This document shows positions 1 through 64,000 of a DNA stretch of 64,000 bases, piece by piece. Where the stretch lies: assembly GCA_951406725.2 (NCBI GenBank), contig OX597824.1:88660001-88724000 (forward strand), in the 5' to 3' direction. The first letter of the stretch is position 1; every line of letters starts with the position of its first letter. A model generated the notes under the pieces. That model was given only the letters and a program-made list of their open reading frames with translations, ran no database searches and had not been told where the DNA came from. The translations under genes and the position numbers were made by a program. The DNA is from Octopus vulgaris. Its lineage: Eukaryota.

Positions 1-1280
1 TATGCAATGATGTCTGATGAAGTGGTCTGGTTATTTTGTTATGTAGTATATTGATAAGCAAATAAATAACCATTCTATGGAAACATATGTAACATAATTG
101 AATAATCAACTCCATCTATGTTCAGTTATTATTGTATTTTACTCTGTGATAAATGTGCAACGTCTTGTTCTTACATTCATTACATTGTATTTACAAAGTG
201 CTTAATATCATGAATTAACTCGTTAAAATTGCATCATTTGTTTTTGTTTTTTTTATGGTTGATGGATGAGAACTATTGTTGGTATTCCTTTAGAATACCT
301 TGCTAACTAAATTCTAATGTGAAGTGCTACTGTATTAATTTCCTAGATTTTAAAGATCCCTACTAATTGGAGATGTATGTATGTGTGTGTGTGTGTTGTG
401 TGTGCATGTGTATAATACACACACTCACACACACACATATAGTAGACCATTTACCCAGTAGTGAGTGTTGCTACTCTTAAAGTTGTATCTGTAAAGACAC
501 AGCACTACATGAAAAATCACGTCTCCAGAAACACCTTTTAGGATTCTAGAGGTATCGCCCAAAAATGTAGATAGGGATAGGTGTGGGGAAACACCCTTGT
601 TTTTATCTAGTTTCTTGTTGGTACAATTTATGATCACGAATACGTGCTGGTACTTAATCTTGTGCAGCAGATTGAATAAATCTCTGTTTTGGGAGAATTT
701 CAAGATTGCATAGTGTATCTGAAAGCCCACCGTTTGGGGCCCCGTCAGTTAGACAATTAGATGTTGCAGATCTGAGAATCTGATCTTTCCACTTGATTTC
801 AGTCTCTTGTACAATTAAGACCTCAATTATCTGAATGAGAAGGCAGGGAGCATTTTGTCTGAATAACTGATTGTTTTAATAATTGATCTGATCATAAAAG
901 AAAGGAAGCCATACTGAACATAATTACATTCAAATAAAGCACAAAAAGCATGTTTACAGAGTTTTTATGTTATTCAATCAATAAAGTGTACTCTTCTACA
1001 ATTTTTGATGCCTTTTCACTTTGATCTGTGTGCTGTAAAATTTCATTTTCCTGTTCAACTGTCGGTAATGTTATTTTTCTCTTTACAAACATGCTAAAAG
1101 CAACAAATGTTATTTCTGATAACAGATGTGTACTCTGTACAAAGTTGTTGAGTGAACAGAGACAACACTGATTTTCTCATGCTTTTAAATCCTTCAAAAT
1201 GCTCGGCCACTTTTATGTTATAAAATTATTTTAAAACTGTTTAAATCTACTACCCAAGAACAAACTTAGGTATTGAGTTC

Positions 1281-1690
1281 AGGGTGGTGAGCTGGCAGAA
1301 TTGTTAGCACGCCGGGCGAAATGCTTAGCGGTATTTCGTCTGCCGCTACGTTCTGAGTTCAAATTCCGCCGAGGTAGACTTTACCTTTCATCCTTTCGGC
1401 GTCAATTAAATAAGCACCAGTTACACATTGGGGTCGATATAATCAACGTAATCTGTTTGTCCTCTCTGTGTTTAGCCCCTTGTGGGTAGTAAAGAAATAG
1501 GTATTTCGTCGGCCGCTACGTTCTGAGTTCAAATTCCGCCGAGGTCGACTTTGCATTTCATCCTTTCAGGGTCGATTAAATAAGTACCAGTTACGCACTG
1601 GGGTCGATATAATCGTCTTAATCCCTTTGTCTGTCCTTGTTTGTCCCCACTATGTTAGCCCCTTGTGGGCAATAAAGAAATATAAGGTAT
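1281..1690 (+). mobile_element. SINE family C (tRNA-like head; Deu/Nin-like domain), dimeric
   Basis: GAGCTGGCAGAA...GAGTTCAAATTCC B box; TTTCATCCTTTCRGGGTCGAT...AAGTACCAG core; the ~170-bp body is repeated. Confidence 0.8.
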
Positions 1691-2065
1691 TGAGTAACTT
1701 AGCGGTTCAGCAAAAAGAGAATGATAAAATAAATACTAGGCTTCCAAAGAATAAGTCCTGGGGTCGATTTGCTCGACTAAAGGCAGTGTTCCAGCATGGC
1801 CACAGTCAAATGACAGAAACAAGTAAAAGAGAAAGAGAGTATATATATATATATATATATCAATTGAATACACCTACTGAAAGAACTACAGGTAGTTTCA
1901 TGTTTTTATGGTACTTCGAGTAAGCATATATATAAAATACATCAGGTGTCTCCAAGCAACCTGTTTATTACTAGCTCTATTAGTATGTGTTTTAAATTGA
2001 CCTCTCACTGGATAGAGTATTTTTCTTTCTTTTGTTGGATCTATATTGGATCTATAAACTATACT

Positions 2066-2478
2066 CATTTACTCTTTTACTTGTTTCAGTCATCTGACTG
2101 TGGCCATGCTGGAGCACCGCCTTCAGTCGAGCAAATTGACCCCGGGACTTATTCTTTGTAATCCCAGTACTTATTCTATCAGTCTCTTTTGCCGAACCGC
2201 TAAGTGACGGGGACGTAAACACACCAGCATCGGTTGTCAGGCGATGTTGGGGGACACACAGACACACATACACAAATATATATATATATATACATACATA
2301 TACATATATACGACGAGCTTCTTTCAGTTTCCATCTACCAAATCCACTCACAAGGCATTGGTCAGCCCGGGGATATAGCAGAAGACACTTGGCCAAGATG
2401 CCATGCAGTGGGACCGAACCCGGAACCATGTGGTTGGTAAGCAAGCTACTTACCACACAGCCACTCCTGCACCTATAC
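2066..2478 (-). mobile_element. SINE family A (tRNA-like head, CORE-like segment, internal TA/CA microsatellite, GAGTAAAA tail)
   Basis: A/B-box-like TGGCTGTGTGG / GGTTC(A/G)GTCCC, CORE-like CTTGG(G/C)CAAGT segment; ~20 copies in the window. Confidence 0.85.
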
Positions 2479-4443
2479 GTAGATAACAATAATATCTTTT
2501 AGTTATATGTATTCAGAATTCAAGACTGTATTTATGAATATATAACAGTAGTTTTACCGATAGCTAACTCTTTAAATTTACTAGTATATTTTCATGATCT
2601 CATTTTTATTAAAGTATTTTAAATGCGTTATCTATTGCAAAATCTTTTAATTGGTAATTATTTTCCTAAGGCTATATAATAATGTATGTGTGTGGATGAA
2701 TTGGGTGACAAGAGAACAGAAATTATGCAATCAGCTTCAATAGCTTACAGCTGTTTCAGCTATGAGGAGCTGTGCACTTAAAGCTGAGTGTTTGTGCCCA
2801 CGTCTTCCTCTTAGCTATCCTAGCACTTCCTTATCCATCCATTAAGCTCCATATGTATCATGTGTTCATACCAATGTAGTGTTGGTTCCTGCACACTGCA
2901 GCTGGCTCTTGTACCTACTTGTATCTCTCAGCTCATCTGCACCACGTCTATGTATACAAACATTACACATCCAGCAGACAATACATGTTTCTTATCTCCT
3001 GCAACCCACAAATATCCTTTGCATTCAGTGTCCAACATCTCAGTACCCTGCAGTATTGTATTTCGTTCATGAACAACATACAATCTACCCATTGCTTAGA
3101 GAAAGAGTCCTTTGTCTGAAGGAAGTGTCAACACTCGAGTCTTTCCTTGATTTTGTCTCGTAGATAGCTGTTGCCAGCCTACCCTGCCACCTAAAAAGCA
3201 CCATCCGTACGTGGCCGATGCCAGCGCCGCCTTGGCTGGCTTAAAAAGCACCAACTGATCATGGCCATTGCCAGCCTTCCCTGGCACGTAAAAGCACCCA
3301 CTACACTCACAGAGTGGTTGGCATTAGGAAGGGCATCCAGCTGTAGAAATACTGCCAGATCAGACTGGAGCCTGGTGCAGCCTCCTGGCTTCCCAGACCC
3401 CGGTCGAACCGTTCAACCCATGCTAGCATGGAAAATGGACGTTAAACGACGATGAAGATGAGGGCAGTTACCAGCTCCTCCATATTTGATAGCAGATTCA
3501 AAATGTTATCTTCCACAATTTATGGAATAATTCCAGAGCCTTGTAAGAAATTTTTGAAGGCTGATTCACTTAAATGTCCTCACCAGTGTTTCAAGAGATC
3601 ACTTTTTTTCAGGGCAGTAATGTGAGCCATCCTTACATCTCACTGACACATTACCTCATCATCATCATCATCGTTTAATGTCCGCTTTCCATGCTAGCAT
3701 GGGTTGGACAGTTTTGACTGAGGGCTGGCGAACCAGATGGTTGTACCAGGCTCCAATCTTGATCTGGCAGAGTTTCTACAGCTGGATGCCCTTCCTAACG
3801 CCAACCACTCCGAGAGTGTAGTGGGTGCTTTTTACGTGCCACCGGAAGCCTTCACATCGTGAGAATAAGCACAGGCCTGAATTTGTCCACCTCCTTGTCT
3901 GACCATTGGTCTTTCAGGTGCCACATTTCCTTTTGTAGTAAGGCATTCACATCACTGACTCAGATGGTTGCTTGTCATGTGACCGACTCATTACAAACAG
4001 TTAGATGGTACTTTTGAATAAACCCTTCAAGAGGATGCCCAAGCATAGCCATAGTCCAATGCCTGAAGCAAGTAAAAAACAAAAAAGAATATAACTACAT
4101 CTTTTGGTCGTATTTTTCAAATCAAAATAAAGACTATTTTCTTTTACTCTTTTTATTCAAGTTATAAAAAATAAAAAAAACAAATTTAAAATGTTGCAAA
4201 TATTCTTTTCTTCTCTAGGCACAAGGCCAGAAATTTTGGGAGAGGGGGAAAGTTGATTAGATTGACCCCAGTACATAACTGGTGCTTAATTTATTGACCC
4301 CCAAAAGGATGAAAAGCAAAGTCGCCCTTGGTGGAATTTGAACTCAAAATGTAAAGACAGAAGAAATACCTATTTCTTTATTACCCGCAAGGGGCTAAAC
4401 ATAGAGGGGACAAACAAGGACAGACAAATGGATTAAGTCGATT

Positions 4444-4791
4444 TGGCCGTCCGCCAGCCCCGTCTGGCACCTGTGTCGGTGACACATAAGAAAACACCAT
4501 CCGAGCGTGGCCGTCAGCCAGCCTCATCTGGCACCTGTGTCGGTGGCACATAAAAAACACCATCCGAGCGTGGACGTCTGCCAGCCTCGTCTGGCACCTG
4601 TGTCGGTGGCACATAAAATCACCCACTACACTCTCGGAGTGGTTGGCATTAGGAAGGGCATCAAGCTGTACAAACACTGCCAGATCAGACTGGAGCCTGG
4701 TGCAGCCTTCGGGCTTGCCAGACCCCAGTTGAACCGTCCAACCCATGCTAGCATGGATAGCGGACGTTAAACGATGATGATGATGATGATG
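4444..4791 (+). mobile_element. Retroelement family B (RTE-type GGAAGGGCATC motif, ~55-bp internal repeats, (GAT)n tail) inserted in a family C SINE
   Basis: GGTTGGCRTTAGGAAGGGCATC...GCATGGAWAGCGGACGTTAAAC(GAT)n; ~16 copies in the window. Confidence 0.8.
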
Positions 4792-4989
4792 ACATCAACC
4801 CCAGTGTTACTTAATTTATCGACCCTGAAAGGATGAAAGGCAAAGTTTACCTTGGCGGAATTTGAACTCAGAACGTAACGGCAGATGAAATACCGCTAAG
4901 CATTTCGCCTGGCGTGCTAACGATTCTGCCAGCTTTGCCGCCTTAAAATGTTGCAAATATTAATACAACCATGTTAAATGTTCTCTCTT

Positions 4990-5203
4990 TCACACTTTTA
5001 CTTGTTTCGGTCATTTGACTGTGGCCATGCTGGAGCACCACCTTTAATCAAGCAACTCGACCCCGGGACTTATTCTTTTGTAAGCCCAGTACTTATCCTA
5101 TCGGTCTCTTTTGCCGAACCGCTAAGTTACGGGGACGTAAACACACCAGCATCGGTTGTCAAGCAATGCTAGGGGGACAAACACAGACACACAAACACAC
5201 ACA

Positions 5204-5243
<40 letters not shown>

Positions 5244-5408
5244 TACGACGGGCTTCTTTCAGTTTCCGTCTACCAAATCCACTCACAAGGCTTTGGTCGG
5301 CCCAAGGCTATAGTAGAAGACACTTGCCCAAGGTGCCACGCAGTGGGACTGAACCCGGAACCATGTGGTTGGTAAACAAGCTACTTACCACACAGCCACT
5401 CCTGCGTT
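4990..5408 (-). mobile_element. SINE family A, full length
   Basis: High similarity to the other family A copies. Confidence 0.85.
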
Positions 5409-5896
5409 CTGTTGAGAACTAAATCACAGCCTTTTGTATGGAAAAGTAATGAGAACAGCAAATAATTTATTCATTTAAATCCATAGCATTCTTATCAAAT
5501 GGATTTGGTGAACTAAACAATATATATAATCCTCTGAAGTTTTCAACTGATGAGCCTCAAGGAACAGTTGAAATTCAAGATATTCATCATCATTGTTATG
5601 ATTGGGTTTTTTTCCATGCTGATATGAGTAGGAGAAAACTTCCTGAGGCAATAATCTAGAGCCGGGGGCTCTTCCTGATGCCAGTTGGTTAAATTGCTTT
5701 TAAGTAAGGTACTTTTATTCTACACCTTCACATGTTGAACCTCTGAGCTGTGAAGGACATAGAAAGGCACAGGTAAGAATTGTGTGATTAAGAAGCTTCC
5801 CAATCCATGTGGTCTTGGGTTCAGTCCTTGAGCAGGTGATTTCTACTATAGCCCTGAGCCGTGAGTGGATTTGGTAGGTGGAAACGTGTTGAACGA

Positions 5897-6058
5897 AGCA
5901 TGCATGCATGTGTATATGTGTTCGTATGTATGTGTATGCGTATGTATGTGTGTGCATATGTATGTGTGTGCATATGTATGTGTGTGTGTATGTGTGTTTG
6001 TATGTATGTGCAGGTGTATGTATGTGCATGCATATGTATGTGCGTGCATATGTATATT
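5897..6058. repeat. Compound (TG/TA)n microsatellite
   Basis: Direct reading. Confidence 0.9.
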
Positions 6059-6928
6059 TTTTGGCTTGTCAGCTCTTGTTGAATCCTCCAACCCATACCA
6101 GCATGGAAAAAAAGGATGTTAAACGGTGATGATGATCCTGGCAAGAGAGTACCTTTAGTCATAGATCTTACTAGGGCTGACTTTGGGCTAAACAGCAACA
6201 GCAACAATATATAATGTGCTATCACAATTTCAGGTATCATCACTGATACCAAACCATAAATGCATAGGATTCGTCAAACTGATTGCAAATATTTTCATGT
6301 GAGGAACCATTTAATAATATTTTTGTATGACTGTCAGAAAAGGAAGGGCAATGCCCATAACTCTGTAACCCTTTTCTAAGGTCCCTGAGAATGGGGTTCA
6401 AAAGAAGAAGTTATACTTTCCAGGTCCAAACACTCAACAGAGTAGACCTTACCAAATGCATGCATGCATGGTGGTGTCAAACCAGTTAATGGATTAAGTT
6501 TGCCACATAAAAACAAGAATGGGTCCCTGAGACAGGCTTCCACATAGTTTTGTTCTGGCAAATTTTACTCACAAAGCATTGGTCAGCCAGGGCCTACAGC
6601 AGAACACATTTGCCTAAGTTGCCATGTAGTGTGATTAAACTGGAAGCCACATGGCTACATGAACTTCTTCATCACATGACCATACCAACATGAAATTACT
6701 AAGAGTTCTATTGTGAATCAGAACTGAAGCCCTGCGCCACAAACCCAGTTCAGTATTTCTCTTGTAACAAATTTCATTGTGCTTGATTGAAATTTTATAA
6801 GAATTATAATGAAGGTCATATAAGGGGAAACAGCAAGAAGCATGACAGGCATACTGTAAACAATGTGTCTATGTGTCCAGACTGATGCAGGGAGGTTTTA
6901 CAATAGTACGGCAGTCATTATATTATGT

Positions 6929-7027
6929 TCAAACAGACTCTTCGCTTGCTGTATCTTTCTCTGGGGTTGCATGGATTAGAATTGCTTGCAGGCTTGATTC
7001 TGGAAACTCTGGCCACTTCTGTAATTC
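6929..7027 (-). CDS. TFB2M: TFB2M-like last coding exon (ELQKWPEFPESSLQAILIHATPEKDTASEESV*)
   Basis: ttttcAG| acceptor, in frame, TGA at 6931-6929. Confidence 0.85.
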   Translation of the reverse strand, partial: ELQKWPEFPESSLQAILIHATPEKDTASEESV

Positions 7028-10000
7028 CTGAAAATATAACAACAAAATTATGTTTTTGTTAAGATATTGGCATGTCTTTGGGATAAATGTTAGAAGTAAT
7101 GGGTTTCTACACTTAAATCAACAACTAAAAAGAAGCAGCGGACATTGCTACTGCCACCATCACCACCACATGTCTGCTATAAAGTATACAGCAAATGCAA
7201 AAATTATGCAAAGAAGATGCCAGCGCCGCCTCGACTGGCTTCCGTGCCGGTGGCACATAAAAAGCACCATCCGAATGTGGCCGATGCCAGCGCCTTGCCT
7301 GGCTTCCGTGCCAGTGGCACATAAAAAGCACCAATCCGATCGTGGCCATTGCCAGCCTTGCCTGGCACCTGTGCCGGTGACATGTAAAAAGCACCCACTA
7401 CACTCACGGAGTGGTTGGCGTTAGGAAGGGCATCCAGCTGTAGAAACACTGCCAAATCAGACTGGAGCCTGGTGCAGCCTCCTGGCTTCCCAGATCCCCG
7501 GTCGAACCGTCCAACCCATGCTAGCATGCAAAACGGACATTAAACGATGATTATGATGATGATGATGAAATATACTTAGAAGTTAGACTTAATCCTAAGT
7601 CAGATTGTAACAGATGGGAATTTGATCTATTGGATTATCCCATAAATAATGTGTTTTCATTTGCATGAACTAAAAGTCAGAGGGGGGCGGAATAAACTAC
7701 TTGCATCAACTTGCTATAAAAGCAGGTAGCAAATTTACCATGTATTTATTCTTAGTGCAAGTTTTGAAAAGTGCAGTTCAATTTTAACATTTATTTTTTC
7801 AAAGCTATAATCATCATCATTTAGCGTCCGTTTTCCATGCTAGCATGGGTTGGATGGTTTAACTGGGGTCTGTGAAGCCGGAAGGCTTCATCAGGCCCAG
7901 TCAGATTTGGCAGTGTTTCTACGGCTGGATGCCCTTCCTAACGCCAACCACTCCGCGAGTGTAGTGGGTGTTTTTTACGTGCCACCTGCACAGGTGCCAG
8001 ACAGAGCTGGCGAACGGCCACGAACGGATGGTGTTTTTACGTGTCACCGGCACGGGGCCAGGCAATGCTGGCAACGGACACGAACGGATGGTGCTTTTAC
8101 GTGCCACCGACACGGGGCCAGACAGAGCTGGCAAACGGCCACGAACGGACGGTGCTTTTACGTGTCACCTGCACGGGGGCCAGCCGAGGCTGACAACAAA
8201 CATGAACGGATGGTGCTTGACAAACGAACATATTCAGTATATTTTGCTTTATGAGTTCAATAAAGGTGACAACACAACAAAAATGCAGTATATGGAGTTC
8301 GGACAATAAGCATAAGCCTGTGTCAGTGATGGTTCCTGAAATTCCGAGCCAGAAACTACAGCCTAGAAAAAAGCCTTGTCCTGGAAGTTCTGTAGAGCTC
8401 AACAAAGATGTCCTGCAAACCCTAGTGGAACAAAATCCCATCGTAACTGTTGAAGAGAAGCTTGGACTTGGTCATTCAACCATTCATCAAGATCTGCTTG
8501 CCATTGGAAAAGTCAACAAATTGGGTCAATGGGTTCCTTACAAACTTTCTGAGTTCAATTGCGTGCAGAGAGTGAATGTGTGCTCTTCTTTGCTATCAAG
8601 TCTCACGAATGAACCTTTTTTGGACTGAATAGTGACTGGTGACATGAAATGGGTTCTGTATAAAAATGTCAAGTACCAAAGAGAGTGGGTAGGGAAAGGA
8701 GAAACATGGGAACCCCAGGCTAAAGAAGGTCTTCCCCCACATAAGGTGTTGTTATATGTTTGGTGGGATATGAAAGGGTTAGTCAACTTTGAACTTTTAA
8801 AACCTGAACTAAACGATAACAAAGGAGATCTACTGTGAGCAGCTTGATCAGCTTAAGTCAGAGCTAGAAGAAAAATGACCATCTTTTGTTTCAAGACGAA
8901 AGTTGTTCTTCCATCAGGATAATGTTTGGCCACATACAGCAAGGATGACATGGCAAAAGTTGGAGCAGTTTGAATGGGAAACGATGCCCCACCTACCATA
9001 TTTACTGGACATTTCCCCTTCTGATTATCATTTATTCCACAGTCTTCAAAATCATTTGGATGGAAAAAGTATGAATTCTGTAGATGCAGTCGGAATAGTA
9101 CTGGAGGAGTATTTTTCGTCACAAACAAGGGAACTTTGAAAGAGGGGCCTTGCAAGTTTACCAGAAAGAGCATTGTAGAAAATGAAGGAGAGTATATTTT
9201 AGATTAAAAAAGAGGTTTGTTTATCTTACAAAAGAAGTTTAAAAAAAAACACATTATTTATGTGGTGCCCCAGCATGGCTGCGGACTTCGGGCTAAAACA
9301 TTTTTAAGGATTTAAGGATATGTGATGACCCAATATATTTATAAATGATACAATACAATACATACCAAGTAAAGTTCTAAGTATTGCTCTGGAGACACTT
9401 CTCCTATCAAATGCATCATAGTGTATCCCATCCGTATTAAATGAACTCCAGATCCTGGCAACCAGCTTCTAAAAACAAAAAAAAAACAAAGATGAAATAT
9501 TGAATAAAATACTAAGCAATGACTACCATCACTACCATTTACCCAAAATATTAAAATTAGACGACTCCAGTTACTAAAGTCAACGAAAACATAGGCTAAA
9601 CATGGTGAACATTGCTTTAGACTAACTAGTGACAAATCTTATACTAAAATATATGATAGCTTTAAGCCTTTTGCATTCAGGTTATTGTGTTAGATGTAAT
9701 GCTTGTTTGTTCACTTTGTTTTGAATTAATCATGCATTATCTTGTAGCTTTGAGATTTTGATAATGTAATTGTTCGTGGCCGTTGCCAGCCTCGCCTGGC
9801 CCCCGTGCCGGTGACACGTAAAAAGCACCATCTGTTCGTGGCCAATGCCAGCCTCGCCTGGCCCCCATGCCGGTGGCACATAAAAAGCACCATCCGATCA
9901 TGGCCGTTTGCCAGACTCGTCTGACACCTGTGCCGGTGGCACGTAAAAAGCACCCACTACCCTCATGGATTGGTTGGCGTTAGGAAGGGCATCTAGCCGT

Positions 10001-13000
10001 AGAAACATTGCCAGATCAAACTGGGCCTGGTACAGCCTTCTGGCTTCCCGGACCCCAGTTGAACCGTCCAACCCATGCTAGCATGGAAAGCGGATGCTAA
10101 ACGATGATGATGATGATGATGATATTCAAGAAGTGAATATTCAAAAGGGTTAAAGGCTGGATCTGACCAGTTTGAACATAAAACAGAATATTTTGGCCTG
10201 ACATTGCCAGCTTAAATTCTAAAAGGCTAACACAAATTTTTTTAAAAAATAAACCAAACCAACAGTCGCCAATATCAACAAAACATTCTGGAAAGAAGTG
10301 TACTGAAAATGGTACACCCCTTCCCCTCTGCTAGATAACAGAAGGTCTCCTAGGTAACAGAAGCTATCAACTACTTCTACTACATCTACAGTGCCTTCTA
10401 AACATTTCCAGGAACTTACTTTACCAAAAGCAACCAAACTGTTTATATACTCAACAAATGCAGCAGTTAAGCTATGAAGGGGTCCCTAATTTGCATACCA
10501 AAAGTGTTTAACACTCTATAAATACCAGCAGCCTGTCAATGGGGATCTTAGTCTACACAGTATCAAGGTATAATATAATAAATATGTAACATATGGTATA
10601 ATTATAATCAGGGGGATTTTTGGCCATTTCTCTGCAGAGTGAAACAATTACAAACAACCTTAATCAATTTTCAAGTCTTACTGGGTTCTCATCAGAGGCG
10701 TCCACATCGATAGGTTTCTTTCAGTTTCCATCTACCAAATCCACTCACAAGGCATTGGTCAGCCCAAGGCTTTAATACAAGACACTTGCTCAAGGTGCCA
10801 CACAGTGGGACTGAACCCAAAACTATGTGGTTGGGTAGCAAACTTGTTACCACGCAGGCATGCCTGCACCTATCAATACTCTTTTGCTTGTTTCAGTCAT
10901 TTGACTGTGGCCATGCTGGAGCACCGCCTTTAGTCGAGCAAATCGACCCCAGGACTTATTCTTTGTGAGCCTAGTACTTATTCTATTGGTCTCTTTTGCC
11001 GAACTGCTAAGTTACGGGGACGTAAACACACCAGCATCGGTTGTCAAGAGATGTTGGGGGGACAAACACATACACACACACATACATACATACATATATA
11101 CGACGGGCTTCTTTCAGTTTCCGTCTACCAAATCCACTCACAAGGCTTTGGTCAGCCCAAGGCTATAGTTGAAGACACTTGCCCGAGGTGCCACGCAGTG
11201 GGTCGGAACCCGGAACCATGAGGTTGGTAAGCAAGCTACTTACCACACAACCGCTCCTACGCAAACTTATGATCAAGAGCAGGTATTCAAACTTTTATCT
11301 TTTACTTGTTTCAGTCATTGGACTGCAGCCATGGGGATGTAAACAAGCCAACACTGGCAGTGGAGTGATGTTAGCAGCGGACAAATATAAGCAGAAGGAC
11401 ACACACACGTATACATATACTATGTATATATTGTTTTTAAAAAGAGATAGGTTTTTTTTTTATTTCGCACCTAACATAATTAAACATCAGCATATAATGG
11501 TGTCAAGCAGCTAATTAGTTAAATCGTTAAGTCATTAAGCTTTTTGCAGCCAGCTGTCACTCAAGTATGACTTGGCAACGTATCATAAATTAAAAATCTC
11601 TTAGGTACCTATTTAGCTGCCAGTAGATATAATCACTCTCTGGGTTCCAATAAATTATCCGGGATGTGATGGCTGGAAGGCGGGGAGAGACAGCTGCACC
11701 AGCAAACCACCTGGTACACTTTTATAATGGAGTAGATAACAGCAAAGTTAAATGAAGTGTCTTGCTCAAGGACACAATGCACCCTCCTTTGCAGGGATTG
11801 AACTCATAGCCTCTAGCTATAGGACCACACGCCTCCACCAAATTACTAAACTTAATACTGGAAATATTTTCCAAAAGTAGGGTGCCATTCACAGTGGCAT
11901 TTCACTGCTCTGAAAATAAATTCTGCTAATGCTAACCAATGTATAGGCGCAATGGCCCAGTGGTTAGGGCAGCGGACTCGCGGTCGGAGGATCACAGTTT
12001 CGATTCCCAGACTGGGCGTTGAGTGTGTTTATTGAGCAAAAACACCTAAAGCTCCATGAGGCTCTGGCAGGGGGTAGTGGCAACCCCTGTTGTACTCTTT
12101 CGCCCCAACTTTCTCTCACTTTTTCTTCCTGTTTCTTGAGTAACGCTGCGATGGACTGGTGTCCCCTCCAGCTGGGGGGAACATATACGCCACAGAAACC
12201 GGGCCCATGAGCCTGGCTAGGCTTGAAAAGGGCGTATAAATAAATAAATAAATAATAATGCTAACCAATATAATCATCATCATCATTATCCTCCTCCTCC
12301 TCACCACCACCACCCAAGGGCACAGCACACAGCCTGGTATTGAACTCACAATCTCGAGCTGAACATCCTACCCACTTAGCTATGCACCCTCACTACAGAA
12401 CTTCAAGCTACACTTCAACCAAACCAACCTTTGCAGTCTGAGAAAGACTTATGGTCAAGGACACTTTCCCTCCTCCTCTTTTTGCACCTCTTCCTTTCTT
12501 CATTGAATATCATTTATTGTTTATTGTTTAACATCCACTTTCCATGCTAGCATGGTTTGGATGATTTGACTGAGGGCTGGCAAACCAGATGGCTGCACCA
12601 GGCTCCAATCTTGATTTGGCAGAGTTTCTACAGCTGGATGCCCTTCCTAATGCCAACCACTCTGAGAGTGTAGTGGGTGCTTTTACGTGCCACCGGCACG
12701 AGGGCCAGTCAGGTGGTACTGGCAATGGTCACGAAAACATCATCATCCTCACCATCCTCATTACTTAACATCTCCTTTTCCGTGTTGGCATAAGTCGGAT
12801 GTTTCAACGGGAACCAAGAAACCGGAAGATTGCATACAGTTCCAAAGTCTGCTTTGCCATGGTTTCTACGATTGGATGCTCTACCTGATGCCAACCACAT
12901 CACAGAGTGGACTGGGTGCTTTTTCCATGGTACCAGCAGTGGTGAAGTTACCAAGTGCTTGCAAGGGAAGATTCCCTTCCATTGAATTGGGTATGGTATT

Positions 13001-13925
13001 GATGGAAGAGAAAATATGATACAGAGTCAGAAGGATGTGTCATGCTGAAGAGGTGAATATACTCCAGCTGAGAGAGAGAGAGAGAGATGAGAGGTCAAGG
13101 TACAAAGTGAATATGAGAGAGAGAGAGAGAGAGAGATGTGAGGTCAAGGTGCAAGGTGAATATGAGAGAGAGAGAGAGAGAGACAGAGACGGAAACAGAG
13201 AGAAAGAAATAGGATAGAGGAACAAACAAGATGGGTGGATGGGTAAGTGTGTTAGAGTGTGAAACAAATGTGACAAATGAGAAAAACATAAAATCAAACA
13301 AATAAAGAGATAATAGCACAAAACATAACGAAGCTGGAAGTGACAAAAACATGGAAATGAAAGCCTGTAAAATAAAAGCTGTCAACACACAACTACCAGT
13401 AAAAGAGGAAAAAAAAACAACAAATAAACCTACAATAAAAGAACTAAACAAAAGATATATAAAATATCATTAACTGACAAATGAATTAGGTTAACGAACT
13501 ATATTAATTTATTTTTTACATCTGATATATCATACTTTAAATGTAATGTGAATTTTTTTGTTTTATATATTATAGATGCAGGTGTGGCTGTGTGGTAAGA
13601 AACTTGCGTCCCAACCACATGGTTCCAGGTTCGGTCCCACTGTGTGGCACCTTGGGCAAGTGTCTTCTACTATAGCCTCAGGCCGACCAAAGCCTTGTGA
13701 GTGGATTTGGTAGAAAGAAACCGAGAGAAGCCTGTTGTATATATATATATAATGTTATATATTTTAATAATTACTGATATATTTATATGTTATATATGTA
13801 AAGCAAAATATGTTATACATGTATGTATATTGTTATAATTATCATTTTAGTAAATAAATAAGTTGACATAATATAATGTGTAAAAGTTGATGAACCACCT
13901 ATTGATCCCCTCCATTTTCTTATTG

Positions 13926-13980
<55 letters not shown>

Positions 13981-14890
13981 TATATATATGTGCATGTGTT
14001 TCTGTGTTTGTACCCCACCAATGCTTGACAACCGGTAGAATAGGTACCAGGTTTTAAAACATAAAATAAGTCCTGGGGTCAATTTGTTCAACTAAAATAC
14101 TTCAAGGTGGTGTCCCAGCATGGCCACAGTCAAATGACTGAGACAAGTAAATGATAATAGATAAATCACATCATTGTGGACATCAAAGTTTTTATACCGG
14201 CTTTCCCCAAGCCCCACCACAAGGTCCAGTTCTTGTTGCAGCGTAGTGACTTGTATGCCCCACTGACCCTGAGAATTATGACAGCAGAGCACAATCTCTT
14301 GGTAAGACCTCCCATGCTGGACAGGTCAAAGGACTGAGGCCAAACTAATAGAGACCACTTCTTCCCAGAGGTAAAAATGGATTGGCAAAGGGCCAACACA
14401 TTGACTGAGAAAAAAAAAATCTGCAAAGCTAGAGAAGCATTAGTGACAAGTCAAAAACCACCAAAACCAAGGAAAGACCTTAAAATATCAGCCCAGATTT
14501 GAGAATGGTGGAGACAAAATGTCAACATCAAAATAAAAATCAAATAGAAATTGTAGTTAAGATACCCGTGCTGGTGACACGTAAACAGCACCGTCCGAAT
14601 GTGGCAGATGCCAGCACCGCCTGACTGGCGTCCGTGTCGGCGACACGTAAAAGCACCAACCGATCGTGGTTGTTTGCCAGCCTCCTCTGGCCCTTGTGCC
14701 GGTAGCACATAAAAAACACCCACTACACTCACGGAGTGGTTGGCGTTAGGAAGGGCATGTTTCCGAGCAAGGCAATATTTTCCCATGGCCAGACATGATT
14801 TTCATGGAAGACTGGAAATGATTAATACCATTTGAGTGATGCTGTTGCATCCATCACTGTATATCTAGACAAAGGTAAGCCCAGACACAC

Positions 14891-14939
<49 letters not shown>

Positions 14940-17900
14940 CATCATCATCATCGTTTAGCGTCCGCTTTCCATGCTAGCATGGGTTGGACGGTTCAACTGG
15001 GGTCTGGGAAGCCAGAAGGCTGCACCAGGCCCAGTCTGATATGGCAGTGTTTCTACGGCTGGATGTCCTTCCTAACGCCAACCACTCCATGAGTGTAGTG
15101 GGTGTTTTTTATGTGCCACCGGCACAAGTGCCAGACGAGGCTGGCAAACTGCCACGATCGGAGGGTGCTTTTTACGTGCCACCGGCACGGGGGCCAGGCA
15201 AGGCTGGCAACGGCCTCGAACGGATGGTGCTTTTTACTTGCCACCGACACGAGGCCAGTCGGGGCGGCACTGGCAATGGCCACGTTAAGAATATAAAATA
15301 CAGGGTTGTACATTTTCTTAGTTATCAACACAAACACACAAAATTAAAAAAAAAAGAGATAAAACCAAATTGACTCACTCCATTTTGGGTATCAACCGAC
15401 TGGATCGCTTCTGAAGAACTTGGTTCAAAAAGGTGAGAAACTTTGCATAAGTTTCAGAATCTGATATTGCATCTCTAATTTGCTTAGGGACGATTTTGAT
15501 AAAATATATTGAATCTTTATTCACAGTTACAGGTGAATTTGATGGCTAACAAAAAAAAAAAAAAAAAGTCTTAATTACTGAAAGCAATAATAATTAACAT
15601 GAGCAACAGATGATAGAAAGAAACAAAAAATGACATAGAAATCCTGTTTATAATCATCATCATCAAATCATTGTCCGGTGGTTCATCACAAACTTCACAC
15701 AGCTGCCATATGTCACACCAGTGGGACATTTTCATAATTTGAAAAAAATTTCGTTCTGCATCTTTGACATGGTTTTGAGAATATTTGAAATAACATGAGT
15801 GCTAAATATTAAAGTTTAATTATGAAATATTGTCAAATCATCATCATCGTTTAACGTTCACTTTCCATCTAGCATGGGTTGGACGGTTCGACCGGGGTCT
15901 GGGAAGCCAGGAGGCTGCACCAGGCATTGGTTGACTGAAGATACTTGTCCAAGGTGCCATACAGCGGGATTGAGCCCAAAACTACATAGTTGTAAAAGCC
16001 AGCTTTTTACCACAAAGCCATGGTCTGCATCTGGTATTTTTAATATAGACGTGATAAGAATTTGAGAAGATATTTCCTAATATTGGAAAGAAATGCAGCC
16101 TTTGTGATGTAATTATTGTTAAGTAAAATATGTGCAGAAGTCATTAAATGTCACCCAGGACTTTAATGTTTAACATTTTTAAAAGCCTGACATTAAAGTT
16201 TAGAATTTGCAAATGCTGGTGTGACGAGTTTAGCTGTTTTGGGAATGCTTCCTTGAAATGTGCAGTGTTTGGTGTTTGGTTGTACAAAATTAAATTTCTT
16301 GCTGGAAGTTTTAATTTCTTTATGGAAAAATACAAGCTGGGCAAAAGCTGTTGAAGCTGTATGTGTGTGTGGACTATGACAGCAAGATCATTCATTTAAT
16401 GAAGGAAAAGTGAGGGAGAAGTGACTGAGCCTTGAAGTACACCTGAATTCATAGAGAGTGTAAGACCGTAACCACACTAAAGCCCATGGGATTTTAAATT
16501 TTAAATGTAATTGTTTATCTCATGCTCTCTCTCTCTCTCACTAGGACTTTTAACCCTCAAATTTCTTTGCAACTAGACTAAATCATCATCATTTAATGTC
16601 TGCTTTCCATGGGTTGGACGATTTGACTGAGGTCTGGTGAACCAGATGGCTGCACCAGGCTCCAATCCGATCTGGCAGTTTCTACAGCTGGATGCCCTTC
16701 CTAACATCAACCATTCCGATAGTGTACTGGGTGCTTTTACATTTCACCAGCACGAGGGCCAGTCAGGCGGTACTATCAACGGCCATGCTCAAATGGTGCT
16801 TTTTATGTGCCATGGCACTGGAAATGACCTCGCTCAAATATTTTTCCATGTGCCACCAGCACAGGTGCCAGTAAAGCAATGCAAGTAACGATTACGCTTG
16901 AATGGGGCTTTTTACGTGCCACTGGCACGAAAGCCAGTTTGTTGCTCTGGCGACGATCATGCTTGGATGGTACTCTTAGCGCTCCACTAGCACAGATGCC
17001 AGTCATCGAATTTGATTTTGATTTCGAAAACACACATACTCTCTCTCTCCACACACACACACACACAAATGAAGGAATTCTAGTTTCAGAATTAAAGAAT
17101 AAATGATATGGTGGATACTTACAGTTTGGAACTTTCTGGGGACAGCAAAATGAGGAAACACATCAGAAACTTTTAACTGAAAACAAATTTTGCAGAAAAT
17201 CTTTAAAATTCATATCTCCATTTTAGAACAATATCATTTAAAATTTATTAAACTGTTATTGTCATTGTTTTAACATCAAGTTTTTTTTCCATGCTCACAG
17301 GGGTCAGATAGAATTTGTCAAGGCAGATTTTCTATAGCCAGATGATCTTCCTGTCTCACCCCTACCCTGCATCTGTTTCCAAATAAAGTAATATCATTTT
17401 TATGTTTTTATGGAAGAGTGGAAACAAAGGACACTGCTTGCATAACAGTGACACTTGTTTACAACTACCATGCAATGTCAAACAAGGTGACAATAACATA
17501 CACACATACACACAATGGGCTTGTTTCAGTTTCTTATTTCTTTACTACCCACAAGGGGGCTAAACACAGAGAGGACAAACAAGGACAGACAAATGGATTA
17601 AGTCGATTATATCAACCCCAGTGCGTAACTGGTACTTTATTTATCGACCCCGAAAAGATGAAAGACAAAGTCAACTTTGGCGGAATTTGAACTCAGAATA
17701 CAGCAGCAGACGAAATACCTATTTCTTTACTACCCATAAGGGGCTAAACATAGAGGGGACAAACAAGGACAGACAAATGGATTAAGTCGATTATATCAAC
17801 CCCAGTGCGTAACTGGTACTTTATTTATCGACCCCGAAAGGATGAAAGGCAAAGTCAACCTCGGCAGAATTTGAACTCAGAAAGTTAACGGCAGACGAAA

Positions 17901-20900
17901 TACCTATTTCTTTACTACCCACAAGGAGCTAAACACAGAGAGGACAAACAAGGACAGACAAACAGATTAAGTCGATTATATCGACCCCAGTGTGTAACTG
18001 GTACTTAATTTATCGACCCCAAAAGGATGAAAGGCAAAGTCAACCTCGGCAGAATTTGGATTGTCGACTACCATCCAAGAAATAAGAAACATTGCCAGAT
18101 CAGATTGGAGCCTGGTGCAACCCACTGGCTTGCCAGACCTCAGGCAAACTGTCTAACCCATGACAGCATGGAAAGCAGACGTTAAACAATGATGATGATG
18201 ATGATGATGACCAACATAACTCTTGATAGAAGTGTCACCATTTTTTAGTGAAGTGACAAGATTTGAACATGGAACACAGGGCTTGAATAGACACCACAAG
18301 GCATTCCATATCCAACTGTCTTACAAAAAGAAAGACGTATGCAGCTATATAATACTTAAGGTTAGTCTAGAAAGACACTTTTATGAAAGTGAAAAGCTTC
18401 ATTATTAAGTGTTAAGTGTAGCAACAATTACATTACAGTAATGCAAGAGCTGAATGTGCAACCCAAACACAAAACCGTAAATCACAAATTATGCCCTGAC
18501 AAAGCAAAACGGGTCAAACTATGGTGGTGGTCATATACTATGCAAAGCAGGCAGATATCCAGTATAAAGATCTCATAAAAGATATGCAAACACAAATAGA
18601 GCATGACAACAGAACAAAGAAAAAGAAAAACTAACAATACATAATAGGCGCAGGAGTGATTGTGTGGTAAGTAGCTTGCTTATGAACCACATGGTTCCAG
18701 GTTCAGTCCCACTGTGTGGCACCTTGGGCAAGTGTCTTCCACTATAGCCTCAGGCCGACCAAAGCCTTGTGAGTGGATTTGGTAGACGGAAACTGAAAGA
18801 AGCCCATCGTATATATGTGTATAGGTTTGGCCTCTCACACCTGTTGTTCTAAAAATAAATATTCACAACCTCAAAATCTCAAAGCTATGAGATAATGTAT
18901 GATTAATTCAAAGCAATACAACTACCATGAATCCTCGAGTATAGTCCGCCCTTGAGTATAATACACAGGGGATTTTTAGGGCTCTGTACCTCTGAAAAAC
19001 CTAAACCTTGTGTATAATACGCACCCCTTCTCTAACTTGGCTCAAGGAGGTCTATATAACGTCCTTGGTTTGTAAAAATGTATACAGTAACGTCCTTTAT
19101 TATTATTGAATATATAACATAATTCGTCAGTGCAAATTTTTTTCTTCATATTCGTTTACTACACATTATTATACACCTATTGCACTATTTAAAAACGAAT
19201 TTTTTTGACTGGGTCTGAAACTAGAGTTTGACCACTATTTCTTGTATACTTTACACTATTTTCAAATTTACAGATGAGAATGTTTAACAATGCTGCAACA
19301 TAATTCAAGGGGAAATAACTGCTATCAGAAGAGCTTGATACTGCAAAAGGACCCAACCCTCTCCAGGTTGATGAGGCTGATGAAGTTGATGCCATCGATA
19401 TTCAGTTGTCATTTGAGACTTAAAAGAAAAAAAAAAAAAAAACAGGACAGAGAGAGAATTATCAAGTTCCAAAGTTCCGATCACATATCGATGCTTCGTG
19501 GTTCTTTCTTTATTCTGAAATTTTTCTTATAAGTTATGTGGATCTACTCAGAAAAACAATTTTTTCAAATTTGTCGGCATTAGGGAGGGTATTAGCACAA
19601 GGGAGAGTCTTTGGGCACTTGCATAAGGAACGGTAAAAGAGCATCCAGCCGTAGAAGCCATGCCAAAGCAGACAGCGAAGCTTGGAGCAGCCCTCTGACT
19701 TGCCAACACTCCTGTTAAAACCACCTAACCCATGCCAACAAGGAAAACAAACATTAAATGATGATGGTGACGATGATGATGATAATGAGGAAGAAGATCA
19801 GGATGAGGAGGATGATGAGGAGAGTTCACGAAAAAAAATAAAAGACGAAGACAGGTGGTGTAGAAAACAAACAGATGTATTAGTATAACGCTCAGGAACA
19901 GAAAAAGTCTTTTACGTTTCGAGCCTACACTCTTCTACAGAAAGGGACACAGAAAAAAACGAGGAGAAAAACAAGGAGAGAAAAAAAATGTGTGTAGTGG
20001 CTACTGATCTATCATGGAGGATGATGATGAGGATGAGGAGGGGGAGGAGGAGGAAGTGGAGGTCAATGATGATGATGATAAACGATTGATGTATACTCGC
20101 TATTTTATATTCTTCCTATTTTAAAGACACAAACTGAAAGCAAACGAGTTAGTCGTTCCAGTTGCGAACAGTAGAGAAATCCATTTTGCTAAGTCCAGTA
20201 AAAACGAGGTGCAACAGAACCATAGGGTGGTGTAGTTTACAATGAGATGCAATACAGGATGACATAAGTGATGGAATGTTGGCCATGAAGTTTCACTTTA
20301 CTATGAGATAATCCCTACAGAGATAATAATCCCTGCATGAGATAATCCCTACAGAGATACAGTGTACAAGTGATGGTGCTGATGTCAGTGTGCATACTCG
20401 ACAGAGTGTAAGTACCTTGAGAGAAAAGTTGGACCTAAGAAGCATCAGATGTGGTGTGCAAGAGAGACGATTGCGCTGGTATGGCCACATGGCGAGAATG
20501 GATGAGGATAGCTGTGTGAAAAGTGCCACACCCTAACGGTTGAGGGAACCTGCGGAAGAAGTAGACCCAGGAAGACCTGGGATGAAATGGTGAAGCATGA
20601 CCTTCGAACATTAGGCCTCACCAAGGCAATGACTTGTAACTGAGACTTTTGGAAATATGCTGTGCTTGAGAGGACCCGGCAAGCGAAATGAGACCATAAT
20701 CTCATAGCCTATGCCAGGTGTGTAACCAGCCCACTTATGCGTACCTTTCCTTCATTGGACACTAAACTCTGCTTGCAAAGACTTGTTGAGGCAAGTGAAA
20801 TCGAAATCAAATTTGATGACTGGCATCCGTGCTAGTGGAGCACCAAGAGCACCATCCAAGCTTATGCAGTGCCCAGTAAGATTAGAAGGTCCATGCCACT

Positions 20901-22402
20901 GAAAGAAAGCAAACAAGATGGTCATGGCTGTATCCCTTTTTCAGTCATAGGTCTTCTCAGTCATGGCTTATCCAGGGGCTCAACAACAACAACAATAACC
21001 AAACAAAAACAAACAATTTAAATGACAAATCATGAATATGAACAATATCTTACCTCCATCAGCAATTCAATGTCAAAAAATAAATTTAAAACAGAACTTG
21101 TTTTTCTGTAGAAAAGGTAATTTGTATTGGGAAACTTCATATTCAGCGTCTGAAAGGAAAACAAGGGGAAAGAAAATGCATTACTATTTTACTTGTTTCA
21201 GTCATTTGACTGTGGCCATGCTGGAGCATCGCCTTTAGTCGAGCAAATCGACCCCAGGACTTATTCTAGTGGTCTCTTTTTGCCGAACCACTAAGTTATG
21301 GGGACGTAAACACACCAACATCAGTTGTCAAGCGATGTTGCGGGGACAAGCACAGACACACAAACATATACACACACATATATAAATATACACATATAAA
21401 AGAGTAAAAGAGTATACAATGGGCTTCTTTCAGTTTCCGTCTACCAAATCCACTCACAAGGCTTTGGTTGGCCCGAGGCTATAGTAGAAGATACTTGCCC
21501 AAGGTGCTATGCAGTGGGACTGAACCCAGAACCATGTGGTTCATAAGCAAGCTACTTACCACACAGCCACTCCTACACCCACATTGAAAAGAAATTAAAG
21601 AATACTTAATCCTTTTGTTACCAATCCACCTGTGACCACCCTGGGTTCTCTCATATAAACACCTTGTTTAAAGTGATCTCAATTAAAACCTTCCATCAAT
21701 ACTTCATATTTTACGTTCCAAACTTAATAATGATAAAATCATTTTACTAAATTCTTCAGTATTTTAAAAACTATATGAAAAGATGGTAATGTGTTTCAAT
21801 AAAAATTTGGTAAAACAATTAAACCATAACAAAACACTAATCAATAATAAATCTCTGAACGAGGTATAGACAGTAACTGCACGACAATGTGAAGTATATT
21901 TGCCACTTAAATGTGGCTAACCACTAAGGGTGGATGCTACTGTAGCCCCAGGAGAACATCTTCTCCAGCTGGCTATTGACACACTTTCTGTGCTCTATCA
22001 GTATTTGCAAAGGGAAGCCATCCTTCCCATCGTCGACCTGACGTGATACCCAGAAACCCGGGTCCATGGATCTGACGGACTCAGCAGATAAACCAGGGAA
22101 GGGTAGCTAAAGGGACGTAACTCTTGGTTGGTTAGAACTTGGCTCTGGATCTGACGAACTCAGCAGATAAAATCACCAGATTGAAATCACCAAAGATGAG
22201 AGGTTTATCACGAATGGAGACACCTCTCAAGTGGCTATGCAGCTCAGAATAGAACTGCTCTTTGACCACTTCATGGTTGGAGCAGAGCAACTGAAAATAG
22301 TTGAATATCTATTTTTACCAATGCAGATGCGCAATGACATGAGTCTTTCACTAATGCCAATCTGTGGCCCTGGCAACGATCATGCTCGGAAGTGCTTTTA
22401 AC

Positions 22403-22435
<33 letters not shown>

Positions 22436-22727
22436 TATACACATATATGACAGGCTTCTTTCAGTTTCCGTCTACCAAATCCACTCAGAAGGCTTTGGTC
22501 GGCCCAAGGCTATAGTAGAAGACAGTTGCCCGAGGTGCTATGCAGTGAGACTGAACCCAGAACCATGTGGTTCATAAGCAAGCTACTTACCACACAGCCA
22601 CTCCTAAGCCCACAATGAAAAATAATTAAAGAATACAACCCACCTGTGACCACCCTGGTTTCTCTCACAAGTGGCAATCAGGTGGTACTGTCATCAGCCA
22701 CGTCAGCGATTTTGATTTGTTTTCACT

Positions 22728-22762
<35 letters not shown>

Positions 22763-23447
22763 GTAAGTTTATGTAAAAAACAAATGAAGACAGGTGGTGT
22801 ACAAAACAAACAGATGTACAGAAAGGGACACAGAAAAAACAAGGAGAGAAAAAATGCGTGTGTAGTGGCTAACGATCTATCATGGCGTCTGATATGTATA
22901 TATATATATATACAGTGGTGGACTGGCCAGGATGCCAGCTTGCCTGATGGCAAGTGGGTCCCCTACACCATTAGAATCCATATATGGGAGCCCATGTTAG
23001 TATCTAAGGGGCCCATCCCCTCAAGTGTGAGAATTTTTTTATTCACTCCTGGAAGAATGCATTAATTATTTCAGTTTGGCTGTATTTGTAGACAGTTGAA
23101 AAGAATACTTTTAACAAAAAAAGAAATTAAATGATAGCATTGTAGTCGCGGGTGGGCCCCCTTGTAGTTGCAGGTGGGCCCCTCTTAGTCTCCTGGCAAC
23201 CAAAATTTCAAGATCCAGTCCACTATATATACACTCACTGTGTTTAATGGCATAAAAGATGCAAAGGGCATATTAGATGTGCCCCAATTTCAGCAGCACA
23301 TATTCAGGAAAAGAAAGTTTTACTATATTAAAACATAGGTCCAACTTTAAATATAGGTCCCAGGGTGATTTTTTTCTCTTAAAACGTTTTCAAGAAAAAA
23401 AAGGTGTGTCTTATATGCCATATAATACAATAATCTTTAAAATGTAG

Positions 23448-23486
<39 letters not shown>

Positions 23487-26400
23487 TACAGTGCTCAGGT
23501 GCACCACAACTTGTCAAAAGTGCGTATAAAGCATATGCAGTAATGTACAAATGTCTGGGAAGTGAACAGTGTATGAGTCAGATACATGCTTGTGTGTGTA
23601 TGGAGGGGAGAAAATCAGGTGTAGTGTTGGCAAATCTCAGAAAGCATGGAAGTTTTGAAGGATGCAGTGCTCCGACAACTAACAACTGAGGCCGGCAGTT
23701 TGTTCCATGCTTCAGCAACTCTCAGCGTGAAAAAATGCTTCCTGACTTTGTAAATATGTCCACGGGTGTTAGACAGGTGGAGTTTGAAAAGGTGCTCAGA
23801 GTTATCGTTTGTACGATGGTTGATAATTAACTCTATATTGTTGGGGAAATAATGGATACCCATCCATAGCTAAGAGGCAGTAGTTCAACAATGATACAGT
23901 TTACTGAAGTGAATCATCAGAAAAGAGCTACAAGACCCGAAGACAAAGGAAGTTACTCTGTCAGAAAAAATTTAAACATGACAAATTTAAACATAGATAA
24001 AAACTGAAAACATTAAAAGGATGACACTGATTAGAACTCACTTACTTTGTAATTACGGGCAGGGACCAAAAGAAATAGTTCCGGGCGTCCCAAACTATAG
24101 ATACTTTCTTTCGTACCAAGACAGTTAATCATTAAACTTATGAAATATCTTGCTTTGCTGGGTGTCAAGATTCCAAATATACTGGCATAAGGTTCTAAAA
24201 GGAGAGAAAAAGAAAAAACATTCAATTACTTTCCTGCTGTTTATTTTTTCAGATTTTTAGATTTACTTCAACAATGACAATAAGAATAAGAATAAGGGTG
24301 ACAGTGATGAAGACAATGATGACAGTAGGATAGGCGCAGGAGTGGCTGTGTGGTAAGTAGCTTGCTAACCAACCACATGGTTCCGGGTTCAGTCCCACTG
24401 CGTGGCACCTTGGGCATGTGTCTTCTGCTATAGCCCCGGGCCGACCAAGCCTTGTGAGTGGATTTGGGAAATGGAAACTGAAAGAAGCCCATCATATAGG
24501 CGCAGGAGTGGCTGTGTGGTAAGTAGCTTGCTAACCAACCACATGGTTCCGGGTTCAGTCCCACAGCGTGGCACCTTGGGCATGTGTCTTCTGCTATAGC
24601 CCCGGGCTGACCAATGCCTTGTGAGTGGATTTGGTAGACGGAAACTGAAAGAAGCCTGTCGTATATATGTATATATATATATTTATGCGTGTGTCTGTCT
24701 GTGTGTCTGTGTTTGTCCCCCTAGCATTGCTTGACAACCGATGCTGGTGTGTTTACGTCCCCGTCACTTAGCGGTTCGGCAAAAGAGACCAATAGAATAA
24801 GTACTGGGCTTACAAAGAATAAGTCCCCGGGGTCGATTTGCTTGACTAAAGGCGGTGCTCCAGCATGGCCGCAGTCAAATGACTGAAAAGAGTAAAAGAG
24901 AGAAAAAGAGAGTAACACAATAAATTAATCCTCCTCCTCCTCCTCGTTATTATAATTACTGAAGGCAGTGAAGTAGCAACATCATTAACCCTTTAGCATT
25001 CAGATTACTCTCTCAAATGTAATGCTTATTTATTCACATGACTTTGAACTAATCATGCATACCGTAAATCCTCGAGTATAGTCTACCCCTTGAGTATAAT
25101 ATGCAGGGGATTTTTAGGGGATTGTACTTCTGAAAACCTAAACCTTGTGTATGATACGCACCCCTTCTCTAACTTGAGTCGTGCGTAATTAAGCCAGCAG
25201 CACCTAGACAAACAAACATTTACGCGCATGCGTAATACAATAATGGTGATGTTCTTAACTGTTATATGGGAATGTAAATATGTTTGCAAATTGTTTTTGT
25301 TACATGTTATTCTGTGTTCTGAATACTTGTATTTTAATAAATATTGCTTACAGCAAGTTATGGATGATTCTTTTATGACTTCATTGCTTTCAGGCTTAGC
25401 TTAAGGTATTTTCGCACCTGACATCACAAAATGCATCTGAATAAATATTGCTGGACAGCAAATAGAGCCTCGGACATTGCTTAGAAAATAATTTTCGTTT
25501 TTAACCTCATATATAGTACGCACTAGGGATTTTGACCATTAAATTTTGGGAAAAAAATGCAGATTATACTCGAGGATTTACGGTAATCTTTTTGCGTAGA
25601 GATTTCAATGATATGCTTGTTTACTTTTAGAATTACATTGTAAGGTGGGTATGAGAGGCTGAATATGGCCAGTTTAAACATAAAACAGGTAGAACATTTG
25701 GGCTAGATATGGTCAGTTTAAATGCTAAAGTGTTAAAACATTAGAATAAATGGATCTTTTTATTTTAGCTGCACTTGTGGAAATTTTAAAGTTTAGGGAA
25801 AATTTTCATGTTTGGTGTATTGATGTAATTTTCCATGCTGAATCTCTTTTTCCAGAAAAAGTATTCAATTGGTACTTAATATTATTGACCCTGAAAGATG
25901 AAAAACAAAACTGACTTTGGCAGAATTTGAACTCTGAATGTGTAGACAGACGAAATGCCAGTAAGCATTTTATAAAGCAATGCATATTCTTTTCTACTCT
26001 AGACACAAGGTCCGAAATTTGGCGGGAGGGGGCCAGTCGATTACATCAACACCAGTATGCAACTGGTACTTAATTTATTGACCCAGAAAGGATAAAATGC
26101 AAAGTTGACCTCAACAAAATTTGAACTCAGAGCACAAAGACAGATGAAATACCTATTTCTTTATTACCCACAAGGGGCTAAACACAGAGGGGACAAACAA
26201 GGACAGACAAAGGGATTAAGTCAATTATATCCACCCCAGTGCGTAACTGGTACTTATTTAATCAACCCCGAATTGATGAAAGGCAAAGTCGACCTCGGCG
26301 GAATTTGAACTCAGAACGTTGCAGCAGATGAAATACCGCTAAGCATTTCACCTGGCGTGCTAACGTTTCTGCCAGCTGACCACCTTCAATACCTATTTCT

Positions 26401-29151
26401 TTACTACCCACAAGGGACCAAACACAGAGAGGACAAACGGATTAAGTCGATTATATCGACCCCAGTGCGTAACTGTTACTTAATTTATCGACCCTGAAAG
26501 GATGAAAGGCAAAGTCGACCTCGGCGGAATTTGAACTCAGAACATAGTGACAGACGAACTGGCATGCTAACGTTTCTGCCAGCTCTCGCCACCTTACAAA
26601 GCAATACATATTAAAGGAAATAACATTACCTTCACACCAAGATTTTTGCCTTATTTCTTTAAAACTCTCTTTTTCCTTAGTATGTAAATTCGACATCCTC
26701 TTGGAATCAAATAGAACATTTATGTAAGGATCCCAGAGGTGGAAACTGAATTTGCTTCTGAATAAACGTTTGGTATTCTAAAATAAAGAACAGAATTCAA
26801 ATGTATGTCGGATGATTTATACATTAATAGGTAGAAGTAAGTTTTTAACCCTTTTGTTACCATATTTCTGTTGAGATGCTCTGCGTTTCTTTCAATTAAT
26901 TATAAATATAACAAAGAATTTAGTAAAATATCTTAGTTATCATTCAGCTAGCGTTAGGAACATAAATTGTGACTAAGGTTTGGTGGAAGATTTTAATTCA
27001 GAACTTTTGAAAACAAGACATTTGTACTACAGAGCCAGAGGCAGTTTCAGGCAGGTTGGTATCAAAAGGGTTAAATTAATCATTTGCTAATTTTTTTGTT
27101 ACCATATTTTTGTTGGGATTTTCTGTGTTTCTTTCAATTAATTTTAAATATAACAAAGAATTCAGTAAAATAACTGAGTTATCATTAAGCTAGAGTTAGG
27201 AACATTAATTGTGACTAAGGTTTGGTGGAAGATTTTAATTGAGAACTTTTGAAAACAAGACATTTGTACTACAGAGCCAGAGTCAGTTTCAGACAAGTTG
27301 GTATCAAAAGGGTTAAATTAATCATTTGCTAATTCTTTTGTTACCATATTTTTGTTGGGATGTTCTGTGTTTCTTTCAATTAATTCTAAATATAACAAAG
27401 AATTTAGTAAAATAACTTAGTTATCATTCAGCTAGTGTTAGGAACATTAATTGTGACTAAGGTTTGGTGGAAGATTTAATTGAGAACTTTTGAAAACAAG
27501 ACATTTGTACTACAGAGCCAGAGCTGGTTTCAGCTGGGTTGGTCACGAAAGGGTTAACAGGAAAAATATTAATGAGAATCAGATTATTATGATCATCATT
27601 TGTGATTCCTGTGATTTTTTTTTTCTTTTTGGATATTTTGAAAAATATTGTTCATGTCTTTCCTGTTTGAAGAGACATCAGTGCTATTTGGTTACTTTTT
27701 CTAGCAAGTTTAAACAGACTTGTAGAGACTCCTTTGTTGTGATATCATATTTTTCTCAAAAGTCTCAGTAATAGAAATAAAATGGTTTCCATCTGGGTAC
27801 TGAAAGCAGATCAAATGTAATATGCAGCAATAACTACAAAAATGATAAGGGTATAACTCACTTGTAAATATGGTTGGAAATCTAATTTTGCTTCAATTCC
27901 TATCACAGATTTGGCACCATTTTTAATCAACTTCTTTGTAAGCAAACACGGCCCTAAAGGAAAGGTTATATATAATATAGTATTAGAATATAGTATATAT
28001 AATATAGTATTAGAATGAAATTGATATCCATACAACAACAAAAACAAAAGATGAGTACTCTTTTCTTTTATTCTTTTATTTGTTTCAGTCATTTGACTGC
28101 GGCCATGCTGGAGCACTGCCTTTAGTCGAGCAAATCGCCCCCAGGACTTATTCTTTGTAAGCCTAGTACTTATTCTATCGGTCTCTTTTGCCGAACTGCT
28201 AAGTTACGGGGACGTAAACACACCAGCATTGGTTGTCAAGCAATGTTGGGGGGACACACAAACATACATATATAGGACGGGCTTCTTTCAGTTTCTGTCT
28301 ACCAAATCCACTCACAAGGTTTTGGTCGGCCCGAGTCTATAGTAGAAGACACTTGCCCATGGTGCCACGCAGTGGGACTGAACCCGGAACCATGTGGTTG
28401 GTAAACAAGCTGCTTACCACACAGCCACTCCTCTTATATTAACGCTTCATTCATACACTTAACCCTATCAGGCCTGGGCCCCTGTGTCTAACTATACTCC
28501 CCACCTGAGCTCCTGTGCAAAAGAATAAATAGTTGCATATAAACTCTTTAACAATAAACTACTTACCAGGATTATATTCAATAATAGGGGTATCTTTGGC
28601 CTTGCGTGTTTCCATAATTTTCGAAGCAATTTTATCTGAAAGTATCAATAATATTCCAAATAACAAAAACAGAAAAAAAACCCCATTTCTTTTGAAATAT
28701 CTTTTTTGATTTTCATATTACCAAGATTTGTAGTTGTTGTTGTTGTTTTTGCATAATGTGATAGCAAAATAAGGGTTGGATTTAAATCGATAACATGTTG
28801 AATGTAAACATAATTTCAAGCCTTATCAAACGATGATGGGGGTGTGTGACAAACACACAAACATATACATATATATATATGTGTGTCTCTGTATATAAAT
28901 ATATATATATTTCTTTATTGCCCACAAAGGGCTAAACATAGAGGGAACAAGCAAGGACAGACAAAGGGATTAAGTCGATTACATCGACCCCAGTGCGTAG
29001 CTGGTACTTAATTTATCGACCCCGAAAGGATGAAAAGCAAAGTCGACCTCGGCGGAATTTGAACTCAGAACGTAACGGCAGACGAAATACGGTTACGCAT
29101 TTCGCCCGGCGTGCTAACGTTTCTGCCAGCTCGCCGCCTTATACATATATA

Positions 29152-29183
<32 letters not shown>

Positions 29184-32100
29184 AGTGGTAATGGTGTCAT
29201 TGAGACCCAAAGGTGTGAGGTAATGCTGATTAAGTGCTATAGACAGACCATAGTTAAGTTCCAGGTTTGGTAATTTTGTGAATAAGGGGTTCAAGTTTGG
29301 TTCTATGTCAGCGTGTGTATATAAGAAATTTTTGCGTCATGAGATAAAAAACTAAGGCTGTGTAGATATTAGAACATTTATAGATAAGTCTTACAGCTGT
29401 TCCCAGGATATAATTAATAGGTGCAGGAGTGGCTGTGTGGTAAGTAGCTTGCTTACCAACCACATGGTTCCGGGTTCAGTCCCACTGCATGGCACCTTGG
29501 GTAAGTGTCTTCTGCTATAGCCCCGGGCCGACCAATGCCTTGTGAGTGGATTTGGTAGACAGAAACTGAAAGAAGCCTTGTCGTATATATGTATGTGTGT
29601 CTATGTTTTGTCCCCACTAGCATTGCTTGACAACCGATGCTGGTGTGTTTACGTCGCCGTTACTTAGCGGTTCGGCAAAAGAGACCGATAGAATAAGTAC
29701 TGGGCTTACAAAGAATAAGTCCCGGGGTCGATTTGATCGACTAGAGGCGGTGCTCCAGCATGGCCACAGTCAAATGACTGAAACAAGTAAAAGAGTATAT
29801 ATATGACAGGCTTCTTTCGGTTTCCATCTACCAAATCCATTCACAAGACTTTGGTTGACCCAGGGCTATAGTAAAAGACACTTGCCCAAGATGCCACGCA
29901 GTGGTACTGAACCCGGAACCATGTAGTTAGTAAGCAAGCTACTTACCACATGGCCACTCCTGCTATATTAACACTTTATTCATATACTTAACCCTGTCAG
30001 GCCTGGGCCCCTGTGTCTAATTTTACTCACCACCTGGGCTCCTGAGCAAAAGAATAAATAGCTGCATTTTATTCTATGAATGTTACTCATTATCATTTTA
30101 CTAGGAATTTCTCTTTTTACTTGTTTCAGTCATTTTGACTGCGGCCATGCTGGAGCACCGCCTTTAATCGAGCAACTCGACCCCGGGACTCATTCTTTGT
30201 AAGCCCAGTACTTATTCTATCCGTCTCTTTTGCCGAACTGCTAAGTGACGGGGACATAAACACACCAGCATCGGTTGTCAAGCAATGCTAGGGGGACAAA
30301 CACAGACACACAAACACACACATATATATATATACATATATATACGACGGGCTTCTTTCAGTTTCCGTCTATCAAATCCACTCACATAGCCACTCCTGCG
30401 CCTTGAAAAATGCCATTTAACCCATTCCCATTATAGCAGGAATACAACACAACAGGGTTAAATCTGTAAAACTTGTTTTCTTAATATTGTTTAGTCAGAG
30501 GAAGTAAAGGAGCACCGTTAACCTTTTTCTTTTCCAGGACCTCTAAGACTAGAGGTAGTGGGGTGGGAAGAAACTTTAACTCGTAGCTTACTACATTAGG
30601 AAGCAATATATTAAAAGCTCGATCCATTTTGAGGTTTTCTTGCTTTTTATGTCCTCGTCTTTATAAGATGGTCAAGTATGAGGAAAGGAAAATTCTTATG
30701 ACTTACAGAAGGAAGTGGGGCGCTCATGATCATTTTCGCAAGGTTCCCGAACCTGGTGCAAGAAAGGGAAAAACCAAAAAAAACATGACCCACGTCAGAG
30801 AAGAAACCTGGTACGGAGCTTTTAAAAGGGTCGACTCTGTTTAAGGCACCGAAGAACTGGGAGATAGTGTTTAACCTTTAAGTACACAACTGAAAAACAG
30901 GCACAGGCCAACTTTATCCTCGCGAGTCAAGAACAACCTGCGGCCCACGTTACTTTCTGAATGACACACCTAATGAAAAATGACCTTATAAATTTTTAGT
31001 AGTTCAGTCCTCTTCTTAAAAGAGGTTGCCTATGCCTGGTCTATGCAATGTGTCGGGGTCAAATCAGGGACTACGTTATTGCAATGTGAACTTAACAACT
31101 TTGCGATTTTATCTAGAAAATGAGACTCGATCACGGACTCACTCCGTCTGGAGTTTTTTTTTAAATGAAGTCCTTAAATAAAAAATAATTTATAAACATA
31201 TAAACAATTGGGTCAATGTTTGTTCTTTTTTTAAACGTAACTTTCAGATCTGAGTGCGCTTTCCTTGCATTTTTTTTAAAGAAAAGGGGACGAGTTTTCA
31301 TATGATCGTAACAAACTCAAAAGTAAAAAACAAGCACCAACTACCATAATATAATATAAGTTTGTATATTTCAAAGTATAAATGACTAATTATATAAATT
31401 ATTCATTTAATAACATGAGTAATATTGTTGATATACTAGTGACAACACCAGATTCTTTTTGAGTTAGTTATAAGCAGGGGCCTTTTTATCGTCGTATATA
31501 CAAAGTTCTGGTGGATCAAATAATACTTTGCTCAATATTTTGGTATTCTTCCGTTTTGTGTCGATTTGTGTAAACATACTTCTCGGTAATTTCCGAGAGC
31601 ATACCTATATTTTATGCTTGCTAGAATGTTTGTCATGTTTACAGGAGACGTGGGTTAGAGTCCCAGGACAGCCTTCGCCTTTTTCCATCCAAAGGGTTTT
31701 TTTAACCCAGTATTTACACGCTATTATTTATATATATTTCTTTAGTGCCCACAAGGGGCTAAACACAGAGGGGACAAACAAGGGGATTAAGTCGATTACA
31801 TCGACCCCAATGCGAAACTGGTACTTTATTTATCGACCCCGAAAGGATGAAAGGCAAAGTCGACCTCGGCGGAATTTGAACTCAGAACGTAACGACAGAC
31901 GAAATACCTATTTCTTTACTACCCACACGCTATTATTTATAGCCTATCTACTTGAAGATCAAACGGTCCCCCATTCAAAAAGGGAAAAAAAATGGAATTA
32001 AATATCTGAAAATTTAATGACGTTCGTGCTTGCATTACATTCTGTTATTCTAATATTTTACCTTTGATTTTATGGTCTGAAATAGTTTGATTTTATAACA

Positions 32101-32473
32101 TTTAAAAACAATGGCATAATTATTTACTCATGGGTGAAAACATTTGTTTGCACGTGTGTAACCAAGTTTGAAGATCGGAGCATAATTACTATAAATGCGC
32201 GAATGAAAGATGCAAAAACGATTCCAACCTACCAGCAACATCCTCATTAAAGATATAAGATGGGGATGTTCTTTTCAGCTTCAGAGCAGCATGCTTTTGG
32301 TACAACGTCTCTCCACGACCGATGTTCTTTTCACTTGAAGATCTGACCAGTTTGACATTAGTTAAGTGGTAACTACACTGTAAGAAGTTCCTTACTCTAT
32401 AATAAAAGTCCAGTTTTTTCAAAGAGTGTCCAGATGCACTCCAACAATTAGCCCAGCTCTGGGAACGATACAT
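6929..32473 (-). CDS. TFB2M: Mitochondrial transcription factor B2 / dimethyladenosine transferase 2-like gene, 10 coding exons, 405 aa (whole-gene span)
   Basis: Exons 32473-32233, 28635-28567, 27953-27862, 26777-26630, 24194-24046, 21149-21054, 17176-17123, 15545-15379, 9468-9366 and 7027-6929 all have AG/GT boundaries and sum to 1218 nt in one frame. Motifs IIEYNPGPCLLTKKLIKNGAKSVIGIE, SIYSLGRPELFL and IYFIKIVPK align by eye with human TFB2M (LLECNPGPGILTQALLEAGAKVVALE, SIYKFGRIEVNM, LYLIQMIPR). Confidence 0.9.
7218..7567 (+). mobile_element. Family B element
   Basis: Same consensus and (GAT)n tail. Confidence 0.8.
7630..9333 (+). mobile_element. Decayed mariner transposon (DD34D transposase pseudogene) in TFB2M intron 9
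   Basis: TA-flanked TIRs TTGGATTATCCCATAAATAATG / CATTATTTATG[insert]TGATGACCCAA. Transposase fragments EHIQYILLYEFNKG, GQWVPYKL, IVTGDMKWVLY, FHQDNVWPH and PYLLDISPSDYHLF are broken by stops and frameshifts. Confidence 0.92.
7811..8217 (-). mobile_element. Family B element inserted at the mariner transposase start
   Basis: (CAT)n start and 4 internal repeats; mariner sequence resumes at ACAAACGAACATATT. Confidence 0.8.
9366..9468 (-). CDS. TFB2M: TFB2M-like exon 9 (SWLPGSGVHLIRMGYTMMHLIGEVSPEQYLELYL)
   Basis: ttttAG|...|GTatg; phase 2->0; C-terminal helical domain. Confidence 0.9.
9773..10122 (+). mobile_element. Family B element inserted in a TTAA MITE
   Basis: Same consensus. Confidence 0.75.
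10335..10440 (-). mobile_element. Short RTE-type LINE reverse-transcriptase fragment
   Basis: EVVDSFCYLGD motif. Confidence 0.55.
10880..11262 (-). mobile_element. SINE family A, preceded by a partial copy at 10715-10872
   Basis: Same consensus. Confidence 0.8.
11945..12255 (+). mobile_element. Distinct tRNA-derived SINE with (TAAA)n tail
   Basis: GGCGCAATGGCCCAGTGGTTAGGGCAGCGGACTCGCGG...GTTTCGATTCC head; the flank AATGCTAACCAAT is repeated on both sides (TSD-like). Confidence 0.75.
13068..13210. repeat. (GA)n microsatellite with ~50-bp higher-order duplication
   Basis: GAGGTCAAGGT(A/G)CAA(A/G)GTGAATATGAGAGAG occurs twice. Confidence 0.85.
14941..15284 (-). mobile_element. Family B element
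   Basis: Same consensus. Confidence 0.8.
15379..15545 (-). CDS. TFB2M: TFB2M-like exon 8 (PSNSPVTVNKDSIYFIKIVPK...QKRSSRLIPKM)
   Basis: poly-T tract then AG|...|GTgagt; phase 0->2. Confidence 0.9.
17123..17176 (-). CDS. TFB2M: TFB2M-like exon 7 (LKVSDVFPHFAVPRKFQT)
   Basis: ttttcAG|...|GTaagt; 54 nt, phase 0. Confidence 0.75.
17530..18060 (-). mobile_element. SINE family C, three tandem body units
   Basis: The TTTCTTTACTACCCA(C/T)AAGG unit recurs at ~17537, 17722 and 17906. Confidence 0.8.
20350..20720 (+). mobile_element. RTE-clade LINE 3' ORF remnant
   Basis: Frame reads LREKLDLRSIRCGVQERRLRWYGHMARMDEDSCVKKCHTLTVEGTCGRSRPRKTW, the typical RTE C-terminus. Confidence 0.85.
21054..21149 (-). 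CDS. TFB2M: TFB2M-like exon 6 (TLNMKFPNTNYLFYRKTSSVLNLFFDIELLME)
   Basis: tttcAG|...|GTaaga; 96 nt, phase 0. Confidence 0.85.
21186..21580 (-). mobile_element. SINE family A
   Basis: Same consensus. Confidence 0.8.
23450..23830 (-). mobile_element. CR1/L2-type LINE 3' remnant with (ATT)n tail
   Basis: LFKLHLSNTRGHIYK...FFTLRVAEAWNKLPASVV...SFK motif. Confidence 0.8.
24046..24194 (-). CDS. TFB2M: TFB2M-like exon 5 (PYASIFGILTP...SIYSLGRPELFLLVPARNYK)
   Basis: ttttAG|...|GTaagt; phase 1->0; conserved GRxE motif. Confidence 0.9.
24331..24912 (+). mobile_element. SINE family A with tandemly duplicated 5' head
   Basis: The TAGGCGCAGGAGTGGC head occurs at 24331 and again at ~24497. Confidence 0.85.
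25062..25583. mobile_element. Tc1/mariner-pogo-type MITE (CCGTA termini, TA TSD) nested in a piggyBac-like MITE
   Basis: TA|CCGTAAATCCTCGAGTATA ... TATACTCGAGGATTTACGG|TA; a partial copy lies at ~18925-19045. Confidence 0.85.
26000..26595 (-). mobile_element. SINE family C cluster
   Basis: Same consensus. Confidence 0.75.
26630..26777 (-). CDS. TFB2M: TFB2M-like exon 4 (NTKRLFRSKFSFHLWDP...IRQKSWCE)
   Basis: ttttAG|...|GTaatg; open, 148 nt, phase 0->1. Confidence 0.85.
26845..27557. mobile_element. piggyBac-like MITE family P2, tandem trimer
   Basis: TTAA-CCCTTTTGTTACC ... GGTATCAAAAGGG-TTAA; ~240-bp unit x3. Confidence 0.8.
27862..27953 (-). CDS. TFB2M: TFB2M-like exon 3 (GPCLLTKKLIKNGAKSVIGIEAKLDFQPYLQ)
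   Basis: tttAG|...|GTgagt; lies inside track ORF 27811..28116. Confidence 0.9.
28060..28432 (-). mobile_element. SINE family A
   Basis: Same consensus. Confidence 0.85.
28567..28635 (-). CDS. TFB2M: TFB2M-like exon 2 (DKIASKIMETRKAKDTPIIEYNP)
   Basis: ttcAG|...|GTaagt; encodes the first half of SAM-binding motif I. Confidence 0.9.
28910..29140 (-). mobile_element. SINE family C
   Basis: Same consensus. Confidence 0.8.
29418..30402. mobile_element. Cluster of SINE family A copies: + 29418-29797, - 29805-29963, - 30110-30402
   Basis: Same consensus in both orientations. Confidence 0.85.
32233..32473 (-). CDS. TFB2M: TFB2M-like exon 1 (basic, presequence-like N-terminus ... RTSPSYIFNEDVA)
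   Basis: ATG at 32473; donor G|GTAGG at 32233/32232; phase 1 matches exon 2. Confidence 0.8.
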
Positions 32474-32944
32474 GATGTTTGAACGAATAAATCCAACTTT
32501 CTTCGTTGGTTTTCTTCAAAACATCTCAGTCGGTGCGCGGAGGGGGGGGTAATTATTTTACAAACAGCAATTGTGGTTATTAGATTCGCTTTTATTGTTA
32601 ATAATGTCGAATTAGAGAGAAAAAAAGAGTACCAAACTGAAATAGGCGTTACGTGGTATTGTCATTTCTTAAATTGGGCTTGATCTGTGTTAAGCGACAT
32701 TTTCCATCGCTCAAAAACGTGGGTAAATAATAAAAAAAACCTTTCGGGATTGAAATTTTGTCTTCGAATGAAGTCAGAGAAAAAGAGAGGGAGGGAGGGG
32801 GTACTGGAAAAAGAAGGCAACTATGGAACATCATTCGTACAATAAATATTTTGAGCAGAACTTTGCATATGTCGATTTGCGAAAAGAGTTTAGTAGTATT
32901 GAATGTAGTGTTAGTTGATCTTCCGATCGAAGAAAGGAAACCTG

Positions 32945-33230
32945 GGTACTTCTTGAGAACAGTGGTCCTGGTACCCGCACTAGCGTAGTCGCTCATCCGC
33001 GCTAGCTAGTCGTGACTAGTCGATCCTTACTTTGTGTTTTTGTGTGTTATTTACTTTGTGTTTTTGTGTTTTATTTACTTTGTTTAACAAAAAATATTTA
33101 TTTTGTGTAAAAAAATTATTTATTCTGTTTTATTTACTTTGCTAGGTAGGATCAACTAGTCACGACTAGCTAGCGCAGATGCGCGACTACGCGAGTGCGC
33201 GCACCGGGACCGCTGTTCTCAAGTAGTACC
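32945..33230. mobile_element. MITE with ~85-bp TIRs and perfect 8-bp TSD (Merlin-like, GG termini)
   Basis: GGTACTTCTTGAGAACAG... / ...CTGTTCTCAAGTAGTACC, flanked by GAAACCTG at 32937-32944 and 33231-33238. Confidence 0.85.
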
Positions 33231-33290
33231 GAAACCTGTTTCCATTGATTTTTCAAATTGCTGATACTACTTGAGAACATATACATATAT

Positions 33291-33585
33291 ATCATCATTG
33301 TTTAACGTCCGTTTTCCATGCTAGCATGGGTTGGACGGTTCGACTGGAGTCTGGGAAGCCAGGAGGCTGCACCAGGCTCCAGTCTGATCTGGCAGTGCTT
33401 CTACAGCTGGATGCCCTTCCTAACGCCAACCACTCCGTAAGTGGAGTGGGTGCTTTTTACGTGCCACCGGCACAGGGGCCAGGGGAGGCTGGCATCGGCC
33501 ACGATTAGTTGGTGCTTTTTACGTGCCACCCACACAGGTATCACAACTACAATTTCCATTTGATTTTCTTGATGTTGATGTACTT
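33291..33585 (-). mobile_element. Family B element, followed by a family A 3' part to ~33780
   Basis: Same consensus. Confidence 0.75.
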
Positions 33586-34047
33586 GGTCCCCTTAACATC
33601 GCTTGTTAACTGATGCTGGTGTGTTTACGTCCCTGTAACTTAGCGGTTCGGCAAAAGAGAACGATAGAATAAGTACTAGGCTTTCAAAGAATAAGTCCTC
33701 GGGTAGACTTGCTCAACTAAAAGGCGGTGCTCCTGCATGGCCACAATCAAATGACTGAAACAAGTAAAAGAATAAAGAGTTATAACAGCCATAAAAACAG
33801 ACATACTTTAACAGCCACCAACTAACTATGCTGAGAAAAAAAAATCTGGGAGACAAGATGTTTGAGGACATAGTAGAAGGGACTTGCCCAAGGTGCCATG
33901 CGGTGAGACTGAACCCAGAACCTTGCCGTTTGGAAGGAAAGCTTCTTACCATGCAGCCACACCTATGCCTTTATAATTAAGAACTGATTTTGATTCCCAT
34001 TCATTTCATCAACTCTGGTTTATTATCTTATTGTTACACTTTGTACA

Positions 34048-34445
34048 TGAGTGGCTGTGTGGTAAGTAGCTTGCTTACGAACCACATGGTTCCGGGTTCA
34101 GTCCCACTGCGTGGCACCTTGGGCAAGTGTCTTCTACTATAGCACCCGGGCCGACCAAAGCCTTGTGACTGGATTTGGTAGACTGAAAGAAGCCTGTCGT
34201 ATATATGTATATATGTGTTTATATGTATGTGTGTAAATGTTTGTGTGTCTGTGTTTGTCCCTCTAGCATTGCTTCACAACCGATGCTGGTGTGTTTACGT
34301 CCCCGTCACTTAGCGGTTCGACAAAAGAGAGCGATAGAATAAGTACTGGGCTTACAAAAGAATAAGTCCTGGGGTCGAGTTGCTCGACTGAAGGCGGTGC
34401 TCCAGCATGGCCGCAGTCAAATGACTGAAACAAGTAAAAGAGTAA
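34048..34445 (+). mobile_element. SINE family A
   Basis: Same consensus. Confidence 0.85.
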
Positions 34446-35164
34446 TTACTAGAAATGTTGCTGTTCTTGCTATTATTATTATTATGTTGCTGTTCTTGCT
34501 ATTATTGTTATTATTGGTTGAAGAAAAGCCAGTTGTGATGTTGGTTTAGCAGTAAAGGGAAGTTCCAATGGGAATACGAAAGTGCTGAATCAAATCTTGA
34601 AAATATCAAAACATGCTGTGAAATTAATGATTAGGTTCGATAAATGATGTCATAAATGAAACGACAGGCATTTAGGCGGCAAAACAAACTAATGTGAACA
34701 CATACGTGTAAATGAAATTAAAAAAGGAAAAATTTCAGTCAATTGAACTTGCTTAAATTACCTCCCCTCATAAAAAGAAATTTTAAAAAATTGGAAATTA
34801 TCTGTTAAAAATTCAAATAATTAAAGTGTCTGGATGTATTTTAGAACGATCCAGAAATTACATTTTTTTTTTTTCGAAGAGAAATAACAATTTGAAAAGC
34901 ATGAACATCAGAAATATTTTATTCCGTTTTTATGATTCCCTGCTTAAGTTACAATGGGGCAGCATGGGGTGTAAGGGACTGCTCTGTGTAGCCACATTTC
35001 ATTCGTATTTGTGGAGTGTGTTAACTTTAAGGAAGGGAGCGACCAAAACTAGCACCACTTTGCTGCTTATTTAAGATCATTATGACCTTCACTCTTCATC
35101 ATCATCATGGTTCTATGAATATTTGGATTAAAATAAACAGTGGCTACAAAATAAATATACTTAC

Positions 35165-35202
<38 letters not shown>

Positions 35203-35248
35203 CACAATAAGGGTGAAAAAAAATTGAATATTAATTAATAACATCAAT

Positions 35249-35475
35249 TTAACCCTTTAGTGTTCAGATTATTCTATCAAACATAATGCCTATTGATTCC
35301 CATTGATTTGAATTAATCATGCATTATCTCATATCTTCAAGATCTTGATGGTGCAATTACTTAATGTAGAATAACATTGTAGGGTAGGTGTGAGAGCCTG
35401 GATCTGGTCAGTTTGAACATAAAACAGATTAGCTATTTTGGCCGGATATGGCCGGTTTAAATACTAAAGGGTTAA
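35249..35475. mobile_element. piggyBac-like MITE family P1 (other copies at 24985-25736, 53177-53405, ~9660-10228)
   Basis: TTAA-CCCTTTAG ... CTAAAGGG-TTAA. Confidence 0.8.
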
Positions 35476-36793
35476 AACACCAAGTGGCCTAGCATAAAAA
35501 AAAACTGTGATACAGTAAAAATTATTAATAAAAGTAATAAGAATTAATGCTTGAATTAATGCTTGAGAACAATTCTTTAGTGGTGGATTCCCTTTGCGGA
35601 TCTATTTCTAGCGTTAGAGTGACCACATGTGGTCTCTCTCTTATTACTTGTATATATATATATATATGTATATAGGGGTAAAATATGAAAAATCAATGAA
35701 AATGCACATTGCAAATAAAAAAAGGCTATTTATGACAGGTAACGACAAATATATACATTTAGATTGACTGAGGTAGTAATATGTGTCATAAAAGTCATTA
35801 TTATGAGATGATTATAAGATGATAATAAAGTAAGAGAACAAAGCGGACCATGGTTTACACAAAGCTATTCACCGTTTTGATATATATATATATATATGTA
35901 TATGTAAAACACACACACCCATATTCTCTCTCTTTCACTTTCTCTATCTCCCTATCACTCCTTCACCTTCTCCCTCCCTCTATTCCCCATTATATATACA
36001 CACACACACACTCTCTCTCTCCCCACTTTATTTACCAATAATATAAATACAGGCAAAACCCTACAAACTGACATTTCTGATGAAACTACAGGAGTAGTTG
36101 AAAGCGATAAGATGAAGAAATAATTTGTGATATGTAAATAAATATATATTTTTACAACCATCCAGCATTCTGAACACCTTTTTTCTATCATATGTATATA
36201 TATATAATGGTAAAAACAGTAAGATAACAAAAGAAAGAAAGAGACCTCAATATTATGTAAATAGAGGAATTTATCTGTAAAAAATAATATGTGACAATTA
36301 TTTGGTAGCCAAGAGATGGTGTTGTGGATTTCCACCTCGGCATCTGAAACTCAGAGTTTTATCTTGGCTATTGAATAATTGTCGCATATCAATTTACATA
36401 TATATATATATATAAATATTAGAAAAATAATAAAAATGTATATAATAGGTAGAAAAACTTGACACGTGTTTCGTTGCTATATTTAAGAAATCATTATAGT
36501 AGTAGAGAAATCATTTCCATATAAATATATCTTTTATTATTTTTTGTAATTTACTTAATCTTTACTTTTTATTGTTATTTTAATTTTAACTTTTCAATTA
36601 TATATAATTTTCTAGATGGTGTAATTTAATTATTCATTTTGAATTGATAAAAGGTGGGGTTTTTTCTAATATTTTTTTATATATTTATTATATTGTGTGG
36701 AATTTGATTTAGTATTTCTAAATTGAATTCTTTTTCCTTGTAAGTTTGGATTTTATTCCCTCGAATGATAATTATTATATATATATATAAGCG

Positions 36794-36833
<40 letters not shown>

Positions 36834-36834
36834 G

Positions 36835-37082
36835 TCAAAATGAGCAACAAGAATGACTCTGGTAATTTGGTACGATCGTTTCGTACTACATCATTTTATT
36901 AAATGTTGTAAGTATTAAAACAGTTTTAAAATGCTGAGCACTCATCAGCCAATTATAGAGGTTTTCCATTAATGAGTGCTCAGCATTTTAAAACTGTTGT
37001 AATACTTACAACATTTAATAAAATGATGTAGTACGAAACGATCGTACCAAATTACCGGAGTCATTATTGTTGCTTATTTTGA
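36835..37082. repeat. Foldback inverted repeat, ~111-bp arms, 26-nt spacer (PLE-derived)
   Basis: 36835-36945 is the near-perfect reverse complement of 36972-37082. Confidence 0.92.
36857..36960 (-). ncRNA. Type I hammerhead ribozyme (Penelope-like element type, palindromic short stem III)
   Basis: Minus strand reads CUCUAUAAUUGG-CUGAUGA-GUGCU...AGUAC-GAAA-CGAUCG-UA^CCAAAUUACCAGAG. The core boxes are intact, stem I (UAAUUGG/CCAAAUUA, CUCU/AGAG) and stem II can pair, and the GUA cleavage site falls at 36871/36870. Confidence 0.7.
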
Positions 37083-37194
37083 TTATAATCAGCCCATGGA
37101 TTTTTATGGATAACACTATACAGAATTCTGGTGCATCTAAATTAAGTACCATATTCATTTGAATCTAAACTTTTGCTGAACTTATATATATATA

Positions 37195-38641
37195 CTAGCA
37201 GTATCGCCCGGCGTTGCTCGGGTTTGTAAGGGAAATAACTATATAAGCATTTTTAGAGAGTTATAGCCAAAAAATAGCAAAAAAATGCATTAAAAATGGA
37301 AAAAAAATGATGGTAAATTTTTTTTTAAATCGTTGACTCATCGTAGACATTTTTAGAGAGTTACTTCCCTTATATAATAGCGAAAAAAATGCATCAAAAT
37401 GGAAAAAATGATGGTAAATTTTTTTTAAAATCGTAGACTCATCGTAGACGCGCGCTAATACCCAGAAGGGCTCAATATGAATCACGACTATAAGATACCC
37501 GGTTTTGGTTAAACTGCAGCGCAAAATGTGGGAGTAAGGAATCTAAATCGTAGGAGACAGACACACAACCTTAGTTTTATTACTTTTATATATAAAGACT
37601 AGCACTATCGCCCGGCGTTGCTCGAGTTTGTAAGGGAAATAACTATATAAGCATTTTTAGAGAGTTATAGCAAAAAAATGCATTAAAAATGGAATAAAAA
37701 ATGATGGTAATTTTTTTTAAATCGTTGACTCATCGTAGACATTTTTAGAGAGTTACTTCTCTTATATAATAGCGAAAAAATGCATTAAAACGGAAAAAAT
37801 GATGGTAATTTTTTTTTTAAATCGTAGACTCATGTTGACGCTTTCTTAGCCATTTCTGTTTTGGTGTCTTCAAGCCATGAAGTCGTTGTTCTAAAAGAAC
37901 GCTGGGTCCTTGACACCGCTTTACGACGTTGATTTCCTTACACTCCCTTCCCCACAGGTGCAGGTGTGAGCGTGGACGCCAACTCCGCCGCCATCGACAC
38001 GAAAAAATATGCATTAAAATGGAATAAAAAATGAAGTTAAATTATTTTAAAAATCGTAGACTCATCGTAGACGCGCGCTAATACCCAGACGGGCTCGATA
38101 TGAATCACGACTACAGACACTCACACAACTACAATTTTATATATATAGACTAGCAGTATCGCCCGGCGTTGCTCGGGTTTGTAAGGGAAATAACTATATA
38201 AGCATTATTAGAGAGTTAATTCCCTTATAGATGCCAATTCGAGCTTTCTTAGCCATTTCTGTTTTGGTGTCTTCAAGCCATGAAGTCGTTGTTCTAAAAG
38301 AACGCTGGTCTCCTTGACAACGCTTTACGACGTTGATTTCCTTACACCCCTTTCCCCACAGCTTCACGAGAGGGGGAGAAGCAAACAGGCGCAGGTGTGA
38401 CCATGGACGCCAACTCCGCCGCCATCGACACACGAAAAATTATGCATTAAAATGGAATAAAAAATGATGTTAAATTATTTTTAAAATCGTAGACGCGCGC
38501 TAATACCCAGACGGGCTCGATATGAATCACGACTATAAGATACCCGAATTTGGTTAAACTGCACCGCAAAATGTGGGAGTAGTTAGGAATCTAAATCGTA
38601 GGAGACAGACACTCACACAACTACAGTTTTATATATAAAGA
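37195..38641 (-). mobile_element. Three head-to-tail non-autonomous Helitrons (38641-38150, 38149-37599, 37598-37195)
   Basis: On the minus strand each unit starts TC and ends CTAG, with a CCCGAGCAACGCCGGG hairpin (CTCGAG... in the middle unit) about 12 nt before the end. The array sits between host A and T with no TSD. Confidence 0.85.
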
Positions 38642-39054
38642 TAATATGTATGTATGTATATATATATGGTGTCGCTTTTGGCCTTCCGTAATATGTAATC
38701 GTTATCGTCACGAACCCTCACGTGACAGGACGATACTACGATTCACCGGAATTATAATGGCGTGTCAGGAAATTTGCCATTTGTCTTTGTTTATAATGTT
38801 TCTCTAACATTATTGTCCTTAATTTCATCGACATTCTTCGAAGATCCGATTCGGGGTAACTATATCTATACTCACCATTATTCTTTACGCTCTGCCTCAA
38901 CCAAAAGGCTTGCCATATTCTTCACATCATTCCTGTTGTTTGCAATAACAATCGATAGAACGAAGTCGCCGGCATGGGATGCTCCTCGGTCCTTTATTAA
39001 CACCCTCGCTGCTCTAAACCGTATCCATATTTGTTATCCTGTTGACACTGATGT

Positions 39055-40308
39055 TTCCACTATGACCCTTAAATTACATCTGATGTCACATTTCGCTGTT
39101 TACAAGGGAAGCCCTTTCTTACTTTAGAATCCTGTCTCAAACTGGCTTAGGATGCAATTAAATAGCTGTTTCTTCCCCCTTCTAAAAAATAATAACAAAC
39201 CCCTTCCTTACAAGATAGTTAATTAATTAGAAATACACAAAGTTTCCACTCTGCCCCTTAAATTACAACTGATGTCACATTTCACTGTTTACAATGGTAA
39301 ACCCTTTCTTACTTTAAAATCCCATCTCAGACTGGCTTAGGATGCATTTCAATAGCTGTTTCTTCTAAAAAATAATAATAAACCCCTTGCTAACAAGATA
39401 GTTAATTAATTAGAAATGCACCAAGTTTCCACTACGCCCCTTAAATTACATCTGATGACAATGGTAGCCCTTTCTTATTTTAAATCCCATCTCAAACTGG
39501 CTTAGGATGCATTTAAATAGTTTCTTTCCTCTTCCCCCCAAAAATAATAAACCCTTTCCTAACAAGATAGTTAATTAATTAGAAATACACAAAGTTTCCA
39601 CTGTGCCCCTTAAATTACATCTGATGACAATGGTAACCCTTTCTTACTTTAAAATCCCATCTCAAACTGGCTTAGATGCAATTAAATAACTGTTTCTTTC
39701 CTCTTCCCCAAAAAATAATAAAAAATCCCTTCCTAACAAAATAGTTAATTAGAAATACACAAAGTTTCCACTCTGCCCCTTAAATTACATCTGATGTCAT
39801 ATTTCACTGTTTACAAGGGAAGCCCTTTCTTACTTTAGAATCCCGTCTTAAACTAGCTCAGATGCATTTAAATAACTGTTTCTTTCCTCTTCCCCCAAAA
39901 ATAATAAACCCCTTCCTAACAAGATAGTTGATTAATTAGATAGAAATACACAAAGTTTACACTATGTCCCTTAAATTACACCTGATGACAATGGTAGCCC
40001 TTTCTTACTTTAGAATCCCGTCTCAGACTGGCTTAGATGCATTTAAATAGCTGTTTCTTCCCCCTTCTAAAAAATAAACCATTTCCGAACAAGATAGTTA
40101 ATTAGAAATACACCAAGTTTCCACTCTGCCCCTTAAATTACATCTGATGTCACATTTCACTGTTTACAATGGTAAACCCTTTCTTACTTTAAAATCCCGT
40201 CTCAAACTAGCTTAGGATGCAATTAAATAACTGTTTCTTTCCTCTTTCCCCCCAAAAAATAATAATAAACCCCTTCCTAACAAGATAATTAGAAATACAC
40301 AATGTCAC
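39055..40308. repeat. Tandem array of ~7 units of ~160-190 bp
   Basis: CCACTxTGCCCCTTAAATTACATCTGATG recurs at about 39057, 39247, 39430, 39598, 39768, 39960 and 40121. Confidence 0.92.
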
Positions 40309-40799
40309 TCTCATGAAGAGGTTGATATAATATCTATAAAAAAAACCCCCAAAAAACCCCACTTGTTTTATATTCCCGTTTTCTCTGTTTATACAAATAT
40401 ACATACAATATGTGTTACTTTTTAAACTTAGCAATTTAACTCTCATCATTAAAAAAATGCTTGAATGAACCAGAATCTTTTATTATTGTTTACAATATTA
40501 TAATTACACTCATGTCTTGTCAACCTGGTTTTCCTCTATAGATGGCGCTCCCGACACTTGGCTTTTTTTTTTAGTTGTGTTTTTTGTTTTTATATTCCAA
40601 CCTTTAATTGTTTTGCTACCTTCTTCACACAATTAACAAATCCAGTATATTTTTTGCGTTTATACCTCGATCAGATCCCTAATTCGAAAACCTGCTAATA
40701 TATTTATGCAATATTTAAGAAGCATTAACTAAGTGTACTCCAATTAAAAACAAAAAAAAAAACCGACCAGTTACTCTCCCTTCTTCATCACAATTACGC

Positions 40800-40842
40800 A
40801 CACACATATATATATACACACACACATTTATGTGTTTACTCC

Positions 40843-40895
<53 letters not shown>

Positions 40896-40928
40896 GTATG
40901 TATATATACACATTTGTGCTTACTCCGG

Positions 40929-40965
<37 letters not shown>
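40800..40965. repeat. (TA)n/(CA)n microsatellite with duplicated TACTCCGGTAT spacer
   Basis: Direct reading. Confidence 0.9.
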
Positions 40966-40967
<2 letters not shown>

Positions 40968-41914
40968 AATACAAAATGGGACAAGAGCGCAAAACATCCA
41001 AATAGACGATACAAAAAACACGGACGGGTCATTCGAAGCCTCTAATCTTCATTCAAGAACCGGGTCATCCTCGCAATTTCGGCTTTTATATATATATATA
41101 TATGTATGTATTGTTTATAATAAAGACAGGAGGTGCACGATTCAGCACGCTTCCTCGTTCAGTTTTGCAGAACAGTGAAGTGCTATGTTAAGGATTAATT
41201 GCGCTTCTTTTATTTATAATAAAGTTCATCATTATTACTACTCTTGGGTAATGTTAGTATTATTATTGATATTATGCGGAACGGATCCGACTACCAGTCG
41301 AGTCTATGGTGAATATCGACCTAGTGTCTTTTAGCAGTGAAGATAGGGTAGTCTCCCTCTGTCTAGTGGAAGATATGGGGTGGACACGGTTGAATGGTTT
41401 GAGGACTGCTTTGCCTCTCGGGGCAATCTATCATCAAACTTCTTCCAGCTCGTAACTGGAAGTGGAAAATTATGGCGGGACTAGAAGGCGTTGCCCTTTT
41501 AGCAATTGCAGTTAATTATCATGAAGTTGCAGTAATTATGAAATGCGACGAAATTGATGTGGCTAATTGGTCCCTACTCTTATGGGGGTGTTAAGTTGGC
41601 GGCAAGGACTACGAGAAGGCGCTTGGGTAGATTGGTAGTGGGGTGTAGTGAATCACCCATAACAACTTGAAGGTGCTTGTTCTGCGTTGTTATTGCTCTG
41701 TCTCTTTCTCTCTCTCTCTTTTTGTCAATACCTCTATTGTTAATGTTGACCTCCGTTTTCACCCGATGTAAATGCTCCACGCTTTAAAAAAATTCATGCC
41801 TTTATTGTTTCTAATTTATTTGCTCCTTTTGGCCAGTGAAATAGAGATCATTATTAGTAAAAAAATAAACAATTAACAGAGGGCACCACATGTAAACAAT
41901 TATTATTGTGTTCC

Positions 41915-42071
41915 GGTTCCGGATCTTTACGTTCCGAGTTCAAATACTGCTGAGGTCAACTTTCCCTTTCATCTTTTCGGGGCCGTTAAAATATAGTACC
42001 AATCAATACTGGAGATGATGTTATCCACTAGCCACGTCTCCCAACATTTCAGGCCTTCTACCTATAGTAGA

Positions 42072-42106
<35 letters not shown>

Positions 42107-42830
42107 GAGCTGGCAGAATCGTTGGTATGCCGAACAAAATGTTTAGCGGCATTTCGTCCGTCTTTATGTTCTGAGTTCATATTCCACGGAGGTCGACTTC
42201 GATTTCAGCCTTTCGAGGGTCGTTGAAATGAGTTCCAATTAAAAACTGCGGTCGATGTGACTTACCTCCGTCCCTGAAATTGCTGGCATTGTGCCAAGAT
42301 TAGAAACTATGATTATTATTATTATTATTATTTGAGCGAAATGCTTAGCGGTATTTCGTCTGCCGCTACGTTCTTAGTTCAAATTCCGCCGAGGTCGACT
42401 TTGCCTTTCATCCTTTCGGGGTCGATGAATTAAGGACCAGTGAAACACTGGTGTCGATGTAATCGTCTGGTCACCTCCCCCAAAATTTCAGGCTTTGTGC
42501 CTATGACAAAGGACTACTACTACTACTACTATGTTCCTGCTCTTAACGTTCCCTGAATTCAGCACCCATCGAGGTCAACTTGACTTTCGTTCTTTCGGGG
42601 GGTCAATAGAACATAGTATCAGTCAGATACTGGCGTCGATGTCACCGACAAAGCTGCTCCCTCAAATTTCAGGACCTGTGTCTAGAAATAATAATTTTTT
42701 TTTTTTTTGCTCTTTGTCTTTTGAATTTCAAACTTTCGTCCTCCAGGGTCTGTAAAATAAAGTGACATTCAAGCAGCGGGGTCGATCTAATCGTTTTTTT
42801 TTTCCTCCTAAAATGTGAAGCCTTGCGTTT
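41915..42830 (+). mobile_element. Array of older family C-related SINE units separated by (TTA)n/(CTA)n tails
   Basis: About five diverged units with B box and Deu-like core. Confidence 0.7.
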
Positions 42831-43415
42831 GTTAGAAGTCAGAGTTTATCATACTTTATGAAAATTTGGACAAAGAGAAGTTTAGAAGTAAAACAAAACA
42901 ACTGTTCATTTTGTACCACGTGGAAAAAGAATTTAAACTCCTTATTTTATTCATACATTCCGTCGGATAAAATAAAAGGATTAACTGTTATAACACTAAA
43001 ACTGGTTGATTATAGGCTAAGGTGAAAGAAACTGCTTAAGGTTTTAAAATCATTACTTGCGCTCCTGTAGGTTTTGTCTAGCAACGAAAGACGAGTTGTT
43101 TTGAAAATTAGTTTTGGCCGTGTTTAATTTTTAGGTTTCACCATTTCCAGTAAAATTTGAGGACACAACTACAGATGTGGTCCGCTTGATTTTGTTTTTT
43201 TAGTAACTTTTTGAAAAATGCACATTTTTTTAATGAAATTTTCAAGAGATACGTTTTAGGTGTAGATTAGGATTATACCGGAATTTGTTGCGAAGTTTGT
43301 TTTGTTTTCCGGAGAGTTGGAGAGAAGTTTCGGATTATTCACAGTCCTTGATTTTGTTTTTTCGTAACGTTCTGAAAACGACATTTTTAAACAAAATTTT
43401 CTTAATACAATTCAG

Positions 43416-43558
43416 GGCGATCCTTCGGTATAGGTACCGTAACAGAAACCCTTTTCTCCAACCCCTAACACAAACCCTAACCCCCCACCCATATATATAA
43501 AAAAAATCACTTTTTGAAATGTATCCGGTATTTCCGGTACCTATACCGAAGTTACGCC
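43416..43558. mobile_element. Small MITE, ~24-bp TIRs, imperfect 8-bp TSD, internal AACCCT-like repeats
   Basis: GGCGATCCTTCGGTATAGGTACCG / CGGTACCTATACCGAAGTTACGCC; flanks CAATTCAG / CATTTCAG. Confidence 0.7.
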
Positions 43559-43977
43559 CATTTCAGATGAGGGTAGATTACAAATATGTCAGAATTTCAT
43601 ATAATGTTTTCTTTTTTTTTTTGTAAATTGAGTAGGGGGTTTGATAATTTATGCACCTTGACTTTGTTTCCTCATACGTTCTAATGGGGTGTGTGAATTA
43701 TCCGCCTCACACCAATTATTTTTTTGTTTTGTTTTCGCATGAAATTCCGATATATTTGTAATCAGCGCCATCTGCAAATGTTATTTTAAGTTATCCATTT
43801 TGCAGTCACCCAAGAGGAAACAGATTATGCCAATTTGAATTTATGTGGATACTTATATTCACATATGTCTTATAATCATCATTTAAAGAATATAATAACG
43901 GAATTATGTCACAAGTGGGAGGGAAAGGCACACAAAAATGGATATGAATGTTCTTTTTATCTTAAAATAGTTAACCC

Positions 43978-44373
43978 ATTTCTTTACTAGCCACAAGGGG
44001 CTAAACACAGAGGGGACAAACGGATTAAGTCGATTACATCGACCCCAGTGCGTAACTGGTACTTATTTAATTGACCCCGAAAGGATGAAAGGCTAAGTCA
44101 ACCTCGGCGGAATTTGAACTCAGAACGTAGAGGCAGACGAAATACCTATTTCTTTACTACCCACAAGGCGCTAAACACAGAGGGGACAAACAAGGACAGA
44201 CAAACGGATTAAGTCGATTACATCGACCCCAGTGCGTAACTGGTACTTATTTAATTGACCCCGAAAGGATGAAAGGCAAAGTCGACCTCGCCGGAATTTG
44301 AACTCAGAACGTCAGACAAAATACTGCTAAGCATTTCGCCCGGCGTGCTAACGTTTCTGCCAGCTCACCGCCT
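43978..44373 (-). mobile_element. SINE family C dimer with flanking direct repeat TTTATCTTAAAATAGTTAACC
   Basis: The 21-bp flank is present at ~43956-43976 and ~44376-44396 (TSD-like). Confidence 0.8.
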
Positions 44374-44694
44374 TATTTATCTTAAAATAGTTAACCTTGA
44401 TCGAACAGACCAGTGATCAAAAGCATTGACTTGGCTATGTGTGCAGAAAATCCAAGGTTGCATCCAGCTTGTCTTTTTGTAAGCCTGTTGGGTACTATTT
44501 TTAGCAGTTTGAACAATTATCCAGAGGCTCCTCTGTCAACTTGTTGATGACTGGTTAATCTTACGTTCTGGTGTTTAGCATCCTAATCAGGATTGACAGA
44601 AATAATTAATTGCGTTGATCTAATCCAGTGTATCTCTCATAGTGGTGGTGATGCTGCTATAAGGATTGAAAAGAGGGCTGAGAAATTACCATGT

Positions 44695-45106
44695 TTAACC
44701 CTTTCGTTACCAACCCGGCTGAAACCGGCTCTGGCTCTTTAGTACAAATGTCTGGTTTTCAAAAGTTCTGAATTAAAATCTTCCTCCAAACCTTAGTCAC
44801 AATTTATGTCCCTAACACTAGCTGAATGATAACTAAGTTATTTTTCTAAATTCTTTGTTATATTTAAAGTAATTGAAAGAAACACAGAGCATCTCAAATG
44901 GCTGAAACCAGCTCTGGCTCTGTAGTACAAATGTCTTGTTTTCAAAATTTCTGAATTAAAATCTTCCACCAAACCTTAGTCACAATTTATGTCCCTAACA
45001 CTAGCTGAATGATAACTAAGTTATTTTACTATATTCTTTGTTATATTTAAAATAATTGGAAGAAACACAGAGCATCTCAAATTAAATACAGTAACGAAAG
45101 GGTTAA
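44695..45106. mobile_element. piggyBac-like MITE P2 with internal duplication
   Basis: TTAA-CCCTTTCGTTAC ... GTAACGAAAGGG-TTAA. Confidence 0.8.
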
Positions 45107-45516
45107 ATAAGATTAAGACTATTTTAAACTTATCCAACACCATGGCAAACAAAGAATAAATGTAAGGATGCAAACTGTTTTCTCTTCTCTTTAATAAATA
45201 ATAATAGTAATGGTTTCAAATTTTGCCACAAGGGCAGCAATTTTGGAGGAGGAGTTGGTTGATTACAGGGGTCTGTGATGTGAAAAAAATAAACCTGATC
45301 ATTATTGAGAAGGCAAATTTAAGAAAGCCAGTCGGCCGACCAACTACTCACTACTTTTCATGTGGTTTTGAGAATCAGATTTTGTATTTAGCAGAAAATA
45401 AGATCGGTAAATAGGTATGAACAGCAAATCTTTCTCAGATGAAAATTGTCCTCTTCAGTATAAATGAGCAGTTAGTAACAGTAAGCTGAAGATGAAATGA
45501 ATTTAGAATTGAAAGA

Positions 45517-45682
45517 TAGGCGCAGGAGTGGCTGTGGTAAGTAGCTTGTTTACCAACCAAATGGTTCCGGGTTCAGTCCCACTGCATGGCACCTTGGGGC
45601 AAGTGTCTTCTACTATAGCCTCGGGTCGACCAAAGCCTTGTGAGTGGATTTGGTAGACGGAAACTGAAAGAAGCCCGTCGTA

Positions 45683-45731
<49 letters not shown>

Positions 45732-45950
45732 TTGTGTGTCTGTGTTTGTCCCCCTAGCATTGCTTGACAACCTTGCTCGAATCATTTGCACATGCCAACA
45801 GCACGGGTGCCAGTAAGGCGATGCTGGTAACGATCTCGCTTGAATGGTGCCTCCTACATGCCACTGGCACGGAAGCCAGTTAGCCGCTCTGGCAATGGTC
45901 ACGCTCGGATGGTGCTCTTAGCACCCTACTGGCATGGGGCATGAGTGCCA
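45517..45950 (+). mobile_element. SINE family A 5' part joined to family B-related internal repeats
   Basis: Family A consensus up to GCTTGACAACC (~45771), then GC-rich ...GGATGGTGCT... units. Confidence 0.65.
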
Positions 45951-46378
45951 GTGTGTTCACAATAGCATTGGTTACACTTGCCTTCAGTGGTAAAAACAAA
46001 GAAATGTTACTACGTGATGTTACAATGTGAAATGGAATGTTTTGCTTAAGAAATAACACACCACCTGGTCTGGGAATTGGAACCACACCCTTGCATTTCT
46101 GAGTGCAGCACCCTAGCCACTTGGCCATATACCTTCATAGTCACACATGTGACTGTGAAAGTGTTTGTTTACAAAAAATTATTTAAAAAATCTGTTGGTC
46201 AAAAGGTAAAGATCCTTAAAATGTTCTAAATTTACTGTATTTTTTAGCAGCATATTTTATTGTATTCCATATGAAAGAAGCTTGCCATTAATTAATAATA
46301 TCGTTAATGTTAGAGAAAACAAATATTATCAGTTTCCATATTTTAACCTTATTTCAGATAACTGTATATGAATTCAAC

Positions 46379-49300
46379 ATGGAAGAAGACACAACTTTCA
46401 AAAATAACAACAAACCTTCGGATAATCTTGACCTTTGTGATTCTGGAGGTCGTAGAAATGAATTAGAATTTGAACAAAAGGAATCAATGGATCAAACTCG
46501 CAAGATAATCCCGTCTGATACACGATCCTCAAGTAATCAGGTTACTGACTGCAACATGCATTTGTTAGCAAATGCTGCTGACCACTTTATGCATCAGTCT
46601 CCTAGTCACCAGTTGGAAAGCAATGATGAAAGCACCAGGAAAATTACTGCTGAGCCAAGTCATCAGAGAGATTCTAATTATTCTCATCAAACCAATGTTC
46701 AAAGTCATCTTCCTAATAAGCCAGTTTTATCTCTTAATCCTAATAATTTAGCAGACTCAACAGTACAGGATTTAAATCTTGTTTCTGGTAGTTCAAGACC
46801 ATTGAATTATCCTTCTAGTTATTTAAGTAACAACCAAACTGTTGTATCTGCTAGTACAGCAAGCAGTCCCCTGAGTTCAGTTAATACTGTCAGCAGTTCA
46901 GTATCTATATCTAACAATCAACAGTGTTTAAGCTCTGAGCCAGTGTTATCAAGAAACTTAGAAAGACACTCTGATCTATTGCTTCCTCCAACTCCTCTTG
47001 TTAATACTCATCTGAGTTCTAATAGTTCCCTACAACAATCTTCAGTTGCATTACAACCAAATAATAACCCTATGTCTCCATACATAACTCAAACACCAGT
47101 TGTAACAGCATCTACAGATGGCACCTTAGTTGCTGGTAATAATAATTTGATAATTCAAAGGACTTCTGAAGCCGTTCCTACTTCTAGTGCTTACTGTCCC
47201 CCTCAGGTTCATCCAGTGGCTCAACCTCCCATACTGAGTTCAATTAATCCAGCTTCAGATAATAGCATGAATAAACTAAAGAGCCCTGTATCAACCATTC
47301 CTTCAGGTGGAAATGGTGTTAATTCACAAAATACTTTACCGCAGCAGAAGGGTCTGTCAAGTTCATCCTCCAAACCATTTCAAGCTACTTCTGTTTCAAC
47401 CTTCCCCACTACTACTCTTTCTCTGTCCAGTGTATATGTATCAAATAGCCATACTAGTAACAATGCAAGACAGAATCTTACAAGTTTAACCAGTAATCCA
47501 GAATCTCTAGAGACACCTTCTGTATCCAGTAGTTCTGTAATGTCCAACTTCAATAACCGGAAGCCAGAACAAAGTGATGCTGTTATCAAAAGCAGTTTTA
47601 TCAAAGAATCTTCAAATTCACCCTATTTGCCCACTACTTCTGCATCTACTCCTAATGAATTCATTGCAGAGCCGAGCAGCAAAGAATCTACGGTGATTCC
47701 AACAAGCAGCTCAGTCCATCGTACAAGCAGTACTGGAGGAACATCTCATGATAAAATATGCCCCAGTGATAGTAAACCTATTTCTGAAAGAAAAGATACC
47801 ATTCTTGAATCTAGTAATTCAGTTTTGTCTCGTAATAAGGATGTTATGTTATCCAAATCACAGGTTACCCCAGTTCAATCACACAATTTGACATCAGACA
47901 GTAATAGAACATTGCCAGTCGAAAGAGCTATGGTTGTGTCCACGTCAGGAGAGAAGGACACTGCTCCAGCTGGGGATAACCGTCCCTCCTTTTCTTTTAC
48001 TGCTAATGTAAATTCGCCATCTACCACGAATGTAGAATCTATTTCCCAGGATAATGCTACCGTACCTGCAACAAGTGAAACGGTAATGTCGACGCCAATT
48101 AAAATGGCAGAGTCATCTTCGTGTGTACGGAAAACATCAGAACCAGACTCTAAAGTCACTTCCTTATTGAATGAAAATGTAACGTCTGCATCTGGACAAA
48201 CGTTTGTAAGAACTCCTGCGACCAACTCACTGTTGCCATCCAGTTGCAATGAGACTTCAACATCAAGAGATGAGAAGACATCTAACGCTACCATAACAAC
48301 AGCTTCTGCTGGAAATGTGTCGTCTTCATCCGGAAGCAAGATAACTGAAGAAACTTCGATAAGTGAGGAAGACGCCACTGCATCAACTGCAACGGTCTCT
48401 TTGTCATCGTCTACTGGTCAGTCCACCCCAGCAGCTTATGATAAAAGGGCTTCAATGGACAATGATTTAGGTGTTGGTCTTTCTAATCCTAAACTTGATT
48501 CTAACAAATCTGAGGTTGAGCTTGCACCAAATAGCGCTCAAGACTCATTCCCTTCAACTTCTGAAGCAGCATGCTTGGATACTAACGTCACACATGCTGA
48601 AGAAAATGTCACGTCTCAACACGTTAGTCATTCACCTGCTGAATTAAACAATAATATTGAACCCAGGAAAATTAATAATGAATCTAAAAATAATTTGTTG
48701 TTGAGTAGCAGTACCGATGTTGGCCAATCAGCTCCTGATGTTGACTGCAACAACTCATCTGTGTCTGACAAGCATTACAAAGCAGTTCAAAATACAACAG
48801 TTAGTGCAAGTGCTTCAAATAATTTGCTTGAATCTGATAAAAACCAAGGGATTTCTACCAGTGGCCAAAATGAGGGAAATGATAAGAATACTGATAAACA
48901 CTTCTCTGTAGATAATATAAATAGCCCAGTGAATGCTGTCGGCTCGAGTAATTCTGTTGATCAGAAAACACATCCAAGTAATACAGAGAGTAACACTTGC
49001 AGTTCTACAATGACAAATTTAGTTCCGCAAACAAATGAAGATGATAACGATATGGTTCAGGCACAGATTGCTTTAATGAAAGAAAACATAAAGATCGAAG
49101 CTTCTGATGGTTCTTCAGTAAATGTGGTTAACGATGGTTCGTTAGAACCGACAGAGAAGACCGATGACTGTATGATGGAAGTTGATACGGAAGCAAGTCA
49201 CCCAGTTGAAAATAATGAAGAACATCGACAAATCAAGCAAGAATTAACTGCTGAAAACATTACCACAATCACCGACACTTCTTCACCGTTACCAAGCGAG

Positions 49301-49637
49301 GAATCTAATGATAAAACCAAGGGTGTTGATAGTAAAAGCAGTAATACTGATGATAAACAAGAGCCCTCCTGTGTAACACCAACTAACTGGAATTCTCCTG
49401 TTGGTGCTGTCAGTTATACTTTGGCTGAACCAAGGCGATCTCAAAGACAACCAAAAGTTAAGTTCAACGTTCTTGATCTCATTGGTTTAGGTCCAGATGT
49501 AGACATACAAAGCAAACCAGCTAAAACATTGAGTAAACGACTTTCAAATGCAGATTCTTCTGAAAATATTAGTAACGAAGAAACATTAGTGCTGGCATCA
49601 AACATTTCAGCATCATTTGTGCAAACGTCACCCACAG
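46379..49637 (+). CDS. Giant coding exon: ~1086 aa Ser/Thr/Asn-rich disordered region
   Basis: Track ORF 46307..49666; acceptor atttcAG at 46357, ATG at 46379, donor G|GTaaga at 49637. Confidence 0.9.
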
Positions 49638-51673
49638 GTAAGAATTTTTTTTTTTTTAATATGTAAGGTGATATTAACCCTTTCGTTACCAACTTGTCTA
49701 AAACTGCCTCTGGTTCTGTAGTACAAATGTCTTGTTTTCATAAGTTTTGAGTTAAAATCTTCCAATAGACCTTAGTCACAATTTATGTTCCTGTCACTAG
49801 CTTAATGATAACTCATCATCATCATCATCGTTTGACGTCTGCTTTCCATGCTAGCATGGGTCGGACAATTTGACTGAGGGCTGGCGAACCAGATGGCTGC
49901 ACCAGACTCCAATCTGATCTGGCAGAGTTTCTACAGCTGGATGCCCTTCTTAACACCAAGATGTCCTTCCTAACGCCAGAATGCCTTTCCTTAACACCAA
50001 TAGGATGCCCTTCCTAACGCCAATAGGATGCCTTCCTAACGCTAGGATGCCCTTCCTACTAAATTCTTTGTTATATTTGAAATTAATTGAAAGAAACACA
50101 GGACATCCCAACAAAAATTTATTAACAAAAGGATTAGCAAATGATTAATTTAACCCTTTTGATACCAACTTGTCTGAAATTGCCTCTGGCTCTGTAGTAC
50201 AAATGTCTTGTTTTCAAAAGTTCTAAATTAAAATCTTCCACCAAACCTTAATCACAGTTTATGTTCCTAACACTAGCTTAATGATAACTAAGTTATTTTA
50301 CTAAATTCTTTGTTATATTTAAAACTAATTGAAAGAAATACAGAGCATCTCTAAATACGGTAACGAAAGGGTTAATGAGGTGTTCAAGCTGCCAGAATCA
50401 TTAACTTGCAGGGCAAAATGTTTAGCGGCATTTTGTCTGTCTATACGTTCTGAGTTTGAATTCCAGGGCCAGCTTTGCCTTTTATCCTTTCAGGGTCAAC
50501 AAAATAAGTACCAGTTGAGTACTGGGGGTCAATGTATTTGATTTACCCACCTGCCCCGAAATTGCTGGCCTTGTGCCAAAATTTGAAACCAGTATTAATG
50601 GTTGCTTTGCTGATTAAATTTATGACCCACCAAATTGGTGATTTGACACTAGTCAAATTCAAATAGTTATTGCAACCTCTATTTGTTGGTCAGTAATCGA
50701 AATCGATCAACATCAATGGAAATTGCAGCTGTAATACCAGTGCCGGTGGCACGTGAGAGAACCATCCGAACGTGGCCGTTGCCAGTGCCGGTTTGACCTG
50801 GCCTCTGTGCCGGTGGCACGTAAAAAGCACCATCCAATCGTGGCCGTTTGCCAGCCTCGTCTGGCACCTGTGCAGGTGGCACGTAAAAAGCACCCACTAC
50901 ACTCTCGGAGTGGTTGGCATTAGGATGGGCATCCAGCTGTAGAAACACTGCCAGATCAGACGTGGCCTGGCGCAGCCTCCTAGATTCTCAGACCCCGGTC
51001 AAACCGTCCAACCCATGCTAGCATGGAAAGCGGACGTTAAATGATGATGATGATAATGTGTGTACTATGTCATATGAAACGTGGGGAATTCTGGCAAGTA
51101 ACCCCCACTATCAAAAGCCAAGTCGACTCAGTTCCTGTGTCACAAATACACATGCTGAGAACCAGGTATACTTGGTTCCTGCACAGTAAAGGTTAACCGT
51201 GCTTGGAAAGAAACTTTTGGGGAGAAAAAGAAATAGCCTCAATTTGTAAAACGTCAAATTGTATTTTAACCTAATTCTTTATTCTTTTACTTGATTCAGT
51301 CATTTGACTGTGGCCATGCTGGAGCATCGCATCTAGGTATCTCCTCCAGTTGTTTTCTATGTAGAGGGAGAAAGGGCTGCCATATCTTTCTAGAACCTTA
51401 CGATACAGACTGATTTCTAAATATCCCATGACTAGGTTGGCAAGAGAATCACGCCAACGAACTACCACATCGCATCAAAAAAGAATTCGTGATAGAAGGG
51501 GTTAAATTCATCCTGGAAAATAACTTCTAATTTAATTATTTAATCGTTACAGTTGAAAAGGTCTCAAAATGACTGAAACAGGTACTGAAATGTTCTTTAT
51601 AAAATTATTTTAGCATTTTCTATTTTGACTTATTTTTTCATATATATCAACTCGTGTGTTCCTTTTCATCCTT

Positions 51674-51738
<65 letters not shown>

Positions 51739-54700
51739 GCGGGCTTCTTTCAGTTTCCATCTAGCAAATTCACTCACAGTGCCATGCAGTGGGACTGAAC
51801 CCAGAACCATGTTGTTGGGAAGCAAGCTTCTTACCACACAGCCACTCCTGCTCCTATCATAATATCTATTTATTTACCTTTTTTTGTATTTTAGCTTCAA
51901 AGAAGTGTAAAGAAGCTGACTCAGAGAAAATATATGCACCGTTTGAACAAGGTAAAATTTTAACTTGTTTATTCTGTAGATTTGTATTTTGTACCATTCT
52001 ATACATGACTTGTTTAGTTCCATCATTAAAAGCCTTTTTGCTCAGGCACAATCCAACCAGGACCATGCCACCCAATCTGTCCTTTTCTTTGTATAACTGT
52101 TGGAGGTGACTGAAGAAAGAATTATATTGCTAATTGTAACAGTTTGAATGATTTTTCATCATCATCATCATCATCATCAACAACAGCCTCCTCCTCCTCC
52201 TTCTTCTCCTGACATTATTGTCCTGAGCCCTAGGACTTATACCTGGCCGGTGACCAGGTTTCTTGTGTTGTATAAGTGATCAAGATCACATCATCCCCCT
52301 GGATGGGATGCCAGACCATCGCAGGGTTACTCATTTACAGCTGAATGAACTGAAGCAACATCAAATGAAGTGATTTGCTCTAAAACACAATGCACTGCCA
52401 GGTCCAGGAATCGAAACCACAATCCTATGATTGTGAGTATAACCCCCTACCAACTGAGCCACGCTCCTTTACAATTATTTTTCTGTCGTGTGTGAATTTA
52501 CAGTTTCCTTATTTTTCTGATTTTTTTTTCCTCCTAGGCTGGAGAAGAGAAGTTGTTATTCGTTCAGTGTATAAAGAATTCACCAAGTTAGGCAAACCAA
52601 AGACAGCACCAGCGGATATTTACTATTATACTCCTGATAACAAGAAACTGGTAATGAATTTTTTATTTCATCTCGTTTCTATGTTTTATCACCAATTTGT
52701 CAGTAATAGTAATTGGTGTTTATTCTTTTAATCTTTTACTTCAGTCATTTGACTAGGGCCATGCTGGATCACTGCTTTAAAGGGTCTTTTAGTTGAAGAA
52801 ATTGATGGGCTTCTTTCAATTTCCGTCTACCAAATTCACTTACAAGGCCTTGGTTGGCCTGAAGCTATAGTAGAAGACACTTGCTCAAAGTGCCATTCAG
52901 TGAGACTGAACCCAGAACCATGTGGTTGGGAAGCAAGCTTCTTACCACACAGCCACTCTTGCTCCTATCATAATATTTATTTATTTACTTTTTCTTTGTA
53001 AGCCTGGTACTTATTCTATCGGTTCCTTTTGCCAAACCGCTAAGTTACAGGGACATAAATGGTTGTCAAGCGATGGTTGGGGAACAAACACAGACACAAG
53101 GACACACACATTGGGTTGAGGAATAATTCATGAGCATGTTTTTCAAATACATTTTAAACAAAAAAACTGCAACAGATTAACCCTTTAGTGTTCGTATTAT
53201 TCTGCCAAAATTAATCCTTTTTTATCCACATTGTTTTGAACTAATCATGGCTTATCTTGTAGCTATGAGATTTTGATGAGGTAGCTGTTAATTTTTAAAA
53301 CGATATTGTAGGGTTGGTCTGAGAGACCAGATCTGGCCAGTTTGAACATAAAACAGGCAGTATACTTTTGGCCGGATATGGCTAGTTTAAATGCTAAAGG
53401 GTTAATCAATAATATACTCTCCATTATTGTTTATGATTTCCTCCCATTGTTCAATAAGTTTTACGATGCCTTGGCAATAGAAATCTCCTGGTCTTGACTC
53501 AAAGCATTCATCCAACCAAGCCCTTAATTCCACATCATTATTGTACAATGCGCTGCACAAAGCATTCGAATGCGGTCAAAAGAGATGAAAATCTGACCGT
53601 TTAAAGTCTGGGGAGTATGGAGAATGAGGCAGCACTTCCCATTCAAGTTCTTGAATCGTGGCTTTGATCATATCGGCAATGTGAGGAGAGACATTGTCGT
53701 GTTGCAGATGAATGCCATTTCATCTCTTCGGTCTTTTTTGCTGAAATGCTTCGTCGGGTCGGTGTAGTTGTTGAACGTAGAGCTCCACATTGAGTGTTTG
53801 GTTATGCTCAAGCAGTTCATATTGAATTATGCCTTCCCAGTCCCACCATACAGGGCAACATGGCCTTTCAAGGATGACAGTCTTATTTTGCTCACAGAGT
53901 GGCTTCTTTGTCAAGGCTGAGCCATTCTTTTCGCTGCTTCATATTGACTTAAAGGCACCATTTTTCATTGCCAGGGACAATGTGGTAAAGAGAACGCTGT
54001 TTGTGTGTTGAGTGATATTGAGTGAGGTAACTGGTGGTGATTGTGGAGCATTGATTTTTGTTGTTTTTCGCTCAAAGTGTGTGGCACCCAAGTGCCGAGG
54101 TTCTGAACCTTGCCCATTGCGTGAAGGTGGTTCACAACAGTTTTTGATCACAATCCATCTGTTGGAAATAAATGGGTTTGGGGAGATATGGATATAAGGA
54201 ATGAGTAAAGAATCTACTGTAGACTGTTACAAGTTAATTAGTTAGTTAATTAGTTAGTTAATTTTTTGGCTCAAAAGCAAAAAGCAAGGCCATGTAGGGG
54301 GACATGGAGTTATGTACAGGGTGGTGTTCATGTAAAGAGTCCAGGCCACTTGAGGTCAAGGGAGACTTTGAACAAAGCGGTTGTCGGCATCTTCACCATC
54401 TCGTCTGGCAGCTTGTTCCACGGATCCGCAACCCAGACGGAGAAAGCTCCTCTCCTTCGATTGAGATGAAATCGCCGCAGGTAGAGCTTTTCGGAATGAC
54501 CCCGCAGCCGACGCTCTGGAGCAGGAGTGAAGAACAGCTCTTTCGAGAGGTTACACTTTCCGCTTATGATGTTGTGAGCGAGATTTCCTCCCTGAGAAGA
54601 AAGTGCAAGAAGTGATAATACAATCGACTAAATTGGACATGCTTGTTTTCTGTGAATGAGTTAATTTTTGTGTGTGTGCGTGTGCGCGTGCATATAGTTG

Positions 54701-56722
54701 TATATTTAATATATTTTAAATAATTTTAAACATTATTTTTTTATATTTTTTTAGCGATCAATGGTACAAATTGTTAATTACTGTAAGTATCATTTAAGTT
54801 TTTTTTTTTTATTCATCTTAAGAATGAATTTTGTATAGATGTATAGTGTTAAAATGCTCTGAAGAATATCAGTAGCAGATGAAAATTGGATTTAGCAATT
54901 CCGTTGCTGGATGATTTTTGTCTGCTGCTGGTCTTCCTCTGTATTTTTTAGCACTGTTTGTCTATTTGGGAAGCTTTCTCGAGACAAATACTGCAGTTGT
55001 GTGGCTTTCTTCAGTGTATCCATTTTAAATATACATACAATATACATACAAAGACACATACAATAGGAATACAAAATACAAAAGGGCTGACCGTTAGTAA
55101 GGAGAGACACACAAATAAGAAAGAAGAAAGCAAAGGACCACTGATGGGTTCACAGAAGTGTGACGAAAGAACTCTGGCCGAAATAAGATTAAGATTAATG
55201 TAAAAAATAAATAACGCTGAAGCAAATTGATACCAAATATACAGTGCGTGTGTTTTTATTGGCTAAACTGGCAAAATGACCATTCCTAAATACAACAACT
55301 TCTGTTTCAACACACGATTTCACATCAAGAATCTTGCAAAACAAATATATAAACGTAACATTTTAAATATGTTATCCAGAATACTATTTTGAAATAAATA
55401 TGCGAGTCATTGTCTCTTTCTAATCAAGATTCTGTCTCCTTGTCTTCATTGCTTTCAACTTGAATCTATTAATTAGTTTCATAAGATATAAATTCCTACC
55501 AAGGAATAGACTTATGGGTTTCTAGTCATTAGTGAAGTAAATCGATATATATTAATGGACAGATTGTAAAGTTTACTCTCTCTTTTACTCTTTTACTTGT
55601 TTCGGCCATTTTACTATGGCCATGCTGGAGCACCGCCTTTAGTCAAGCAAATCAACCCCAGGACTTATTCTTTGTAAGCCTAATACTTATTCTATTGGTC
55701 TCTTGCCGAACCACTAAGTTACGGGGATCTAAACACACTAGCATTGGTTGTCAAGCGATGTTGGAGGGACAAATACAGACGCACAAACATGTACACACAC
55801 ACATACACATATACTACGGGCTTCTTTCAGTTTCCAACTACCAAATCTACTCACAAGGCTTTGATCGGCCTGAGGCTATAGTAGAAGACAGTTGCCCGAG
55901 GTGCCACGCAGTGGGACTGAACCCGGAACCATGTGGTTGGTAAGCAAGCTGCTTACCACACAGCCACTCCTACACCTATGTTTGTTATAATAAATATTTC
56001 ATATAGTTTATTTTTGTGTTACTTTTTTTTGTTTTTTTTTCTATTTAGCTGATTTATCTTTTTATTTTGCAGTAGAAGGAAAAAACACAAACTTGACAGT
56101 TGAAAACTTCAACTTTCTACGCCGACCTATTTATGAACCACCGTTTGAGATGGTGCGTACAGCCGGCAGCCATGGAGTCCGGCACAGAAGCCCAGACGGT
56201 GAATTTTTATTCAATAAGAAATCTAGTAAGAAAATTCGAAAAGAATCTTATGGAAGTAATGACTCCATGACTATTGAAGACGATTCAGATGTGCAGCTTA
56301 TAGAAAGTCCTTCATACAAGGAATTGTCTCTGACGGGTGGTAAAGCAAACAACAAATTCTCCAAATTGAAATCCAAATCAAGTCCTGCAAAGCGTCAGGC
56401 GGAGAATAGTAATTCCAGTGAGGTAACTCCGAAGCGAATAAAATCCGTTGCTCGAAAGAGTACAACTCTAATTTCTAAATCAATGTTGTAAGTATTTTTT
56501 TATCTATTTCCTGTAGTTTTCCCAAGAATTTACTCTTTTACTCTTTTCAGTCGTTTGACTGCAGCCATGCTGGAGCACCGCCTATAGTCGAGCAAATCGA
56601 CCCCGGGACTTATTCTTTGTAAGCCCAGTACTTATTCTATCGGTCTCTTTTTGCCGAACCGCTAAGTGACGGGGACGTAAACACACCAGCATTGGTTGTC
56701 AAGCAATGCTAGGAGGACACAA

Positions 56723-56769
<47 letters not shown>

Positions 56770-57138
56770 ACAGGTTTCTTTCAGTTTCCGTCTACCAAAT
56801 CCACTCACAAGGCTTTGGTCGGCCCAGGGCTATAGCAGAAGACACTTGCCCAAGATACCACGCAGTGGGACTGAACCCGGAACCATGTGGTTGGTTAGCA
56901 AGCTACTTACCACACAGCCACTCCTTCACAATTCTGAAATTCTTTCTCCATTTGTAATTTAGAATTCATGTAAAGGTGCAGGCATGACTGTGTGGTTAAG
57001 ATGCTTGCTTTGTAACCACATGATTCTGGGTTCAGTCCCACTGCACAGCACCTTGGGCAAGTGTCTTCTATTATAGCCCCATGCCAGCAAATGCCTTGTG
57101 AGTAAATTCAGTAGTTGGAAACTGTGTAGAAGCCCATC

Positions 57139-57175
<37 letters not shown>

Positions 57176-59266
57176 CCTGCTCGCTTAGCCAGCGGGGTGG
57201 CGTCATTTTAAGGCTAAAAGAATGCGAAGCGCATTGTGACCAGCGATGTGTAACAACATCTGATAGCCTGGTCGGTCACGTAATCACGTGATATATATAT
57301 ATGTATACGTGTTTGAGTCTGTGTCTGTCTGTCTCTCCCCCTACCACTTGACAACCAGTGTTGGTTTGTTTACATTCCCGTAATTTAAATAGTTCAGCAA
57401 AATTGGCCAATAGAATTAGTACCAAGCTCAAAAATAAGTGTGGTGTTGATTTCTTGGAGTGAAAGGTTTCAAGGTGGTGCCCCAGTATGGCCACAACCCA
57501 GTGACTGAAACAAGTAAAAAATAAACAGTTTTCAATAATTTGCTTTTGTCTTTCATTTGAAGTCCCCTAAAAATCATCTGTAGGATTGCATTGATGCCAA
57601 TACATAGAGTAGCAGAGCAAGTAACCGAAATAGTAGCAGCAACACTTTATTACAGTTTAACCCTTTTGTTACCATACGTAAAAAGCACCATCCGACTGTG
57701 GCCGTTTGCCAGGCCTGTCTGGCACCTGTGCTGGTAGCACGTAAAAAGCACCCACTACACTCACAGAGTGGTTGGCGTTAGGAAGGGCATCCAGCCGTAG
57801 AAACATTGCCAGATCAGACTGGACCTGGTGCAGCCTTCTGGCTTCCCAGACCCCAGTTGAACCGTCCAACCCATGCTAGCATGGAAAGTGGACGCTAAAT
57901 GATGATGATGATGATTTCTGCTGAGATGCTCGGGGCTTCTTTCAATTAATTCTAAATATAACAAAAAATTTAGTAAAATAACTTGGTTATCATTCAGCTA
58001 GTGTTAGGAACATATATTGTGACTAAGGTTTGGTGGAAGATCTTAATTTAGAACTTATAAAAACAAGACATTTGTACTACAGAGCCAGAGGTGGTTTTAG
58101 GTGGGTTGGTATCAAAAGGGTTACTGTGACGTCATCACTAGTGCTTTCTACATGGTACCAGCATGAGTGCTTTTAACCTTTTTGTTCCCATATTTCTGTT
58201 GAGATGCTCTGTGTTTCTTTCAATTAATTCTAAATATAACAAAGAATTTAGTAAAATAACTTAGTTATCATTAAGCTTGTGTTAAGAGTACATAAATTGT
58301 GACTAAGGTTTGGTGGAAGATTTTAATTCAAAACTTATGAAAACAAGACATCTGTACTACAGAGCCAGTGCCAGTTTCAGCTGTTTGAGATGCTCTGTGT
58401 TTCTTTCAATTAATTCTAAATATAACAAAGAATTTAGTAAAATAACTTAGTTATCATTAAGCTAGTGTTAAGAGCATAAATTGTGACTAAGGTTTGGTAG
58501 AAGATCTTAATTTAGAAATTTTGAAAACAAGACATTTGTACTAGAGCCAGAGGCAGTTTCAGACAGGTTGCTATCAAAAGGGTTAAAGATTTCATCATCA
58601 TCATCATCATTTTAACTTCCACTTTTCCATGCATGTATCAAGGCTGGTTTTTTTTTTTTTTTTTTTTTTTTTTTTGGCTGGATGCCATTCCTGTTGCCAA
58701 CCCTCTGTATCTAAATATTTTTAGGGGATAGTGGAAATGAAGGACATCACGTGCATGTTGATAACACTCCTTTGCAACTATCACAGAAAGTGAAGGCACA
58801 CACACACACACAAAGAGGGCTTCTTTCATTTTCCATTTTTTTTACAAATATTAATTTAGATTTCAGTGCTTTTCTAAATCTACTTAAATGGCTAAACCAA
58901 AAACAATCTCAGAGGCTTGCTTCATTGTATGTTCAATCTGTAGTGACCACCACTGTAAATCACAATTTGTTAAATGTTTCAATTTATATTTATTGCAGAG
59001 TTAATATGAACAAAAGAAATTCTTTCCAACCCTGTTCCCTCAACTGTCCAGGCCTTACAGGCATTCCTCCTCAACTGCATTGTGATATATGCATGTGTCT
59101 ATTTCATAATTCATGTGTAAACCTGAAAGAAGATGAGGTTCCTCAAAATTTCAAATGCAAAGTAAGCACTTTTAACATTATACCAATCTTAGTATTAACC
59201 TTTTGCCAGTTGAAAACATAAGTTTGTCCTAAATGTCTGGTTTTCAGACATTTAGTTAATCCTTAT

Positions 59267-59316
<50 letters not shown>

Positions 59317-62070
59317 AATTATTGTGTCTAGTGCTCAGGTGCACTACAACTCATCAAAGGTTCATGTACAGAACATAGAATTATGTACAAAAGTCAAGAA
59401 AGTGAACAGTGTATGAGTCAAGATATATATAATATATAATGAAATTATTGTATACAGTGCTCAGGTGCACCACAACTTGTCAAAAGTGCATATAAAGCAT
59501 ATGCAGTAATGTACAAATGTCTGGAAAGTGAACAGTGTATGTGTCAGATACATATTCGCGTGTGTATGGAGGGGAGAAAATCAGGTGTAGTGTTGGCGAA
59601 TCTCAGGAAGCATGGAAGTTTTGAAGGATGCAGTGCTCCTACTTTTGAAGGATGCAGTGCTCCGACTTTTGAAGGATGTATCTACGTATGTATAATAATG
59701 ATAATAATAATAATAATGAAATTATTGTATACAGTGCTCAGGTGCACCACAACTTGTCAAAAGTGTGTATAAAGCATATATAGTAATGTACAAATGTCTG
59801 GGAAGTGAACAGTGTATGAGTCAGATACATGCTTGCGTGTGTATGGAGGGGAGAAGATCAGGTGTAGTGTTGGCGAATCTCAGGAAGCATGGAAGTTTTG
59901 AAGGATGCAGTGCTCTGACAACTAACAACTGATGCTAGCAGTTTGTTCCATGCTTCAGCAACTCTTAGCGTGAAAAAATGTTTCCGAAAGTCATGGGAGC
60001 TGTGCTGTTTTCTGACTTTGTAAACATGTCCACAGGTGTTAGACAGGTGGAGTTTGAAAAGGTGCTCAGAGTTATTGTTAGTAAGATGGTTGATAATTTT
60101 ACAGGTGTCTGCCAAGTCAGCTGCCATATACATATGTGCATGCATGTTTTATACTTTCTGGGTAATATAAAGTTTTCCTTACACAAGTCCCAAATTACTG
60201 TGGGATTTTAAAAAAAAATAGCAATGTTTATCAGATGATACATTGACACCGGGCAAGTAAGTCGTTTGTGTCATGTGATACACAAGACAGACAAATCTTC
60301 CCTTCTTCCCATTTACAGATATCTCTCTTTTCTCTCTTTTACTTGTTTCAGTCATTTGACTGTGGCCATGCTGGAGCACCGCCTTTAGTCGAGCAAATTG
60401 ACCCCGGGACTTATCCTTTGTAAGCCCAGTACTTATTCTATCGGTCTCTTTTGCCGAACCGCTAAGTGATGGGGACGTAAACACACCAACATCGGTTGTC
60501 AAGCAATGCTAGGGGGACAACACAGACACACAAACATATGCACACACATACATATACACATATATATACATATATATGACAGGCTTCTTTCAGTTTCCAT
60601 CTACCAAATCCACTCACAAGGCATTGGTCGGCCCGGGGCTATAGTAGAAGACGCTTGCCCAAGGTGCCACGCAGTGGGACTGAACCCGGAACCATGTGGT
60701 TGGTTAGCAAGCTACTTACCACACAGCCACTCCTGCGCCTGTTTTTATTTTTCTTAAAACTAAATTGACTTTGAATTATACTCTTTGTTAGATGATTAGA
60801 TTAATTATTACCTCTAATTTGACTAATTTCAGAACTGTGAAATGGATCTTGGTGATTGGATTCCCCCAGTTGAAACCACTGCATCTAATAGTTTGTCTGG
60901 TAATAGAACAGTCAAGACGCATCATTCTTCATGGAATAATGAAAAGGGAAGAAAATCTACCATGCCATCTGTGATTCAGCTTTCTAAAGATACAAACTTT
61001 TTATCTCAAGCATCCAAATCTGATTCTCAGCTGTTAAAAAGTGCTTCGAATGGATCCCCTAGATACGTTGTCATGAACATTGTAAAATCCACCGATTCCT
61101 TATCACCTGATCCCTCACAATCCTATCATATAAAAGACTTGCAGTCCTCTTCAGACATCCCAGATTGCAAATCTCAAATCCAAGCTTCACTCAATACATT
61201 GCAAGCGTCCGTAAGTCCTCGTTTGAAATCAAACAAATCTAATAACTCATTAAACGCATCAAAGACTCTGTCTCACTCTTCGCCACCTTTACCTCATTCA
61301 GTTCCTTCTTCAATGCTGAAAGACACCAGCAGTATTTCAGAAACTACAGCACCCAACACTTTCACAGTCACAAACACTCCCTCTACAAGTGCTTCTTTCA
61401 ATACACTCATCCAAACCCCAAAAGACTTGAATGATACTACCTCATCATCATCATCACCACCATCTGATTGTCCTGTAAATGCTTCATCTAAATCTCTCAC
61501 TTCCACTCACTCACAACCTAATCTATCATCAGCCAATATTAAACTGGAAGTTCCAGCTTCATCTCCAAGTAGTTCTAGTAATGTTAGGGATGGTGATGCT
61601 GGCAAAGACAATTACCCACGCTCAGGCCAGCTTCTTACATTACCATTAGCAGTAGCAAAGCGTTTAGATTCCTCTCTTCCTCTTGCATTACGCATCAATA
61701 ACATGCAGCTCTTTATCCCCCCATCCCGTTGCATAAACACACCTGAAGGATTAAAGGTTTTTCTGCCACCCAAGACATTTTCGGTACCCAGTGGCTCCAC
61801 AACCACAATGAATATAACCTTTTCATCGGGTACTGTGTCTGGTGATAGTACCAAAGATTACTCTGTGTCTCTCTTGGAGAAGAACAAAGCAAGTGAAAGC
61901 AATCCAGCTGTAGATAAAAGTAAAACCTTGGAATCTGTAAAAACAATCAGCAAAGTTCAAAAATGCCGAAGCAAATTTAACAACTACCTGTGTCCTTTCA
62001 AAAAATTATATTCTGGCTACTCTAGTATGCTGCAGATATTTCACTATTTAAGTGCAGGAGATCTTGCCAG
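46379..62070 (+). CDS. MBD-PHD-F-box protein gene, 3'-incomplete (whole span in window)
   Basis: Seven in-frame exons with AG/GT boundaries: 46358(ATG 46379)-49637, 51895-51951, 52538-52650, 54755-54782, 56073-56487, 58999-59161, 60833-62070. They encode an MBD (PFEQGWRREVVIR...ADIYYYTPDNKKLRSMVQIVNYL...LTVENFNF), a C4HC3 PHD and an F-box-like start (MLQIFHYLSAGDLAR). Confidence 0.85.
49674..50375. mobile_element. piggyBac-like MITE P2 dimer with nested family B fragment
   Basis: TTAA-CCC termini; family B insert at 49814-50057. Confidence 0.75.
50697..51056 (+). mobile_element. Family B element
   Basis: Same consensus. Confidence 0.8.
51895..51951 (+). CDS. MBD exon a (ASKKCKEADSEKIYAPFEQ)
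   Basis: ttttAG|...G|GTaaa; phase 1->1. Confidence 0.85.
52538..52650 (+). CDS. MBD exon b (GWRREVVIRSVYKEFTKLGKPKTAPADIYYYTPDNKKL)
   Basis: cctAG|...|GTaatg; GWxR and DxYYxxPxxKxL signature of MBD domains. Confidence 0.92.
53111..54190 (-). mobile_element. Decayed mariner transposase remnant
   Basis: Fragments VWWDWEGIIQYELL...YVQQL, HDNVSPH and LPHSPYSPD..SDFHLF on the minus strand; interrupted by a TTAA MITE. Confidence 0.85.
54232..54612 (-). mobile_element. CR1-type LINE 3' remnant with short tandem tail
   Basis: LRGHSEKLYLRRFHLNRRRGAFSVWVADPWNKLPDEMV...LFKVSLD; TAACTAAT-like tail at 54232-54262. Confidence 0.75.
54755..54782 (+). CDS. MBD 28-nt micro-exon (RSMVQIVNY)
   Basis: Long T tract + AG|...|GTaagt; supplies the RS..Y helix that the MBD needs; phase 0->1 fits its neighbours. 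Confidence 0.85.
55575..55978 (-). mobile_element. SINE family A
   Basis: Same consensus. Confidence 0.8.
56073..56487 (+). CDS. MBD C-terminal end plus basic linker (LEGKNTNLTVENFNFLRRPIYEPPFEMVRTA...)
   Basis: ttgcAG|...|GTaagt; track ORF 56093..56491; phase 1->2; Lys/Arg-rich NLS-like segments. Confidence 0.88.
56530..57522. mobile_element. Head-to-head SINE family A pair (- 56530-56925; diverged + 56974-57522)
   Basis: Same consensus, opposite orientation. Confidence 0.8.
57657..58586. mobile_element. piggyBac-like MITE P2 cluster with nested family B element (57674-57914)
   Basis: TTAA-CCC...GGG-TTAA termini and shared body. Confidence 0.75.
58999..59161 (+). CDS. PHD finger exon (CSLNC...HCDICMCLFHNSCV...FKCK)
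   Basis: ttgcAG|...|GTaagc; C4HC3 spacing completed by NC in the next exon. Confidence 0.88.
59265..60105 (-). mobile_element. CR1/L2-type LINE 3' remnant, same family as 23.5 kb, with tandemly duplicated 3' UTR
   Basis: NTCGHVYKVRK...RKHFFTLRVAEAWNKL; the 3' UTR block recurs at ~59315, 59440 and 59717. Confidence 0.8.
60325..60740 (-). mobile_element. SINE family A
   Basis: Same consensus. Confidence 0.85.
60833..62070 (+). CDS. Exon with PHD end, Ser/Pro-rich region, hydrophobic island and start of an F-box
   Basis: tttcAG|AAC TGT GAA ATG; track ORF 60842..62074; ends GCC AG|GTgagt inside YSSMLQIFHYLSAGDLAR. Confidence 0.85.
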
Positions 62071-62805
62071 GTGAGTTTCTGAATAAATTTACTCTGAAAT
62101 GTTTTAAACTCGAGACATTTTCTTGAAACAGTTGTGTGTGTGTGTGTGTGTGTGAGAGAAGAGGGATGAAGAAGACTAACAAGCCAAAACTTCGAAGTCA
62201 CTATTCACCCACTTCTTGTAGAAGTTTAATAAACATGTTCTCTACTAAAACGTATTGAGTAATTCTTCAGTTTAATGTGAAATTGTTTTTATATATGTGA
62301 CAAAAACAAACACAACTGCCTACAACCTCAATACAATTGACATGTACAGGCACAACAAATTACTTTTTTCCATAGGCTGAAACAGCTGTAAGTGATTTTA
62401 ATGATTTTAACAATTTATATTAATGTTTTTTTTTTAATAACTGCTTGTATTCTTATCTTATATGCATTGAATAATATACTATATGTATGTATATGTTATT
62501 ATGGTTGTCGTTTTGATAAATAAATAAGTCAACATTCTAATATCCTAAAGCTGATGAACCAACTAATGTGTTTCTCCATTTTCTTATTTGTAATATATAT
62601 ATATAGAGAGAGAGAGATAGATAGATATATAACTCCAATAAAGTTAGAGGTTGTGAATCCAACCAACTAAGGGATAATATCTATCCAATATACTGCTGAT
62701 AGAATACCCAGTTATTAATACACAAGCGTTTTTTTATTGCATTGCAATTACATTACCTAGCGTACTCAATGGGTGAAGGTAAAGAGATATTTTACCATTA
62801 ATTTA

Positions 62806-63342
62806 TATAGCAATAAGAAAATGGAGGGGATCAGTAGGTGGTTCATCAACTTTTAGACATTATATTATGTTAATTTATTTATTTACTTACTAAACTGACA
62901 ATTACAATAATATACATACATGTCTAACATATGCTTTACAAATAAAATATAAAATATATTAATATATATTGATACCAGTAATTAGTATAAAATAACAAAC
63001 ATGAATATAAATTGGGAAAAATATCTTACAGCTGTTTCGGCCAAGAGGTAAAAATACCTCAGTCTACTTGAGTAATAAAGGTAGAATGAGGTATTTTTAC
63101 CTCTTGGCTGAAACAGCTGTAAGCTATTTTCCCAATTTATATTCATGTATGTTATTTTGTAATAATTACTGGTATCATTATATATTAATATATCTTATAT
63201 CTTATATGTAAAGAATAATATGTTTTATGTATGTATATTCTTGTAATTGTCAGTTTAGTAAATAAATAAATAAGTTAGCATAATATAATGTCTAAAAGTT
63301 GATGAACCACCTATTGATCCCCTCCATTTTCTTATTGCTATA
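62806..63342. repeat. Foldback inverted repeat, ~255-bp arms (PLE-like 3' end)
   Basis: Arm 62806-63061 mirrors 63087-63342; each arm carries GAAACAGCTGTAAG; related single copies at ~13750-13930 and ~62370-62595. Confidence 0.9.
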
Positions 63343-63351
63343 TATATATAT

Positions 63352-63620
63352 ATCATCATCATCGTTTAGCATCCGCTTTCCATGCTAGCATGGGTTGGAC
63401 GGTTCAACTGGGGTCTGGGAAGCCAGAAGGCTGCACCAGGCCCAGTCTGATCTGGCAATGTTTCTACGGCTGGATGCCCTTCCTAACGCCAACCACTCTG
63501 TGAGTGTAGTGGGTGCTTTTTACGTGCCACCGGCACAAGTTCCAGACGAGTCTGGCAAACGGCCACAATCGGATGGTGCTTTTTATGTGCCACCGGCACG
63601 GGGGCCAGGCGAGGCTGGCA

Positions 63621-63621
<1 letters not shown>
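63352..63621 (-). mobile_element. Family B element
   Basis: Same consensus. Confidence 0.8.
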
Positions 63622-63651
<30 letters not shown>

Positions 63652-64000
63652 TGTATATACACACATATACACAAACACACACACACAACTACATATTATA
63701 TGCATAGCTAAAATCTCCAAAGAAACAAAAATTTGTAGATGCCCATGATACGCAAGAACTAATGCTATCCATTCCGTTTTATTACCATATTCTGAATGGT
63801 ATAAATCATACCTATTGCATTGTCCAACTTAACGGGTGTATAATGAATTGCCAGATCCTAAATGCCGGGTGTTCAAACCATAAAAATCCAGAGATTTTTT
63901 CTTTTTAAAATATATGTAAAATAAAATAAAATAAAATAAAAAATAAAAAAAGAATGCAGTCTTTTCTTTACTTTTAGAGTGGTTTTAAAAGATTTGTCAT

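Follow-up and report, generated by a model that had tools for sequence, protein, structure and literature searches.

An octopus MBD-Fbox protein pairs a BAZ2-like MBD that keeps methyl-CpG contact residues with a predicted SKP1-binding F-box-LRR module

The octopus gene described here encodes a methyl-CpG-binding domain (MBD) and an F-box in one polypeptide and is a member of the protostome MBD-Fbox family. The gene begins in a 64,000-nucleotide stretch of the Octopus vulgaris genome (GCA_951406725.2, contig OX597824.1, positions 88,660,001 to 88,724,000; hereafter the window, whose numbering is used throughout), and its 15 exons, seven inside the window and eight beyond, encode 2135 amino acids. 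The family MBD is BAZ2-like overall and yet, judging from its sequence, keeps the methyl-CpG residues, a combination that is new here. The available data is best explained by a model in which octopus MBD-Fbox is a CpG-tethered chromatin SCF substrate receptor, a model to which we give slightly less than an even chance.

The family itself is not a first sighting. It is named in PMC6673714 (de Mendoza et al. 2019), in keeping with a remark in the sequence-only reading of this DNA that proteins with MBD and F-box had been noted in invertebrates. Specifically, Capitella CAPTEDRAFT_219279 (Ctel_219279, here P0013) is a published member that directly matches the octopus protein, with E-values of 8e-56 and 7e-25 to the octopus model. 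In Table S3 of that paper, CAPTEDRAFT_219279 adjoins the Strigamia MBD_Fbox row, together with rows from Tribolium and Daphnia; only the Strigamia row carries the label, and membership of the remaining three is taken from their neighbouring position and their sequences. The available portions of the article name the family only, in two mentions, and in contrast to the present account describe neither a PHD finger or LRRs nor a beta domain or H3 mimic; they offer no analysis of residues and no function. The Table S3 block holds neither a cephalopod nor a fly member. A literature search, thin on subscription journals, found no functional study of MBD-Fbox and met the name in one paper.

All features of the gene lie on the + strand. 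As the sequence-only reading had proposed, the seven exons of the window splice into one frame, with GT-AG borders at all introns and a reading frame that stays open over 1757 amino acids. Exon 1 (46379..49637) opens with an ATG followed by about 1086 residues of low-complexity predicted disorder, 948 of 1086 being identical in the O. bimaculoides RefSeq protein P0021; a splice acceptor upstream makes a further 5' exon likely. The MBD begins in exon 2 (51895..51951, 57 nt), has its core in exon 3 (52538..52650; Pfam MBD E 5.8e-4 from this exon alone), passes through a 28-nt microexon, exon 4 (54755..54782), whose nine residues are all identical in P0020 and P0021, and ends in exon 5 (56073..56487), which also encodes a conserved C-terminal extension and a basic linker. 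Exon 6 (58999..59161) encodes a PHD-type C4HC3 finger, and exon 7 (60833..62070) the last PHD cysteine, a disordered linker, a beta domain and the first half of the F-box (61997..62070, …YSGYSSMLQIFHYLSAGDLAR), where SKP1 contacts are predicted. Intron 7 (62071..64000) leaves the window, and the gene does run on past it, as had been claimed: exons 8-15 (G000:C11:88726231-88740927) supply the remainder of the F-box and the LRRs. In extended window coordinates, these exons lie at 66231-66282, 68722-68808, 69719-69921 and 72788-72932 (exons 8-11) and at 73314-73418, 75327-75433, 76798-76909 and 80604-80927 (exons 12-15). Exon 8 starts 4.2 kb downstream of exon 7, outside the window, and reads R|CSLVCKSWHQLATQPSL; whether the next exon continues the F-box had been set beforehand as a test, and it brought no refutation. 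The seven exons that follow contribute the LRRs and the stop codon. The protein thereby runs from about 1090 residues of S/T/N-rich disorder through the MBD (residues ~1100-1185) and the PHD-type C4HC3 finger (1303-1347) to further disorder, the conserved beta domain (1607-1680) and the F-box start.

The 2135-residue model is letter-for-letter identical to P0029, an annotated O. vulgaris protein that carries the wrong name 'serine-rich adhesin', a misnomer whose source may be the disordered exon 1. P0021 matches at 1943 of 2134 aligned residues (91% identical) across all 15 exons. Furthermore, sequencing contigs from four of four runs (four studies) lack introns 2-5, with joints where the model puts them and the microexon included, so that joints 2-3, both joints of exon 4 and joint 5-6 are each seen in every run; the RNA nature of these runs is a tool's guess, none being recorded as RNA. 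Junctions 1-2, 6-7 and 7-8 are based not on reads but on annotated proteins and the single-ORF, transcript-type homologues P0001 and P0020, with the encoding of the last PHD cysteine in exon 7 and the reach of the contigs past exon 6 as further bases. The expectation that RNA would join the MBD, PHD and F-box exons is thus borne out by contigs for exons 2-6, while the F-box joints come from annotated proteins and homologues. The contigs extend 3308-3309 nt beyond exon 6, where the model requires 2373 coding nt. A 48-letter stretch of each contig past exon 6 matches an intronic repeat, which may reflect a repeat within the 3' part of the transcript. Could the domains belong to separate proteins, brought together by accidental splicing or by a gene model that fuses genes? 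The wrong public name and the absence of reads across junctions 6-7 and 7-8 would fit such an artefact, but the annotated proteins of both octopus species, the spliced contigs and single ORFs of the same layout in molluscs, annelids and arthropods effectively refute it, and its probability is vanishingly small.

The MBD-PHD-F-box architecture first proposed is confirmed by Pfam, the C4HC3 pattern and predicted folds, and is extended by LRRs. In P0021, the MBD scores 45.7 bits (cut-off 21) and the F-box-like domain 52.2 bits (cut-off 24.3), while LRR_14 at 35.5 bits does not reach its cut-off of 40; the F-box is far over the Pfam cut-off in all seven proteins scanned. The usual F-box consensus starts with Leu-Pro, which is missing from the start of this F-box and likewise from that of octopus KDM2. 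The F-box-LRR model has a pLDDT of mostly 85-95, and its best fold match is FBXL2-SKP1 (Z 24.9, rmsd 3.6, 321 aligned; Foldseek E 2.3e-8), with further matches to FBXL17 (Z 24.5) and SKP2 (Z 18.2), a whole-model search that is informative for the LRR part alone and silent on MBD and PHD. An FBXL-type fold with a SKP1 interface is thereby predicted: like FBXL2, FBXL17 and SKP2, the octopus protein would present an F-box followed by an LRR solenoid to SKP1, and unlike them it has an MBD, a PHD finger and long disordered regions. F-box and SKP1 are a textbook pair, and the earlier proposal of SKP1 binding appears likely by prediction. Specifically, the predicted complex scores 0.77 against 0.02 for the best of three controls, at least 78% of contacts agree between runs, the partner pLDDT is at least 81, and F-box residues face SKP1 helices 103-162. 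In a eukaryote benchmark, that score mark is attained by 71 of the 105 solved pairs, as opposed to 2 of 126 unrelated ones; the SKP1 used is a stand-in from another animal and like complexes have been solved, so that a pass signifies likeness.

Between MBD and PHD finger, exon 5 encodes KSVARKST (56441..56464), which matches six of eight residues of H3 K4-T11 (KQTARKST in the octopus H3 tail, read from the same genome) and places a K9-like lysine at K1281 (56456-56458). All 12 named molluscan proteins, which represent four classes, carry ARKST (Kx[TV]ARKST) amid variable surroundings, and relatives match H3 at up to seven of eight positions; the region is disordered in the Lottia model (pLDDT <50). 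In favour of the motif, ARKST turns up by chance in 58 of 20000 randomised versions of the octopus sequence; on the other side, ARK motifs are common, and the mimic was not found in Capitella, Owenia or most arthropod-like matches. Phmmer found no match to this stretch in the PDB. As in the G9a/GLP H3K9-mimic substrates LIG1, ATF7IP, WIZ and G9a itself, ARK[S/T] lies in a disordered stretch, and the protein is a putative G9a/GLP substrate, with the difference that its motif is largely confined to molluscs. K1281 might be methylated by G9a/GLP-type enzymes and then bound by HP1-, MPP8- or UHRF1-type readers, a proposal that falls a little short of an even bet. Further downstream lies an unnamed beta-rich domain of about 75 residues (GQLLTLP ... 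KVFLPP; 61616..61840; mean model pLDDT 79), present in molluscs and annelids. It is absent by motif from four arthropod proteins checked, and arthropod calls from a profile HMM are artefacts that lack the motif. The octopus copy matches no Pfam family, the Atlas gave no usable match, and fold searches gave none either (Foldseek best E 0.9; VIA best Z 4.0), which speaks neither for nor against a new fold. PDB sequence matches were spurious LRR matches. An AbrB/MazE swapped-hairpin assignment, prompted by visual inspection and by weak Pfam MazE matches (three of 14 members, best E 0.041), was rejected, with no match by fold. The earlier reading had overlooked this beta domain as well as the H3K9 mimic.

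The intact methyl-CpG contact residues claimed for the MBD are present. By sequence mapping, MBD1 R22, D32 and Y34 correspond to R1114 (codon 52561-52563), D1132 (52615-52617) and Y1134 (52621-52623) in exon 3, while the second arginine finger, R1144 (R44), and S1145 (S45) come from the first codons of exon 4. The full complement of five is retained by 91 of 103 family MBDs, R22 by 103 and R44 by 102; the sample comprises the family MBDs with all five positions readable, after eight partial MBDs were dropped, and the five-residue rate is drawn from it rather than from ten proteins picked as deviant-looking. Recognition by MBDs centres on Arg22, Arg44 and the Arg22-Asp32 salt bridge, with Tyr34 adding an approximately tenfold gain in affinity (10.1101/338061). 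The five residues are shared with MBD1, MBD2, MBD3 and MeCP2, from which the octopus MBD differs by BAZ2-like flanks, a C-terminal extension and a longer L1 loop, and the whole protein by having F-box-LRR at its end where they have a repression domain. Between R22 and D32, this loop spans 17 residues in octopus and 11-18 across the first 21 proteins compared, as opposed to nine in MBD1, and departs from the nine-residue loop of the canonical methyl-CpG-reading MBD. The conserved extension (F-x-F-x-R-x-P-I ... E-x-V-R-x-A) is predicted to add one extra strand (P0011 266-270, folded model).

DNA binding by this MBD is suggested by its residues, and for a preference for methylated DNA the chances appear about even. 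The same SCF adaptor might instead carry a TAM-like MBD, or one that reads unmodified CpG/TpG, with the ligase tethered to double-stranded DNA/RNA whatever its methylation and the PHD finger, AT-hooks and partners doing the targeting. The BAZ2B TAM domain is indeed the best PDB sequence match (E 4e-11; MBD2 9e-8), BAZ2A and BAZ2B have an N-terminal helix and F-x-F end similar to those of the octopus domain, and both the extension with its predicted strand and the AT-hooks that follow the MBD in many relatives, as in BAZ2A, point in this direction. So does the outgroup position in the published tree, with BAZ2 and SETDB and outside the methyl-binding clades (PMC6673714). BAZ2 proteins lack the recognition residues (PMC8600091; our own comparison agrees); in BAZ2A, an extension tilts beta1, and when the TAM is given arginines, methylated-DNA binding (mCA duplex tested) is unchanged and canonical reading is not brought back (PMC8600091). 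However, true TAM domains have lost R22/D32/Y34/R44, whereas in the octopus MBD no lysines have replaced the arginine fingers and the family retains a contact set that backbone binding would not need. BAZ2 furthermore has DDT and PHD-bromo modules and no F-box.

Insects sharpen this question, as MBD-Fbox, unlike MBD1, MBD2, MBD3 and MeCP2, is kept in species without CpG methylation. Diptera have no DNMT1/3 and nonetheless retain the gene; R22 and R44 are intact in all nine sequences and Y34 in eight, a pattern that weakens strict methyl reading; Tribolium, where CpG methylation is absent (PMC6220294), keeps all five residues. Against the methylation-blind alternative, dipteran drift hits mainly D32 (5/9) and S45 (7/9), the only conserved MBD columns altered in at least half of the sequences. 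General relaxation of the dipteran MBD is ruled out, as 10% of its conserved cells are changed, resembling the F-box-LRR (6-12%). The D32 and S45 changes are conservative and come from a single lineage, two hemipterans have Y34 changed, and in a FastTree tree Drosophila P0157 is placed apart from the dipteran clade of 8 tips (support 0.98), probably as a long branch. Of the coupling to methylated DNA first proposed, the contact residues stand, while methyl-selective binding is put in doubt by TAM kinship, the BAZ2A mutants and retention in Diptera and Tribolium. The alternative of a methylation-blind adaptor is, on balance, unlikely but deserves to be taken seriously.

The protein had also been described as a mirror image of KDM2/FBXL19, which holds for domain order and is an analogy of layout, not demonstrated kinship. 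A scaffold of KDM2B/FBXL19 type would bind SKP1 and use its LRRs to bring in a chromatin complex of PRC1.1-like or another kind, with CUL1 largely absent. KDM2B binds PCGF1/BCOR (PRC1.1). KDM2A, KDM2B and FBXL19 likewise place a DNA-reading module, PHD, F-box and LRRs in this order, and the atypical F-box start is a further likeness to KDM2. The PHD fingers agree as well: PHDs that read H3K4me3 have a cage tryptophan two residues ahead of the zinc-binding His, and where octopus MBD-Fbox has L-F-H (L1325; L or M in 20 proteins compared, no tryptophan), octopus KDM2 has I-V-H, as the earlier comparison with KDM2 had anticipated. This finger, with a C-x3-C first pair, is called on its invariant C4HC3 pattern and folded model rather than on Pfam thresholds (PHD-type matches E 0.001-0.009, below cut-off; PHD_5 in P0021 13.3 bits, cut-off 27). 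The nearest Atlas clusters beyond the family's own are FBXL19 and KDM2B (0.84-0.86, a lead only), and, of the top sequence matches in the PDB, KDM2B aligns over the longest unbroken stretch of F-box-LRR (E 1.8e-6). SKP2, however, does equally well or better by sequence (4e-8), FBXL2 and FBXL17 lead by fold, and BLAST against octopus KDM2 aligns the F-box alone (16/42 identical), not the LRRs. The MBD replaces CxxC, for which Pfam gives no match in seven of seven MBD-Fbox proteins, there is no JmjC, and PHD_4 (PF16866) is not matched in the proteins scanned, the sole PF16866 match of the genome lying on another chromosome. Octopus has a separate KDM2 gene with CxxC, PHD_4, F-box and LRR, and KDM2 encodes its F-box-LRR in one open frame as opposed to nine exons in MBD-Fbox. 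KDM2 kinship as the origin of the layout is thus not supported by PDB matches, folds or BLAST, no result of this analysis points to a PRC1.1-like complex, and the scaffold reading is decidedly improbable.

In the preferred model of a CpG-tethered substrate receptor, CpG steps would be held by the MBD, in octopus probably with methylated ones preferred. The F-box would engage SKP1, while a chromatin protein would be kept in place by the LRRs to be ubiquitylated; assembly with CUL1 is likely. Octopus 5mC lies on the gene bodies of broadly expressed genes (PMC9476566), and the E3 ligase would be placed there, while in flies the two arginines may engage CpG without methylation or TpG. The family is apparently missing from vertebrates, with no deuterostome or cnidarian member among the 30 named clusters, a minority of the matches.

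The role and readers of invertebrate gene-body methylation are a long-standing question. MBD-Fbox combines a full methyl-CpG contact set with an E3-adaptor module, is misnamed in databases and has been printed outside the methyl-binding clades. Specifically, the contact-residue set in a BAZ2-like MBD, the predicted SKP1 binding, the molluscan H3K9 mimic and the mollusc/annelid beta domain are new here. More speculatively, and with the odds against it, MBD-Fbox may be an overlooked gene-body 5mC reader wired to SCF, whose mollusc H3K9-mimic tail is switched by, or coupled to HP1/UHRF1-type readers via, G9a; if so, it would be a methylated-CpG counterpart of KDM2/FBXL19, independently built on a BAZ2-type scaffold. 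A fly orthologue exists, which puts genetics within reach, and even if the MBD were methyl-blind, MBD-Fbox would still represent an uncharacterised E3 adaptor of chromatin that protostomes have conserved.

The octopus MBD-Fbox gene is real and conserved. Its first seven exons (46379-62070, forward strand) are separated by GT-AG introns and join in an open frame of 1757 codons, and eight further exons, found in the next 100 kb by translating the sequence and by tblastn from a bivalve-like homologue, bear out the sequence-only reading that the gene continues beyond the window (G000:C11:88660001-88724000 in the genome, where the exon 7 stretch has a single match), completing a 15-exon model of 2135 aa with its sole stop at the end. 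The annotated O. vulgaris protein P0029, named 'serine-rich adhesin for platelets', is identical to this model, and the O. bimaculoides RefSeq protein P0021 follows it exon for exon (1943 of 2134 aligned residues identical). The splicing proposed from sequence is confirmed across introns 2 to 5, which are absent at the predicted sites from contigs of all four public runs (four studies); in three runs, exons 3, 5 and 6 share a single contig of 6987-7484 nt. That these runs are RNA is a guess, but the contig joints are nonetheless spliced. Within exon 5, two of the four runs carry three substitutions in 7 nt (56140-56146), which probably reflect a different allele or population. An upstream exon at 32823-32910 adds 40 N-terminal residues in P0186, an annotated isoform of 2175 aa; the coding use of this exon is uncertain because the contigs leave only ~130-140 nt before the 46379 ATG, and the annotated O. 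sinensis isoform X2 (P0185, 1993 aa) stops just past exon 13, without the last LRRs. The window introns are crowded with common octopus SINE-like repeats; by eye, a mariner-like transposase fragment lies at 8221-8625 and, downstream of the gene in numbering continued past the window, decayed LINE-type reverse transcriptase pieces (87154-88827) and a hAT-like transposase remnant (95338-95940, 97915-99945).

The protein comprises a disordered N-terminal region of ~1090 aa, an MBD, a basic linker, a C4HC3 (PHD) finger, a second disordered region, a 75-aa beta domain, an F-box and LRRs. Specifically, Pfam recovers the proposed MBD and F-box (45.7 and 52.2 bits on P0021), whereas the proposed PHD scores under the cut-offs, with invariant ligands. 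An AlphaFold2 model of the relative from Lottia has four folded islands, namely MBD, PHD, beta domain and F-box-LRR, with pLDDT <50 in 532 of 1126 residues. AT-hooks follow the MBD in many relatives, but not in the cephalopod proteins. Two features had been missed by the sequence-only reading. The beta domain has a confident predicted fold and no match in Pfam, Atlas, PDB sequences or fold searches. The other is an H3K9 mimic, KSVARKST (56441-56464, forward strand), 20 residues ahead of the PHD; the H3 tail from the same genome reads KQTARKST. Inside a poorly conserved linker, Kx[TV]ARKST is present in 12/12 named molluscan proteins, which span four classes, and in each of the five mollusc-like proteins without a name in two of the protein sets examined; ARKST arose by chance in 58 of 20000 shuffles of the octopus protein. 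The mimic was not found in Capitella or Owenia, and elsewhere only scattered ARKS forms occur. ARK/ARKS mimics in LIG1, WIZ and ATF7IP are described as G9a/GLP-methylated and bound by chromo- or Tudor domains (PMC10611923, PMC6172828); by this precedent, the octopus motif may be methylated by G9a/GLP and then read by such a domain, which is testable.

A word-indexed search returned 19 related proteins from bivalves, gastropods, a chiton, Capitella, a leafhopper and decapods, and a profile search against representatives clustered at 50% identity returned 267 (E <1e-30). Among the best 150 of these, the 30 looked up by name add Diptera, beetles, Hymenoptera, Hemiptera, ticks, a mite, a spider, a horseshoe crab, Priapulus and Owenia; Atlas holds MBD + F-box clusters of 53-135 members each. 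The sequence-only reading was right that invertebrate surveys had noted such proteins: PMC6673714 names the family, its Table S3 placing Capitella 219279 (P0013) beside a labelled Strigamia row. In our literature search the term occurred in that paper alone and no functional study was found; the architecture is therefore known by name and unstudied in the literature searched. The octopus protein adds a member to this named but uncharacterised family. Several representatives (P0076, P0079, P0083, P0074 and others) have PHD, F-box and LRR with no MBD detected, and Onthophagus has the MBD in isoform X1 and lacks it in X2, which suggests that the MBD exon is alternatively spliced or has escaped annotation. 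The insect (Homalodisca) protein P0016 carries an extra canonical PHD finger (residues 207-259) N-terminal to its MBD. Other octopus MBD exons lie on G000:C17, C15 (MBD2/3-like by eye) and C20 (MBD4/MeCP2-like by eye); the MBD-Fbox gene itself escaped the Pfam genome search because its MBD is divided among four exons.

Whether this MBD reads methyl-CpG separates the two leading explanations. Aligned to MBD1 and MBD2, it has all five residues of the recognition core described for solved complexes (10.1101/338061): R22/D32/Y34/R44/S45 in MBD1 numbering, here R1114/D1132/Y1134/R1144/S1145, with R1144 the first codon of a 28-nt microexon. The set is complete in 91 of the 103 family MBDs readable at all five positions (of 111 MBD matches), and BAZ2 proteins lack it, which argues against a methyl-blind version of the receptor. 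That version, which we consider rather unlikely, draws on the BAZ2B TAM as best PDB sequence match, an L1 loop longer than in MBD1, and a conserved extension of the kind reported to block canonical binding in BAZ2A even with arginines introduced (PMC8600091). Diptera, reported to have lost DNMT1, DNMT3 and CpG methylation (PMC6220294), break the set in 8 of 9 proteins (eight named, one assigned by tree) vs 4 of 94 others, mostly without taxon name. D32 and S45 are the columns altered in most; these changes are conservative, both arginines persist in 9/9, and overall erosion of the MBD in this single lineage equals that of the F-box-LRR. Tribolium, also reported without CpG methylation (PMC6220294), retains all five. 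The evolutionary evidence is thus mixed. We take the alignments to indicate that base-specific recognition of a CpG-like step has probably been conserved, and that methyl dependence would not be obligatory for the family, because methylation-free Diptera and Tribolium retain the gene and both arginines. In octopus, where 5mC is reported to mark gene bodies (PMC9476566), methyl preference has about even odds. Upstream, 43000-43600 has a CpG observed/expected of 1.09 vs 0.35-0.46 in coding exons, and may be a promoter-like or repeat element free of methylation, lying ahead of a methylated gene body.

At the other end, the F-box-LRR model has its best matches in FBXL2 (Z 24.9, rmsd 3.6 over 321 aligned residues) and in FBXL17 (Z 24.5). 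The proposed SKP1 pairing is favoured by prediction: P0021 residues 1725-2142 with SKP1 score 0.77 (best control 0.02), with contact agreement of at least 78% and partner pLDDT of at least 81, a complex-score mark reached in eukaryotes by 71/105 solved and 2/126 unrelated pairs. The SKP1 used is metazoan, from a metagenome contig, and by eye close to octopus SKP1 exons; since F-box-SKP1 complexes are already solved, the prediction speaks of likeness rather than binding. A KDM2B-like scaffold would be suggested by the F-box start, atypical here and in octopus KDM2, by an Atlas closeness to FBXL19/KDM2B of 0.84-0.86 (a lead only), and by the non-aromatic PHD place, where the earlier remark on L-F-H holds and octopus KDM2 has I-V-H. 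It is an unlikely reading, the least probable of these three: BLAST aligns the F-box alone (16/42 identical), SKP2 matches as well as KDM2B, and octopus has a separate KDM2 (CxxC, PHD_4, F-box, LRR) on another chromosome. The 'mirror image' of KDM2A/B and FBXL19, which are reported to read unmethylated CpG by a CxxC finger (PMC3685328), stands as a fair analogy of layout; kinship is not supported by these comparisons.

Taken together, the most likely role overall is that of a CpG-tethered SCF substrate receptor, in which the MBD would tether the protein to CpG, the F-box-LRR would serve as substrate receptor and CUL1 would probably join the complex; with methyl preference in octopus added, this reading falls a little short of an even chance. 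Neither the H3K9 mimic nor the fly contrast was found in print in the literature searched. While not a first sighting of MBD + F-box architecture, the protein makes it possible to test directly what reads gene-body methylation in invertebrates.
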